Assembly (NCBI GenBank): GCA_937889945.1
Contig: CALBZC010000013.1
Span: forward strand, 46,432-110,431
Length of the DNA: 64,000 nucleotides
Direction: 5' to 3'
Source: an uncultured Bacteroidales bacterium
GTDB taxonomy: Bacteria > Bacteroidota > Bacteroidia > Bacteroidales > UBA4417
In this document: in pieces, positions 1 to 64,000 of the stretch
How the letters are laid out: every line of letters begins with the position of its first letter
Numbering within the stretch: position 1 is the first letter of the stretch
The notes under the pieces: generated by a model
The model's input: only the letters and a program-made list of their open reading frames with translations
The model's database searches: none
Told to the model about the DNA's origin: nothing
Program-made: the position numbers and the translations under genes

Positions 1-327
1 TGTTACAGCAAACGCAAAAAAAATTTGTTTCTATGTAAAATGCTGTGGATAACAAGAGTTTAGTTTGAACGAAATAAAATAAAGCATGTTCATAAAACTT
101 CTGGAATTTCTGTATTCTCTTGCCGTTTCTTATGCAATTAAATTTTAGAAATTATCACACGTTGATTATTGGTAAGGTTGTTTTTCTTTTTATGCCTAAG
201 TGTAACACATTATATAAAAAAGGAGTAGTTTTAAAAGGAACCTTTTATACAATTTCACTACAAAGCTATGTTTTTATAAAAGATGAGTCGGGCAATAATG
301 ATATTTTTAAACAACTCGGATATCCTG

Positions 328-1866
328 CTATTCGCTTCCCTTAAAAATATCCTCTTTATTTTTAGGACATTCATCGCCACGCCATAAAAAACCTTTCAGC
401 TTTCGCTGGTCGGCAGGCAAATCTTTCTCGGGATACATTTCGCCTGAAGTTTTATCCAGATACAGTATCCTGTCTATTTTATTATTTTTTACATAAATAC
501 GCATTTTGCTGCCTGCCGATTTTTTAATACCTACCAGTTTCTTGTCGTCCTCACGTGCAAAATAGATAGATTCGGCATTCCCGTTTACATCAATATAAGA
601 GAGTTTATTATCTTTAAAATAGCCAATCATCTCACGTCCTTTTATTTGATTGTAAGAATCTGTAGTATCTTGTGATACCATAAATGCATTAGACCTTATA
701 AACATCTGCTTTATGGAGCCACCGCCCGTGAGTATATTGATTGTGTCAGAAGTTAATTGGCTTTTATCTGACCATATCACAGGTTGTTTATACATATTAA
801 TGACCGAATCTTTAAAACTATAATATAAGGAATCGCTTGCCCCTTGTAAATCCTTGCGATAAAACTTTGCGTTTGTGTAAGCAAAAAGTTCTTTTCCTTT
901 ATTGGTGACAGTATCAAAAACTGCTTTCAACAATTTTGCATGTAAATATAAGGTGTCGCTTTCTTTATTGTTTTTTTCTGATAACATAGCTACTGCCCTT
1001 TTGGTAACCAATGCATACCCCTTTCCTTGCCAATATTCGGCATAGTTGCCCCTCACTTTCAAATTCTGAGCGGTATCTATCATTTCTACGTGGCTCACTG
1101 CCGTTCCCACCCGTTTATATTCATCATAATATAAGGTATCTCCCGAAAATTTACGGTTATTATCCAACAAATAAGCATTTTTGCTAAACCTCGATTTTTT
1201 GGAAATGCTGTTATACTCGCCATCTTCACAATACATATAATTTTTTTTACCCTTAATGTGTGTGGGACTTAAGAAATAGGAAATTTCGGTTTGGGTATTA
1301 TATTTTAAAGTATCGCAAGTAATTTTATAATCAGGGTTGGTGAGAATTACGTTTTCCTTGAAAAACATTGTTTTCATATCGGCATAGTAGTAACCGCGTT
1401 TGCTTTTCAGCGTATTTTCTCCGTTAACAATAGTACCCCCTGTATTGTAATATGCAATGCCTGTGTTGCGATCATAGGTGAGCACATCCGTTGTAAGCGT
1501 TGTAGATTTATCGACAAGGCGCACGTTTTTATTTACATTTGCAATGCGGGTATTGCCATCGTAGTGAATAACATCTCCATAAAGCGTTAAGGTATCGCTA
1601 AGCCGCACGGCAACATTACCAAAACAGTCCACGCTATTGGAAGCATCATTCATCCAAGCGCTGTCGCAGGTCAAAAGTGCACCGTCATGTTCAAAAACAG
1701 GACTGTTGACAGCCCTAAAAATATTTGGACCGATGGCATTGGAATGCATAAGCGTTCCCGACTTCATATTAATGTGTACCATTTTCTGCCCCTGCGCGCT
1801 TGTGCTGATAACAAACAATGCCCATACAATTATCCATCCCGTATTTTTAACTTTATAAATCCACAT
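328..1866 (-). CDS. Exported OstA/LptA-like beta-jellyroll repeat protein
   Basis: The track ORF is 328..1920. The internal ATG at 1866 gives a clean signal peptide (MWIYKVKNTGWIIVWALFVISTSAQG). The body repeats the OstA_N-like pattern (CFGNVAVRLSDTLTLYGDVIHYDGNT, TTDVLTYDRNTGIAYY, GDTLYYDEYKRVG, SDSLYYSFKDS). Family assignment is by motif only. Confidence 0.6.
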   Translation of the reverse strand: MWIYKVKNTGWIIVWALFVISTSAQGQKMVHINMKSGTLMHSNAIGPNIFRAVNSPVFEHDGALLTCDSAWMNDASNSVDCFGNVAVRLSDTLTLYGDVIHYDGNTRIANVNKNVRLVDKSTTLTTDVLTYDRNTGIAYYNTGGTIVNGENTLKSKRGYYYADMKTMFFKENVILTNPDYKITCDTLKYNTQTEISYFLSPTHIKGKKNYMYCEDGEYNSISKKSRFSKNAYLLDNNRKFSGDTLYYDEYKRVGTAVSHVEMIDTAQNLKVRGNYAEYWQGKGYALVTKRAVAMLSEKNNKESDTLYLHAKLLKAVFDTVTNKGKELFAYTNAKFYRKDLQGASDSLYYSFKDSVINMYKQPVIWSDKSQLTSDTINILTGGGSIKQMFIRSNAFMVSQDTTDSYNQIKGREMIGYFKDNKLSYIDVNGNAESIYFAREDDKKLVGIKKSAGSKMRIYVKNNKIDRILYLDKTSGEMYPEKDLPADQRKLKGFLWRGDECPKNKEDIFKGSE

Positions 1867-2049
1867 ATTAAAACATAATGATATTATTATATTATCGTTT
1901 TTTGGGGAACAAATATACACAATAGTATGGCAACCATGCTAAAATTATATTGTCTTGCACGTGTTAAATAAATATAAGCACTGAAGGATGATTACATTAA
2001 TGTTATTTTTGAAACTACATGGAAATAGAGGTAGAAGGGAAAATAATAA

Positions 2050-2095
2050 GTGATAAGTGATACGTGATAAGTGATAAGTGATAAGTGATAAGTGA
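2050..2095. repeat. Tandem heptamer repeat (GTGATAA)n, about 6.5 units with one variant unit
   Basis: Read directly: gtgataagtgatacgtgataagtgataagtgataagtgataagtgac. Confidence 0.9.
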
Positions 2096-2111
2096 CGAAT
2101 CACATTGTAAT

Positions 2112-2160
2112 ATGCCCCATGCTCCATGCTCCATGCCCCATGCCCCATGCCCCATGCTCA
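2112..2160. repeat. Tandem heptamer repeat (ATGCCCC/ATGCTCC), 7 units
   Basis: Read directly: atgcccc atgctcc atgctcc atgcccc atgcccc atgcccc atgctca. The complement carries GGGG runs. Confidence 0.9.
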
Positions 2161-2187
2161 CACATCACCCTTCCACTATTCAATCGT

Positions 2188-2250
2188 CCAACCATCCCAC
2201 CTTCCAACCATTCAACCTTCCAACCACTCAACCATCCCACCATCCAACCC
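2188..2250. repeat. Degenerate 7-9 nt repeat (CCAACCAT-like), about 8 units, G-free on the + strand
   Basis: Read directly: ccaaccat cccacctt ccaaccatt caacctt ccaaccact caaccat cccaccat ccaaccc. There is no G across the block. Confidence 0.85.
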
Positions 2251-2423
2251 AAGCTGTTTTTTGCCTACTGTTGATCTAGAAAAACAGGTATAAATTTATT
2301 TACCATTACTTTTTTTATCCGATGGGTGTTATAAAATCTTTTATTTTTTACATTTTCTAATTTAGAATGATTAAAAATTATAAAAAAGTGTTAAATTTTA
2401 AGTTTTTTTTGGTTAAAAATTAT

Positions 2424-2431
2424 TAAATTTG
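2424..2431 (+). promoter_or_regulatory. Candidate Bacteroidota -7 promoter box TAAATTTG (TAnnTTTG)
   Basis: Exact match to the TAnnTTTG consensus, about 120 nt upstream of the 2555 ATG. It is the only exact match in the 2281..2554 AT-rich spacer. No well-spaced -33 TTTG. Confidence 0.35.
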
Positions 2432-2554
2432 TGAAACAGCAAAGTGTGTTTAGATTGAATTATTATAAATAAATAAATAAATATCATAACACTTGATACC
2501 CTTTGGCTGTCCTAAACGCTCAAACAAGTAACTAAATACTAAAAAATAAAACGT

Positions 2555-3070
2555 ATGAAATCCTTTTTCTCACAATCTCACACTTTTTTTAGAAAAGGAG
2601 CTATTCTTTTTTTAATTATTGCTTTATTTTCTGTTTCCAATAGGGTTTTTTCTCAAGCTATGACTGTCAAACCTTGGGATAAGGTTATTTTGGATTTAAA
2701 TGATGCAGATAAAAAAGAGCTTATGAAATATGCAAGTGAAATTTTTCCTTCAGCATATATTAATGAAAGCAATAAAGTAAATATTTATACTGAAGAAAAT
2801 GAAGATGTGGTAACCGTATTTTGCAATATAAACCACATTTCTACACTACTTTCAAATAAGACTAAGTATAGTAAAGCAAAATTTTTAATGCTGAAAATAG
2901 AAAATGACAGTTATAAAAATATAAAAAACTTGGATGCTGCACTATTCAGAGATTTTAGCGAGCTAAAATATATTATTTATCAATTTTCTTTTAATCCTAA
3001 AGACTTGCCTACGGTTATGAATGCCGACAAAAAAATGGTTTTCGCCTATTTAATTTCTATTCCTCTCTAA
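2555..3070 (+). CDS. Small secreted hypothetical protein (171 aa) immediately upstream of the giant surface-protein gene
   Basis: N-terminal signal-like segment (GAILFLIIALFSVSNRVFSQA). Same strand as the giant gene, whose start lies 25 nt after its stop. I recognise no family. Confidence 0.55.
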   Translation: MKSFFSQSHTFFRKGAILFLIIALFSVSNRVFSQAMTVKPWDKVILDLNDADKKELMKYASEIFPSAYINESNKVNIYTEENEDVVTVFCNINHISTLLSNKTKYSKAKFLMLKIENDSYKNIKNLDAALFRDFSELKYIIYQFSFNPKDLPTVMNADKKMVFAYLISIPL

Positions 3071-3095
3071 CCTTAACTCTCAAAAGCCTTTGATT

Positions 3096-6000
3096 ATGAA
3101 AAATATATACTTGGTAAAGAAATTTACTTTATGTTTTTGTTTCAGTTTTTTGTTTATTTCCCTTTCTCCATTTGCATATGCGCAGAAAGAATTTACAAAA
3201 CGTATTAATAACCTGCATATAAAAGGAGATTATATCTTATTTGGTAATACCAATATGACACTACTAAATTATGCAACATCTACAAATAATTCACTAAATC
3301 AGATGATTTACGTGGATATAGACAACGATGCATCAACGCTAAATTCTTCTAAATCGAAAGCATATTTCTCAACAGAAAATGGCGCTATACCAAGTTGTTC
3401 TAAAATTAAATTTGCAGGACTTTATTGGATCGGAAGAGCGCATGATTATGCAAATCCGTCACAGAGTCCTAATACGTTTACTGTTACAAAAAATGGCACT
3501 ACTTATAATTTAAACAAAAGAAAAGTACTATTAAAAGGACCTCGCGCTTCCACTTATACTGAGTTTACTGCCAATGCCGAAGATATTTTATATCCTTCAT
3601 ATGAGAACGATAACTTATATACAGGTTTTGTGGATATAACAAATTATGTAATAGCACAAACACAGGATAAAATTACTTCCGATGGTGATTATTATACAGT
3701 AGCAAATATTGCACTGAGGGAGGGAAATGGCGGTAGTGTTGGATATTGTGGAGCTTGGGCTATTATTATAGTTTACGAGAATTCTAAAATGAACTGGAGA
3801 GATATTGCAGTTTTCGACGGATATAAATATATGAATGCTGAGAATAGCCCCAAAGATTTAGAAATAGATGGCTTTAAAACTTCTTCTAAAGGCAATGTAA
3901 ATATGAAAATGGGACTATTAGCATGCGAAGGTGATGTTGGTATTACTGGAGATTATTTTTATCTATTGTATAACGGAAATAATACATACCCTTTAAAGCA
4001 CAGTTTAAATTCCACCAATAACTTTTTTAACAGTTCTATATATACAGGAAAACCCTTTAGTGTTAATGATACGGATAGAGACCCTAACTTAAAAAACAAT
4101 ACTGGTATTGATATTTGTATGTTTAATATTTACAATCCCGGTAATACATACATTAAAAACAATCAAACAAGCGCAACTTTCAGATATGGATCATCGCAAG
4201 ATGTTTATTCGATATCTCTTATAGCCATGAGCGTGGATGCTTATGTGCCGGAAATAGACGGAAGTAATTTGGTTACACAACTTAACGGAGTAAATGTAAC
4301 CAACACCAGCCCGCTGACTATTGAACCCGGACAACCCATTGGATATACCCTGGATTTACAAAATAGCGGAACGGAAAATATCCTTGACTCTAAAATATAC
4401 ATACCACTATCCTCGGTTACACAAAATATAAAAATTTTAAAATATGAGGACGGCTATCCGGAGCCTATAATTATACCCGGCGGGGCAAATGTTTCAATTC
4501 CCGGCGACCCAACAGCCGGATATGCAAAAATACCTGCGCCCTATGGATATATAGAATGGAATATTGGTGAATTCAAAGTCGGAAGCCATGCCCAACTTAA
4601 ATATTCAGTAGAGTCCACGACCAACTGTTTTAGCTTACGCAATCCCGGTTGCAATCCCGACGGATTGAACATAACAACACAAGCTATTATCAGGGGAAAA
4701 GGTAAAACATCCGAAACATACATAACAGACGGGATATCTAATTTTGGCTATACACAAGGAATTTGTAAAGACCCTATATGGGAAAAACAAAAGGTAAACA
4801 TTACAAATGTAGATGCATTCGTTGCTGCCCATTGTGGATTACCCGAAAACAAAAACCTTTGTCCGGGGGTACCTGAAGCAAAAACAGAATTTAAATTTGC
4901 GGGAAGACCTACTGACTCTCCTATAGGAACTACCTACTCGTGGAAAAACGACAACACTGCTATAGGTTTAGCGGCAAGCGGAAATGGAGATTTACCGGCA
5001 TTTACCCCTATTAACAACGGCACTACGGTGCTTACAGCAAATATTACCGTTTATCCAACCAAAAATGGATGCACTGGTAATAGCATAACCTTTAAAATTT
5101 ATGTTAATCCTGCACCTAAACCCACTGCTCCGGATATAACTTCTTGTCCTCATAGAGGAGTAATTACGTTTGCAGCAATAGCTACACCCGGCTATGAGCT
5201 ACAATGGTATGATGCAGCTTCAGGAGGAAGTCCTTTGTCTAATGCACCTACAGCCAACACGGAAGTTCTAACACCTACCACGTACACAAAATACGTGAGC
5301 CTAAAAATGACCACTCCCCCCTACTGTGAGGGTCCCCGCGTTGCAGTAAGAGTTATTGTTCAGGATACGGAAAAACCTGTTATTACAAAATGTCCTCCTG
5401 CATATTCTGCAGTAGGATGTAATGAAAATGATATAAGCACTAATTTACCTTATAGCCCAAGCCCAAAGTCAGTTTCAAAAACAGATTTTGAAAATGTAGC
5501 AGGAGGAGGAGCAACAGACAATTGTGATATCATTGACTGGTCATACCAAGATACCAAACAAGTTAATACTACCAATATAATTATAAGCAGAACATGGACA
5601 ATTAAAGACTGGATTGGAAATAGTGCATCATGCGTTCAAAGAATTACCATTACAAATGCCACCCCGCCTACTATAACATGCCCTGCTGATATTACCCAAA
5701 CTATTACAGATGCTAATGCTAATTGTACAAAATCTATATTAACCCCAAAACCAGTCATACAGCAAGATTACAAATGCGACTGGACAATAAGCTGGGTAAT
5801 GACAGGAGCCACCACCAGTTCTTCTGTTATAACCGGACAAAATTATGTAGATGAACATATATTTAATATTGGCGTAACTACAATTACCTATACAGTTACC
5901 AACTCTTTTGGAGCAAGCTCAAGTTGTACTTTTAAAGTAACGGTTTTGGACGGTACTAATTTAAACATTACCAAATGTCCGCCTGCCATCACAAAATCAG

Positions 6001-9000
6001 GTTGCGCTGTAAACGATTTATCGAAATCCGGCATTCCTGCATACAAAACCACAGAAACAGAAGTTACGCAATCTATTTTTGAAGGACAGTTAGGCACTAC
6101 TTCTAAAATATGCGGCACCGTTTATTATTATTACCAAGATGTTTTAGTTAATTCTTCGTGTCCTGTTACTATTAACCGCACTTGGAAAGTTACAGATAAG
6201 GGAACACGAACAGCAACATGTGTTCAGGTTATAAATCTTAACGACGGAATAAATCCGTATTTTAAAACCTGTCCTCCTTCTGTTACAAAAGATTTAACAG
6301 GAGCAGCTTCTACTATTGCTATCACTATTGCTGATCCTGGTGCTACAGATGATGGGTGCGGCATAAAATCACTTTCATGGAAAATTGTGTACCCTACAGG
6401 ATATGTACCAACTAATGCTTCTGGAACAGGTGTAATTGGAACCCATAATTTCCCTTCAGGAATAAGCACGGTTACATATACAACTTTAGACCAATGCAAT
6501 AATGCTGCAACTTGCACTTTCACAGTTACAGTTTCGGACATAACGCCACCAAATATACCTACATGCCCTCCTGATAAAACATTGGAAGGTTGCTCCACAG
6601 CTGATTTGTTAACTTCTACCGTGGTAAACCCGGCTCCTGCTCCTGCAACGCATTTAGGCTATTCAGAAACTACGGTTATTGTAACTAAAGCCCAATTTGA
6701 AGCTGAAGGAGGAACAGCTACAGATAATGTAGGAGTGGTAGAATATGCCTACTCCGATAAAAAAGAAGCTACAATTTGTCCTATAACTGTAACCCGCACT
6801 TGGACAGTAAAAGATGCTTCCGGTAAAACTGCAACGTGTAAACAAGTATTTACTATTGAAGATAAAACACCACCCACCCTCAATTGGTCTCAGACAAATG
6901 TTACAGCAGACGCCGCTAGTAATTGCGCAAAAAAAGTGAGTATCGCACTCCCAACCTATAGTGATAATTGCACCTCTAACCCCTTAACATTAATTTGGGA
7001 AATTAAGGATAATAAAAATGTCACTATTGACAAATCACCAACCACAGGAATAAACACAATTAATGAATATGAATTCCCTATCGGCATATTGACTTTTACT
7101 TACACATTGACTGATGCATGCAACAACTCTATTACAAAAAGCTTTACTGTGAACATACAAGACCATACGGCTCCTGTTATTACAACATGCCCTGAAGATA
7201 GAGATATAACCGGATGCAATACAGACGCCTTATTAGCCAAATTGTCACTTGCTTATAACGAAACAGGCACAACGGTAACTTCAACACAGTTCTCTAATGC
7301 CGGCGGAGTTGCCAGCGATAATTGCGCCATAAAAACATATGCATACAAAGATTCAAAAACAGGTGTTTGCCCTATTATTGTTAAACGTACATGGACAGTA
7401 GAAGATAAATATGGAAATAAAAACGCCATCGCATGTGTGCAAACTATTACCATTAAAGATAATACGGCACCTGTTTTATCATGCCCCCCAGCTCCTGCTC
7501 CTATATCAATTACAGACAACTCGAATAGTATAATTGTAAATACGCCTAATCCTACTGTAATTGAAGATTGCACAGAGAATCCGGTTACTTTAACTTGGGA
7601 AATTAAATTTCCAACAGGCCATGTTCCCCCTACAGAAACTGGAACAGGAAATATTGGCAACCATCAATTCCCTATTGGCACAAGCACTATAACATATACC
7701 GCTAAAAATGTGTGCAACTTATCTTCAACTCCTTGCAGTTTTGAGATAAAAGTAATAGACAACTCCAATCCTACTATCACCAAATGTCCTCCCGCCCAAT
7801 CTATAGAAGGGTGTGACGAAAATGCAATTGGAGCTAAATGGCCCACCTTACCGTTTAGCCTAGTAAAGAAAACCGTAACGGAAAATGATTTTACTACTAT
7901 AGCAGGCGGAAGCGCGAGCGACAATAATGGAATTACCGAATATATATATCAAGATGTTATTACCTCCGCTGCCAATGAATGCCCCATGAAAGTAACCCGC
8001 ACATGGACGGTAAAAGACGCACAAGGAAATGCAACCACTTGCGAACAAGAAATAGAAATAAAAGATTCAACCAACCCTACCATTGCTCAGTTAGCCAATA
8101 TAACACAAAATCTGTTAGCTGATTGTAAAGCAACTATAATTACTACAAATCCAACATATAATGATAATTGTAAGGTAGCGTCTTTATCTTATATCATAAC
8201 CGGAGCATTAACCGACCAATCTGCTACCACAGGCATTCATTTTGTAGGAAAGAAAGATTTTCCGGTAGGTACAAGTACTATTACTTATACTGTAACAGAT
8301 GTTTGTGGTAATACTGCAAGCATGCATTTTGATGTTACCGTAATAGATAATATTCCTCCTAAAGTTTCATGCCCCATAAACAAAACAATAGAGGGGTGTG
8401 ATGAAAAAGCGATAGTTCCTGCATATAAAACAACAGAAACTACCATAACAACAACCGAATTTACTAATTTAGGAGGGACAGCTGACGATAATTGCGGAAT
8501 AAAATCTATCACATATAAAGATGCAATTACGCAGGCTTCGTGCCCAACTAAGGTAGAAAGAACTTGGACTGTAACGGATAATAACAATCAAAGGGTTTCA
8601 TGTGTCCAAACTATAACAATAGAAGACCAAAAAGCACCTGAATTTACTACATTCCCCGCAAATATTACTCAAAATATTGACGGAACTACTTGTTCGGCAT
8701 CAGTTATTAATAATAATCCCGGAGAAAAAGATAATTGTGGTGTAAAAACATTAACTTATATTATACGTGGAGCTACAACAAAGGATTCTCCTCTTATAGG
8801 GATAAACTATGTAGGAACTCAAAACTTTAATGCGGGAGTAAGCACGGTTACATACACAGCTACTGACGTATGTGGGAAATCAACCACACAGTCCTATACT
8901 GTAACAGTAGTAGATAACTTGCCTCCTACCATAACCACTTGTCCTCCTACACAAAATCTTTCCGGATGCTCTACCAGTGCAATTGTATCTCCATTGCCAG

Positions 9001-12000
9001 TATATAGCGAAATCGAAACCAACGCCACGGCTGCCGAATTCGGAACTGGGGCTTCTGATAATTGTGGAGCACTCACATACAGCTATAAAGATTCTCAAAA
9101 AATAGTAGGCTGTGTTATCGAAGTAAGCCGTGTATGGACAGTAAAGGACCGTTTCAACAACACATCTACCTGCACGCAAATTATTAACATTAAAGATAAC
9201 GACCCTCCTACAATTACACCTCCTGCAAAAGTTACCCAAGCTGCAGGCGCTAATTGCAAAGCTACCGTAACATTACAAAAGCCTTCATATGGCGATAACT
9301 GCAAAGTAGAATCCCTTACATGGGAAATAACGGGAGCTACTACGGGAGTATCTCCAACCACAGGAATAAATGAATTGACGTCATACGAATTTAATGTAGG
9401 TATTAGCACAGTTACATATACCGTAAAAGATGCTTGTGGTGCTGCCAACACAGCTTCATTTATTGTAGAAGTAAAGGATCAGAGTGCACCTACCATTACT
9501 AAATGTCCAACCGACAGAAATATTTCGGGATGCTCTGAAAATGATTTAACAGGTCCTGTATTTAGTAGTACCCAAAGAGCATCCACCAAAGAGGAATTTG
9601 AAAATACAAACTTAGGTGGGGCATCAGACAATTGTGGCATTACACAGTATTTATATCAAGATACTAAAATAGATGGTTGTCCCATAACCATACTTAGAAA
9701 ATGGACGGTTGTGGATGCTGCAAACTTAAGCGCAACATGCACACAAACCATTAAAATTGAAGATACTGAAGCGCCTATATTCAAAACATGTCCGTCAAAC
9801 ATAACGGCCAATGTAACTTCTGAATGTTTGGCAAATGTAACAACCCCGGATCCTGGAGTGGATGATAAATGCGGTTTAAAATCTTTAACCTATAAAATTG
9901 AATATGGAACAGATCCTCCTATCAACTCATCCACAACGGGCATTAATCTTATTGGGTCAAGAGATTTTAAAGTTGGCGTAAGCACTGTTACCTATACTGC
10001 CACAGATCATTGCAACAAAACAGCAACCTGTAGCTATACAGTAACAGTTGTAGATAATGTACCTCCAACTGTTATTTGCCCGTCTGATGTAAATGTAAAT
10101 ACAGATTTAGGAACATGCGAAGCAACAGTGGTTCTTACAACGCCATTTACAGATGATAATTGCGGAGTGGCAAGCGTTACAAACAATGCTCCTCCTACAT
10201 ACCCTAAAGGAACTACTACAGTTATATGGACTGTAATAGATATACATGGAAATACCACTACATGTTCACAAAAAGTTACTGTTACTGATAATGAAAACCC
10301 TATTATTAAAACATGTCCATCAGAAAAAACCTTAAATGGGTGTGATGAGGCTGCATTATCATCAACAGGGCTACCGTTTAGTTTAAACACATTACATACG
10401 GCTACAAAGATTCAATTTGAAGGAGAAGGCGGTGTAGCTTCTGACAACTGTAATGTCACAGAATATAACTATTTAGATGTTAAGAGAGGCTCATGTCCTG
10501 TAATAGTAACTCGTACTTGGATAGTAAAAGATGAAAATGGAAACACTTCACTTCCTTGTACACAAACCATAACAATTAAACATAATAATAAACCCGTAAT
10601 AGGGACTCCAAACGGATCCAAAATAGTTAATTGTATTTCAGAGCTTGTAAAACCTACTTTGCCTGTTGTCAATGATTATTGTGGCAATTCCATTAATCCT
10701 ACTCTTTATAGCACCACAGATAGCCCTAATCCTTTAACATGCCAAGGAACAAGAGAGTATGTTTACAGATACCAAGATTGCTACGGAAATTTTGCTGATT
10801 GGAAATTCGTATACTCTTTACAAGCAAAAGACTTTACATTGCCTCCAAATGGTAGTAGTAAAATAAATTGTATATCGGAAGATGTACAACCCACTCCTCC
10901 CACAGTTAAAGATGCATGCGGTACACACAACCTAACTTCTATATTTAAGACACGCGTAGTGAATCCGAACATATGTGACAGCAAAGCTACAATTACCTAC
11001 ACTTATACTTACACGGATTGTTCAGGCAACTTTAGCCATGATTGGAAGCATGTAGTTACTGTTTTAAATGATATACCCCCAACAGCCACCCAACCTTTAG
11101 ATATAACTGTAGAATGTGTTGGTGATGTGCCTGGTCCTAATGAAAAGAGTATCCAAAATGTAAAATCGCATTGCGGAAGTCCCGTAAACGTAACTGTTAC
11201 TGATGACATAAGGGGAAATACTTGTTCTAAGACGCTGCCATATATTATACGGACATATACTTTAGAAGATTGCAGTGGCAAAAAAAATACCTATACACAA
11301 AATATTTTTGTAAATGATATTACGCCTCCTGTAATGAGTAAGTGTCCGGATATGATAAAAACTACAACTGCAGGGGGAACGGCATCTATTATTATTCCTA
11401 CTCCAACAGTTACAGATAACTGCGGATCCGTTACAATTACACACAATAGTGCATATGGCACAAGTTCTACCAATGCAAGTGGAAATTATCCTATTGGATC
11501 TCACTTGGTAACTTTTACTGCTACAGATGCTTGTGGAAATGAAAGTACATGTACAGTACCCGTTATAGTAGATGACGACAACGCACCACATATGACATGT
11601 CCTCCGATAAGTTCTATTATATGTGAACGAGAACTTCCTACTATTCCTATTTATACTACGTTAGATGAGTATGAGGCTGCAGCCGGAGCCACGGTAACAG
11701 ACGCAGGAACAGGCGTAGACAGGGCATCCTTTAAATTTGACGGTGCAACAAAATCCGGGACTTGCCCCACTTATATATATCGCTGGTATTCAGTAAGTGA
11801 CAATGCCAATCCTAAAAACTGGGCAAAATGTGTTCATACAATAACCGTCGATGATAGGCAAGCTCCGGTTATCACAGGTACATTACCAACATTAAGTGTA
11901 GAAGGTTGCAAGCCTGCTGATGCGCCTGCAGCCAAAACAAACGGAACGGATTTAGCCGCACTACTTACAGGAGCAGGTGCAGGAATTACAGATAATTGCC

Positions 12001-15000
12001 TTGAAACCAAAGACTTAATCGTTACAAGCAAAGATACATATTCAGGACAATGTCCTATTACTTTAATTCGTACATATACTGTAAAGGATTTGTGTGGAAA
12101 TAACGCTACCATACAACAAACCATAGAAATAAATGATACACAAGCTCCAGTAATCACCGGAAGTATACCCACCGAACATATAAGCGGATGTGAATTGGCA
12201 GTTGCTAATGAAAATTTGAATACGGTACCTCAATTTCTTGCTCAGTTTACTATGATAAGTATAACGGATTGTATATCAAATGACTTATTGAGCATTACCA
12301 AAAAAGATGTAGTAACTAAAACATCTTGCCCTATTACTATTGAAAGAACTTATACTATCACCGATATATGTGGAAAATCAAGCACGATTACCAGAACCAT
12401 ACTCATTGAAGATAATGAAAAACCTACTTATACAGGTAGTTTAAGTGATTTGAATATTAATGGTTGCCCATTATCGGATAAACCCTCAGCAGCTACAAAT
12501 TATAGCGAACTTGTAGGATTAGGATTGTTCGCCCATGATAATTGTACGGCAGACAATGATTTAAAAGTAACATCTTCCGATGCAGTTCCAACATCTGAAT
12601 GCCCAATTAAATTTGTCCGCACTTATACCATAAATGATGCATGTGATAATAGTTTAGTTCTTACTCAAAATATTTCTATCAATGACAATACAGCTCCTTT
12701 AATTACCGGAACTTTACCTACTACACCTATCCCCGGATGCGACATTAGTGCAGCACCTGCCCAATATAAAAATGTAGCTGAGTTAGAAGCTGCCGGATTA
12801 ACCATTACCGATTGCACCACAGATGATAAATTAACAGTAACGTGTGAACAGTCAACGGATAAAACGTGTCCCATTGTTGTGAAACGCGTATATACTGTTA
12901 CTGATCTTTGTGATAACAGTAGTTCATATACCCAATATTTCACAATAGAAGACAAAACGCCACCGACTATTAAAGATAAAGTTAACGGATTAATTGTTTC
13001 TACGCGTGATACACATGTCAATGGTTGTAAAATAACGGATGTTCCCGCTGCTAAAACAACAATTTTGGATATAGAAAAAGAGCTAAATGTTGATATTGCG
13101 GATGCTTGTTCAGGTAAAAACTTAACTTTCACAAGTACGGATAAACCCGTTCTTCTTACATGCCCATTCCATGTTGAACGAACATATACGGTTAAAGATG
13201 AATGCCAAAATTCTATTACAGTCATTCAAAATATTTATATTGAAGATAAAATAGCCCCTTCTGTTTCGTTACCTACCAAAGAAGTGAACCTAAGCGGCTG
13301 CAATACAAATATATTGCCATCTGCAACTCATAGTATCACTCAACTTGAAACGGATTTCGGATTTACTATTTCGGATAACTGTACGGCTAAAAACGAATTA
13401 ACATTTGTTTTCGATAAAGACACCCCCAATGGCAGTTGTCCTATTAAAGTTACACGCAGTGGATTTATTGTAGATAAATGTACAAATAGAACACCTATTA
13501 GCTTTGTATATAATATTGTAGATAATGAAGCACCTAAACTTGGCGGCATATTACCTACAGGAGAAACAAATATGAATATTTGTAGAGCTAATGCACCTAC
13601 AGGTCCTACAGAGGCTGAAATAAAAGCATTATATACAGACAATTGCAGCGATGTTACCGTAACAAAAACGGGAGGTGTTACAGGCGATGATTGTAGCTGG
13701 ACTGTGACTTATACTTATGCTATTGAAGACGCCTGTCATAATAAAGTTACGCCCTCACCCACAATCACTTACACTGGCGGAGACACAGAAGGTCCTCAGT
13801 TTACGCCTCCTGCTAATGTAAATGTAAATACGGATGCAGGCCAAAAATTTGCAACAGTAACCATTGCCGTTCCCACTGTTACGGATAACTGTGATGCTTC
13901 GCCGTTATTGGATAATAACAAAAACTCCGGTACAAATAACGCGAGTGGGCAATATCCTATTGGTACAACCACTGTGAAATATACTGCAAAAGACAAGTGT
14001 AATAATGTAACAGAGAAATCATTTACCGTAACGGTCACGGATAAAGAAGATCCTAAAATAACATGTAAAGCAGGCGGTCCTTTCAACAAGGATACCGATC
14101 CGGGTAAAGATTATTATACCGTTATAGGAACCGAGTTCGACGCGACAGCCACGGATAATTCAGGCACCGTTACATTAACAAACAATTTAAACGGCGGAAT
14201 TTCCCTAGCCGGTGTTCAACTTGGCTTAGGACCTAATTCTATAATATGGACGGCTACAGATCCTTACGGAAACAGTAAAACTTGTATTACTATTATCAAT
14301 GTTTCAGATAATGAACCGCCGCACATTGAATGTAAATTAGGTTCGCCGTTTAGTAGGAACACTGATAACGGACAACCTACTTATACGGTACAAGGTGAAG
14401 AATTTGATCCTGAGAAATTTGGAGATAATGTTGCAGGCGCTACTATTTCACACAACTTTACAGGAGCGCCAAGCACTACAACCTTAGCAGGAGCAAAATT
14501 ACCTATAGGTACGCACGATATTATATGGACTGTAAGAGATGTAGCCGGCAAAACAGCAACATGTACAACACGTGTAATAATAATCGATAACCAAAAACCT
14601 GAAATTACTTGCGTAGCAGGTTCTCCTTTTAGTAGAAACACAAATTCAGGCGCTAAAACATATACTGTGGTAGGCACAGAATTTAATCCTACAGTTGTAA
14701 GCGACAACTCTGGTACTTATACGCTAACCAACAGTTTTAACGGAACAAACACCTTAGCAGGCGCTACATTGCCAATCGGTTCTACTGATATTATATGGAC
14801 AGCAACTGATCCGTCAGGATTATTTGCAACATGCCCAATAAAAGTTATTGTCACTGATATTGAGCCCCCTGCAATTACATGTGCCGTAACAGGAAACCAA
14901 ACCATTACATTGGCTGCCGGAAGCAAAACATATACCCATAACGGAAAAAGTTGGGATGCCACGGCTACAGATAATGACGGAACAACTCCGGTTATGACCT

Positions 15001-18000
15001 ATACATTAAAAGATGACAAATCTGGAAATGTGATAGGAACAGGAAATTCATTAAACGGCGTTGTATTTAATATAGGTGAATATACTATTACCTGGGTGGC
15101 AACAGACCAAGCAGGCAACACGTCAACCAATCCTTGTGAGTTTAAACTTATCGTAAAAGACGATGAAAAACCTACATCATCAGCTAATTGTAATAATGGC
15201 GGACATTTTGACCGAAATATGGATAACGGCAAAAAAACATATACCATTAAAGCTACAGATAATTGGGATGTAGTATTTACAGATAATGACAAGGTTACCA
15301 CTCAAGGTGTTACCTTAAGCGGAGCCACTACCACAGCCACAACCTTAAGCACTTTGGTCGGGGTAGTACTAAACAAAGGTACTACAACCATAAAATGGGA
15401 TGCTATGGATGCAAGTGGCAACACATCCACTTGCCAATTTACGGTTACCGTTACAGATAATCAACCTCCGGTTATAAGTGTTTGTGAAAACAATATAACG
15501 TTACATGAAGCTAATACCGATGACGGAGTTAATACGTACACGGTTAAAGCAACGGATAATTGGGATGCCACTGTAACTGACAATGACGCTATGGCAAGTT
15601 TTACGGCTGTATTAAGCGGAGCTACCACAGCCACCATCAGCGGAACCGCTTACAGCGCCGGACCTCCTCCAGTAGCTTATATTCCGGCAACATTGGCAGG
15701 CACTACATTTAACATCGGAACCACTCATGTGAAATGGACTGCAACAGACATAAACGGGTTAACATCCGAATGTAATTTCACGGTAGAAGTTAAAGATATT
15801 GAAAACCCCAAACCTGATTGCCCTCCTACTTTGGATAAAATATACTATACGGATAACGGTGTGAGCACGTACACTATCAAAACCACCGATAATATAGATA
15901 TTTCCGCAACAGATAATAACGGTATTTTAAGTATTTCTTATGAATTAACAGGAAAAACAACCGGAACTGCTACAGGAACACCTAGTAGTCCCCCATCGTT
16001 GGTAGGGATACCTTTTAACATGGGTATTACCATGGTAAAATGGACTTTTACCGACAACTCCGGTAATAAGGCATATTGTTCCTATACTGTAACAGTAAAA
16101 GACTCTGAAACGCCTAAAATCACTAACTGTGTTGGGCAAGGATTATTATCTCCTGCTAGCGCGCCTGTTGATCCTGCCACCATTACCGATGCCATGCTTA
16201 TAACTGGAGGCTATGTGCAAACTGTAAATCCCGATTCCCATGAAAAATATTACACCCAAACAACTACCGCTTGGGACGCCACGGCTACAGATAATGTAAA
16301 CTTAGTTTCCATGACTTATAATTTAACGGGAGCTACAACAGGATCCGGCAACTCGTTACAAAATGCGAAGTTTACAGTAGGTCGAACACGTGTAACGTGG
16401 ACCGCTGTTGACGATTCCGGCAACAAATCTTACTGTATATTTATTGTAGATGTAGTGGATATCGAACCACCTACTTTAGATTGTAAAGGTATAGGAAGCC
16501 AAACAAAAAATACGGACGAAGGTAAAAATACTTATACTGTTCCTGATAATACTTGGGATGCAACAGCCACAGATAATGTAGAGTTATTTTCATTTGGATA
16601 TACGTTAACAGACCCTGATGGAGTAGTGGTAACAACAACAGGAACTACATTATATAACGTGTCCTTCAAAATTGGCACAAGTCACGTGAAATGGGTGGCT
16701 CGAGATATTTACGGATTAGAAGCTACGTGCGAATACGATATTACAGTAGTAGATAATCAACCGCCAAAATTCACAGACTGTGTAAATAGCCCTCTTGGTG
16801 ATAGAACTGTTGAAAACACACTAGGTAATACTTCATATATTCATAGCGGAACCGGATGGGATGCACACGCTACAGATAATGATTTTGTAGATGTATTTAA
16901 TGTTGAGCTAAGTGGCGCCACAACATTAACCATTGTAGGAAACCAAACAAATCCGCCTTCGTTAAACGGAGTTGAATTTAAGTCAGGACTTACCACCGTA
17001 CTATGGACTATTAAAGATAAAGCAGGACAAACAGTAACATGTTCATTCACGGTAAGAGTAATTGATACAGAACCACCTAAGCCGGATTGTGGCGCATTGG
17101 TAGATCAAACTAAAAACGCGGATGACGGTGTATCTACATATACACATACGGATAATTCTTGGAATGTAACCGCAACAGACAATGACGCGATAAAATCCAT
17201 GGAATACGTTCTTTCAGGTGCAACCACAGGTACGGGAAATACGTTGAACGGGGTTAATTTTAATGTAGGTTTAACACATGTATTATGGGTAGTAACGGAT
17301 AATTCAGACAATACAGCCACTTGTAAGTTTGATGTTACGGTTAAAGATAATCAACCGCCTAAATTAGACTGTGAGGCAGGTTCTAATAAATTGGTTACCA
17401 CAGACCCTGGTCTCAATGTATTTATTAAATCAGGAACGGATTGGGATGCGAAAGTAAACGAAAACCATCTGCTTAAAAGTTTAACATACACACTATCCGG
17501 TGCAACCAAAGGAACCGGTAGTACGTTAAATGGAACCGTATTCAAAATGGGAGTTACAACTGTTACTTGGATAGCAACAGATGTTTCAGGAAACGTATCT
17601 CTGCCTTGTGAATATACCGTTACTGTTGAAGATAAAGAACCTCCTGTAATTACCAACTGCGCCTTGATTACGGCAAATCCTATAATTACAGTTGTTGCAG
17701 AAATTGGCACCAATAAATATATTAAATTAGGAACAGACTGGGATGCAATTGCCACAGATAATGATGAAGTGAAGAGCGTGATTTACACTATGACAGGAGC
17801 AACCACTGGAACAGGTTATACACTAAATGGTGTACAGTTTAACATAGGCGAAACAACTATTACTTGGATAGCAACAGATAAGAGTGGTAATACCTCTGCT
17901 CCATGTACATTTATATTTAGGTTGGAAGATAAAGAACCTCCTAAAATATCAAATTGTAAAGATGGAAGCAACAAGGATGTGGATGCAGAACACGACAAAA

Positions 18001-20627
18001 CCACTTACACTGTTACCGACAATACATGGGATATTTCTGCTACCGACAATGATGCGATTAAATCTATAAAGTATGTACTTACAGGACAAACTACCGGCAG
18101 TGGCGATAACACGCTCAATGGAGTAACATTTAATTTGGGTGTAACAACTGTAAGTTGGACAGTGCTTGACGCAAGCGATAATTCAACTACATGCACCTAT
18201 ACTGTTACTGTTCATGACAGACAAAAACCGGATATTACCAACTGTCTTGATCAAAATAATAAGCAAGTACATACTGATCTTGATGTAAATACCTACACTC
18301 ATAAAGATAATACATGGGATGCCAAAGCCAAAGACAATCACATACTTGAATCATTAAAGTATGAATTATCGGGAGCCACCACCGGAAGCGCCACAGGCGA
18401 TGGAGTTAACACACCCACGCTTAACGGCATTGTATTTAATATGGGACTCACTACCGTAAAATGGACGGCAAGAGATGTAACAGGTAACGAATCTTACTGC
18501 ATTTTCACAGTAAATGTAAGCGATATACAACCTCCAAAAATAGACCATTGTGTAGATAACGACGACAAAACCGAATACTCCGGATTTGGCACTCCGACAT
18601 ACATCAAACATGGTACCGATTGGGACGCTACAGCCACCGACAATGATCCTCCTGTTAAATCAGTTACCTATGATTTAAATGGAGTTACAACAGGAACGGG
18701 AGCTTCATTAGATGGCGTTGCGTTTAATGTGGGTGTAACCAATGTAACTTGGACAGCTATTGACAAGAGCGGTAATTCATCCTATTGTATATTTAAAGTA
18801 ACTATTCCTGAACAGGCTAAACTTGAGATTATAAAAACGGCTAACCGTCCGAATGTTTCAGCTGTTGGAGATACCGTAAAATACAGCATTGCGGTTAAAA
18901 ACCTAAGTAACGTGCCACTCCATCAAATAATTGTTACCGACCCGTTAACAAAACTGCAGGATACAATTACTTCTCTTGCTATTAACGAACAAAAAATAAT
19001 TAATACAATGTATCTCGTTAAGCAGGAAGATTTAGATGTACCTAATGGGTTATTGACCAATATTGCTAGAGGCATAGGCACAACCCCCGGAGGCATTGAT
19101 ACTGAAACAAGCCATAGCGTTGATGTAGTTATTATCCAAAATCCAAGGTTGGAATTAGATAAAACAGCTGATAAAGAAAGCGTGAAGACTTTAGGTGAAA
19201 CTATAAATTATACAATAAAAGTTCAGAATACCGGAAACGTAACATTAACAAATGTAACTATTACCGACCCGCTGACCGCACTGAACCAAACTATTGCCAA
19301 ATTTAGCCCGAAGGAAGAAAAAGTATTTACTACTTCTTACGCGGTTACGCAAGCCGATTTGGATAGAGGTTTTATTGAAAATATAGTATCAGGCACTGCC
19401 GTTAATCCTAATGGCACAAACAGCACAGCTACTGACATTGTAAGAGTTAAAGCTATTCAATTACCAAGCTATAAGACGACAAAAGAATCGGATAAAAACT
19501 TGGTTAAGGATGTCGGAGAGGTTATTAATTATACCATAACTGTGACAAATAGCGGCAATGTAACATTAACAAATACTGAGGTTAAAGACCCGTTAACCGG
19601 ACTATCTCAAACTATACCGAGCATGAAACCGGGAGATGTTAGTTCATTTGTAACTTCATACACGGTAACACAAGGCGATATAGATAAAGGATATATTAAA
19701 AATGTGGTAGTTGCGAAAGGAAATTCACCCGATCCAAAAGTTCCTCCTATTGAAGGAGATACTACTAAAATTGTGTATGTTGCCATTGTTGCACGTCCGG
19801 ATACTGCCAGAACAACAGTAAGAGTTCCTGTAGATATTAAAGTATTAGCAAACGATACTACTTACAACAGGACGTTGGCTATGACTATAACGCAACAACC
19901 TATAGGTGGTTCCGTAATTATTAATCCGGATTTGACCGTAACATACATACCGTTAGCTGGTTTCTACGGAACAGACAACTTCATCTATCAAATCTGCACT
20001 ACTAATCCTACAATACCCGTTTCATGCGATACGGCAATTGTACGAATAAATGTAATTAAGTTACCTATTAAACCATCTGTAACTGAACATTACACCATGT
20101 ATGTAGATGATCCTCCAATTCAACTAAGTAACTTGCTTGATAGCATTACCAAAATAAAAGGAAAGTTAAAAATGATATACCAACCTTTCCACGGAACAGC
20201 TACTGTTAATGATGCTGACAGCACTATTTTCTATAAACCTTTACCCAAATATGTGGGCGACGATAACCTCACCTATGAAGTATCTGTTGATAACAAATGT
20301 GTAATTCACAATGCGGTTATACATGTATTACCAAGACCGGTACCTACAATTATCGTTCACAATGTAATTACGCCTAACGGTGATGGAATTAACGATTACT
20401 TGGTAATTGACAGTATTGAAAAATATCCTGTAAACAAAGTAACTATATTTGACAGATGGGGTAATACCATTACGGTTATAGAAAATTACGATAATAAAAC
20501 CCAACGTTGGGGAGGTATGTACAAGGATAACAGAAAAGTCGTTGACGGAGTTTATTATTATAAAATAGAATTGCCCGACAGAAAATCTATTTTAGGATGG
20601 ATACTGGTTCGCAGTTCACGAAGTTAA
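3096..20627 (+). CDS. Giant modular cell-surface protein/adhesin (~5,840 aa) with HYR-type Ig-like modules, DUF11 repeats and a T9SS type-B (gliding motility-associated, CHU_C) C-terminal domain
   Basis: One uninterrupted ORF. The track starts at TTG 3090 and the first ATG is at 3096. Signal peptide: MKNIYLVKKFTLCFCFSFLFISLSPFAYAQ. Many modules end in the x-V-T-V-x-D-x-x-x-P boundary typical of HYR domains. The C-terminus (ITPNGDGINDYLVIDSIEKYP..IFDRWGNTI..GVYYYKIEL..GWILV) matches the gliding-motility C-terminal domain consensus. Confidence 0.95.
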   Translation: MKNIYLVKKFTLCFCFSFLFISLSPFAYAQKEFTKRINNLHIKGDYILFGNTNMTLLNYATSTNNSLNQMIYVDIDNDASTLNSSKSKAYFSTENGAIPSCSKIKFAGLYWIGRAHDYANPSQSPNTFTVTKNGTTYNLNKRKVLLKGPRASTYTEFTANAEDILYPSYENDNLYTGFVDITNYVIAQTQDKITSDGDYYTVANIALREGNGGSVGYCGAWAIIIVYENSKMNWRDIAVFDGYKYMNAENSPKDLEIDGFKTSSKGNVNMKMGLLACEGDVGITGDYFYLLYNGNNTYPLKHSLNSTNNFFNSSIYTGKPFSVNDTDRDPNLKNNTGIDICMFNIYNPGNTYIKNNQTSATFRYGSSQDVYSISLIAMSVDAYVPEIDGSNLVTQLNGVNVTNTSPLTIEPGQPIGYTLDLQNSGTENILDSKIYIPLSSVTQNIKILKYEDGYPEPIIIPGGANVSIPGDPTAGYAKIPAPYGYIEWNIGEFKVGSHAQLKYSVESTTNCFSLRNPGCNPDGLNITTQAIIRGKGKTSETYITDGISNFGYTQGICKDPIWEKQKVNITNVDAFVAAHCGLPENKNLCPGVPEAKTEFKFAGRPTDSPIGTTYSWKNDNTAIGLAASGNGDLPAFTPINNGTTVLTANITVYPTKNGCTGNSITFKIYVNPAPKPTAPDITSCPHRGVITFAAIATPGYELQWYDAASGGSPLSNAPTANTEVLTPTTYTKYVSLKMTTPPYCEGPRVAVRVIVQDTEKPVITKCPPAYSAVGCNENDISTNLPYSPSPKSVSKTDFENVAGGGATDNCDIIDWSYQDTKQVNTTNIIISRTWTIKDWIGNSASCVQRITITNATPPTITCPADITQTITDANANCTKSILTPKPVIQQDYKCDWTISWVMTGATTSSSVITGQNYVDEHIFNIGVTTITYTVTNSFGASSSCTFKVTVLDGTNLNITKCPPAITKSGCAVNDLSKSGIPAYKTTETEVTQSIFEGQLGTTSKICGTVYYYYQDVLVNSSCPVTINRTWKVTDKGTRTATCVQVINLNDGINPYFKTCPPSVTKDLTGAASTIAITIADPGATDDGCGIKSLSWKIVYPTGYVPTNASGTGVIGTHNFPSGISTVTYTTLDQCNNAATCTFTVTVSDITPPNIPTCPPDKTLEGCSTADLLTSTVVNPAPAPATHLGYSETTVIVTKAQFEAEGGTATDNVGVVEYAYSDKKEATICPITVTRTWTVKDASGKTATCKQVFTIEDKTPPTLNWSQTNVTADAASNCAKKVSIALPTYSDNCTSNPLTLIWEIKDNKNVTIDKSPTTGINTINEYEFPIGILTFTYTLTDACNNSITKSFTVNIQDHTAPVITTCPEDRDITGCNTDALLAKLSLAYNETGTTVTSTQFSNAGGVASDNCAIKTYAYKDSKTGVCPIIVKRTWTVEDKYGNKNAIACVQTITIKDNTAPVLSCPPAPAPISITDNSNSIIVNTPNPTVIEDCTENPVTLTWEIKFPTGHVPPTETGTGNIGNHQFPIGTSTITYTAKNVCNLSSTPCSFEIKVIDNSNPTITKCPPAQSIEGCDENAIGAKWPTLPFSLVKKTVTENDFTTIAGGSASDNNGITEYIYQDVITSAANECPMKVTRTWTVKDAQGNATTCEQEIEIKDSTNPTIAQLANITQNLLADCKATIITTNPTYNDNCKVASLSYIITGALTDQSATTGIHFVGKKDFPVGTSTITYTVTDVCGNTASMHFDVTVIDNIPPKVSCPINKTIEGCDEKAIVPAYKTTETTITTTEFTNLGGTADDNCGIKSITYKDAITQASCPTKVERTWTVTDNNNQRVSCVQTITIEDQKAPEFTTFPANITQNIDGTTCSASVINNNPGEKDNCGVKTLTYIIRGATTKDSPLIGINYVGTQNFNAGVSTVTYTATDVCGKSTTQSYTVTVVDNLPPTITTCPPTQNLSGCSTSAIVSPLPVYSEIETNATAAEFGTGASDNCGALTYSYKDSQKIVGCVIEVSRVWTVKDRFNNTSTCTQIINIKDNDPPTITPPAKVTQAAGANCKATVTLQKPSYGDNCKVESLTWEITGATTGVSPTTGINELTSYEFNVGISTVTYTVKDACGAANTASFIVEVKDQSAPTITKCPTDRNISGCSENDLTGPVFSSTQRASTKEEFENTNLGGASDNCGITQYLYQDTKIDGCPITILRKWTVVDAANLSATCTQTIKIEDTEAPIFKTCPSNITANVTSECLANVTTPDPGVDDKCGLKSLTYKIEYGTDPPINSSTTGINLIGSRDFKVGVSTVTYTATDHCNKTATCSYTVTVVDNVPPTVICPSDVNVNTDLGTCEATVVLTTPFTDDNCGVASVTNNAPPTYPKGTTTVIWTVIDIHGNTTTCSQKVTVTDNENPIIKTCPSEKTLNGCDEAALSSTGLPFSLNTLHTATKIQFEGEGGVASDNCNVTEYNYLDVKRGSCPVIVTRTWIVKDENGNTSLPCTQTITIKHNNKPVIGTPNGSKIVNCISELVKPTLPVVNDYCGNSINPTLYSTTDSPNPLTCQGTREYVYRYQDCYGNFADWKFVYSLQAKDFTLPPNGSSKINCISEDVQPTPPTVKDACGTHNLTSIFKTRVVNPNICDSKATITYTYTYTDCSGNFSHDWKHVVTVLNDIPPTATQPLDITVECVGDVPGPNEKSIQNVKSHCGSPVNVTVTDDIRGNTCSKTLPYIIRTYTLEDCSGKKNTYTQNIFVNDITPPVMSKCPDMIKTTTAGGTASIIIPTPTVTDNCGSVTITHNSAYGTSSTNASGNYPIGSHLVTFTATDACGNESTCTVPVIVDDDNAPHMTCPPISSIICERELPTIPIYTTLDEYEAAAGATVTDAGTGVDRASFKFDGATKSGTCPTYIYRWYSVSDNANPKNWAKCVHTITVDDRQAPVITGTLPTLSVEGCKPADAPAAKTNGTDLAALLTGAGAGITDNCLETKDLIVTSKDTYSGQCPITLIRTYTVKDLCGNNATIQQTIEINDTQAPVITGSIPTEHISGCELAVANENLNTVPQFLAQFTMISITDCISNDLLSITKKDVVTKTSCPITIERTYTITDICGKSSTITRTILIEDNEKPTYTGSLSDLNINGCPLSDKPSAATNYSELVGLGLFAHDNCTADNDLKVTSSDAVPTSECPIKFVRTYTINDACDNSLVLTQNISINDNTAPLITGTLPTTPIPGCDISAAPAQYKNVAELEAAGLTITDCTTDDKLTVTCEQSTDKTCPIVVKRVYTVTDLCDNSSSYTQYFTIEDKTPPTIKDKVNGLIVSTRDTHVNGCKITDVPAAKTTILDIEKELNVDIADACSGKNLTFTSTDKPVLLTCPFHVERTYTVKDECQNSITVIQNIYIEDKIAPSVSLPTKEVNLSGCNTNILPSATHSITQLETDFGFTISDNCTAKNELTFVFDKDTPNGSCPIKVTRSGFIVDKCTNRTPISFVYNIVDNEAPKLGGILPTGETNMNICRANAPTGPTEAEIKALYTDNCSDVTVTKTGGVTGDDCSWTVTYTYAIEDACHNKVTPSPTITYTGGDTEGPQFTPPANVNVNTDAGQKFATVTIAVPTVTDNCDASPLLDNNKNSGTNNASGQYPIGTTTVKYTAKDKCNNVTEKSFTVTVTDKEDPKITCKAGGPFNKDTDPGKDYYTVIGTEFDATATDNSGTVTLTNNLNGGISLAGVQLGLGPNSIIWTATDPYGNSKTCITIINVSDNEPPHIECKLGSPFSRNTDNGQPTYTVQGEEFDPEKFGDNVAGATISHNFTGAPSTTTLAGAKLPIGTHDIIWTVRDVAGKTATCTTRVIIIDNQKPEITCVAGSPFSRNTNSGAKTYTVVGTEFNPTVVSDNSGTYTLTNSFNGTNTLAGATLPIGSTDIIWTATDPSGLFATCPIKVIVTDIEPPAITCAVTGNQTITLAAGSKTYTHNGKSWDATATDNDGTTPVMTYTLKDDKSGNVIGTGNSLNGVVFNIGEYTITWVATDQAGNTSTNPCEFKLIVKDDEKPTSSANCNNGGHFDRNMDNGKKTYTIKATDNWDVVFTDNDKVTTQGVTLSGATTTATTLSTLVGVVLNKGTTTIKWDAMDASGNTSTCQFTVTVTDNQPPVISVCENNITLHEANTDDGVNTYTVKATDNWDATVTDNDAMASFTAVLSGATTATISGTAYSAGPPPVAYIPATLAGTTFNIGTTHVKWTATDINGLTSECNFTVEVKDIENPKPDCPPTLDKIYYTDNGVSTYTIKTTDNIDISATDNNGILSISYELTGKTTGTATGTPSSPPSLVGIPFNMGITMVKWTFTDNSGNKAYCSYTVTVKDSETPKITNCVGQGLLSPASAPVDPATITDAMLITGGYVQTVNPDSHEKYYTQTTTAWDATATDNVNLVSMTYNLTGATTGSGNSLQNAKFTVGRTRVTWTAVDDSGNKSYCIFIVDVVDIEPPTLDCKGIGSQTKNTDEGKNTYTVPDNTWDATATDNVELFSFGYTLTDPDGVVVTTTGTTLYNVSFKIGTSHVKWVARDIYGLEATCEYDITVVDNQPPKFTDCVNSPLGDRTVENTLGNTSYIHSGTGWDAHATDNDFVDVFNVELSGATTLTIVGNQTNPPSLNGVEFKSGLTTVLWTIKDKAGQTVTCSFTVRVIDTEPPKPDCGALVDQTKNADDGVSTYTHTDNSWNVTATDNDAIKSMEYVLSGATTGTGNTLNGVNFNVGLTHVLWVVTDNSDNTATCKFDVTVKDNQPPKLDCEAGSNKLVTTDPGLNVFIKSGTDWDAKVNENHLLKSLTYTLSGATKGTGSTLNGTVFKMGVTTVTWIATDVSGNVSLPCEYTVTVEDKEPPVITNCALITANPIITVVAEIGTNKYIKLGTDWDAIATDNDEVKSVIYTMTGATTGTGYTLNGVQFNIGETTITWIATDKSGNTSAPCTFIFRLEDKEPPKISNCKDGSNKDVDAEHDKTTYTVTDNTWDISATDNDAIKSIKYVLTGQTTGSGDNTLNGVTFNLGVTTVSWTVLDASDNSTTCTYTVTVHDRQKPDITNCLDQNNKQVHTDLDVNTYTHKDNTWDAKAKDNHILESLKYELSGATTGSATGDGVNTPTLNGIVFNMGLTTVKWTARDVTGNESYCIFTVNVSDIQPPKIDHCVDNDDKTEYSGFGTPTYIKHGTDWDATATDNDPPVKSVTYDLNGVTTGTGASLDGVAFNVGVTNVTWTAIDKSGNSSYCIFKVTIPEQAKLEIIKTANRPNVSAVGDTVKYSIAVKNLSNVPLHQIIVTDPLTKLQDTITSLAINEQKIINTMYLVKQEDLDVPNGLLTNIARGIGTTPGGIDTETSHSVDVVIIQNPRLELDKTADKESVKTLGETINYTIKVQNTGNVTLTNVTITDPLTALNQTIAKFSPKEEKVFTTSYAVTQADLDRGFIENIVSGTAVNPNGTNSTATDIVRVKAIQLPSYKTTKESDKNLVKDVGEVINYTITVTNSGNVTLTNTEVKDPLTGLSQTIPSMKPGDVSSFVTSYTVTQGDIDKGYIKNVVVAKGNSPDPKVPPIEGDTTKIVYVAIVARPDTARTTVRVPVDIKVLANDTTYNRTLAMTITQQPIGGSVIINPDLTVTYIPLAGFYGTDNFIYQICTTNPTIPVSCDTAIVRINVIKLPIKPSVTEHYTMYVDDPPIQLSNLLDSITKIKGKLKMIYQPFHGTATVNDADSTIFYKPLPKYVGDDNLTYEVSVDNKCVIHNAVIHVLPRPVPTIIVHNVITPNGDGINDYLVIDSIEKYPVNKVTIFDRWGNTITVIENYDNKTQRWGGMYKDNRKVVDGVYYYKIELPDRKSILGWILVRSSRS
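3186..4250 (+). other. Unique (non-repeated) N-terminal head domain of the giant protein, about 355 aa
   Basis: This stretch has no internal repeat partner elsewhere in the protein. Landmarks: KGDYILFGNTNMT, FAGLYWIGRA, GGSVGYCGAWAIIIVYEN, LACEGDVGITGDYFYLL. Family not assigned. Confidence 0.6.
4251..5374 (+). other. Beta-sandwich / PKD-like / Ig-like (CHU_C-associated type) linker region of the giant protein
   Basis: DUF11-like stretch IEPGQPIGYTLDLQNSGTENI. PKD-like stretch TTYSWKNDNTAIGLAASGNGDLPAFTP..ITVYPTKNGCTG. Also GYELQWYDAASGGSPL, a motif common in Ig-like domains of Bacteroidota CHU_C proteins. Confidence 0.5.
5375..10595 (+). repeat. Block A: 9 Cys-rich 'RTWTV' modules alternating with 9 classic HYR modules (each about 90-100 aa)
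   Basis: By my count the order is R1 H1 R2 H2 ... R8 H8 H9 R9. R pattern: (I/V)TKCPP..x..GC ... DNCG ... Y.Y.D ... CP..V.RTWTVKD..GN..TC.Q.I.I.D...P. H pattern: C.A.V....P.Y.DNC.V.SL.Y.I.GAT......TGIN.....F.VG.STVTYT.TD.CGN...C.F.VTV.D..PP. Confidence 0.8.
10596..11866 (+). repeat. Transition block: 4 variant Cys-containing modules plus one HYR module
   Basis: Variant modules such as NGSKIVNCISELVKPTLPVVNDYCGN and NGSSKINCISEDVQPTPPTVKDACGT. One HYR module: VMSKCPDMIKTT..TVTDNCGSVTI..GSHLVTFTATDACGNESTC. Confidence 0.6.
11867..13795 (+). repeat. Block B: 7 tandem ~90-aa 'RTYTV' modules without intervening HYR
   Basis: Each reads AP(V/L)ITG(T/S)(L/I)P...(I/V).GC .... (A/I)TD(N)C ... CPI...RTYT(V/I).D.C.N......Q.I.I.D..(A/K)P. 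I count seven copies. Confidence 0.75.
13796..18810 (+). repeat. Block C: 17 tandem ~98-aa HYR-like modules carrying a W-D-A-T-A-T-D-N motif
   Basis: I count 17 module boundaries of the form V.V.D.(E/Q)(P/K)P. The recurrent core is TYT....WDATATDND...S..Y.L.GATTG.G..LNGV.FN.G.T.V.W.A.D.SGN...C.F.V.V.D..PP. Confidence 0.8.
18811..19780 (+). repeat. 3 DUF11 ('conserved repeat domain') repeats
   Basis: LEIIKTANRPNVSAVGDTVKYSIAVKNLSNVPL..VTDPLT, then LELDKTADKESVKTLGETINYTIKVQNTGNVTLTNVTITDPLT, then YKTTKESDKNLVKDVGEVINYTITVTNSGNVTLTNTEVKDPLT. Each is followed by Y.VTQ.D.D.G motifs. Confidence 0.85.
19790..20340 (+). repeat. 2 cadherin-like / bacterial Ig (Big_9-type) domains
   Basis: Patterns ARPDTARTTVRVPVDIKVLANDT...TVTYIPLAGFYGTDNFIYQI and ...STIFYKPLPKYVGDDNLTYEV. 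Confidence 0.55.
20341..20624 (+). other. T9SS type-B C-terminal sorting domain (gliding motility-associated C-terminal domain, CHU_C)
   Basis: HNVITPNGDGINDYLVIDSIEKYPVNKVTIFDRWGNTITVIENYDN..WGG......VVDGVYYYKIELPDRKSILGWILVR. Confidence 0.9.
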
Positions 20628-20640
20628 CAAGGTTTAATAT

Positions 20641-20674
20641 AAAAATAGCGCCTCGATTGAGGCGCTATTTTTAT
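20641..20674 (+). terminator. Rho-independent terminator of the giant gene
   Basis: Perfect 14-bp stem aaaaatagcgcctc / gaggcgctattttt with loop gatt, followed by a T-run. It begins 14 nt after the stop codon. Confidence 0.85.
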
Positions 20675-20781
20675 GTATATTCCTCCTCTCCTATTTATCA
20701 GGAATTTAATTTTAGTTTTTCGTTAAAGCATTCAAAAACATTTTTAAATTTATTGCTTCAATATTTTCAAAAATACCATCT

Positions 20782-22743
20782 ATGAATAACCCTTTTGATG
20801 CTTTTGCCAATTACCAACAAACAAAAAAAGATATAGGTTATGTAGCGCGCCGGCAAGCTACGCAAGAAACATACAACCAACTGGGCTTCATGTCGGGATT
20901 GGAAGTGCACCAGCAACTCAACACCAAAGAAAAACTTTTTTGCCGTTGTCCGGCAGGTGTTTTTCAAAAACCCGATGACTTTGATGCGGAAGTTATACGC
21001 CACATGCGCCCCACGTTGAGCGAACTCGGCGAATATGACGGTACTGCATTAATGGAATTTAAAACAAAAAAGGAAATTATTTATCGCTTAAAAACCAAGA
21101 GCACATGCACATATGAAGTAGATGACACACCTCCTTTTCCTTTAAACAGGGAAGCTTTGGCGTATGCCATAGAAATATCGCTTGCATCAAAGCTTAATAT
21201 TGTGGGAGAAGTACACATTACACGCAAGCAATACTTAGACGGCAGCATTCCTGCTGGATTTCAACGAACGGCAATTATTGGTGTGGAAGGTGAAATCTAT
21301 TTAAAGAATAAAAAAATACGTTTAATACAGCTTAGCCTGGAAGAAGATGCTTGCCGCGAAGTTAGTGATATAGGACATAGGCGCATATACCGTACTGACC
21401 GCTTAGGTATGCCTTTAATTGAAACGGTTACATATCCGGAAATGGTGAACCCCGACGAAGTAAAAGAAGCCTGCAATTATATACGTTTCTTAGGGCGCAG
21501 CACAGGTAAAGTGCGTACGGGAATAGGCGCGGGAAGGCAGGATGTAAACGTAAGTTGCAAAGGAGGAACACGCGTAGAAATAAAAGGAGTAGCACACAGC
21601 AAGTGGATTCCTGAACTTACACATAATGAATGTTTCAGACAATGGGCATTGCTGCATATTAAAGATTTATTGGCACAAAAAGCAGAAAAACAACAGGAGT
21701 GGAAAATTTCACATGTAAAACTTGATATAAACACATTAAATAAAGAAAATGATTTTGTAAAATATGCGCTGGATAATAAGTTAGAATTAGTCGCGGTAAA
21801 CCTTTCAGGGTTTAAAGGTATCCTTTCTCATTTTACACAACCCGGAAAAATGTTTGCTAACGAAATCGCGGAAAGATTGAAAGTAATTGCCTGCATTGAA
21901 TTACCTAATATGACTCATTCCGAAGAACTTATACCACAGTTGGATAAAGATATATGGGCTAAAATATCAAGGTTAGTAAACGCTGCCCAAAATGATGCGC
22001 AAATTATTGTACGCGGACCTTCAGAAGATATAACAATGGCGCTGGATGTGATAGAAGAGCGTTGCAAAATGGCATTCAGCGGTGTACCACCCGAAACACG
22101 CAAATCTTTTGAAGACGGCACAACCATTTTTGAGCGCGTGTTGCCCGGTGCAGATCGTATGTATCCTGATACGGATTCTGCCCCTATCCCTTTGGATAAT
22201 GCATACATCGAAATGTTAGGAAAAAATCTTCCGGAAGAAATTATCAACAGATATCGTAAATTAAAATCGTGGAATGTGCCTGAAGATTGTTACACGTATA
22301 TTTTCTCCAAAAATTTATATCCCTTAATCGAAAAAATTAATACCGAGCTTGATATTCCTGCAACATTCGTAGGCAGGTTTTTAGGACATACCGTAAAATG
22401 GATTGAAGGACAGTTTAAACCGGCTTCGGCATTCGAATATTCAAAAATTTACGACATGTTTAAGTTTTTAAAAGAAAAAAATCTGAATCTGAATATAGCT
22501 AAACGCCTTTTAATGATAATATATCAACATCCGCAACTTGATTTTGAATCGGGGCTTTCCATGTTAAATTTTAAGCCTTTTACCGAAGATGAATTATTAA
22601 GTAAATTGCCATTTCTTAAAAATAAGTTTAAAGAAATTAAACTTTCTAAAGGTGATGTAGCGCATAAATGGCTGATGGGACAACTACGCATGCAAGCCGA
22701 AGGCAATATAGAATTAACAGCGCTTGCAAAAAAAATTAGCTAA
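20782..22743 (+). CDS. gatE: Archaeal-type glutamyl-tRNA(Gln) amidotransferase subunit E (GatE-like)
   Basis: 653 aa, which is GatE-sized and longer than GatB. Motifs: GLEVHQQLNTKEKLFCRC, RPTLSELGEYD, DDTPPFPLN, RKQYLDGSIPAGFQRT, LEEDACRE, DRLGMPLIETVT, GRQDVNVS..RVEIKGV, GVPPETRK..DGTT..LPGADRMYPDTD. A GatD-like gene is directly adjacent. Confidence 0.8.
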   Translation: MNNPFDAFANYQQTKKDIGYVARRQATQETYNQLGFMSGLEVHQQLNTKEKLFCRCPAGVFQKPDDFDAEVIRHMRPTLSELGEYDGTALMEFKTKKEIIYRLKTKSTCTYEVDDTPPFPLNREALAYAIEISLASKLNIVGEVHITRKQYLDGSIPAGFQRTAIIGVEGEIYLKNKKIRLIQLSLEEDACREVSDIGHRRIYRTDRLGMPLIETVTYPEMVNPDEVKEACNYIRFLGRSTGKVRTGIGAGRQDVNVSCKGGTRVEIKGVAHSKWIPELTHNECFRQWALLHIKDLLAQKAEKQQEWKISHVKLDINTLNKENDFVKYALDNKLELVAVNLSGFKGILSHFTQPGKMFANEIAERLKVIACIELPNMTHSEELIPQLDKDIWAKISRLVNAAQNDAQIIVRGPSEDITMALDVIEERCKMAFSGVPPETRKSFEDGTTIFERVLPGADRMYPDTDSAPIPLDNAYIEMLGKNLPEEIINRYRKLKSWNVPEDCYTYIFSKNLYPLIEKINTELDIPATFVGRFLGHTVKWIEGQFKPASAFEYSKIYDMFKFLKEKNLNLNIAKRLLMIIYQHPQLDFESGLSMLNFKPFTEDELLSKLPFLKNKFKEIKLSKGDVAHKWLMGQLRMQAEGNIELTALAKKIS

Positions 22744-22758
22744 GCGGATTTTTTATTA

Positions 22759-24165
22759 ATGATTTTAAAAACAAATTTTATGAGCGACGATATTTTTCAA
22801 GGATATAAAGGCGAAGCTTTAGAAATATTAAAGAATTATAATGTGCGCGTGTGGGGGCAGGCTGTAGTAAAAACCACACGGGGAGAGTTTATGGGAACCG
22901 TTTTACCCAGAGCGGAAAACGATGATACAAAGCACATTGTAGTAAAAATTTCTACGGGCTATAATATTGGCATTGACGTTGCCAACATTACCGATATGCA
23001 GGAAACCGGTTACAAAAAAGCCAATTATAAAATTCCAGAAAAAGAGTTTCCATATACACAAGGACTGCCCAAGGTAAAACTCATCGGCACCGGTGGAACA
23101 ATAGCGTCGAGGCTTGATTATCGTACAGGAGCTGTTATTCCTGCTTTTTCGCCGGGAGAATTATATGGCGCCGTTCCCGAGTTGGCTCAAATATGTAATC
23201 TTACTACAGAGAAAGTATTTGCCGTATTTAGCGAAAACATGGCGCCGGAAAATTACATTAAACTGGCAATTGCTATCGGCAAAGAGATAGAAGCCGGAGT
23301 TGACGGCATTGTGATAGGACATGGAACAGATACGTTGCATCACACAGCTGCCGCCTTAACATTCATGGTTCAAAACTCACCTATACCCATTGTTTTGGTA
23401 GGCTCGCAACGTTCCAGCGATCGTCCCAGCTCGGATGCCGCTCTCAACCTCATGCACGCCTGTACTGCAGCCGGCCATGGCGATATTGCCGAAGTAATGA
23501 TTTGCATGTTTGGTCCTACCAGCGATGAATACGGATTTTTGCACCGCGGCACTCGCGTGCGCAAAATGCACTCCTCCTATCGCTCTACATTCCGCACATT
23601 AGGCGATACACCTCTTGCCACAGTTACACGCAACGGCGTTAGCCCAATAAAGGATGTTTACAACAAACGTCGCCACGATAAAAAAGCCACTATATTGCCT
23701 TATTTTGAAGAAAAAGTGGCTATTGTATATTATTACCCTAATATGCAGCCTGACATTATTGATGCACTTGTTAATAATGGTTATAAAGGCATTGTGATTG
23801 CCGGCACAGGCTTAGGGCATGTCAACAAACCGCTTTATCCTGCCATAGAGCGGGCAACCCAAGCCGGTGTTGCCATATATATGACCGTGCAAACGCTATG
23901 GGGCTATGCGCACATGTTTGTTTACGATACGGGACGCGATTTGATGGCTAAAGGCGTTATACCTGCGGCAAACATGCTTCCCGAAGTAGCTTATGTAAAA
24001 TTAGGGTGGGCTTTAGGACAAACTTCCGATTTGGAAGAAGTAAAACGTTTAATGCTCACACCCGTAAACGATGAAATAACACCGCGAGAACCATATAATG
24101 GTTATCTTGTTTACCAAGGCGGAGTACCCGAGGTGGAGGAGTTTATAAGAAAAGTGCATAAATAA
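22759..24165 (+). CDS. gatD: Archaeal-type glutamyl-tRNA(Gln) amidotransferase subunit D (GatD-like, asparaginase fold)
   Basis: About 90-aa N-terminal domain followed by an asparaginase-type core. Motifs: GTGGTIASRLDYRTGAV, GHGTDTLHHTAAALTF, VGSQRSSDRPSSDAALNL. Starts 15 nt after the gatE stop. An alternative start is Met8 at 22780. Confidence 0.8.
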   Translation: MILKTNFMSDDIFQGYKGEALEILKNYNVRVWGQAVVKTTRGEFMGTVLPRAENDDTKHIVVKISTGYNIGIDVANITDMQETGYKKANYKIPEKEFPYTQGLPKVKLIGTGGTIASRLDYRTGAVIPAFSPGELYGAVPELAQICNLTTEKVFAVFSENMAPENYIKLAIAIGKEIEAGVDGIVIGHGTDTLHHTAAALTFMVQNSPIPIVLVGSQRSSDRPSSDAALNLMHACTAAGHGDIAEVMICMFGPTSDEYGFLHRGTRVRKMHSSYRSTFRTLGDTPLATVTRNGVSPIKDVYNKRRHDKKATILPYFEEKVAIVYYYPNMQPDIIDALVNNGYKGIVIAGTGLGHVNKPLYPAIERATQAGVAIYMTVQTLWGYAHMFVYDTGRDLMAKGVIPAANMLPEVAYVKLGWALGQTSDLEEVKRLMLTPVNDEITPREPYNGYLVYQGGVPEVEEFIRKVHK

Positions 24166-24636
24166 ATTTTAAAAAATAATTTATCACACGTAAAGTTTAA
24201 AAACAGAATACCCAATTCATCCCTAATATAAACCACATAAGAACATAGTTTCTTATATAGTTGTTTTAATTGTTTTAAACAGTTTCACATAATTACAAAA
24301 GCATAGTTTTTGCCGCCTTTATGCCCCCTATTGAATTGTCCTGTAGTTTTCATGTGTTTATAATTTTATTTTTGGTCACATGGAACTCGCACATAAACAT
24401 TCCCTTGTGTGTCCAAACTTAGTTTGTCGTGCTCGTTTCTTAGCATCAAATTCAATACTTGCGCATGCTAAATATTCAACTATGTTACCATGGGGCTTAT
24501 TATCATTAAAATTTGATTGAGCAAAAAGTATATGGGGAACTTATTTTTCCCAATTATACTAAGAGTAAATAAAGAGAAAGAACATTTTTTATACCATACA
24601 TCACATAAACTTCGAGTACTTATTTCTTAAACCCTA

Positions 24637-26427
24637 CTAACTATCAAATTTTAATACGGCTAAAAACGCGCTTTGCGGCACTTCCACGTTGCCTATCTGA
24701 CGCATCCGTTTTTTTCCTTTTTTCTGTTTTTCCAACAGCTTACGTTTACGCGAAATATCGCCGCCATAACATTTGGCAATAACGTCTTTGCGAACGGGGC
24801 GTATGGTTTCGCGAGCAATAATTTTAGCTCCTATGGCTGCCTGGATGGCAATTTCAAATTGTTGTCGCGGGATTAACTCTTTTAATTTTTCGCAGATTTT
24901 GCGACCAAAATTGTAGGCGTTATCTCTATGAATAAGAGCGCTTAATGCATCCACAGGATCGCCGTTCAGCAATATATCAAGCTTCACCAAATCTGCTTTT
25001 CTGAAATCGGAGATGTGATAGTCGAAAGAGGCATATCCTTTTGAGATGCTTTTCAGCCTGTCGTAAAAATCAAATACAATTTCGCCCAAAGGCATATCAA
25101 AACTAAGTTCCACGCGGTCTTGCGTCAAATATACCTGATTACGTAAAATTCCGCGCTTGTCTAAACAAAGTTTCATGATAGCGCCTTGGTATTCCGATTT
25201 AGATATAATTTGCGCTGCAATATAAGGCTCTTCCACAGTATCAATAAGCGTAACATCGGGCATGCCCGAAGGGTTGTGAACATCCAGTATTTCGCCTTTT
25301 GTGGTGTAAACCTTATACATAACGTTAGGAACGGTAGTTATCACATCCATGTTAAACTCCCTGTCCAAGCGTTCCTGAATAATTTCCATGTGCAATAAAC
25401 CCAAAAATCCACAACGGAAACCAAATCCTAATGCGGCAGACGATTCGGGTTCAAAAGTTAACGATGCATCATTGAGTTGCAATTTTTCGATAGAAGCACG
25501 CAATTCTTCATAATCATCGGCATCCACAGGATAAATGCCGGCAAATACCATGGGTTTCACATTGCTGAATCCTTCAATAGCTTTACTACAAGGACGTTCT
25601 ACATGTGTGATGGTATCTCCAACTTTAATTTCTTTTGCCGTTTTAATACCAGAAATAATATATCCCACATCTCCGGCTTTAAGCTCTTCCATGGGTTTTT
25701 GTTGCAATTTCAATGTCCCGATTTCGTCAGCGTGATATTCTTTTTGGGTGGCAACAAATTTTACAAAGTCGTTTTTTTTGATTGTACCGTTAAAAATGCG
25801 GAAATATGCAATAATACCACGAAAAGAATTGAATAAAGAGTCAAAAATAAGCGCTTGTAAAGGAGCATCGGGGTCGCCTTTGGGTGCGGGAACACGGTTA
25901 ACTACTGCTTCCAGTATGTCGTTTACGCCCATACCTGTTTTGCCACTGGCTTTTATAATATCTTCGGGCTTGCAGCCTATCAATTCCACAATTTGGTCTT
26001 CCACAGCCTCAGGCATTGCCGATGCCATATCCATTTTATTCATTACAGGAATAATTTCCAAATCATTATCTAATGCCAGATAAAGATTGGATATTGTTTG
26101 TGCCTGAATGCCTTGTGTAGCATCCACAATAAGCAAAGCGCCCTCGCAAGCAGCTATGGCGCGTGATACTTCATATGAGAAATCAACGTGGCCGGGTGTA
26201 TCAATAAGATTAAGCTTATAAGTTACTCCTTTATACGGGAAATCCATTTGTATGGCATGACTTTTAATGGTAATGCCACGTTCGCGCTCCAAATCCATAT
26301 CATCGAGCACCTGATCCTGCTGTTCACGCTCGTTTAACGTGCCGGTTGCTTCCAACAAGCGATCGGCCAACGTGCTTTTGCCATGATCTATATGTGCTAT
26401 AATACAAAAATTCCTGATATTCTCCAT
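24637..26427 (-). CDS. lepA: Elongation factor 4 (LepA)
   Basis: [39 protein letters not shown]. The C-terminal LepA-specific region ends ...QSAFLAVLK. Confidence 0.95.
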
Positions 26428-26555
26428 GCTTCTATATTTCTGTTTTTTTTATACTCCCTTTTTCGGGAAAAATTTACATATTTATCCATTACATTTAATA
26501 AGCATTCCCTAAAGGCAACTAAATGTTGATTTTATGTAAAATTTTATTAGGGGTG

Positions 26556-26563
26556 CAAAAGTA
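26556..26563 (-). promoter_or_regulatory. Candidate -7 box TACTTTTG (TAnnTTTG) for lepA
   Basis: The reverse complement of caaaagta matches the consensus. It lies about 130 nt upstream of the lepA ATG. Confidence 0.35.
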
Positions 26564-26896
26564 CGAAAAATCATGAAAATTTCACACGTCTAAATTATTA
26601 ATATCTTGGTTAATTTTTTAACGTTATTAATGCTTACACTTCATATAGGTTTGTTTTTAAAAGGTGTATGGGAAAGCGCATGAAAATCCATAATTTAATC
26701 ATTTTTTCGCGCGTAAATCTTTGATTTTTCTGTTTAGTTTCACACTTCTAATTTTATTAAACACATCTAAATTTAGTCTTATTGATTTTTAAAATAAACG
26801 CATTGATAATAAGTTTATTAACTATAAAACATACTTTATCTATTGCTTTTATGAATGGCTTTTTAATAAGCAAAGCAGGCGTTTAAATTTTACACG

Positions 26897-27016
26897 ATGT
26901 TTAAAAAATATTTTTTTGCAACCGTTCTTTTTGCAACTATTTTTTTAATTTTGTACTCTATCCTTTCACCTTACAAAACAAAACATTTAAATAAAATTAA
27001 TATATCAAATTTATGA
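26897..27016 (+). CDS. Candidate 39-aa single-pass membrane peptide (below the ORF-track threshold)
   Basis: Translated by hand: MFKKYFFATVLFATIFLILYSILSPYKTKHLNKINISNL. Its TGA overlaps the ATG of the next gene as ATGA (27013..27016). It lies in an AT-rich region, so a chance ORF is possible. Confidence 0.3.
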   Translation: MFKKYFFATVLFATIFLILYSILSPYKTKHLNKINISNL

Positions 27017-27639
27017 ATAAAAGAATATTATTATTCCTTTTCTCTATTTGCTTTTTTTCGAACGTAACACATGGACAAAGCACAGAAAAACCTCGAGGCA
27101 AAGTAGCGCCTGTAACCGGAATAGAATTTGGCATTTTAGGAACTGATCTTTATCATGAGCAATATATCGATAGAGAATGGGCTTTACGCTATCAAATAGG
27201 CTTGATAAATGAAACCATAGGCTACCGCAGCAAAGAGGAACCTAATTTTGCTTTCAGCTTAATGCCTTCGGTTTCGGTATCTCCCAAATGGTATTACAAT
27301 ATTGGCAAACGCGGCTTAAACGGAAAAAATGTAAAAAACAACGCGGCTAATTTTGTTTTATTCAATTTCGGATATGCAACCAACAGGATAAGGGTTAGCA
27401 ATTTAAAAGAAAAAATAATGCAAGACCCTTATTTTCCTAATCAAACATATTTGCAAGACGCTTACAAGAAATTAGATTTAATATACCTCACTCCATCATG
27501 GGGATTGCGTCGTAGCTTTTGTAAAAATTATACATATGAATTTAAAATAGGCGCAGGCGCGGGAATTTTTATGAAAAAAGATGAAACAAAACTATCTCCT
27601 ACTTTTGACATAACATTTAAAATAGGGTATGTGTTTTAA
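27013..27639 (+). CDS. Hypothetical exported protein, probably a small outer-membrane beta-barrel
   Basis: Signal peptide MNKRILLFLFSICFFSNVTHG. Alternating beta-strand-like pattern. C-terminus ends FKIGYVF, an aromatic terminal residue typical of OMPs. Confidence 0.55.
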   Translation: MNKRILLFLFSICFFSNVTHGQSTEKPRGKVAPVTGIEFGILGTDLYHEQYIDREWALRYQIGLINETIGYRSKEEPNFAFSLMPSVSVSPKWYYNIGKRGLNGKNVKNNAANFVLFNFGYATNRIRVSNLKEKIMQDPYFPNQTYLQDAYKKLDLIYLTPSWGLRRSFCKNYTYEFKIGAGAGIFMKKDETKLSPTFDITFKIGYVF

Positions 27640-27670
27640 TAATCTAAATACCTAAAGACCAAATATATAT

Positions 27671-27706
27671 TACCGGCTTAACAATAATTAACGCCGGTAT
27701 TTTTAT
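27671..27706 (+). terminator. Rho-independent terminator
   Basis: Stem taccggc / gccggta followed by a T-run. Confidence 0.6.
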
Positions 27707-27798
27707 TTTTTAATATTCCCCATTCTAACCATATATGTATTTATCTGTTACTTTGCACAAATAAATAAAATCCGATATTTTTATATTGTCAATATTCT

Positions 27799-30700
27799 AT
27801 GTCTTCGCCTAACAAACCTGTTTTTTACACCGAAAACCCATCGCGCTGGAAAACTTTCTTATGGATTATAAAAATCATGACCGTAATTATCGTAATTGCA
27901 GCCATATCCATATTGCTTACCCTCTTACACAGTAACCATTTTCAAAAGCCTTCGTTACAAAAGCATCCCCAAACAATAGAAAAGTTGGTTATCTCAAAAA
28001 AAACCAACGATTTACAACGAAAAGATGTGGAATCTTTTTTGTCTTTAAAAAAGAAATACGAACAAAAAAAGCGGCATGACTTTTATTGCAAGTCTCACTT
28101 GGTTTACAATCCTCTTAAAAAACTATTACCAGTAAGCGCAGGATTTATGGTAAACTGGGACGTGCAATCGCGCTATTCCATGCACAAACACATATCATCC
28201 ATGAATATGATATTGCCCGAGTGGTTTTTTATTCAGGACAACTCAGATGAAATAGCTACAACCATCGATACCATTGCGCTCAACATCATGCGCAGAAACA
28301 ATGTGGCTATCGTGCCCATGCTCTCAAACTTTTACAACAACAAATGGAACAGTGATAATGTACACCGCATTATAAGCTCCAAAGCACGGCGTTCAAATCT
28401 TATAAGTTCCATAATTACCCAATTGGACAAATATAAATTTTCGGGCATAAATGTAGATATTGAAGATTTAAGAAAAGAAAATACCGATGAAAATATTATC
28501 GCTTTTCAAAAAGAGCTTTATGAACGTTTGCATAACAAGGGGTATATCGTGTCGCAGGATGTAGCGCCTTTTAACGCCGACTATAATCTGGAAGAGCTTA
28601 ATAAATATAATGATCTGATTTTTCTAATGGCGTATGATTTGCATAATGCGCCGTCAAAAGCGGGAGCCGTGGCTCCGCATAAGTGGGTTGAGCAGGCTTT
28701 ATTGGAAACATTAGGAAAAATACCGCCGCAAAAAGTAGTCCTCTGTTTGGCAGCATATGGCTATGACTGGCCCCAAAACCAAAAAGGCGAAGATGTTACC
28801 TACCAAACGGCTATTGCCACAGCGCTTGAAAGTGAAGGCAAAATAAAATTCGATTCTCTGACGTACAACCTTAATTATACCTATTGGGATGAGTTTGATA
28901 AACAGCATGATGTATATTTTACCGATGCCATTACAAACTTTAATGCCATGCGTTTGGCTGCAAACTACCAAGCAGCAGGGGTAGCTTTATGGCGGTTGGG
29001 TTCTGAAGACCCACGGGTGTGGAGGTTTTATAAAACAAACCTTAACGACTTTTATCTCAGCAAATTACCATTACAGTTCAAACAGTTTGAACACATTGCA
29101 TCTTCTTATGGGGTTGACTATTTAGGAACTGGTGAAATTTTATATGTAAAAGCCAAGCCCGAAACAGGAAATGCCGAACTAACTTATAATGCCGCATCAC
29201 AATTTTTTACGGATGAAAGGTACAAAAAACTACCCACAGATTATGTGGTGGACAGAAAAGGACGAAAGGTAAAAAAAGTAGTATTAAGTTTTGACGATGG
29301 TCCGGATAAAAGATATACACCTCATATTTTGGCTATATTGAAAAGATATGATGTACCCGCGGTTTTCTTTGTTACGGGCATTAACGCGCAACAAAACTTG
29401 CCTTTGCTGGAACGTATATATAACGAAGGACACGAAATAGGAAATCATACTTTTCTGCATCCCAACATAGCTCATATTTCAGACAGTCGCTTCCGGCTTG
29501 AACTCAGATATACTAATTCGCTTATAGAAGCCATGACGGGGCATAGCACTATATTATTCCGCCCTCCTTATGATATAGATGCAACACCTGCTGATGCCGA
29601 ACAGCTTATCCCTATCAACGTGGCGCAGTCTGAGGGTTTTCTCACAATAGGTAATGCCATTGACCCTTGGGACTGGAAAAAAGGTACTCCCGCGGATAGT
29701 ATTTACCAAAGAGCAGTAGAGCAAAAGGATTTAGGAAATATCATATTACTACATGATTCGGGTGGCGAACGGGAAGAAACAATAAAAGCACTTCCCCGTA
29801 TTATCGAATATTATAAAAATCACGGCTACCAGTTTGTGAGCTTATCCAATCTTATGGATAAAAACCGTGATTATGTGATGCCTGTAGAAAAAGGCATTAT
29901 AAACGATTATTTGCATTCTACCGACGCTACTGTTTATAAGGCAGGATATTATTTTGGTCAATTCTTGTCGGTATTATTCATGCTGGCGCTTATTCTTTCC
30001 GTTTTTAAAATAGTAATGATGGCGATTCTTTCTATTTATCAGAAAATAAAAGATAATAAAGAGCATACCAAAGCCAAACACAACGTACAACCTTTACCAA
30101 AGCCGCTTGTAAGCATTATTGTTCCGGGATATAACGAAGAATTGACGGCAGTGAAAACCGTTGAAAATCTTTTAAAAACAGATTATCCGCATTTCGAAAT
30201 TGTTTTTATTGATGATGGCTCAAAGGATAAAACCTATGAAATTGTACACGATACTTTTAAACAAAATGCCAACGTAAAAGTACTTACCAAAGTTAACGGA
30301 GGCAAAGCATCTGCTTTAAATTACGGCATTTCGCACGCAAACGGAGATATTCTTGTATGTATAGATGCCGATACGGTATTGAAAAGTGATGCCATATCCA
30401 AACTTATTGAGAAATTTAATAATCAAAAAGTAGCGGCTGTTGCAGGCAATGTAAAAGTAGGAAACCGGAACAAGCTTTTAACGCGTTGGCAAAGCATTGA
30501 ATATATTACCAGTCAAAACTTTGAACGCAGGGCTTTTGACATATTAAACGGCATTATGGTAATTCCAGGCGCCATTGGAGCTTTCAGAAGAAGTGCCGTA
30601 ATGGAAATAGGCGGTTTTGCCACAGATACTTTAGCCGAAGATTGTGATTTAACGTTGCGCCTGCTCAAGCAAGGTCATATCGTACATACCTGCAATGAAG

Positions 30701-31185
30701 CCCTTGCCTACACAGAAGTCCCCGAAACGCTTACCATGTTTATGAAACAGCGCTTGAGATGGACTTTTGGAATTATGCAATCTTTTTGGAAACACCGCAA
30801 CACGCTTTTTACCCGCAAGCCGGCAAACCTTGGTTGGGTTATATTGCCCAATATTCTTATTTTCCAGATGATATTACCCTTATTTTCACCATTGGTAGAT
30901 ATCATGCTTGTTACCTCCCTTTTTATGCCCGATCCGCAAAGTACCATCATTCTTTATTTTTCATATTACGCGCTCGATGTAGTAATATCATATATGGCAT
31001 ACCGCTTTGATAAAGAAAAAATGAAAATGATGGACTTACTGAATATTTTTATACAGCGGATAGTATATCGGCAGCTACTGTGGTTTGTGCTGGCAAAGTC
31101 TTTTCTGCGCGCCATTAAAGGAGAACTTGCACAATGGGGCGTTCTTAAGAGAACAGGAAACGTAAGTCATTCTATCAATTCATAA
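27799..31185 (+). CDS. Fusion protein: GH18-like domain, NodB/CE4 polysaccharide deacetylase and family-2 processive glycosyltransferase (PNAG/chitin-oligomer-type synthase)
   Basis: N-terminal TM (FLWIIKIMTVIIVIAAISILLTLL). GH18-like GINVDIEDL and YDLHN. CE4 motifs VVLSFDDGP and GHEIGNHTFLHP. Central TM. GT2 motifs SIIVPGYNEE, FIDDGSKD, CIDADT and QRLRWTFG (QxxRW). C-terminal TM helices. Confidence 0.8.
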   Translation: MSSPNKPVFYTENPSRWKTFLWIIKIMTVIIVIAAISILLTLLHSNHFQKPSLQKHPQTIEKLVISKKTNDLQRKDVESFLSLKKKYEQKKRHDFYCKSHLVYNPLKKLLPVSAGFMVNWDVQSRYSMHKHISSMNMILPEWFFIQDNSDEIATTIDTIALNIMRRNNVAIVPMLSNFYNNKWNSDNVHRIISSKARRSNLISSIITQLDKYKFSGINVDIEDLRKENTDENIIAFQKELYERLHNKGYIVSQDVAPFNADYNLEELNKYNDLIFLMAYDLHNAPSKAGAVAPHKWVEQALLETLGKIPPQKVVLCLAAYGYDWPQNQKGEDVTYQTAIATALESEGKIKFDSLTYNLNYTYWDEFDKQHDVYFTDAITNFNAMRLAANYQAAGVALWRLGSEDPRVWRFYKTNLNDFYLSKLPLQFKQFEHIASSYGVDYLGTGEILYVKAKPETGNAELTYNAASQFFTDERYKKLPTDYVVDRKGRKVKKVVLSFDDGPDKRYTPHILAILKRYDVPAVFFVTGINAQQNLPLLERIYNEGHEIGNHTFLHPNIAHISDSRFRLELRYTNSLIEAMTGHSTILFRPPYDIDATPADAEQLIPINVAQSEGFLTIGNAIDPWDWKKGTPADSIYQRAVEQKDLGNIILLHDSGGEREETIKALPRIIEYYKNHGYQFVSLSNLMDKNRDYVMPVEKGIINDYLHSTDATVYKAGYYFGQFLSVLFMLALILSVFKIVMMAILSIYQKIKDNKEHTKAKHNVQPLPKPLVSIIVPGYNEELTAVKTVENLLKTDYPHFEIVFIDDGSKDKTYEIVHDTFKQNANVKVLTKVNGGKASALNYGISHANGDILVCIDADTVLKSDAISKLIEKFNNQKVAAVAGNVKVGNRNKLLTRWQSIEYITSQNFERRAFDILNGIMVIPGAIGAFRRSAVMEIGGFATDTLAEDCDLTLRLLKQGHIVHTCNEALAYTEVPETLTMFMKQRLRWTFGIMQSFWKHRNTLFTRKPANLGWVILPNILIFQMILPLFSPLVDIMLVTSLFMPDPQSTIILYFSYYALDVVISYMAYRFDKEKMKMMDLLNIFIQRIVYRQLLWFVLAKSFLRAIKGELAQWGVLKRTGNVSHSINS

Positions 31186-31249
31186 TAAAGTGAGGGATTA
31201 ATCAAAAATAAATTTAACTTTTTTATGGTATTTATAAAACTATAAGTTC

Positions 31250-31257
31250 TATCTTTG
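31250..31257 (+). promoter_or_regulatory. Candidate -7 box TATCTTTG (TAnnTTTG) for gap
   Basis: Exact consensus match 49 nt upstream of the gap ATG. Confidence 0.45.
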
Positions 31258-31284
31258 CCAAGCGAAATACCGTAATTTAAATAA

Positions 31285-32310
<1,026 letters not shown>

Positions 32311-32338
32311 ACTTAAAATAAAAAACTAATTTGAAAAT

Positions 32339-32372
32339 AGGCTGTTCATCAAAACCGGACAGCCTATTTTTT
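32339..32372 (+). terminator. Rho-independent terminator of gap
   Basis: Stem aggctgt / acagcct followed by tattttttatt. Confidence 0.75.
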
Positions 32373-32426
32373 ATTCTTTTCATCTTAATAAAAACATTTA
32401 AAATCATGTAAACAATACTATTTTAT

Positions 32427-33746
32427 ATGGAAAATTTTGTAATACAACAACATCCGGCAGATATAGCCGAACAACTGTCAGCTTTAGACAAAAAAGAGAG
32501 AAATCTGTCCTTTCTCAAACTCTCAGGCGAGCAAAAAGCCGATATATTTCCTTTCCTTGACCTTGGCATACAACAAGAAATTATTAAAAATTTAGGAAAT
32601 AAAGAAACTAAGGAGCTTATAAACAAGCTGGCTCCTGACGACAGAACCCTTATTTTTACAGATTTTCCGGATAATATTATCAAACAAATCATCAATTTGC
32701 TCGATGATGAGCACCGTGCAGAAGCGCTTAATTTACTGGGATATGAAAACAACAGTATCGCAAGGCTCATGACGCCCAACTATATACAGGCAAAGCCCGA
32801 ATGGACGGTAAAACATGTAATGCAGCATATCAAAAAATTCGGCAAAAAAGCTGAAACGCTTAACTTTATCTACATTGTGGATAATCAAAACAAACTGATT
32901 GACGACTTGCGCATAGGACAATTATTGATGGTGGATGACAATACGCTCATATCCGATTTGATGGACAGGAATTTTGTATCCATTACTACTACCCAAACCG
33001 TAGAAGACGGGCTTCTGATTTTCGATAAATATGAACGCGAAGCACTGCCTATTGTCACAGAAAACGGAACGCTGGTTGGCATCGTCACTTTCGACGATTT
33101 ACTCTCTAAAATAGAACAACGCGATACGGAAGATATGCAGAAATTCGGGGGTATGGAAGAGTTGGATGTTTCATATACCCAAACCAAGCTACTTGATTTG
33201 GTGAAGAAACGTGCCGGATGGCTCATTATTCTGTTTATTGGCGAAATGCTCACCGCTTCAGCCATGGGACATTTTGATGATGAAATTTCACGCGCTGTGG
33301 TATTGGCATTGTTTGTGCCTCTCATCATTTCCAGTGGAGGAAATTCCGGCTCCCAGGCGGCATCGCTTATTATACGCGCCATGGCGCTCAAGGAACTCAC
33401 GTTAAAAGATTGGTTTTATGTGATGCGTAAAGAAATTTTGTCAGGTTTGATGTTAGGGGTTATTTTGGGAACAATAGGATTTATACGTATTTTTATTTGG
33501 CAAAAAACAGGCATTTACGATTATGGACAATATTGGTTTTGGGTTGCCATGAGTGTTTCTTTTTCTTTGGTTGTTATTGTAATGTGGGGCACGCTCTCGG
33601 GGTCTTTAATACCCTTTGTCCTCAGGCGCATAGGATTGGATCCGGCTACCGCATCGGCGCCTTTTGTGGCCACACTGGTGGATGTAACAGGACTTATTAT
33701 CTATTTTACCATTTCGGCAATATTTCTGGCAGGCAAGTTATTATAA
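32427..33746 (+). CDS. mgtE: Magnesium transporter MgtE
   Basis: MgtE N-domain, a CBS pair and a TM domain with SSGGNSGSQAAS and DPATASAPFVATLVDVTGL. Confidence 0.9.
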   Translation: MENFVIQQHPADIAEQLSALDKKERNLSFLKLSGEQKADIFPFLDLGIQQEIIKNLGNKETKELINKLAPDDRTLIFTDFPDNIIKQIINLLDDEHRAEALNLLGYENNSIARLMTPNYIQAKPEWTVKHVMQHIKKFGKKAETLNFIYIVDNQNKLIDDLRIGQLLMVDDNTLISDLMDRNFVSITTTQTVEDGLLIFDKYEREALPIVTENGTLVGIVTFDDLLSKIEQRDTEDMQKFGGMEELDVSYTQTKLLDLVKKRAGWLIILFIGEMLTASAMGHFDDEISRAVVLALFVPLIISSGGNSGSQAASLIIRAMALKELTLKDWFYVMRKEILSGLMLGVILGTIGFIRIFIWQKTGIYDYGQYWFWVAMSVSFSLVVIVMWGTLSGSLIPFVLRRIGLDPATASAPFVATLVDVTGLIIYFTISAIFLAGKLL

Positions 33747-33830
33747 ATAATTACATCTTGCGTATTGACAAGTCAAAGATAAAAAGTAATTTTATAGACT
33801 GAAATTTTCAGTTAACACATCAGGGAATAT

Positions 33831-36038
33831 ATGTATGTAATCGACACGGAAAAAGAAAAAAAAGAAATTATAAGACGCTACCGCGCCATGCTTCGCGCGT
33901 GGGATGCCAGCAAGGGTGTAAAAAATAGTTCGTCGGTAAAAAAAGCTTTTAAGATGGCGCAGGAAGCCCATAGTTCTATGAGGCGTAAAACAGGCGAGCC
34001 ATACATATACCACCCTTTAGAAGTTGCAAAAATTGTAGCAGGCGAAATAGGCTTAGGCGAAACGGCTATTATTTGCGCCTTATTGCATGATGTGGTTGAA
34101 GATAACCCTGATTATACAATTGATCTGATTAAGGATGAATTTGGCGAAAAAGTTGCATATATTGTTGACGGACTCACCAAAATAAAAGATAATTACAGCT
34201 CTGTTAATTCATCGGCACAAGCGGAAAATATCAAAAAAATGCTACTCACCTTAAGTGATGATGTACGCGTAATTTTAATAAAGCTTGCCGATAGGCTCCA
34301 TAACATGCGCACGTTAGATTCCATGCCTGCCGACAAGCGCCACAAAATAGCTGCCGAAACACTTTATTTATATGCACCGCTTGCTCACCGATTAGGATTA
34401 TATACAATAAAAAGTGAACTGGAAGACCTGGCATTAAAATATAATGAACCCGAAATTTATCAAACCATAGCACAAAAGCTTAAAGACACAGAAAGTGGGC
34501 GTACAAGGTTTATTAATAAATTTATATATCCTTTAAAAAAAGACCTCACAGAACAAGGCTTTCAATCTGAAATATATTCCCGCAACAAGTCCATATATTC
34601 TATTTATAATAAAATGAAAACAAAGGTTGTACCTTTTGAAGAGGTATATGATTTGTTTGCCGTGCGCATTATCATAGAATCACCTTTGGAAATGGAAAAA
34701 ATAAATTGCTGGAAAGTTTATACCTTGGTTACCAATCATTACAGACCCAAGCAAAGCCGTTTACGCGATTGGATATCTACGCCTAAAGCGAATGGTTATG
34801 AATCCTTACATGTTACGGTAATGAGCTACACCGGGGAATGGGTTGAAGTGCAAATCCGTACGCGTCGCATGCACGAGATAGCCGAACGGGGCTATGCGGC
34901 ACATTGGAAATATAAGCAAAACAGCGCAAGTCCTGGCGCCAAAACGCAAGATTTCGGACTTGATGAATGGTTGGCAAAGGTGAGAGAAATATTAAATTCT
35001 CCTGACTCGGATGCGCTGAACTTCTTGGATAACATAAAAATGACCTTATTCAGCGACGAAGTGTTTGTGTGGACACCCAAGGGGCATTTAAAAACCTTAC
35101 CCATAGGCAGTACAGTGCTTGATTTCGCTTATTTAATACATACCGATATCGGCAACCGTTGCATAGGGGTAAAAGTAAACCGCAATTTAGTTCCTCTTAA
35201 TTATATACTTCGCAGTGGCGATCAAGTAGAAGTAATCACATCCCGAAAAAGTATTCCTAAAGAAGAATGGCTTGAATACGTAAACACCCCTCATGCCATA
35301 ATGAGTATAAAAGAAGCGCTGAAAAAGGAAAGAAAAACACATGCACAGGAAGGCAAGGAAAAACTCGAAAAACTATTTGCCCAAAACAATATTGTTTATG
35401 ACAATGATACGGTGCAACATTTAAGCGATTTCTTAGGCTTTTCCCATATAATTGATTTGCTTTACAAAATCAGTCAGGATGAAGTATCGGAAACCCAATT
35501 GATAAAATTTAAGGAAGCCGAAAAAAACAACAGAAAAAAAAGTAATTTATTACCCACAGACAAAGCGCTCCCCCTTGTAAAAACATCGCGTGTAGAAAAC
35601 CTCGAAAACCTTGACTATGCAATAGCTAATTGCTGTAATCCCATAAATGGAGATGAAATTATAGCCGTTCCCTCAAAAGAATACACATATATGGTGCATC
35701 GTTCCGATTGTCCTGTGGCTATTGAAAATCTTTCCCGTTTCGCCCACAAAGCTATTCATGCACAGTGGCCCAAAAATAAAATGCTTAAATATTTGGGTGG
35801 CATAAAAATCAACGGATTTGACCGCAAAGAAATGATTAGCGATATAATTAAAGTAGTAAGCGATAAAATGCACCTCAATACGCGATCTTTCCATATTGAA
35901 ACAAACGTAGAACTATATGAAGCCAACCTTATTTTATATGTTCACAATACCGAAGAACTAAATAAAGTAATTGAAAATATTAGGCAAATAGAAGGCGTAA
36001 CAAGCGCTACAAGGTTAACAAATTTTTCTGTTTCATAA
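33831..36038 (+). CDS. relA: Bifunctional (p)ppGpp synthetase/hydrolase (RelA/SpoT homologue)
   Basis: HD hydrolase motifs (YIYHPLEVA, LHDVVED). Synthetase region (YESLHVTV). TGS (VFVWTPKGHL) and a C-terminal ACT-like domain. Confidence 0.9.
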   Translation: MYVIDTEKEKKEIIRRYRAMLRAWDASKGVKNSSSVKKAFKMAQEAHSSMRRKTGEPYIYHPLEVAKIVAGEIGLGETAIICALLHDVVEDNPDYTIDLIKDEFGEKVAYIVDGLTKIKDNYSSVNSSAQAENIKKMLLTLSDDVRVILIKLADRLHNMRTLDSMPADKRHKIAAETLYLYAPLAHRLGLYTIKSELEDLALKYNEPEIYQTIAQKLKDTESGRTRFINKFIYPLKKDLTEQGFQSEIYSRNKSIYSIYNKMKTKVVPFEEVYDLFAVRIIIESPLEMEKINCWKVYTLVTNHYRPKQSRLRDWISTPKANGYESLHVTVMSYTGEWVEVQIRTRRMHEIAERGYAAHWKYKQNSASPGAKTQDFGLDEWLAKVREILNSPDSDALNFLDNIKMTLFSDEVFVWTPKGHLKTLPIGSTVLDFAYLIHTDIGNRCIGVKVNRNLVPLNYILRSGDQVEVITSRKSIPKEEWLEYVNTPHAIMSIKEALKKERKTHAQEGKEKLEKLFAQNNIVYDNDTVQHLSDFLGFSHIIDLLYKISQDEVSETQLIKFKEAEKNNRKKSNLLPTDKALPLVKTSRVENLENLDYAIANCCNPINGDEIIAVPSKEYTYMVHRSDCPVAIENLSRFAHKAIHAQWPKNKMLKYLGGIKINGFDRKEMISDIIKVVSDKMHLNTRSFHIETNVELYEANLILYVHNTEELNKVIENIRQIEGVTSATRLTNFSVS

Positions 36039-36099
36039 GGAATATACAAAAAATATCGAAATTTATTTTTATTTATTCTAAATATTAATAATATTTTTT

Positions 36100-36107
36100 T
36101 ATTTTTG
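36100..36107 (+). promoter_or_regulatory. Candidate -7 box TATTTTTG (TAnnTTTG) for the fur-family gene
   Basis: Exact consensus match 18 nt upstream of the ATG at 36125. Confidence 0.4.
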
Positions 36108-36124
36108 TAAAAAAAATTAACGGC

Positions 36125-36574
36125 ATGACACCTGAAGAATCTAAATCCAATTTTGAAACGGTAAAAAAAATATTTACCGAATATCTTGAGAGTTTAGGAC
36201 ATAGGAAAACGCCCGAACGTTTTACTATTTTAAAAGAAATATATTCCACAGATACACATTTTGATATAGAATCACTCTATATACAAATGAAAAACAACAA
36301 ATACAGGGTAAGCCGCGCTACATTGTATAACACCATTGATTTGCTTTTAGCTTGCAACTTGGTAGTTAAGCATCAGTTTGGAAACAATTGCGCACAATTC
36401 GAAAAGTCGTATAAGTTTCAGCAACATGACCATTTTATTGATACCAGAACAGGAAAAGTACTTGAGTTTTGCGATCCCCGCATTCAGGAAATAAAAAATT
36501 CAGTGGAAAAAAGCTTAGGCGTAAAAATATCCTCCCACTCCTTAACATTCTACGGCACAAAAGAAGAAGAATAA
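36125..36574 (+). CDS. Fur-family transcriptional regulator
   Basis: Winged-helix pattern RKTPERFTILKEI...RVSRATLYNTIDLL and metal-site-like QQHDHF. The size (149 aa) is typical. Metal specificity cannot be read from the sequence. Confidence 0.75.
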   Translation: MTPEESKSNFETVKKIFTEYLESLGHRKTPERFTILKEIYSTDTHFDIESLYIQMKNNKYRVSRATLYNTIDLLLACNLVVKHQFGNNCAQFEKSYKFQQHDHFIDTRTGKVLEFCDPRIQEIKNSVEKSLGVKISSHSLTFYGTKEEE

Positions 36575-36826
36575 CATTTCTTTTTTCATTTTTTAACACG
36601 TTTGTTGCTGAATAATCTTATCTTTGCTTATTATTAAAATAAGCTATTTAAAAGCGTTAAAAGTATTTAAAATAAATGTGCCATAAACAACACAACTAAC
36701 TGTTTATGTGCATTTTGTTTGTGTGTATTTTCAAATAAAAAACCACTAAAAAACACGTATACTTTCCCTGCTTTTAAAAAATAATATAATAAAATTAATT
36801 AAGAAACATATAAAAATACGAGGAAA

Positions 36827-38119
36827 ATGACAGTAGATGTTTTATTAGGACTACAATGGGGCGATGAAGGCAAAGGCAAAATAGTAGATGTTTTAACCCC
36901 AAAATATGATATTATTGCACGTTTTCAGGGAGGACCTAACGCGGGACACACGTTGAAAATTAACGGGCAAACCCATGTACTGCATATTATTCCTTCAGGT
37001 ATTTTTCATGCCGATAAAATAAATATTATCGGAAACGGTGTAATTATAGATCCCAAAATATTACTTGCCGAAATAAAAGGACTAAGGGAAAAAGGAGTAG
37101 AACCTAAAAGAAACCTCAAAATATCAAAACGTGCACATCTTATATTACCTACACACAGGGTGTTGGATGCCGCATACGAAAGCGATATGGGCGCGGGCAA
37201 AATAGGCTCAACCCTCAAAGGCATAGGACCTTGCTATACAGACAAAATTGCCCGCTATGGCTTGCGCATAGGCGATATACTTGCCGATGACTTTAAAGCC
37301 CGCTACGAAAAATTAAAACAAAGACATTTACGCATTTTATCGCTTTATCCTGCATTTAACTTCGCGGAGCATCAAATTGACAAAATGAATTTTGAGGCAT
37401 ACGAGCAACTTTGGTTTGATGCAATAGAAGAACTAAAAGGTTTTGATTTAATTGATAGTGAATTATATATAAATAACGCATTGGCTACCGGAAAAACCGT
37501 GCTTGCCGAAGGCGCGCAAGGATCTTTGCTCGACATTGATTTTGGCTCCTATCCTTTTGTAACGTCTTCAAATACAGTTACTGCTGGAGTTTGCTCCGGC
37601 TTAGGAATTGCACCATCGAAAATAGGAAAAGTTTTTGGCGTTTTTAAAGCATACTGTACAAGGGTAGGCAGCGGACCTTTCCCTACAGAGCTGCATGATG
37701 ATATGGGAGATACGCTTCGCAAAAACGGAAATGAGTTTGGCTCTACTACAGGACGCCCACGCCGCTGTGGATGGTTAGATTTACCGGCATTGCGTTATGC
37801 TATTATGCTCAACGGCGTTACAGACCTTGTAATGATGAAAGCCGACGTGATGAATGAGTTGGAAAACATAGAAGTATGCACAGGATATGATATTAAAGGC
37901 AAAACGATTGAAGATATTACGTACGAAGTAATGTATGAAAACGTGAAACCTGTTTATACACAACATGCCGGTTGGAACACATCGCTTGACAATGCTACTT
38001 CCTATGCCCAGTTACCGGTTCAAATGCACAACTATATTGATTTTATAGAAGAAACCATTAAACTACCTATAGCCATTATCTCCATTGGCCCGGGAAGGGA
38101 GCAAACCATAGAAATGTAA
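36827..38119 (+). CDS. purA: Adenylosuccinate synthetase
   Basis: QWGDEGKGKIVD, GGPNAGHT, GSTTGRPRRCGWLD. Confidence 0.95.
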   Translation: MTVDVLLGLQWGDEGKGKIVDVLTPKYDIIARFQGGPNAGHTLKINGQTHVLHIIPSGIFHADKINIIGNGVIIDPKILLAEIKGLREKGVEPKRNLKISKRAHLILPTHRVLDAAYESDMGAGKIGSTLKGIGPCYTDKIARYGLRIGDILADDFKARYEKLKQRHLRILSLYPAFNFAEHQIDKMNFEAYEQLWFDAIEELKGFDLIDSELYINNALATGKTVLAEGAQGSLLDIDFGSYPFVTSSNTVTAGVCSGLGIAPSKIGKVFGVFKAYCTRVGSGPFPTELHDDMGDTLRKNGNEFGSTTGRPRRCGWLDLPALRYAIMLNGVTDLVMMKADVMNELENIEVCTGYDIKGKTIEDITYEVMYENVKPVYTQHAGWNTSLDNATSYAQLPVQMHNYIDFIEETIKLPIAIISIGPGREQTIEM

Positions 38120-38131
38120 TATATTTGCATA

Positions 38132-39031
38132 GTGAAAAAGGGGTTATGTTGCATTTTAGTAGTGATATATACAACTCCACTATGGGGACAGCAACATAGT
38201 GGCGATACAACAAAGCCCAAACCCATCAGAAGCATTTGCATAACTACCCATAATGATAGCTCAGGGGCGTTGAAATCGTTATTAGGCAATGGCAATGATT
38301 TTGGGAACACTTACGGATTATGCTTAACGCTGAATGGAGATTTTAATTCCTCTTTGCACTATAAAGCCGATATAAAAACAACAGAATATTCAACGCCTTC
38401 TCCTTTGTTTTCGTTCACCGAAAAGCATATTTTTTTCACAGAGGAGAACCTCTTTAGCTTTTATCTTACAAAAAGATTTAAAGGCAATCACTTCGCATTC
38501 GTTGGCGGGGTAAAATTATACTCTTTTAACAGCAAACACACCTCTGCGTTGGGCGCAACCGCGCAAAAACATGCTTTTCATAATTTTATGTTCCGTCATA
38601 AAATAAGCAACAACAACTACATATATAACGGACAGGACATTCCTATATGCTATGCCTTAGCTATATCCGCAGGAACAAACTACGGCAAAATTTTTAATAA
38701 GCAAGGAAAAGTAAATTATTTGCTTAATGGCTCCATAAATACAGAATTTGCCACTAAAGAAGATATGCAAAATATAAACATGAGTGTTAGTGGCAACGTT
38801 TTATTTTTGCCTGATTCTTTTGTAAATTTTAACATATATGCATCCACAGCGTGCATGCAGGGCTTTGATTATACTGATTATTCGTTTGAGTGGGGCTTGG
38901 GATGCAAAATAGCAAAAACATCATTAAATTTGGGAATGGAACATTTAAATACGCCCCGTTATGCAAATAATGAAAGATTATATCAGGATAATGACAAGCT
39001 GTTCAAAATTTCTATTTGTCAGTTTTTTTAG
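38132..39031 (+). CDS. Hypothetical exported protein, possible outer-membrane beta-barrel (LpxR/DUF2219-like is only a guess)
   Basis: GTG start. Signal-like MKKGLCCILVVIYTTPLWGQ. HND...GNDFGNTYG region. C-terminus ends ...ICQFF. Confidence 0.45.
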   Translation: MKKGLCCILVVIYTTPLWGQQHSGDTTKPKPIRSICITTHNDSSGALKSLLGNGNDFGNTYGLCLTLNGDFNSSLHYKADIKTTEYSTPSPLFSFTEKHIFFTEENLFSFYLTKRFKGNHFAFVGGVKLYSFNSKHTSALGATAQKHAFHNFMFRHKISNNNYIYNGQDIPICYALAISAGTNYGKIFNKQGKVNYLLNGSINTEFATKEDMQNINMSVSGNVLFLPDSFVNFNIYASTACMQGFDYTDYSFEWGLGCKIAKTSLNLGMEHLNTPRYANNERLYQDNDKLFKISICQFF

Positions 39032-39113
39032 TATCTTTAGCGAAATTTAGAACTATTTTATCATCAAACTGTTCTATTTTATTGAATATTGAAGCTTTTA
39101 ATACTATAATTTT

Positions 39114-39428
39114 ATGAATTCCAAACTCAATAAATTATTACAATTAGGCATAGCCACCAGCTTAAGCGACAGAGATACGGCTATTGACAAAATCAGTTCA
39201 TTATTACAAAATAAAATGGGAACAGATCCGGAAAAGAGCATGCGCATAGGAGAGCAGATATTTTCCGGTATTGAAAATTTAAGAGACCAACTTACGTTGG
39301 ATCAGGTGCTATCTTCTTTTTCTAAAAACGAAGATAATTTGGAAACTAAAATAGGCGACCTTACAGAAGCTGTAAATAAATTAAATACCAACTTGGAGAA
39401 CCTTATTAAAGTACAATCCAAGAAATAA
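39114..39428 (+). CDS. Small hypothetical coiled-coil-like protein (104 aa)
   Basis: Heptad-like Leu/Ile spacing. Same strand as the ubiB-like gene and 45 nt upstream of it. No family recognised. Confidence 0.45.
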   Translation: MNSKLNKLLQLGIATSLSDRDTAIDKISSLLQNKMGTDPEKSMRIGEQIFSGIENLRDQLTLDQVLSSFSKNEDNLETKIGDLTEAVNKLNTNLENLIKVQSKK

Positions 39429-39473
39429 ATTTTTATATTTACATTTGCATTGTAAAAAATTAAATTACCATTC

Positions 39474-41141
39474 ATGAAATTATTTCGGATATATAATGGC
39501 ATTTTGCAGTTTTTCAGAGCTTTACAAATTTTGAAAATAATTTCGGGATATGCTATTAAAGAATGGTATTACAGAACCCGCTTAGGCAGGCGCAGACTAA
39601 GAAGAAAGAAAAACATACTGGGGGGGCGCACTACAGCCGAAAGGCTTAGGGAAGCAATAGAAGAACTCGGTCCCACTTATATTAAATTCGGACAGATACT
39701 TGCTGACCGTCCGGATTTGATTTCCGATAAATTCAGAGAAGAACTCAAAAAATTACAGACCAACGCTTTCCCACTTAATGATGAAGAAGCAATAGCGTTG
39801 ATAGAAGATGAATTGGGCGATAATATCGAAAATATTTTTGCTGAATTTGACCACCGTTGTATTGCATCGGCATCTATAGGGCAAGTTTATCAAGGACGAC
39901 TGAAAAACGGAGAAGATGTAGTCATTAAAATTCAACGCCCCCGTATTATCTCCAAAATAAAACTCGACATTTACCTTATGCACTTTATTGCAGTGCGCAT
40001 GGTTCGTAACTATCCTGATTTGGTAGCCATAAATGTGGTAGGTTTTGTTGACGAATTTGAAGATAAGATTACCAAAGAACTTGACTATAGCATAGAAGCC
40101 GCAAATATAAAGCGTTTTGAATATATGTTTCAAAACGACTCCAATATTCATATTCCAAGAGTATATACCCAATATACTACAAAAAGACTTCTGATTATGG
40201 AGAAAATTGTGGGTATAGCTCCTGATAACATCCAAAAACTTAAAGACGAAGGTTACAACTTAACCACTATAGCCACAAACGGGGCACATGCGTTATTGAA
40301 AATGATTTTGGAGGAAGGCTTTTTTCATGCCGACCCGCATCCGGGCAACGTGTTTATTCTACCCGGCAACATAGTTTCCTTCATTGATTTTGGCATGGTG
40401 GGGGTGCTACGCCCGCGCGAAATGAACTTTCTATCACAGTTTGCCTTAGGTTTTGTGCGCCGAGATACCAAATCCATAGCAGCAGCACTCCTATCACTAT
40501 GTGATGTAAAGTTTTTCGATAAAAAAGAGGATTTAGAATTCCGTTTAGACCAAATACTCAAGCAATATGGGCACTTGAAAATTGAAGATGTAGATTTCTC
40601 CAATGTAATGCAAGATTGTATCAACGTGGTGGTTATGTTCAAGCTGCAGATACCTTCCGGAATTTTTATGTTGGCAAAAGCGTTGGCAACTTTGCAAAAG
40701 TTTGCCGGCAACCTCGACTCTACAATTTCGCTAACGCCTATCATTATTCCTTATGCAAAAAGACTGATTATGCACCGTTTCAGCCCCATGAAACTTGCAA
40801 CAAATATCTATGATGTTTTAACGGATTTTACAGCACTCGTATCTTCGTTTCCGTCAACCGTTAACGAAATTTTGTATAAAGCCAAAAAGGGCGTTATTAA
40901 AATGGATGTAGATATAAATGCAAACAATCCGGTATTAAAAGTTTTCAGGAATATAGCCTATCGCTTTGTTGGCTCATTCCTAATTATAGGGCTGTTTGTG
41001 GGGTCTATTCTTTTACTTGTAAAAGACCAACATGTAATATTCGGCAAAGTTGGATTTATAATATCTACTTTCCTTTTAGTGATAATGCTTTTCAGGGTAT
41101 TATTTTTCAAAAAACGTTACTATCCTGACGAATACGATTAA
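39474..41141 (+). CDS. ABC1/UbiB-family atypical protein kinase with C-terminal TM segments
   Basis: ELGPTYIKFGQILADRPDL, ASIGQVYQG, FHADPHPGNVF. Confidence 0.85.
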   Translation: MKLFRIYNGILQFFRALQILKIISGYAIKEWYYRTRLGRRRLRRKKNILGGRTTAERLREAIEELGPTYIKFGQILADRPDLISDKFREELKKLQTNAFPLNDEEAIALIEDELGDNIENIFAEFDHRCIASASIGQVYQGRLKNGEDVVIKIQRPRIISKIKLDIYLMHFIAVRMVRNYPDLVAINVVGFVDEFEDKITKELDYSIEAANIKRFEYMFQNDSNIHIPRVYTQYTTKRLLIMEKIVGIAPDNIQKLKDEGYNLTTIATNGAHALLKMILEEGFFHADPHPGNVFILPGNIVSFIDFGMVGVLRPREMNFLSQFALGFVRRDTKSIAAALLSLCDVKFFDKKEDLEFRLDQILKQYGHLKIEDVDFSNVMQDCINVVVMFKLQIPSGIFMLAKALATLQKFAGNLDSTISLTPIIIPYAKRLIMHRFSPMKLATNIYDVLTDFTALVSSFPSTVNEILYKAKKGVIKMDVDINANNPVLKVFRNIAYRFVGSFLIIGLFVGSILLLVKDQHVIFGKVGFIISTFLLVIMLFRVLFFKKRYYPDEYD

Positions 41142-42598
41142 ACGTTCAATAACGATTTTACCACATCCAAAGTTTCTTTATTTTCAGATAATATAAACAA
41201 CGTATCATTAGCCATAAGCACAGAAGAACCATTAGGTGTTATATATTTATCGTTTCTTTTTATCATGGTTATCAATGATTTGTTGGGAAAATCCATATCT
41301 ACCAGTTTTTTCTTGTTTTTATAGTCAGCGGGTAGAATAATCTCTGTTAATTCATGTTTCGAATTTTCCGTAACTTCAAGATAAGTGTAAATTTTTGCTT
41401 TACTCTTTGGAGGCGCGGTAACGCGTAGCAGTTTTGCAACATACTTAAGTGTTGTTCCTTGCAATAAAACAGAAGATATGGAAATAAAAAACACAATATT
41501 AAAAATCATGTGTGATTTGTGAACTCCCGCAAGTAAAGGATACGTAGCAAAAACAATGGGTACGGCGCCCCGCAATCCCACCCACGAAAGGAATGCCTTG
41601 CTATTGTTTCTTATGCCTTTAAATGGCAACAGGCTTATATATACACTCAAAGGGCGTATAATAAAAATAAGCGCCAACGAAAGAATAATACCTATATCCA
41701 TTACCCTTACTACATGCGAAGGATAGACGAGCAAACCCAGCGTGAGGAATAGTATAATCTGCATAATCCATGCAACACCGTCAAAAGACTTGAGAATGGT
41801 TTTTTTATGTATAATAGCCTGATTTCCCACATATACTGCACATATATAAACCGCTAAAAACCCATTACCGTGAAAAGTATCTGTTAATGTAAATGTAATA
41901 AACATCAACACAATCATGAGTAAAGGATATAAACCCTCAAATTCCAAATTAATACGGTTTATCAGTTTTTTAGAAAATCTCCCCATAAGATACCCCATTG
42001 CTCCGCCAATTAGTACTTCCTGAAAAAACAACGGAATAATAGTCCAAAAACTTTTTTCGGGGTGCATAACCAAGCCCAAAAAAGCAATGGTAAGAAAATA
42101 AGCCATGGGGTCATTGCTCCCGCTTTCCAGCTCTAAGGTTGGTCGTAATTTATATTTAAGCCCTAATTTAGATGCACGTAAAATAGAGAAAACCGCAGCC
42201 GCATCCGTAGATGACACGATGGCGCCCAGCAACAAGCCTTCGTATAATGTAAAATCGGTTAAATAGTGTACTAAAATACCCAGAGATGCTGCCGTTATAA
42301 CAACACCCACTGTGGATAGAGATATGCCCTGCCACAAAATAGGTTTCGAATAATTCCAATCGGTATCCAAACCACCTGAAAATAAAATAAAATTAAGTGC
42401 AACAACACCTATAAACTTAGCTATGCGGGCATCATTAAAATAAATACCCCCAATGCCTTCTGAGCCTGCAAGCATACCCACACATAAGAAAAAAATCAAG
42501 GTAGGTATTCCAAACCGCCCCGATGCTTTCACTGCCAAAATGGAAACAAATAAAAGAATTGATCCTACAAGTAATACATTTTCTGTTGTTAAAATCAT
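41138..42598 (-). CDS. K+/H+ (CPA1, NhaP2/CvrA-type) antiporter with a C-terminal TrkA_C-like domain
   Basis: About 12 hydrophobic helices. ELESGSNDP motif. C-terminal soluble domain ...VLMANDTLFILSE. Confidence 0.8.
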   Translation of the reverse strand: MILTTENVLLVGSILLFVSILAVKASGRFGIPTLIFFLCVGMLAGSEGIGGIYFNDARIAKFIGVVALNFILFSGGLDTDWNYSKPILWQGISLSTVGVVITAASLGILVHYLTDFTLYEGLLLGAIVSSTDAAAVFSILRASKLGLKYKLRPTLELESGSNDPMAYFLTIAFLGLVMHPEKSFWTIIPLFFQEVLIGGAMGYLMGRFSKKLINRINLEFEGLYPLLMIVLMFITFTLTDTFHGNGFLAVYICAVYVGNQAIIHKKTILKSFDGVAWIMQIILFLTLGLLVYPSHVVRVMDIGIILSLALIFIIRPLSVYISLLPFKGIRNNSKAFLSWVGLRGAVPIVFATYPLLAGVHKSHMIFNIVFFISISSVLLQGTTLKYVAKLLRVTAPPKSKAKIYTYLEVTENSKHELTEIILPADYKNKKKLVDMDFPNKSLITMIKRNDKYITPNGSSVLMANDTLFILSENKETLDVVKSLLNV

Positions 42599-42698
42599 AT
42601 ATATAAAAAAGCAATTTAATCACTTTTCGTAAAAATATATTTTTTTTATACGCTGTCAACATAAATTTAAAATTATTATCTTTATAAAAAGATTAAAA

Positions 42699-44042
42699 AT
42701 GAAGAAATATATAATATTATTGTTTTTTCTATCTTTCGTTCTCCTATCTTTCGGGCAACAAGGATTTAGGCTCAATATAGAAAAGCCGTTACACATTCCT
42801 TTTAAATTTATCAATAATCTGATTTTTATACCCATGCAGGTAAATGGAGTAGAGCTTACTTTTATGCTTGATTCCGGCATTGATGAAACAATATTATTCA
42901 GTTTGGAAAACAAAGAAGTTCAATTTAATAATGTAAAGAAAGTTAAATTGAAAGGCTTAGGAAGCGCCAATGAAATAGACGGAATGATATCGCAGGGAAA
43001 TAAAGTGAATATAGGCAAACACCTTATCGACACTTTGCATAAAATAATTATTATTCTTAATGAAGATTTCAACTTTTCATCACATATAGGAATTCCTATC
43101 AATGGTATTATTGGCTATCAATTTTTTAAAAATTATCCGGTACGCATAAACTTTGAAAACCGGAAAATTTATATATATCCTAATGAAAGTAAAAAATATA
43201 AAAGGTTAATAAAAAAGAGGGAGCCTTATAACATCAGCATAGAAAAAAACAGACCCTACATGCAGGCTGTTATCAACATGAACACGCAAAAAGTAGATTC
43301 AAAACTATTGATAGACTTAGGAAATAGTGATGGGATATGGTTGTTTTCAAAAGAGTTAAAAGACTTTATATATCCCTTGCCTAATTTTGACGACTATTTG
43401 GGTCGTGGTTTTAACGGCGATATTTACGGAAAGCGAAGCAAAGTAGAAGGCATTTATATAGACAAATACTATTTAAAAAGACCTTTTGTAGCCATCCCTA
43501 ATGATGCTTCCATTACATCTTTGGAATTAGTGGAAAACCGCAAAGGTTCTATTGGCACCGAAATTTTTAAACGTTTTAATATAATATTAGATTATCCCAA
43601 TCATAAAATATATTTCGATAAAAACACACTTTTTGAAGAGGAGTTTAAATATAATATGGCGGGAATAGACTTAAAATATGATGGTACGGAATGGGCAGAA
43701 GAGTCGTTCCTTGTGGTAGATTTTCAAACCACCAAAGCTACCAATCCCCAAAAAGACGACAATAAAATAAACGAAATACCCGTTAACAAAATGCGGTATA
43801 AATTTGTGCTGAAGCCTATTTACTCTGTTGCCGGAGTGCGCAACAACTCTCCCGCATCGGAAGCCGATATCCGAAAAGGAGATGTGTTGCAAAAAGTAAA
43901 CGGACATCCTGCAAGTAAATACAAATTGGAAGATTTAAACAACTTGTTTGTTTCAAAAGAAAACAAAGAGGTATCTTTTGAGCTAAAGCGCGGAACTGAA
44001 ATAATTAAAAAAACGATAATTTTAAAAGACCCTTTAAAATAA
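42699..44042 (+). CDS. Secreted tandem retropepsin-like aspartyl protease with a C-terminal PDZ domain
   Basis: Signal peptide. First lobe FMLDSGIDETILF...NGIIGYQFF. Second lobe LLIDLGNSDGIWLF...GSIGTEIF. PDZ-like SPASEADIRKGDVLQKVNG. Confidence 0.7.
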   Translation: MKKYIILLFFLSFVLLSFGQQGFRLNIEKPLHIPFKFINNLIFIPMQVNGVELTFMLDSGIDETILFSLENKEVQFNNVKKVKLKGLGSANEIDGMISQGNKVNIGKHLIDTLHKIIIILNEDFNFSSHIGIPINGIIGYQFFKNYPVRINFENRKIYIYPNESKKYKRLIKKREPYNISIEKNRPYMQAVINMNTQKVDSKLLIDLGNSDGIWLFSKELKDFIYPLPNFDDYLGRGFNGDIYGKRSKVEGIYIDKYYLKRPFVAIPNDASITSLELVENRKGSIGTEIFKRFNIILDYPNHKIYFDKNTLFEEEFKYNMAGIDLKYDGTEWAEESFLVVDFQTTKATNPQKDDNKINEIPVNKMRYKFVLKPIYSVAGVRNNSPASEADIRKGDVLQKVNGHPASKYKLEDLNNLFVSKENKEVSFELKRGTEIIKKTIILKDPLK

Positions 44043-44123
44043 AGCAGCTTTTAATTGCATCGGCAAAATGGGTTTTCACACGTTTTATTTTATTAATTCC
44101 TTATTTAATTATTGATATATTTT

Positions 44124-44585
44124 TTATAAATTTTTCATCAGGTTTACCATTTCTATAGCAGAAACAGCGGCATCAAAGCCTTTGTTGCCCGATTTTGTCC
44201 CTGCCCTTTCAATGGCTTGTTCTATGGAGTCGGTTGTCAACACCCCAAAAATGATGGGTTTACCCGTATCCAAACTTATATGGGCAATTCCTTTTGAAAC
44301 TTCATTGGCAACATAGTCGAAATGGGGAGTGCTGCCACGTATTACAGCGCCTAAACAAATGACGGTATCATACTTTTCGGACAGAACCATCTTTTTAGCC
44401 GCAAGGGAAATTTCATAAGCGCCAGGCACCCAGGCAACAGATATGTCAGTTTCTGCCACACCATGTCGGCGTAGGCTATCCAGAGCGCCTGACAATAATT
44501 TGCTACCAATAAATTCATTAAAACGGCTTATTACTATTCCTACTCTAACACCGTTTCCATTAAGATTTCCTTCTATTATATTCAT
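44124..44585 (-). CDS. ribH: 6,7-dimethyl-8-ribityllumazine synthase
   Basis: [34 protein letters not shown]. Confidence 0.95.
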
Positions 44586-44595
44586 GTTTAATAAG

Positions 44596-45834
44596 TTAAT
44601 TATGATTTTGCTTAATTATCGGATTGTTATTTTCTACATGTAATATGTGTCCCATTTTTTCCATTTTGGTAAGCATATAATATTCATTATTCTCATTGCA
44701 TGACATTTCGTGAGGCACACGCTCCGTTATTTCAATTCCAAATCCTTTTAATCCTATTATTTTCAGCGGATTATTAGTCATAAGGCGGATTTTTTTAACA
44801 CCCAGCTGTGCCAACATTTCCGCGCCGGTTCCATAAGTGCGCAAATCGGGTTTAAAGCCCAACATCTCGTTAGCTTCTACGGTGTCAAATCCTTTATCTT
44901 GGAGGCTGTATGCTTTGAGTTTATTAATAAGTCCTATACCTCTTCCTTCTTGGCGCAAATAAAGAATAACACCCTTACCTACTTTTTCTATGCGCCTCAT
45001 CGCCTCATGAAGCTGTTCTCCACAGTCGCAGCGTGATGAACCTAACGCATCTCCGGTAAGACATTCCGAATGCACCCTAACCAATACATTATCGTTATCC
45101 GATATTTTTCCTTTCACCAATGCAATATGATGCTCTCCCGTAACTTTATTTATAAAACCTACCGCGTTGAAATTTCCATAGCGTGTAGGCAAATAAGTTT
45201 CGATAACTTTTTCCATCAACGATTCCGTTTTTCTTTTATAGGCGATTAAATCTTCGATAGTTATTATTTTGAGGTTAAATTCGCGGGCAAACAAAAACAG
45301 ATCCGGCACCCGCGCCATTTCTCCATTTGTTTTCATAATTTCACAGATAACTCCGGCAGGATACAAACCGGCCATGCGTGCCAAATCTACCGCGGCTTCG
45401 GTATGTCCGGCTCTTTCCAACACCCCGAATGGACGTGCCGACAAAGGGAAAATATGTCCGGGACGTGTAAAATCATCAGCTTTAGACTGAGGAGCAATTA
45501 TTTTATGAATAGTAGCGCACCTTTCATGAGCCGATATTCCCGTGTGGCAATCTGCTGCATCCACAGAAACGGTGAAGGCTGTTTCTTTCTTATCGGTATT
45601 GTGATGTACCATCATATCTATCTCCAATGCTTGCAGCCGGCATTTTTCCATGGGCATGCAAATGAGCCCGCTACCTTGTTTAGCCATAAAAGCAATATCT
45701 TCAGGCTGTACTTTTTCGGCGGCCATAAGCAAATCGCCTTCATTTTCACGCGATTCGTCGTCAACCACGATAATCATTTTGCCATCGCGAATAGCAGCAA
45801 TGGCTTCTTCTATGGTATTAAATTTATCTGCCAT
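44596..45834 (-). CDS. ribBA: Bifunctional 3,4-dihydroxy-2-butanone-4-phosphate synthase / GTP cyclohydrolase II
   Basis: [13 protein letters not shown] (DHBPS). [20 protein letters not shown] and [10 protein letters not shown] (GCH II). Confidence 0.95.
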
Positions 45835-45852
45835 AATATTTTAAACTATAAA

Positions 45853-46497
45853 TTAATAAAAACCGTTTTCTTTAAGAAAGTCGGCAGAAATACGCTGTTG
45901 CTTTGTATCATAATTCATCATAAATTTTTCGATATATTTTGCCGTCAAGTCGCATTCAATATTCACATGGTCGCCTGTTTTCAAGTATTTTAACGTGGTA
46001 TGATGTAAAGAGTGTGGTATCACCGAAACGGAAAACCAATAATTTTGCACCTCCACCACTGTTAGCGAAACGCCATTAAGAGCCACAGAGCCTTTAGCAA
46101 CAATATAACGGGCATATTCCGGATGTAGCTCCACGGTGAACCAAACCGCATTTTCCTGATTTGTAATATTTTTTATCATTCCTTTTGTATCCACATGCCC
46201 TGATACCAAATGGCCTCCTAATCTGCTATTGAGTGTTAAAGCCCGTTCGAGATTTACTTTGCTACCCACTATTAATTCCGATAGCGTTGTGCGGTGCATG
46301 GTTTCAGCCACTGCATCGGCAACAAAATGTTTATTATCAAACTGTGTTACCGTAAGGCATGCACCATTCACGGCAATACTATCCCCTATTTTCAAATCCT
46401 GCGTAATCAACGCGCAGGCAATATGCAACTCGCAGGAAATTTTGTTCCTTTTTATGAGCAGCACACTTCCTATTTCCTCTATTATTCCTGTAAACAT
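45853..46497 (-). CDS. ribE: Riboflavin synthase (alpha chain)
   Basis: MFTGIIEEIG, with duplicated lumazine-binding halves (GDSIAVNGACLTV / GSVALNGVSLTV). Confidence 0.95.
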   Translation of the reverse strand: MFTGIIEEIGSVLLIKRNKISCELHIACALITQDLKIGDSIAVNGACLTVTQFDNKHFVADAVAETMHRTTLSELIVGSKVNLERALTLNSRLGGHLVSGHVDTKGMIKNITNQENAVWFTVELHPEYARYIVAKGSVALNGVSLTVVEVQNYWFSVSVIPHSLHHTTLKYLKTGDHVNIECDLTAKYIEKFMMNYDTKQQRISADFLKENGFY

Positions 46498-46499
46498 AT

Positions 46500-47597
46500 C
46501 TATTGTTTAAGTTTTCCCGTTATCATCAAATTATCGCCTATTTTTTTACATTGCAAATCATTTACATACAAAGCATTTTTCATTATATCTATCCCCAATC
46601 CTTCCACAGGTGTCAAGGCATGTTTTCCCCCTATAATTTTAGGCGCCACAAAAAACAAAACTTCGTCAACACAACCTGCCTCTAAAGCGGAATAAGCCAA
46701 TGTACCTCCACCTTCGAGCAACACACTGTCTATTCCCATTAATCCTATCTGTTTGAGCATGCAATTAAAATCGACATGCCCGTTTTTTTCTTCTACCAGC
46801 AAAGTGTCAGCGCCTTTTTCTTTTATTTGATTCAGTTTTTTTATGGGAGCCTTATCAGTATGAATAACAATAGTTTTAGCCGCTGAGAGGGTGTTTAAAA
46901 CCAAGCTGTCCGTTGAAATATGGGCGGCTGAGTCCATAATGAGCCTGACAGGATTTTTTGCCTGCTTAGGAAGACGACAAGTAAGCATAGGGTTGTCCGC
47001 CTCCACGGTATTATATCCTACCATTACCGCTGCATACTGCTTGCGTAAAAGATGTACTTTTTTTCGGGCTTTTTCATTGGACACCCATTTGCTGTCTCCT
47101 GTGCAAGTAGCTATTTTGCCGTCTAACGTCATAGCGGCTTTCAGCAATACATAGGGCACGCCTTGGGTAATATATTGTATGAATATTTTATTGAGTTCTT
47201 TGGCTTCTTTTTCCAACACACCTAGAACAACCTCTATTCCTGCATTTTGAAGCATTTTTATTCCATTGCCGCTAACCAAAGGGTTAGGATCCGTCATGGA
47301 CACCACAACCTTGCTTATCTTTTTTTGAATGAGTAAACTGGTGCAGGGCGGCATTTTACCATAATGGGAGCATGGTTCAAGATTAACATACATGGTAGCG
47401 CCTTCTACATCGGCAATCGCGTTTTTTACAGCATCCACTTCGGCGTGCAATCCGCCAAATTGGTGATGAAAACCTTCGCCTATAACACGATTATCTTTCA
47501 CTATTACGGCGCCCACCATGGGATTGGGGCTCACATATCCCATTCCTTTTTTTGCCAATGCAAACGCGCGCCTGATGTATTTTTCATCTATATCCAT
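46500..47597 (-). CDS. ribD: Bifunctional riboflavin-biosynthesis deaminase/reductase
   Basis: Deaminase zinc motifs HAEVDA and PCSHYGKMPPC, followed by a C-terminal reductase domain. Confidence 0.95.
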   Translation of the reverse strand: MDIDEKYIRRAFALAKKGMGYVSPNPMVGAVIVKDNRVIGEGFHHQFGGLHAEVDAVKNAIADVEGATMYVNLEPCSHYGKMPPCTSLLIQKKISKVVVSMTDPNPLVSGNGIKMLQNAGIEVVLGVLEKEAKELNKIFIQYITQGVPYVLLKAAMTLDGKIATCTGDSKWVSNEKARKKVHLLRKQYAAVMVGYNTVEADNPMLTCRLPKQAKNPVRLIMDSAAHISTDSLVLNTLSAAKTIVIHTDKAPIKKLNQIKEKGADTLLVEEKNGHVDFNCMLKQIGLMGIDSVLLEGGGTLAYSALEAGCVDEVLFFVAPKIIGGKHALTPVEGLGIDIMKNALYVNDLQCKKIGDNLMITGKLKQ

Positions 47598-47700
47598 AAA
47601 AAATGCCTCTCATAATTATTAAAAACTATTCGAGGCAATGTATATGTTCAAATAAAAATTACAAGCGGACCACGCGCAATGCATAATCTGTTCTTATAAT

Positions 47701-47818
47701 AATCCTTCTACCATCCGGACTATACCGTCGGCAACGGAATTTCACCGTTTCATGACTCTGTTAAGAGCCTCGCGGGCTATAACCGCCGGTCAGGAATTAC
47801 ACCCTGCCCCGAAGAATT
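47701..47818 (-). promoter_or_regulatory. FMN riboswitch (RFN element) leading the rib operon
   Basis: The minus strand reads AATTCTTCGGGGCAGGGTGTAATTCCTGACCGGCGGTTATAGCCCGCGAGGC...GAAACGGTGAAATTCCGTTGCCGACGGTATAGTCCGGATGGTAGAAGGATT. This carries all hallmark RFN boxes and an 8-bp P1 (AAUUCUUC/GAAGGAUU). Downstream hairpin tgcctc..gaggca plus T6 (47601..47640) abuts the ribD ATG. Confidence 0.92.
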
Positions 47819-47825
47819 AACGGTG

Positions 47826-47833
47826 CAAATGTA
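47826..47833 (-). promoter_or_regulatory. Candidate -7 box TACATTTG (TAnnTTTG) driving the riboswitch and rib operon
   Basis: The reverse complement of caaatgta matches the consensus. It sits 8 nt upstream of the first P1 nucleotide of the riboswitch. Confidence 0.55.
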
Positions 47834-47977
47834 ATTTTTTTTTAGATATAAAAAATTTTTGCATAACTTTTTTAAAATTATTGCTGCATGTATGCATAAT
47901 CTCTTAAATTAGCTTGATGTGGCAATAACCCTTCTCGCGTTTTTTTGTTATAATAAGATGAATAAAACACCTTTTCG

Positions 47978-49990
47978 ATGAAATATACCAATGCACTTAT
48001 ACACGAAAGCAGTCCTTATTTATTGCAACATGCACATAATCCCGTGAATTGGATTGCTTATGGCACTAAAGCTTTTGAAACGGCGAAAGTCTTAGACAAG
48101 CCTATTCTGTTCAGTATTGGGTATTCCTCATGTCACTGGTGTCATGTAATGGAAAAAGAGTCTTTTGAAAATGAGGATATTGCACGCATCATGAATGATT
48201 ATTTTGTATGTGTAAAAGTGGATAGAGAGGAACGACCCGATGTGGATCATGTGTATATGGATGCCGTGCAACTCCTTAACGGCAATGCCGGATGGCCGCT
48301 TAACTGTTTTGCGTTGCCGGACGGGCGTCCTTTTTGGGGAGGTACATATTTTCGCCCCGACCAATGGGCTTATATTTTAACGCAAATACATGATTTATAT
48401 CAAAACCAAAGAGATAAAATAACCGAACAAGCCGATGATCTTACAAATCATGTGAAAAGTTTTCAGCTTGCTATTGATTATACGCACGAACAACAAAAAG
48501 CAAATTTTGATACTATTTTTGAAATTCTCAAAAATAATTTTGATGAAGAAAACGGAGGCATGTATGGCACGCCCAAATTTCCTATGCCTGTAGTATTTGA
48601 ATTTTTATTTTTGTACGGACAGCTTAAAAATGAAGATATTGCGCTACAAATGGTTGAAACTACGCTTTTTAACATGGCAAAAGGAGGCATTTATGATCAG
48701 GTAGGCGGCGGTTTTGCTCGTTACGCTACGGATAAAATATGGAAAGTGCCTCATTTTGAAAAGATGTTATACGATAACGCGCAATTGGTAAGTCTTTACG
48801 CAAAGGCATATAAAAATAACCCCCATTTATTTTACGGGCAAATTATAGAAGAAACACTTGCATTTATAAGCAGAGAGATGACTGCACCGCAAGGCTTTTT
48901 CTATGCAGCTTTGGATGCGGACTCCGAAGGGGAAGAGGGACTATTTTACACATACACACAACAGGATTTTACTGACACCTTGGGAGAATACGCAACACTC
49001 ATCGCTTCCTATTATCAATTACAAGATAAAGGATTGTGGGAAAACGGGCGGAGTATTCTCATGGCTTATCATGATGACAGCGCTTTTGCGCAGCAGCATT
49101 GCCTTTCCGAAAACGAACTGCACGCATTGCTGAAATTTAGCAAAAAAGAATTATTAAAACTTAGGGATAAACGCGTAAAACCGGAGCTCGACGATAAAAT
49201 GCTGTTAAGTTGGAATAGCTTGATGTGTATGGCTTATATAGATGCCTATATGGCTTTGCAACATGATGCCTATCTTGAAAGTGCTTTAAAGTGTATTGAT
49301 TTTATAATGGGGAATTTAAAAGACAAAAATGGAGGCTATTTCCACACATATAAAAACGGGAAAGCAACCATAAACGCATTTTTAGATGATTATGCCTTTT
49401 TTATACAAGCCCTGCTGGTAGCATATACTTTTACTACAGATGAAAAATATCTCTACGAAGCTGAAAGCCTTTCTAATTATGTATTACATAATTTTCAGGA
49501 TAAACACTCCGGCTTTTTCTTTTTTTCGCCTCATCAAAATAAAGATATTTTTGCCAACAAAATAGAAACCTACGATGGTGTTATCCCCTCGGGTAATGCG
49601 ACAATGGCAAATATACTATACAAACTCGGCATTATGCTTGACAATTCGTTATTTCTTGAAACAAGCCGGCAAATGATATTAAAGATGCTTCCATTAGCAG
49701 AACAGCATCCTGCAGCATATGCCGCATGGGCAAAACAAGCGCTATTGTCGGAAAAAGAGCCGGTAGTTATTGCCGTTGTAGGCAAAAATGCAAAAAGCAT
49801 GATCCTAAAAGTAGCAGAACGACACAAAGAGTCCTTTATTATTTGTGGAAGTGAAGCCGACTCTCCATTACCTTATATAAAAAACAGGTATAAAGAAAAT
49901 CAAACCCTCTTTTATATCTGCAAGGGAGCCTACTGCTTAGAACCTTTCAATTCACCAGACAACGTTTTGTTGCAACTGCAAAACCTTTGA
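47978..49990 (+). CDS. Thioredoxin-domain (DUF255) / six-hairpin glycosidase-like protein, YyaL family
   Basis: [23 protein letters not shown] at the N-terminus. Long alpha/alpha-toroid-like C-terminal region. Confidence 0.85.
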
Positions 49991-49995
49991 TAATG

Positions 49996-50988
49996 CTATT
50001 TTTGAATTGTTGTTGTAGGAGTGGTAGTTTTTATTTTGGGAGGAAATACGGAAAAATGCACATATCTGCCAGGATTTGCTTTTATGTCTTTTATCAATAA
50101 ATCTAACTCTTTGCTCGACTGATCAAGGTTATGATACAATTTATCATCGTTGATAAGCATGCCCAACGAGCCTTCTCCATTTTTCACTTTATTCATGCTG
50201 TTTGCAATATTGTCAACTGTGGTGTTCAGCTTACGTATGGTATTTCCTAAATTAGCTTTTGCCAATGTATCGGAAATAAGGGAAAAATTATTCACCGCGT
50301 TACTTATCGTCTGATTATTGTTTTTAAAATTTTGCGAGATGGATTCTAAATTTCCTAAGATATTAACAAGCCGTTGGCGTTGACCATATACCAATGTATC
50401 TACATAAACAGAAGTTCTATCCAAGTTTTGTAATGTACTTCTGATATGTTTAAAAGACATCTGAATGTTATCCCGTGTTTCGGCATTCAAAACGCTTTGC
50501 AATTGCACAACCAAGGTATCCAAGGAACCTAACAAACCTTCCGTTTTTTGCTTGAGCGGACTCATTTGTCCGTTTATTTCTTCCATCAATGAAAGTTGCA
50601 CATCAGCCTTCAACGTATCGTTTGATAATGCTGCAGTTTGCATGCTTCCTAATATAAACTCAACGCCTTTTGTACCCATTAAATCCACGCTGGCAATGCG
50701 GGCTTTTGTGTCCTTGGGAATAAAAATTTTATTGGTTACGGTAAATTCAACCAAAATCATATTTGCTTTATTATTGGCAAATCTTATATCACTCACCTTC
50801 CCTATTTTCAAGCCATTTACGGTAACAGGTGCGGAAACGATTAGCCCATTCACTGATTTGTATAAGCCGTAATAAGTCCTGTTTCTGTTGAACAAATCAA
50901 CGCCTTTAAGGAAATTAATACCAATAAAGAAAAGAGATAATACGATTACGGTGAAAGCCCCTATTTTGACTTCGCGTGTCAACTTCAT
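49996..50988 (-). CDS. MlaD/MCE-family protein
   Basis: N-terminal TM (KIGAFTVIVLSLFFIG). MCE domain (VNGLKIGKVSDI). Long helical C-terminal region. Confidence 0.8.
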   Translation of the reverse strand: MKLTREVKIGAFTVIVLSLFFIGINFLKGVDLFNRNRTYYGLYKSVNGLIVSAPVTVNGLKIGKVSDIRFANNKANMILVEFTVTNKIFIPKDTKARIASVDLMGTKGVEFILGSMQTAALSNDTLKADVQLSLMEEINGQMSPLKQKTEGLLGSLDTLVVQLQSVLNAETRDNIQMSFKHIRSTLQNLDRTSVYVDTLVYGQRQRLVNILGNLESISQNFKNNNQTISNAVNNFSLISDTLAKANLGNTIRKLNTTVDNIANSMNKVKNGEGSLGMLINDDKLYHNLDQSSKELDLLIKDIKANPGRYVHFSVFPPKIKTTTPTTTIQK

Positions 50989-51020
50989 GGATGTATAAAT
51001 TTAATGCGATGCAAATATAA

Positions 51021-52277
51021 TTACTTTTTATTTATCAATTCCCGTGCTTCATCCAGCGAAATCCTCTTTGTCCCTTTAAACGAAACAACAAAAGCATCTT
51101 TATACCCTTGTCTTTTCACATATTTTTGATGTGCTGCGGCAGAGTCAATATCGTTAAAAGTTCCTGAAACAAAACGATATGTTTTATCCTGATAATATTT
51201 AAAAACATCAGGCAAATTCTTAAAATCGTTGATGCTCTTGTCGTATGGATAGGCAGCAAATTGAACGCCAAATGTTACTGTTTCCGCAGCAAATGATTGA
51301 GGTAAAGGATTTTCTTCTACACGGGTTTGGACAATAGTGACAGGTTTATTTTCAATATTTGTATCTTGTGGTGTAGCCGGTTTTTCAACTATGGGCTCTA
51401 CCTTTTTTTCTATTTCGTTTTTCTCGTTTTTTGCAGGTTTCAGGGTTTTAACAACCAACCTGTCGTTTCCTTTTCTGTTTTCGGTATCATTCCTGTACTC
51501 AACTATCGCTTTATAAATAGAATGAGCAAATTTGTTCTTCCCATCTTCGCTCATTAAAAAAGTTTCATCGTCCCAATTGCTTACAAACCCCAATTCTACT
51601 AAAATGCTGGGCATAGATGTTTTATAGAGTACCAAAAAACCGGCTTGTTTAACGCCCCTGTTTAACATACCCAAATTATCAACCATTTCATGTTGCACCT
51701 TTGAAGCTAAATCTAAACTTTTATTAAGAAAAGCATTTTGCATCATGCTGAAAAAGATAGTTCCTTCGGGAGAATTAGGGTCAAAACCGTCATATTTTTC
51801 CACATAATTATCCTCCATTAAAACAGCTGCATTTTCTGTTTTGGCAACTTCCAAATTAGCCTCGGTTTTATGCAACCCCATAACAAAGGTTTCGGATCCG
51901 TAGGTAGCCCTGGATTTTGTTGCATTGCAATGAACGGATATAAATAAATCGGCTTTGTTTTGATTGGCGATTTGCGCTCTCCGGTATAATTCCACGAAAT
52001 AATCATCGTCGCGTGTAAGAATCACTTTCACATCTTTCATGTTTTCTTTTAAGTAATCTCTTAATTTGAGTACCACATCCAGCGCAATATCTTTTTCTTT
52101 AACCCTTCTACCTTTTGCGCCCGAATCTTTACCGCCATGCCCCGCATCCAAAACAATAGTCCTCACTTGCTGTCCCCAAACCTCCTGACACATAAAAAAC
52201 ATAAGAAAAACAACAAAAATTCTCACATATAAAGGTTTATAATTCATCTGTTCCTGAATTTTAAAAACATTTAACAC
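51021..52277 (-). CDS. N-acetylmuramoyl-L-alanine amidase (AmiC-type) with a C-terminal SPOR-like domain
   Basis: VLDAGHGGKDSGA, ISVHCNA, SILVELGFVSN. C-terminal FGVQFAAY...YRFVSGTF. The likely true start is Met11 (52247), giving signal peptide MNYKPLYVRIFVVFLMFFMCQEVWG. Confidence 0.85.
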   Translation of the reverse strand: MLNVFKIQEQMNYKPLYVRIFVVFLMFFMCQEVWGQQVRTIVLDAGHGGKDSGAKGRRVKEKDIALDVVLKLRDYLKENMKDVKVILTRDDDYFVELYRRAQIANQNKADLFISVHCNATKSRATYGSETFVMGLHKTEANLEVAKTENAAVLMEDNYVEKYDGFDPNSPEGTIFFSMMQNAFLNKSLDLASKVQHEMVDNLGMLNRGVKQAGFLVLYKTSMPSILVELGFVSNWDDETFLMSEDGKNKFAHSIYKAIVEYRNDTENRKGNDRLVVKTLKPAKNEKNEIEKKVEPIVEKPATPQDTNIENKPVTIVQTRVEENPLPQSFAAETVTFGVQFAAYPYDKSINDFKNLPDVFKYYQDKTYRFVSGTFNDIDSAAAHQKYVKRQGYKDAFVVSFKGTKRISLDEARELINKK

Positions 52278-52408
52278 TTACAAAAGGTAAAAATAAACAC
52301 ATTCGGCAAAAAGATGTAAAAATATTCATTTGTTTAACTTAATTTTGCAATCCTGAAAATAGTATAATTTATTACAAACATAATATAAAAATTTACATTA
52401 AACCCTTC

Positions 52409-55048
52409 GTGTTTCCGAAGTTACAAACAAAATATTGTTTAATATTACTCATTTGCTTACTGTCGTTATGTATTACCTCAGTACGGGCAAGGGTTTTGGG
52501 TATTCCCTATGCTCTTTTATCAGATACTGTTACAAAACCGCTACCGCCTGAAGCCAAAGGCAACAAAGTAAGTTTAACTTCCATTATTGAGTATTCGGCT
52601 AAAGATTCTATTATTGAAGATGTAACGAACAAAGCCATTTGGCTGTATGGTAATGCCAACATAAAATACGGAGATACAAAGATAGCGGATGCCGCCGTTA
52701 TAAAAATAGATTTGAAAACCAATACCTTATCGGCTTATGAATCAACCGACTCTGTTGGTAAAAGAACAGGCATACCTCAAATAACGCAAGGCTCCGAAAG
52801 TTTCAAGGCAAAAAACCTTTCTTTCAATTTCACATCCAAAAAGATTTTGGTTCACAATGTTATCTATAAAGAAGGCGAAGGATATTTGCACGGTTCGGTG
52901 GTAAAAAAAGTAAATGACACGGTAACCAATGTAGGAAGAGGCATGTACACCACTTGCGATTTGGAAGAACATCCGCACTTTGCCTTAAAATTTTCGCGCG
53001 CAAAGGTTATTTCGCAAAATAAAATTATAACAGGTCCGGTAGTTTTAACCATAGAAGATGTGCCCTTGCCCATCGTGTTGCCTTTTGGCATTTTTCCTAA
53101 CAAAAGAGGACGCAGCTCAGGGCTCATTATGCCTCGTTGGGGCGAAATGGCAAACAGGGGGTTTTATTTGCAAGACGGAGGATACTATTTTGGACTGAGT
53201 GATTATTTTGATTTGAGACTAACAGGCGATATATATACACGTGGTAGTTGGGCTATAAAACCGCTTATTAATTATTCGAAAAGGTACAAGTTTTCCGGCA
53301 GCTTTGACTTTAACTATGCTGTTAATGTTTTTGGCGTTAAAGGCACCTCTGATTACAGCAAAGGAAAAGATTTCTTTATCACTTGGTCTCACCGCCAAGA
53401 CCCAAAGGCACGTCCCAATTCGGTTTTTTCGGCAAGTGTAAGAGCCGGTAGTAGTAAATATAATCGGTATTCACCCCTTAGCTTTAATGATTACATAACC
53501 AATACATTTAGTTCGAGTATTACATACGACCGCCGTTTTGGTGATTTTGGAAACCTCACCACCAGTTTACGCCATAACCAGAACATTACTACGCATGCCG
53601 TTTCCCTATCACTGCCCGAAGCTTCTTTTAATGTAAACCGCATATACCCTTTCAAGCGCAAACACACAGTAGGTGATATGAAATGGTATGAAAAAATAAG
53701 CCTTGCCTACAACATGAATTTGCGCAATGAAGTAAACACATATGATTCTTTGCTGTTTTCGAGAGATATTTTTAACAAAATGATGTCGGGCGTGCAACAT
53801 ACAGTTCCTATCTCGGCATCTTTTAATATTTTCAAGTATTTTAACTGGTCTAACAGTATAAATTATAACGAACGCTGGTATTTGAAAACCATCCGAAAAC
53901 ATTGGTCGCCTGATACGGTATATGTAAACGGAAAAATGTTCCCCGGCATGGTAATAACAGATACGATTAATGGATTTATGGCAGCAAGGGATTATAACTT
54001 TTCATCGTCCATAGGAACAACATTGTATGGCACCAAACTTTTTAAAAAAGGTTTTTTGAAAGGGATAAGACATGTAATAAGACCCTCCGTCGGATTCTCA
54101 TTTACCCCCAACTTTGGCAGCGAGCGCTTAGGTTATTGGAAAACAGTACAAACCGACAATACCGGCAGAACAGAGAAATATTCTGTTTTCGGAGGAAGCG
54201 GAACTTTTTATCCCCTATTCGGAACGCCTCCCATGCAAAAGTCAGGGGCAATAACCTTTAATGTAGGCAACAATCTGGAGGCTAAAATCGCATCCAAACG
54301 CGACAGCACGGGAGAAGGGCAAAAAATAGTATTAATTGACAATTTATCACTCTCTACATCTTATGATTTAGCAAGAGATTCATTAAGGTGGGCGCCTATC
54401 TCCATATCAGCATACACTACGCTATTTAAACGTGTGCAACTCAACTTCTCCGCAAGCCTTGACCTCTACCATTACGATGAAAAAGGACATAGAGTTAACA
54501 AATTTGAATACGAAGTAAGCAAGCGTTTATTTAATCTTACAAACTCCGGTTGGAACTTAAGTTTTAGCTACGATCTCAATCCTAAATCTAACAATAACCA
54601 ACATTCCCACACACACAACCACGCAATGCATGAGCATGAGGAAGAATATTTATATGAGTTAGCTGATATCAACAGCAACGGATTATTTATAGACTGGAAT
54701 AACCCTTGGTCATTGCGTTTTTCTTATAACTTAGCTTATAATAGTTATCTGACATACAATCCCCGAAAAATGGATCGCAAAATATCCACAAACACATTAT
54801 CGCTGGATGGAAGTATCTCTATTACAGAAAAATGGAAATTAACTGCGCAATCCGGTTACGATTTTAAACAAAAAGAATTCACCTACACAAGATTAAGCAT
54901 CGCAAGGGATTTACATTGCTGGGAAATGAACTTTAGTTGGGTTCCCTACGGACCAATGAAACAATGGAATTTCAAAATCAATGTCAGAGCCAATACCTTA
55001 AAAGATTTGAAACTTGAAAAGCGTAAAGACTCCCGAAGTTATTATTAA
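52409..55048 (+). CDS. Putative LPS-assembly outer-membrane protein (Bacteroidota LptD-like)
   Basis: GTG start and signal peptide. N-terminal OstA-like region (YGNANIKYGDTKIADAAVIKIDLKTNTL). Large beta-rich C-terminal region of alternating pattern. Size (879 aa) is typical for the Bacteroidota LptD-like family. Confidence 0.65.
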   Translation: MFPKLQTKYCLILLICLLSLCITSVRARVLGIPYALLSDTVTKPLPPEAKGNKVSLTSIIEYSAKDSIIEDVTNKAIWLYGNANIKYGDTKIADAAVIKIDLKTNTLSAYESTDSVGKRTGIPQITQGSESFKAKNLSFNFTSKKILVHNVIYKEGEGYLHGSVVKKVNDTVTNVGRGMYTTCDLEEHPHFALKFSRAKVISQNKIITGPVVLTIEDVPLPIVLPFGIFPNKRGRSSGLIMPRWGEMANRGFYLQDGGYYFGLSDYFDLRLTGDIYTRGSWAIKPLINYSKRYKFSGSFDFNYAVNVFGVKGTSDYSKGKDFFITWSHRQDPKARPNSVFSASVRAGSSKYNRYSPLSFNDYITNTFSSSITYDRRFGDFGNLTTSLRHNQNITTHAVSLSLPEASFNVNRIYPFKRKHTVGDMKWYEKISLAYNMNLRNEVNTYDSLLFSRDIFNKMMSGVQHTVPISASFNIFKYFNWSNSINYNERWYLKTIRKHWSPDTVYVNGKMFPGMVITDTINGFMAARDYNFSSSIGTTLYGTKLFKKGFLKGIRHVIRPSVGFSFTPNFGSERLGYWKTVQTDNTGRTEKYSVFGGSGTFYPLFGTPPMQKSGAITFNVGNNLEAKIASKRDSTGEGQKIVLIDNLSLSTSYDLARDSLRWAPISISAYTTLFKRVQLNFSASLDLYHYDEKGHRVNKFEYEVSKRLFNLTNSGWNLSFSYDLNPKSNNNQHSHTHNHAMHEHEEEYLYELADINSNGLFIDWNNPWSLRFSYNLAYNSYLTYNPRKMDRKISTNTLSLDGSISITEKWKLTAQSGYDFKQKEFTYTRLSIARDLHCWEMNFSWVPYGPMKQWNFKINVRANTLKDLKLEKRKDSRSYY

Positions 55049-55213
55049 AAAATAACTCATGTTAAGTTAAGTATAAAATAGCATGTTGGGTGTTTCGTAA
55101 ATATTTATTAATCAAAACAATACATCTCTAAACGCTGAACTCATTACTCTTAACTAAACACTAATTTCTATTGATTTTTTTCTTACAAATGTTTGCAAAT
55201 AAAAAATTATTTT

Positions 55214-55221
55214 TATTTTTG
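55214..55221 (+). promoter_or_regulatory. Candidate promoter for hcp: -7 box TATTTTTG, with a -33-like TTTG at 55192..55195
   Basis: Both elements are present with an 18-nt spacer. The ATG lies 38 nt downstream. Confidence 0.5.
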
Positions 55222-55258
55222 CATTTCAGTACTTAAATAATTAATTAAAAATATTTTT

Positions 55259-56899
55259 ATGAGCATGTTTTGCAATCAATGTCAAGAAGCCGCCAAAAAT
55301 GTAGCCTGTACAATTAACGGGGTATGCGGTAAAACATCAACAGTTTCCAACTTACAGGACCTACTGGTTTATACCTGCAAAGGTTTAGCTTATGTGGCGG
55401 CAGAAGCCCGCAAGCAAGGCGTGGATACCAATAAAGCAGATAAATTTATCGTGAACGGCTTGTTTATTACCATTACCAACGCCAATTTTGACGGACAAGC
55501 TATTACAAAAACGATTGAAGAAGGTATTAAGTTACGCGACGAGTTAAAAAAATCTTTGAATAACGCGCACGCTCTCACCCATGATTGCGTTACATGGAAC
55601 GGCAACACGGATTCATTCGAAGAAAAAAGCATGCACGTAGGGCTTTTATCTCTTTCAAGTCATGAAGATCTCCGCTCGTTAAAAGAATATATAACCTTTG
55701 GGTTAAAAGGGTTGGCTGCATACGCTGAGCATGCGTTTAATTTAGGCTATGAAGATGAAAGTATTTATGAATTTTTGGAAGACGCTTTGATTGCTATGGT
55801 GGAAGACAAAACCATTGATGAATTGCTTGATTTGTTGATGCGCACAGGCGAATATGGCGTAAAAGTAATGGCACTGCTTGATAAAGCAAATACAGAAACG
55901 TTTGGCAATCCTGAAATTACAAAGGTAAACATAGGTGTAGGAACCAATCCGGGCATTTTAGTGAGCGGGCATGATTTAAAAGACCTGGAACAATTGCTTT
56001 TACAAAGTGAAGGACAAGGCGTAGATATTTATACACACTCTGAAATGTTACCTTCGCATGCCTATCCTAAGTTTAAAAAATATGCTCATTTAAAAGGAAA
56101 TTATGGAGGTGCATGGCATCAGCAGTTAAAAGATTTTGAAAGCTTTAACGGTCCTATTTTATTTACAACCAACTGCTTAGTTCCTCCAAGAAGAGATAAT
56201 ACTTATAACGACAGGGTTTTCACGACAGGAGCTACCGGCATGCCGGGCTGGAAACATATCACCAACCATCTTGCTGACGGACAAAAAGATTTTAGTGAGA
56301 TAATAGAAATGGCTAAGAAGTGCGCCCCTCCTACAGCTATCGAAAGTGGAGAGCTAACCATAGGTTTTGCACACAACCAAGTACTACAGTTGGCAGATAA
56401 AATTTTGGATGCCGTAAACTCCGGAGCCATCAAAAAAATGGTTGTAATGTCAGGCTGCGATGCCCGCCAGAATTCAAGAGAATATTATACCGAATTTGCC
56501 AAACAATTACCCAAAGACACTGTTATATTAACTTCCGGTTGTGCAAAATACAGGTATAATAAACTCCAACTCGGAGATATAGGAGGCATTCCGCGCGTAT
56601 TGGATGCCGGTCAGTGTAACGACTCTTTTTCATGGGCATTGGTGGCATTAAAACTGAAAGAAGTATTGAACTTAGACGATATTAACAAGCTTCCTATTGT
56701 ATTCAATATAGGTTGGTATGAGCAAAAAGCGATTATAGTTCACCTTGCATTGTTATACTTAGGCATAAAGGATACGCACATAGGACCTACGTTGCCTGCA
56801 TTTTTAACACCTAACGTGTTAGCCGTGGCACAGGAAAAATTTGGCGTTGGAAGCATTACTACCGTGGAGAATGACATGAAAGTATTTGGATTAAATTAG
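55259..56899 (+). CDS. hcp: Hybrid-cluster protein / hydroxylamine reductase
   Basis: N-terminal Cys cluster MFCNQCQEA...C...C. Size and overall pattern fit Hcp. The true start may be Met3 (55265). Confidence 0.9.
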
Positions 56900-56905
56900 C
56901 AATAT

Positions 56906-57085
56906 ATGGAAAATGACGAACTCATATGCTCTTGTAATTCGGTTTACAAAAACCGGATTGTGAAAGCTATAAAACAACAAGATTTAAAAACGGTAGAAGA
57001 AGTAAGCAATGCAACAAATGCCGGTACTGTTTGTGGTGTTTGTCATGGCGACATTCAGATGATTCTGGATGAAACAAGGAAATAG
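56906..57085 (+). CDS. BFD-like [2Fe-2S]-binding domain protein (59 aa, below the ORF-track threshold)
   Basis: Translated by hand: MENDELICSCNSVYKNRIVKAIKQQDLKTVEEVSNATNAGTVCGVCHGDIQMILDETRK. The C-x-C ... C-G-x-C spacing and AGT.CG.C motif are typical of the BFD-like ferredoxin domain. It starts 6 nt after the hcp stop and is followed by a strong terminator. Confidence 0.75.
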   Translation: MENDELICSCNSVYKNRIVKAIKQQDLKTVEEVSNATNAGTVCGVCHGDIQMILDETRK

Positions 57086-57104
57086 TTTTTTGTTAATGTG
57101 ATGA

Positions 57105-57150
57105 GAAACGGCTTTCTATCTGCAAGGATAGATGCCGTTTTTCTATTTTT
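57105..57150 (+). terminator. Rho-independent terminator of the hcp / bfd-like unit
   Basis: Extended hairpin: aaacggc..tctatc tgcaag gataga..gccgttt, followed by ttctattttt. Confidence 0.8.
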
Positions 57151-57317
57151 AAAGCTTTTTATAATTTTGCATTTGAAAAAAGTAATACTTTTGATAAAAA
57201 ATACATTTACATATTCTGTTATGTAATTATACAATATTTGTGTCCTTTTATACATGCAATGCAAAAATGGCATGTATATTTTTTACAGCATTATAAATAA
57301 TAAAAAATAATAAAAAA

Positions 57318-57695
57318 ATGAAAAAAGTAATTCACACCGACAATGCGCCGAAAGCTATCGGACCTTACAGCCAAGCTATTGAAAACAGCGGGATTTTATT
57401 TGTTTCCGGACAAACTCCCATTGACCCTGCAACAGGCAAACTTGTAGAAGGCGGCATAAAAGAACAAGCTGAACAGGTAATGAAAAATATTGAAGCTATC
57501 CTCACCGAAGCCGGATATACATTTGCAGATGTTGTAAAAACAACCTGCTTATTGAGCGATATGGATAATTTTGCTGCCATGAATGAAGTTTATGGTAAAC
57601 GTTTTCCCGAAAAACAACCTGCGCGCGCCGCGTATGGCGTAGTAAAACTTCCTTTGGGATGCATGGTTGAAATTGAAGCTATCGCGATGAAATAA
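57318..57695 (+). CDS. ridA: RidA/YjgF-family reactive-intermediate deaminase
   Basis: APKAIGPYSQAI, GQTPIDP, PARAAYGVVKLPLGCMVEIEAIA. Confidence 0.9.
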   Translation: MKKVIHTDNAPKAIGPYSQAIENSGILFVSGQTPIDPATGKLVEGGIKEQAEQVMKNIEAILTEAGYTFADVVKTTCLLSDMDNFAAMNEVYGKRFPEKQPARAAYGVVKLPLGCMVEIEAIAMK

Positions 57696-57714
57696 AAAGT
57701 TTTATGCATAATAC

Positions 57715-57750
57715 AAAGGCTGCCATCCTGTTTTGGATGCAGCCTTTTTT
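57715..57750 (+). terminator. Rho-independent terminator of ridA
   Basis: Stem ggctgc(c)atcc / ggatgcagcc followed by T6. Confidence 0.8.
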
Positions 57751-58112
57751 ATTTGCTTTTCAAATACAAATAAGTTACCCCTCATCAATTAAATTTTTCA
57801 TAAGAACATACGTTTATAGTTGAATATACGCAAATAACCTTTTTTACGCTATCGGAAGAAGTAGTATTTGGTTAAGAGTAATCAGTTCCGAGTTTAGAGA
57901 TATATTATTTTGATTAATAAATATTCACAAAATACCAGACACGCCCTTTTATATTTAACTTGACAGTAGGTAAATAAAAAAACGATTAAATAATCAATAA
58001 CGCCGGATAAATGAAGGCATCCTGAAATAAAAAAATACTGAGTTTTGACTTTCGGGGTTAGTAATAAAAAATAAATGTTTAAACTTGCACTCTCAATCAA
58101 ATTTATATCACT

Positions 58113-60278
58113 ATGAAAAAAATATTTTTCCCTCTTTTCTTATTTCTTTTTTTATTCACTACCGTAGCCCGTGCAGGCGAAGGTATGTGGCTGCCGTTGC
58201 TGCTGCAACAGCTTAACGAAAAAGAAATGCGCACAATGGGCATGCGCATCACTGCCGAGGACATCTATTCCATTAACAAATCGAGTTTAAAAGATGCAAT
58301 TGTGCAATTTGGCGGCGGATGCACAGGCGAACTGGTTTCTAACCAAGGATTGTTGCTTACCAACCACCATTGCGGCTATGGAGAAATACAAAATCACAGC
58401 ACATTGGAACATGACTACCTGCGTTATGGCTTTTGGGCGCAATCGTTACAGGAGGAGTTACCCAATCCGGGGTTAACCGTTACTTTTTTAATTCGCATGG
58501 ATGATGTTACAAAAAGTGTGTTGAAAGGTGTTACCGATAAAATGACACAAGCCGAACGTACAAAAAAAATAAATGCAAACATTGATATCATTGCAGCCAA
58601 TGCAGTAAAAGGAACAGGCTATGAAGCTTATATTAAACCTTTTTATAACGGCAATCAATATTATATGTTTACTACCGAAACTTTTAAAGATGTAAGATTG
58701 GTAGGCACGCCACCTTCAAACATAGGCAAGTTCGGCGGCGACACCGATAACTGGATGTGGCCCCGCCATACAGGAGATTTTTCGGTTTTCAGAATATATG
58801 CAGACAAGAACAACAAGCCTGCGCCCTACTCCAAAGACAATGTGCCTTATAAACCCAAAAAGGCGCTCACCATTTCTTTAAAAGGAATCCAAGAAAACGA
58901 TTTCACCTTCGTTTACGGATATCCGGGCAGAACACAAGAATATATTCCCTCCTACGCGGTTGACATGTTCGCCAACAAACAAAATCCGGTTGCCATAGGA
59001 CTACGTCAACAACGACTTGATATTATAGGCAATGCCATGAATGCCGACAAACTGACACGCATTCAATATTCATCTAAAGCCGCAGGAATTTCAAACGCGT
59101 GGAAAAAATGGATTGGCGAAACCAAAGGTATTAACAGGCTTAAAGCCGTAGAGAAAAAGCAAGCTTTTGAAAATGCTTTTCAGCAATGGGCAAAAACAAA
59201 TACGTCTTTTAACGGGAAATACGAACAACTTCTACCCTCATTCAAAAATAATTATGAGAAACTGGTTCCCGTACAAATTGCAAATGTATATATAAATGAA
59301 GCCCTCCTCGCTCCTGAAATTATACGTTTCGCCTATCGTTTCAACAAGCTTATAAATGCTGCGGCTCAAAGTTTAAACAATGCGGAAACACTAAAAGAAA
59401 TTGCAGACCAAAAAGCTTATGTTGCCGAATATTTTAAAGATTATAATGTTCAGGTGGACAAAAAAATATTTAATGCAACCTACAATACCTATATCAAAAA
59501 AGCAGAAGCTTCTTTACAGCCGCCTGTTATAAACGAAATAATGAGCAAAAACGGTGGAAATATAGAAAAATGGGCTGATGAACTATATGGAAAGAGTGTT
59601 TTTACAAATGCCGATGAAATAAACAAATTACTAAATGATGCGGATGCAAAAAAAATAGCCCAACTGGCTTATGATCCTGCATATGTATTGGCTAAAGGTA
59701 TTATGGAATATCAAAAAAATGATATTATGCCCCGTTTAAATGTTATAAATGCCGTTAACGACAGCCTACAACGCTTATACATGGCAGGGCAAATGGACTA
59801 TCAGCCTAAGAAAACATTTTATCCTGATGCAAACTTCACCTTGCGCGTAGGCTATGGAAAGGTGAAAGGTTTTTATCCGTATGACGGGGTTTATTATAAC
59901 TGGTTTACAACGCTTGACGGAATTATGGACAAGGAAAATCCGGATATATACGATTACGTGGTGGAACCTAAACTAAAAGAGCTTTACAAAAATGAGGATT
60001 ATGGATGCTATGCCGATAAAAAAGACAAGAAAATGCATGTGGCATTTATAGCCACCAACCACACAACAGGCGGCAACAGCGGAAGTCCTGTATTTAATGC
60101 CGACGGACACCTGATAGGTTTAAACTTCGACCGCGTATGGGAAGGCACCATGAGCGATATGATGTATGATCCCGATATGTGTCGTAATATTACGCTTGAT
60201 ATCAGATATTGCTTGTTCATCATCGATAAGTTTGCTGGCGCCAAACGCTTGATTAACGAGATGAATATCGCGAAATAA
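58113..60278 (+). CDS. S46-family dipeptidyl-peptidase (DPP7/DPP11-like)
   Basis: Signal peptide followed by GEGMWLP. Catalytic-triad contexts TNHHCGYG and TTGGNSGSPVFN. Confidence 0.9.
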   Translation: MKKIFFPLFLFLFLFTTVARAGEGMWLPLLLQQLNEKEMRTMGMRITAEDIYSINKSSLKDAIVQFGGGCTGELVSNQGLLLTNHHCGYGEIQNHSTLEHDYLRYGFWAQSLQEELPNPGLTVTFLIRMDDVTKSVLKGVTDKMTQAERTKKINANIDIIAANAVKGTGYEAYIKPFYNGNQYYMFTTETFKDVRLVGTPPSNIGKFGGDTDNWMWPRHTGDFSVFRIYADKNNKPAPYSKDNVPYKPKKALTISLKGIQENDFTFVYGYPGRTQEYIPSYAVDMFANKQNPVAIGLRQQRLDIIGNAMNADKLTRIQYSSKAAGISNAWKKWIGETKGINRLKAVEKKQAFENAFQQWAKTNTSFNGKYEQLLPSFKNNYEKLVPVQIANVYINEALLAPEIIRFAYRFNKLINAAAQSLNNAETLKEIADQKAYVAEYFKDYNVQVDKKIFNATYNTYIKKAEASLQPPVINEIMSKNGGNIEKWADELYGKSVFTNADEINKLLNDADAKKIAQLAYDPAYVLAKGIMEYQKNDIMPRLNVINAVNDSLQRLYMAGQMDYQPKKTFYPDANFTLRVGYGKVKGFYPYDGVYYNWFTTLDGIMDKENPDIYDYVVEPKLKELYKNEDYGCYADKKDKKMHVAFIATNHTTGGNSGSPVFNADGHLIGLNFDRVWEGTMSDMMYDPDMCRNITLDIRYCLFIIDKFAGAKRLINEMNIAK

Positions 60279-60297
60279 CGACATATAATTTCTTTTT

Positions 60298-60334
60298 AAA
60301 AAAGGCTAAAGGGTTAAATTTTAGCCTTTTTTGT
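60298..60334 (+). terminator. Rho-independent terminator of the S46 peptidase gene
   Basis: Stem ggctaaa / tttagcc with a 9-nt loop, followed by T6. Confidence 0.7.
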
Positions 60335-60785
60335 TTTTATCTTCTAAACATGCATTATAACTAAGGCTATTTTACGGATAATTCTTTTTTTAATGCTTAT
60401 GAAAATTTTTAAAAATAAGCTACTCATATAGTTGTTGTTCCATCAAATTTTAATGATAATAAACCATATAGTAACATAGTAATATTAAAAAATAATTCAT
60501 CACATTTTGATTAAATTTAAGGCTCCGCTAAGTTTTTTTGCATCCTTTCTTGTATCAACCGAACTACACGAAGTGGAGTGAGCTCGCTGAACACCTTTAG
60601 AATAAACAACAGGTGAAGCAACCAAGAAAGGATGTAGGGTTTGAGGCAAAGCTCCATTAGTTAAAAAGAATAAATAAAGAAAAAAAACGTTTTTATATTC
60701 AATTATAAACTTACATTTTTGTAAAAAATTAACCTTTCGGCAGTGATTTTAAATTTTTGTCATGTGCCAAAATCACACATTTTAA

Positions 60786-61655
60786 CTATCGATTATTGTA
60801 AAACATATAAACGGCATCTGCAAAACCATTAAACGAACTGAAATCTTTGGAGATTATTTTCACGTTTAATCCTTTTTCTTTGGCAAAAGCCGCGGTATAA
60901 ATCCCAAAACAAGCGATATCAATATCTTTTAAAACCATACTCTTTCCAATACGCGAAAGTAAAACTTCAATTTCGGCACTACTTGTAAAAGCAATACAAT
61001 CAATCTTTTTTAATTTTATCAATGCTATGGATGCTTCAATATCAGCAGCTTGTGTTGTATATACATTTACTCGTGTTACTTCCATGCCCATGCTCTTAAG
61101 TTTATCTATAAAATCAGGAACAACAGGAGGCTCTTTTATGCCTAACACTTCAGGAGCAAGCACAGCTATAGTTTTACCTTTTGCATCTCCCTGCTGAAAT
61201 ATTTCATCGGCAATGCCCATGGGACTTGGTTCTTTGGGAATAATGGAAGCCCTTACATGCAATTTTTCAAATACATAGTCGGCATCTTTGCCAATGGCAC
61301 ACAATTTTATTCCCCTCAGGATAGAAGGCGCTATGTTTGCTGCCTTAAGTCCCTGAAAAAGAGCATCTACTGCTTTTCTGCTCGAAAACATAACATAATC
61401 ATATGTAACAATCCTATTCAAAAAACTTTTAACATTACCCTTTATATTTACAGGCACTGTGGTTTGTATGAAAGGACTCGCAATAACGTTAAAAGATTTT
61501 TCGGTGAAAACTTTTTGCATCCGTTCCGAGTAGCCCTTGGGAGCCGTAATCAAGATAGTCTTATTAGTTATACGTTGTGCACGGGCTTCACATTGTATAA
61601 TAATAAAAAAAACAATACATTGCAAAACCATTCCTGCAGTAAAAAATCGTTTCAT
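60786..61655 (-). CDS. Uroporphyrinogen-III synthase (HemD/HEM4)-fold protein with an N-terminal hydrophobic signal/anchor
   Basis: The pattern KTILITAP...YDYVMFSSRKAVDALF...IAVLAPE...IDCIAFTSSAEIEVLL fits the two-lobed HemD fold. The N-terminus MKRFFTAGMVLQCIVFFIIIQCEARAQ is hydrophobic. Confidence 0.6.
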   Translation of the reverse strand: MKRFFTAGMVLQCIVFFIIIQCEARAQRITNKTILITAPKGYSERMQKVFTEKSFNVIASPFIQTTVPVNIKGNVKSFLNRIVTYDYVMFSSRKAVDALFQGLKAANIAPSILRGIKLCAIGKDADYVFEKLHVRASIIPKEPSPMGIADEIFQQGDAKGKTIAVLAPEVLGIKEPPVVPDFIDKLKSMGMEVTRVNVYTTQAADIEASIALIKLKKIDCIAFTSSAEIEVLLSRIGKSMVLKDIDIACFGIYTAAFAKEKGLNVKIISKDFSSFNGFADAVYMFYNNR

Positions 61656-61689
61656 TTTTTATTTGAAGTTAATTATGCAAAAATATCTC

Positions 61690-61697
61690 TATTTTTG
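61690..61697 (+). promoter_or_regulatory. Candidate -7 box TATTTTTG (TAnnTTTG) for mutA-mutB
   Basis: Exact consensus match 42 nt upstream of the mutA ATG. Confidence 0.45.
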
Positions 61698-61738
61698 TAA
61701 TAGAAAATATAAAACCAATTTCGACCAATTATAATACT

Positions 61739-63661
61739 ATGGACCAATATAAAAAAAAGCTGTTTGGCACATTTCCTCCGGTATCTACCGAAGACTGGGA
61801 AGCGAAAATTATAGAAGATTTAAAAGGTGCCGACTACAACAAAAAGCTTATCTGGAAGACAAACGAAGGCTTTGATGTGAAACCATACTACCGCCAAGAA
61901 GACCTTCAAAACTCTTTTCACAAACCCAACACTTCCGAATATGACTACGTAAGGGGCATCAACCGCACTTCCAACAGTTGGGAAATCCGTCAGGATATTG
62001 AAACAGATGATCTTGAAGAAGCCAACACATTAGCGCTTGACGCGATCAAGAGAGGAGCAACCGCGTTATCTCTGGTTGTTTCGGAAGTGGACAAAAGCAG
62101 CGATTTTAACATATTGCTTAAAGACATTGATGTTGCCCACGTCAATATACATTATACAGGAGCTGATTCGAACATAGCCATCGTTAAAATATTATCAGGG
62201 TTTCTAAAAGACAAAACAAACGGTACCGAATTAAGAGGCTCTTTCGATTTTGACCCATTCAGCAACCTCATATTAAACGGAGAATTCAATGAATCGGAGA
62301 AAGACGATTTGGCTAAAATTCCCGAAATGATAAAACTGGGCAAACAACTTGTCCCTAACATGAAAATGATAAATGTAAACGGGCATTACTTCAATTCTGC
62401 CGCTGCTACATTAACCCAGGAGTTAGCATACAGTTTAGCTTCGGGCGCCGAATACATACAACAATGCGTGCAAGCCGGCATCAGCGTTGATGATGTAGCC
62501 CCACGCATCATGTTTTCCTTCGGCTTAGGCTCCTCATACTTCATGGAAATAGCGCGCTTGAGAGCCGCACGCATACTGTGGGCTAAAATAGTGGAACAAT
62601 ATAACCCTTCCGAAGAATCGGCAAAACAGATGTACATACATTGCAACACATCTGCATGGAACAAATCGCTATACGACCCTTATGTTAACATGCTCCGCAC
62701 CACTACCGAATCCATGTCGGCAGTGATGGGAGGCGCGCAATCGTTGAGCGTGTTGCCTTTCGATACTTTTTATAAAGACCCCGATGCTTTCTCTAACCGT
62801 ATAGCCCGCAACCAGCAAGTTATTCTCAAGGAAGAAAGCTATCTTGACAAAGTTGTTGACCCTGCTGCCGGCTCATATTACATAGAAGCGCTTACATCCG
62901 CTATTGCTGAAGCCGCTTGGAAACTGTTTTTGGAAGTAGAAGAAAAAGGCGGCATGCTGGCTGCCATAAAAAGCGGATTTATTCAAGATTGTGTTGAAGC
63001 ATCGGCAAACGAACGCATAAAAGATATTGCAACCCGCAAAACCGTAGCTTTGGGGACAAACCAATATCCCAACCTCAACGAAAAAATGCTGGATAAAATC
63101 AATTTTTCGGAAGATGAAGAAACGGATGAAGAAATGTATGCCAACGAAAACGATGAGGTTGACAATGATGAAGATGAAGAAACTACCTACAAAAAGATAA
63201 CATTGTTTGGCGCCACAGATGTTTTTGACCAATTGCGCTTAGCAACCGAACAATACGAAGCCGAAGGCAACAAACGCCCTTCCGTATTCCTATTCAATAT
63301 AGGTAATTTAGCCATGCGCAAAGCCAGAGCTATGTTTGCTACTAACTTTTTTGGTTGTGCCGGATATGAAATCATTGATAATAATGGGTTTAACACAGTT
63401 GATGAAGGCATCAAAGCTGCCCTTTCATCAAAAGCTGACATTATCACCATTTGCAGCTCTGATGACGAATATGCTACATTAGGTGTTGAAATAGCCGGAA
63501 AATTAAAGAGCAAAATGCCCGAAAGCATTATAGTTATTGCCGGTTATCCTAAAGAGATACTTGAAACATTGCAGAAAGCAGGCGTTGAGGAATTTATCCA
63601 TGTGCGGAGTAATTTACTTGAAACACTTGAAAAGTTTCAGGAGAAACTTGGTATTTTCTAA
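61739..63661 (+). CDS. mutA: Methylmalonyl-CoA mutase small (beta) subunit
   Basis: MCM-like barrel region without the catalytic large-subunit motifs, an acidic linker (EDEETDEEMYANENDEVDNDEDEE) and a C-terminal B12-binding-like Rossmann domain (SVFLFNIG...ITICSSDDEY). It directly precedes mutB. Confidence 0.85.
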   Translation: MDQYKKKLFGTFPPVSTEDWEAKIIEDLKGADYNKKLIWKTNEGFDVKPYYRQEDLQNSFHKPNTSEYDYVRGINRTSNSWEIRQDIETDDLEEANTLALDAIKRGATALSLVVSEVDKSSDFNILLKDIDVAHVNIHYTGADSNIAIVKILSGFLKDKTNGTELRGSFDFDPFSNLILNGEFNESEKDDLAKIPEMIKLGKQLVPNMKMINVNGHYFNSAAATLTQELAYSLASGAEYIQQCVQAGISVDDVAPRIMFSFGLGSSYFMEIARLRAARILWAKIVEQYNPSEESAKQMYIHCNTSAWNKSLYDPYVNMLRTTTESMSAVMGGAQSLSVLPFDTFYKDPDAFSNRIARNQQVILKEESYLDKVVDPAAGSYYIEALTSAIAEAAWKLFLEVEEKGGMLAAIKSGFIQDCVEASANERIKDIATRKTVALGTNQYPNLNEKMLDKINFSEDEETDEEMYANENDEVDNDEDEETTYKKITLFGATDVFDQLRLATEQYEAEGNKRPSVFLFNIGNLAMRKARAMFATNFFGCAGYEIIDNNGFNTVDEGIKAALSSKADIITICSSDDEYATLGVEIAGKLKSKMPESIIVIAGYPKEILETLQKAGVEEFIHVRSNLLETLEKFQEKLGIF

Positions 63662-63696
63662 AAAAATCATTCGTTCAACTTAAAATAAAGTTTTAA

Positions 63697-64000
63697 ATGC
63701 GACCAAATTTTAAAAATATAGATATTAAAAGCGGGTTGAAATCGACATTAAAAGCACAACCCTCCACGGCTGAATGGATGACCAATGAGCAAATCCCTGT
63801 TAAATCCATATACACAGCCGATGACCTTAACGGAATGGAGCATTTGCAATATGCTGCCGGATTAGCGCCCTTTTTAAGAGGACCATACAGCACCATGTAT
63901 GTAATGAAACCTTGGACTATACGCCAATATGCCGGTTTTTCAACTGCCGAAGAGTCAAACGCTTTCTACCGCCGCAACTTGGCTGCCGGACAAAAAGGAC
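63697..64000 (+). CDS. mutB: Methylmalonyl-CoA mutase large (alpha) subunit, 5' part only (runs off the window)
   Basis: Hand translation from ATG 63697: [13 protein letters not shown]...[48 protein letters not shown]. This is the hallmark N-terminal MCM sequence. It is absent from the track because no stop falls inside the window. Confidence 0.9.

Follow-up and report, generated by a model that had tools for sequence, protein, structure and literature searches.

Two structures of the archaeal GatDE amidotransferase are available, from M. thermautotrophicus (2D6F) and Pyrococcus abyssi (1ZQ1). Its chemistry is that of GatCAB, in which the mischarged amino acid is activated with ATP and amidated with tunnelled ammonia, and GatE and GatB are paralogues that have in common a cradle domain and a YqeY tail. 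In reviews up to 2022 GatDE has been described as exclusively archaeal. This claim underpins arguments on how the amide aminoacyl-tRNA pathways are split between the domains, and also on why archaea never acquired GlnRS. Here we describe a gatE-gatD pair in a bacterium: the enzyme is a familiar one, and the domain in which it occurs is unexpected.

The pair lies in a stretch of 64,000 nucleotides (the window; contig CALBZC010000013.1, assembly GCA_937889945.1) from an uncultured Bacteroidales bacterium. An original prediction, made from the letters of the window, had proposed here an archaeal-type GatE-GatD pair, and reading the window bore out its basic description: two ORFs on the same strand, 20782..22743 and 22759..24165, are separated by 15 nt, and all the motifs quoted for them were found. 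The start of the second gene had to be revised. The ORF of 22759..24165 is present as predicted and is the longest one (468 aa, ATG), but the start supported by the homologues is the second Met, at window position 22780. In the public gene calls for the same contig GatD begins at this Met (461 aa), and the bacterial GatD homologues are mostly about 461 aa long, with an N-terminus matching M(S/N)(D/E)D(I/L)FQGYKG. Judging from these sequences, 22780 is more likely to be the GatD start than 22759, and with it the gatE-gatD spacer measures 36 nt. The features are collected in Table 1. Compared with archaeal GatDE, the window pair has the same subunits with the same domain order, but a bacterial host and an identity of about 30-35%.

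Table 1. Positions of the gatE-gatD features in the window (GatD residues in the numbering of the 468-aa ORF)
Feature	Position	Strand	Description
Hairpin	20639..20674	+	Perfect 16-bp stem, 4-nt loop, then T run; inverted repeat I6, 100% complementary
gatE	20782..22743	+	653 aa, ATG; tRNA-binding kinase/amidotransferase subunit; passes the NCBIfam GatE equivalogs
GatE His43 codon	20908..20910	+	Aligns with Mg2+ ligand His15 of M. thermautotrophicus GatE
GatE Glu187 codon	21340..21342	+	Aligns with Mg2+ ligand Glu157 of M. thermautotrophicus GatE
GatE Glu214 codon	21421..21423	+	Aligns with Mg2+ ligand Glu184 of M. thermautotrophicus GatE
gatD	22780..24165	+	461 aa; glutaminase/asparaginase subunit; passes the NCBIfam GatD equivalogs; start from homologues
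GatD Thr111 codon	23089..23091	+	Putative nucleophile, in TGGTIAS; alignment, motif
GatD Thr190-Asp191 codons	23326..23331	+	Part of the Thr-Lys-Asp triad, in HGTDT; alignment, motif
GatD Lys269 codon	23563..23565	+	Triad lysine, in VRKMH; alignment, motif

As had been proposed, the product of the first gene is GatE rather than GatB. It passed both GatE equivalogs, NF003107 (479.6 bits, cut-off 456) and TIGR00134 (420.2 bits, cut-off 319.55), and stayed below the cut-offs, of 315 or more, of all six GatB models, the best of which gave 121.1 bits against 338. In support of this, residues 32-649 align to M. thermautotrophicus GatE (2d6f_C), and the top Foldseek matches of the AlphaFold model (mean pLDDT 84.5) were the archaeal GatE structures 1zq1_C and 2d6f (E ~1e-42), GatB structures matching with E ~1e-21. 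AspRS matches were also obtained; they were weak, as expected from an AspRS-like insertion domain. Besides this insertion (residues ~300-430), the protein has a GatB/E catalytic cradle (Pfam GatB_N match, residues 38-477) and a helical, YqeY-like tail (~487-652), the part that reads the tRNA D-loop; GatB, of about 480 aa, lacks the insertion. Both domains were recognised in the window protein by alignment and model together. The M. thermautotrophicus insertion has its counterpart in residues ~300-430, which align to it and adopt a high-confidence fold in the model; Pfam missed the GAD insertion in the window GatE but finds it in other bacterial and archaeal members. The tail aligns to its M. 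thermautotrophicus counterpart up to residue 612 and is modelled as helices at residues 487-652. Note that the tail is diverged, since its Pfam GatB_Yqey score (16.4 bits) falls below the cut-off of 27. The roles of the three Mg2+ ligands have been established for M. thermautotrophicus GatE (PMC2330236), and the equivalent residues, His43, Glu187 and Glu214, do not vary in alignments A1 and A3. The GatE motifs are kept in nearly all of 76 bacterial homologues.

The second gene, likewise, encodes GatD and not a plain asparaginase. Its product scored 500.6 bits on the GatD model TIGR02153 (cut-off 324) and 500.5 bits on NF003217 (cut-off 310), compared to 378.5 bits on the type I asparaginase subfamily and 165 bits on the type II model. 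The core (residues ~103-441) does pass TIGR00519 and keeps the motifs of the type I L-asparaginases (E. coli AnsA, Pyrococcus), but the protein differs from these enzymes in an additional GatD_N domain, in the ~120 bits more that it gains on the GatD equivalogs and in having gatE as its operon partner. Pfam placed GatD_N (PF18195) at residues 37-77, Asparaginase (PF00710) at 105-295 and Asparaginase_C (PF17763) at 319-432. Moreover, the protein aligns over its full length to the archaeal GatD structures 1zq1_A (394 bits) and 2d6f_A (381 bits), whereas free asparaginases in the PDB reach 137 bits at most. The window protein has TGGTIAS, HGTDT and VRKMH, as do all 67 full-length bacterial GatDs examined; we take the first Thr of TGGT to be the nucleophile, after what is generally known of asparaginases. 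The Thr-Lys-Asp triad corresponds to that described for GatD (PMC2330236). Both the His/Glu/Glu Mg2+ ligands and the Thr, Thr-Lys-Asp site of archaeal GatDE are conserved in the window pair. In comparison with GatCAB, the pair has an asparaginase-family partner in place of the amidase-signature GatA, and no GatC.

The original prediction treated GatDE as an archaeal signature that this lineage might have acquired. A GatE search over one genome per GTDB species yielded no fewer than 597 GatE genes. The best 80 of these were all bacterial; the family is not restricted to Archaea, nor was it acquired by this lineage alone. The pair is known from many bacterial species, across the Bacteroidales and about a dozen other phyla. 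Among the best 80 were Bacteroidales, Ignavibacteria, Zixibacteria, Cloacimonadota, Aminicenantes, Omnitrophota, WOR-3 and Phycisphaerae, and the cultured Bacteroidales Marinifilum, Labilibaculum and Perlabentimonas carry the pair. In 70 of the best 80 bacterial loci gatD directly follows gatE, and seven of the other ten loci end at a contig edge; an adjacent gatD is missing beside gatE in three or four genomes. Across phyla, GatE has a median identity of 60% to the window protein and GatD one of 77%, which indicates purifying selection. These genes contradict the distribution given in the literature, not the family to which the proteins belong.

It had also been anticipated that the pair might prove widespread and already described. 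It is widespread, but bacterial GatDE is nowhere described in the full-text literature that we searched. A further concern, that GatD could be mis-annotated as L-asparaginase, was unfounded: the second gene scores far over the cut-offs of the NCBIfam GatD models, from which NCBI derives its names, and in NCBI and JGI records GatE is already the name given to homologues of the first gene. The database naming of the pair is correct, and it is the statement in the literature that needs updating.

We then placed the bacterial proteins in trees of both subunits, all of them built by neighbour-joining. The expected link to archaea was recovered, in that the nearest relatives are archaeal (Asgard), but the bacteria form a clade of their own and the placement of the root was unstable. 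The bacterial GatE sequences form one clade, and so do the bacterial GatD sequences, each with 100% bootstrap; the stem of the bacterial clade has a length of 0.19 substitutions per site. The bacteria grouped with the Heimdall-type Asgard sequences in the GatE trees (68-84%) and with Asgard in the GatD trees (62-99%). The bacterial genes thus make up one old clade, to which the Asgard-archaeal GatDE are, with this moderate support, the nearest relatives.

A GatB outgroup (Mycoplasmopsis cynos) gave no stable root for GatE. It was attracted to a single long branch, with bacterial monophyly down to 48%, and this tree was discarded because of long-branch attraction. Indels common to Asgard and bacteria were also considered. 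Several appeared in a fast alignment, and with L-INS-i only an N-terminal extension of GatE, of ~30 aa and common only to the bacterial and Heimdall-type sequences, was kept. Since the 2-aa insertion (373-374) proved to be bacterial-only, indels were left out of the evidence for the Asgard link; together with a 1-aa deletion (after 494), this insertion distinguishes the bacterial clade from archaeal GatE. The gene order differs too, being gatE then gatD in bacteria, gatD then gatE in TACK archaea and divergent in Heimdall-type archaea.

An ancient transfer from archaea to bacteria, after which the genes were inherited vertically and spread to some extent among bacteria, is the origin favoured by these trees. 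Alternatively, bacterial GatDE could have descended vertically from the last universal ancestor and been lost in most bacteria, with no archaeal transfer. The clade is indeed monophyletic, deeply diverged and spread over many phyla; the unstable GatB-rooted GatE tree placed the root between the domains in 22% of replicates; and a published proposal, reported in a review, has both GatCAB and GatDE in LUCA (PMC9499178). We nevertheless regard such descent as unlikely. When the GatD tree was rooted with E. coli AnsA, the outgroup fell on the Euryarchaeota/TACK side, with Asgard and bacteria together at 84-89%, and when the trees of the two subunits are left unrooted, the bacteria branch beside Asgard and not on the archaeal stem. 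Furthermore, the carriers come mainly from the FCB group and a small number of other phyla, so that very many losses would be needed. A similar distribution has been reported for the archaeal-type lipid genes GGGPS and DGGGPS, whose bacterial sequences form a mostly monophyletic clade with the FCB superphylum at its centre (PMC6431249). Note that the parallel with GatDE is one of distribution only, in overlapping phyla, since function and family are unrelated. The possible Asgard affinity of GatDE and the FCB overlap with the lipid genes hint at a common history of transfer from archaea to bacteria.

Taken together, the two genes probably give rise to an active tRNA-dependent amidotransferase, a heterodimer from a bacterial branch of the GatDE family, which has hitherto been regarded as archaeal. 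By analogy with the archaeal enzyme, its most likely function would be the amidation of Glu-tRNAGln to Gln-tRNAGln. Modelled on the solved archaeal structure, one GatD dimer would bind two GatE subunits. GatE would bind the Glu-tRNAGln that a non-discriminating GluRS produces and, at its Mg2+ site, use ATP to phosphorylate the glutamate on the gamma-carboxyl; GatD would hydrolyse Gln or Asn by means of its Thr nucleophile and triad, and the ammonia would pass through an internal tunnel to GatE, where it would displace the phosphate and yield Gln-tRNAGln.

This reaction could be the main route to Gln-tRNAGln, replacing GlnRS, or a second route beside it. Bacterial tRNAGln normally carries a U1-A72 pair, as presumably does the tRNAGln of the window GatDE. 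Archaeal GatDE, in contrast, recognises A1-U72 (PMC2330236), so that either the specificity must differ or the substrate may. We can therefore propose, although tentatively and with rather less than even confidence, that an Asgard-related GatDE was acquired by FCB-group and allied lineages, including this Bacteroidales, in which Gln-tRNAGln would now be made in practice by GatDE, and possibly in no other way, the enzyme being re-tuned from A1-U72 to U1-A72 and replacing GlnRS and GatCAB. If so, the status of GatDE as an archaeal signature would be overturned, and these bacteria would represent a natural experiment in the co-evolution of a tRNA-dependent amidotransferase and the tRNA identity set. 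Since the bacterial clade is large, conserved and includes cultured members, recognition of bacterial tRNAGln is directly testable, as are the use of GatDE beside GatCAB (an archaeal-like division of labour) or in replacement of GlnRS, and the time and donor of the domain crossing.

Another possibility is that the pair is a true GatDE homologue that has been repurposed, acting on Asp-tRNAAsn or another acyl-tRNA, or in a tRNA-dependent pathway outside translation. In a 2014 survey, GlnRS and AsnRS were present in other Bacteroidales and GatCAB was absent from them (Table S1, PMC4206432); a direct route may therefore exist in this order, which would leave GatDE redundant or differently used, and it is this GlnRS-made Gln-tRNAGln that motivates the proposal. 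A change of function would also suit the long stem and the private indels of the bacterial clade, the insertion and tail domains too diverged for Pfam, and the A1-U72 identity element, which is not bacterial. However, the catalytic residues of both active sites are all kept, and the GatE model retains the insertion and the tRNA-binding tail. Nor does any conserved neighbour suggest a new pathway: after clustering of ~1070 ORFs from 81 related loci just gatE and gatD were conserved, with no gltX, glnS, gatCAB or tRNA as a neighbour. Moreover, GlnRS is generally uncommon in several phyla that carry GatDE, and these would require the canonical role. We consequently think repurposing improbable, and continue to prefer the amidation of Glu-tRNAGln.

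Other translation genes were also sought around the pair. A tRNA scan of the window and the 81 related loci found no tRNAGln whose first base pair could be read, and only one tRNAGlu, in locus L042. The window and 7.4 kb further upstream contain no tRNAGln, glnS, gatCAB or gltX, nor were aminoacyl-tRNA synthetase genes or GatB seen anywhere in the window or near the pair. The chromosome is Bacteroidota-like in its neighbouring genes, as had been noted: the pair is preceded by the gene for a T9SS type-B adhesin of 5845 aa and followed by lepA, which runs on the other strand. The hairpin that precedes gatE is likely the intrinsic terminator of the adhesin gene, in which case gatE-gatD would open a new transcription unit. 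A scan for sigma-70 promoters and terminators, ill-suited to Bacteroidota promoters, gave counts at shuffle level.

The absence of mobile-element signs was confirmed, as no meaningful repeats flank the pair. GC and GC3 of gatE-gatD are host-like, and bacterial GatE was absent from all 72,556 plasmids scanned, all of which disfavours a recent arrival; the Bacteroidota flanks and matching base composition argue against contamination as well. Finally, that an archaeal fragment was mis-assembled or mis-binned, or an ordinary GatB and asparaginase over-read, is extremely improbable even though some family labels in public records are plainly unreliable, because the pair sits mid-contig (112 kb) between Bacteroidota hallmark genes, the same protein occurs on 13 contigs from several samples, cultured isolates and closed bacterial chromosomes also have the operon, identity to the archaeal proteins is only ~30-38% and the scores on the GatB models lie over 200 bits below the cut-offs.

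In the Marinilabiliales loci a common order of lolE-like, gatE, gatD, nudix and mltF genes was observed, with no link to translation. As for the labels of public records, a 5.16-Mb record named 'Thermoplasmata archaeon' groups with Phycisphaerae, and sequences labelled 'Eubacteriales' or 'Thermotogae' sit inside Bacteroidales-like clades.

Our results identified the two genes as gatE and gatD, which encode the subunits of the archaeal-type Glu-tRNAGln amidotransferase. ORF1 passed both GatE equivalog models of NCBIfam (NF003107, 479.6 bits, cut-off 456; TIGR00134, 420.2 bits, cut-off 319.55), whereas it fell below the cut-off on all six GatB models (at most 121 bits, against cut-offs of at least 315). 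ORF2 passed both NCBIfam GatD equivalogs (TIGR02153, 500.6 bits, cut-off 324; NF003217, 500.5 bits, cut-off 310) and scored lower, at 378.5 bits, with the type I asparaginase subfamily model. Pfam found GatB_N in ORF1, with a sub-threshold match to GatB_Yqey, and GatD_N plus the asparaginase N and C domains in ORF2. In support of this, among PDB sequences the M. thermautotrophicus GatE (2d6f_C) aligned with residues 32-649 of ORF1 (304 bits), as did P. abyssi GatE with ORF1, whereas GatB chains covered just residues 118-290, approximately, with at most 77 bits. The GatD chains of 1zq1 (394 bits) and 2d6f (381 bits) aligned along nearly all of ORF2; in contrast, free asparaginases reached at most 137 bits and lacked the N-terminal domain of GatD. 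Moreover, the AlphaFold model of the window GatE (mean pLDDT 84.5, pTM 0.83) best matched the GatE of 1zq1 and 2d6f (E about 1e-42, target-normalised TM about 0.8). GatB structures ranked after them (E about 1e-21), followed by a weak match to AspRS, which is expected given the AspRS-like insertion domain of GatE. Thus, the profiles, the PDB alignments and the GatE model all bore out the original prediction, which had named the pair GatE-GatD and proposed the comparison with GatB and asparaginase models.

The two adjacent plus-strand ORFs and their 15-nt gap were present as predicted, and all the quoted motifs were found in them. The 468-aa GatD exists as an ORF. However, in the public gene calls for the same contig (ENA ERZ724078, NODE_188, 112 kb) GatD begins at the second Met, window position 22780, and is thus 461 aa long; the majority of bacterial GatD homologues share this length and N-terminus. 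Because of both observations, 22780 is the likelier start. The hairpin 3' of the upstream gene suggests that gatE-gatD is probably a transcription unit of its own.

Coordinates of the features in the window
Feature	Position	Strand	Details
Giant adhesin ORF	3090-20627	+	5845 aa, TTG start; 5843 aa in public gene calls
Hairpin	20639-20674		perfect 16-bp, with T run; after upstream gene
gatE (ORF1)	20782..22743	+	653 aa
gatD (ORF2)	22759..24165	+	longest ORF, 468 aa
GH18, polysaccharide deacetylase and PgaC/NodC-like family-2 glycosyltransferase fusion	27799-31185	+	1128 aa
ribD-ribE-ribBA-ribH operon	44124-47597	-	downstream of FMN riboswitch
FMN riboswitch	47699-47820	-	Rfam RF00050, 114 bits; sole Rfam match in window

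In keeping with the T9SS adhesin and lepA noted beside the pair, the rest of the window consists of ordinary Bacteroidota chromosome genes, including an LptC-like gene, lepA, gapA, mgtE, relA/spoT, purA, the riboflavin operon with its FMN riboswitch, hcp, dpp7 and a methylmalonyl-CoA mutase subunit gene. The upstream ORF combines HYR, CLIPPER, Big_9 and DUF11 repeats with a T9SS type-B sorting domain at its C-terminus, and its product is therefore a giant secreted adhesin. The composition of gatE (GC 0.384, GC3 0.327) and gatD (GC 0.445, GC3 0.398) was inside or near that of the measured host genes (GC 0.38-0.43, GC3 0.27-0.42), the overall GC of gatD being slightly above the range. The absence of mobile-element scars was also confirmed, since neither repeats flanking gatE-gatD nor plasmid-borne copies of the bacterial GatE were found. 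Finally, the identical GatE protein occurred on 13 contigs from several samples. Together, these results exclude contamination and recent transfer. Note that gatD and lepA converge, and their stop codons are separated by a 470-nt AT-rich stretch (24166-24636) that contains no ORF and gave no Rfam match. The three-domain fusion encoded further downstream has an unusual architecture, in which a single protein is predicted to both synthesize and de-acetylate a chitin- or PNAG-like polymer.

Among 5.8 billion proteins searched, at least 120 clusters matched at 67-76% identity; the named ones among those listed were GatE of Bacteroidales, Lentimicrobiaceae or Lentimicrobium sp. When one genome per GTDB species was scanned, at least 599 pattern matches were obtained, at least 597 of them confirmed as GatE relatives. 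The best 80 of these were all bacterial. They included Bacteroidales (Lentimicrobiaceae, Tenuifilaceae and Marinifilaceae among them), and these in turn comprised closed chromosomes as well as three cultured organisms, Marinifilum flexuosum DSM 21950 (NZ_RAPQ01), Labilibaculum sp. K2S and Perlabentimonas gracilis M08_MB. The other groups were Ignavibacteria, Omnitrophota, Zixibacteria, Aminicenantes/Acidobacteriota, Cloacimonadota, WOR-3 and Phycisphaerae. In addition to the three cultured genomes, OY820914.1, OY781043.1, OW818690.1, OY762964.1 and CP070718.1 are among the closed or cultured carriers of the pair. A second bacterial GatE subgroup has Zixibacteria, Calditrichia, KSB1, Aminicenantes and CSSED10-310 among its members. 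The proposed survey of relatives recovered the same pair, with gatD directly after gatE in 70 of the 80 loci; seven of the others end at a contig edge, and the remaining three lack a gatD within 10 kb. Relative to the window proteins, the median identity in these loci was 60% for GatE and 77% for GatD, a level of conservation across phyla that indicates strong purifying selection on the bacterial GatDE.

No other conserved neighbours of the pair were found across related loci. Among the comparison loci from other genomes, L004, L005, L012 and L090 are bacterial and have gatE but lack gatD within 8-10 kb; the missing gene may be located elsewhere in the genome or have been lost. In the window, an MCE-family gene, an amidase gene and an 879-aa ORF (49996-55048) are 27-30 kb from gatDE, while their homologues lie 2-4 kb from it in about ten related genomes (compared with L010, L022 and L027). 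This different distance points to a local rearrangement of the ancestral gatDE neighbourhood.

Phylogenies were built by neighbour-joining with Kimura-corrected distances. In the GatE tree of 199 sequences, all labelled bacteria and no known archaeon formed one clade (100/100 bootstrap, stem 0.19). A second tree of 87 sequences used a more accurate alignment with labelled Asgard, TACK and euryarchaeal members; neighbouring genes confirmed that the contigs of the Heimdall-type, Bathyarchaeia, Thermoprotei and Promethearchaeota sequences are archaeal. Here the bacterial clade again had 100% support and the Heimdall-type Asgard clade was its sister (80-84%; 71% with Dayhoff-6 recoding, 68% on the slower two-thirds of sites). 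The independent GatD tree recovered bacterial monophyly (100%) and grouped Asgard with bacteria at 84-89% with E. coli AnsA as outgroup, 62% when recoded and 99% without the outgroup, which attached with weak support on the Euryarchaeota/TACK side. The bacterial GatEs have a specific 2-aa insertion (373-374) and a specific 1-aa deletion (after residue 494), and share an N-terminal extension with the Heimdall-type sequences. A root for GatE based on a single Mycoplasmopsis GatB proved unstable and was discarded, and indels apparently common to bacterial and Asgard GatE were lost under the better alignment. A single old bacterial GatDE clade is thus well supported by the sequences, and Asgard archaea as its closest relatives for both subunits moderately so; when and in which direction any transfer between archaea and bacteria took place is a matter of inference.

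Archaeal gene order varied: gatD and gatE are divergent in Heimdall-type loci (L084/L089), gatD precedes gatE in Bathyarchaeia and Thermoprotei (L086/L087), and a Promethearchaeota locus (L088) has overlapping gatE and gatD in the bacterial order. Several auto-assigned labels, 'Eubacteriales', 'Thermotogae', 'Lentisphaeria' and 'Rikenella' among them, stood at unexpected tree positions. The GatE and GatD of L085 (CP070751.1, 3719581-3737518), from a 5.16-Mb chromosome titled 'Thermoplasmata archaeon', fell inside the bacterial clade beside Phycisphaerae; the archaeal title is probably mistaken. The gatD and gatE of L085 are divergent, with a glutamine synthetase gene between them. L053 (labelled Zixibacteria) and L063 (labelled Ignavibacteria) encode near-identical GatE and GatD (branch lengths about 0.01-0.02), reflecting either one wrong label or a very recent transfer.

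The three Mg2+ ligands of GatE (His43, Glu187 and Glu214) were invariant in two alignments covering bacterial and archaeal-like sequences. All 67 full-length bacterial GatDs had the TGGT(I/V)A, HGTDT, V(R/K)KMH and QRSSDRPSSDA motifs, and nearly all of 76 sequences retained the GatE motifs. The L042 sequence (10001-11965), one of the 76, is disrupted close to its N-terminus, where a frameshift or stop codon marks either a pseudogene or a mistake in assembly; the same locus has a tRNA-Glu gene 2.4 kb downstream of the pair. The related GatEs of L062 and L074, about 745 aa each, carry in the tail domain an insertion of about 85 aa that is low in complexity and rich in repeats. Its position differs between the two, and that of L074 partly overlaps a masked stretch.

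Judged from sequence, the best-supported function is that of a working GatDE amidating Glu-tRNAGln. Bacterial tRNAGln normally starts with U1-A72. Archaeal GatDE reads an A1-U72 pair (PMC2330236). The bacterial GatDE would therefore either have changed its tRNA recognition or act on a different substrate. The window and the 7.4 kb upstream contain no tRNA, aminoacyl-tRNA synthetase or GatCAB genes. In a 2014 survey (Table S1, PMC4206432), Bacteroides, Barnesiella, Alistipes and 'Bacteroidales bacterium CF' had GlnRS and AsnRS and no GatCAB, which suggests, by comparison with these relatives, that GatDE would either replace GlnRS or run beside it in this organism.

The reviews consulted all describe GatDE as exclusively archaeal or as an 'archaeal signature protein' (PMC2330236, PMC2811023, PMC8007984, PMC8762117, PMC9499178). 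The original prediction had considered that the pair might prove widespread and already described. It is widespread, and NCBI and JGI records label the bacterial homologues GatE, but no description of a bacterial GatDE was found in the full-text literature, most subscription journals being outside the search. Thus, the fact is present in databases and absent from the literature discussion, and the window pair is one member of a bacterial branch of this known enzyme that is widespread and annotated in databases but apparently undescribed. A parallel is provided by the archaeal-type lipid genes: they, too, make up a bacterial clade that consists largely of the FCB group (PMC6431249).
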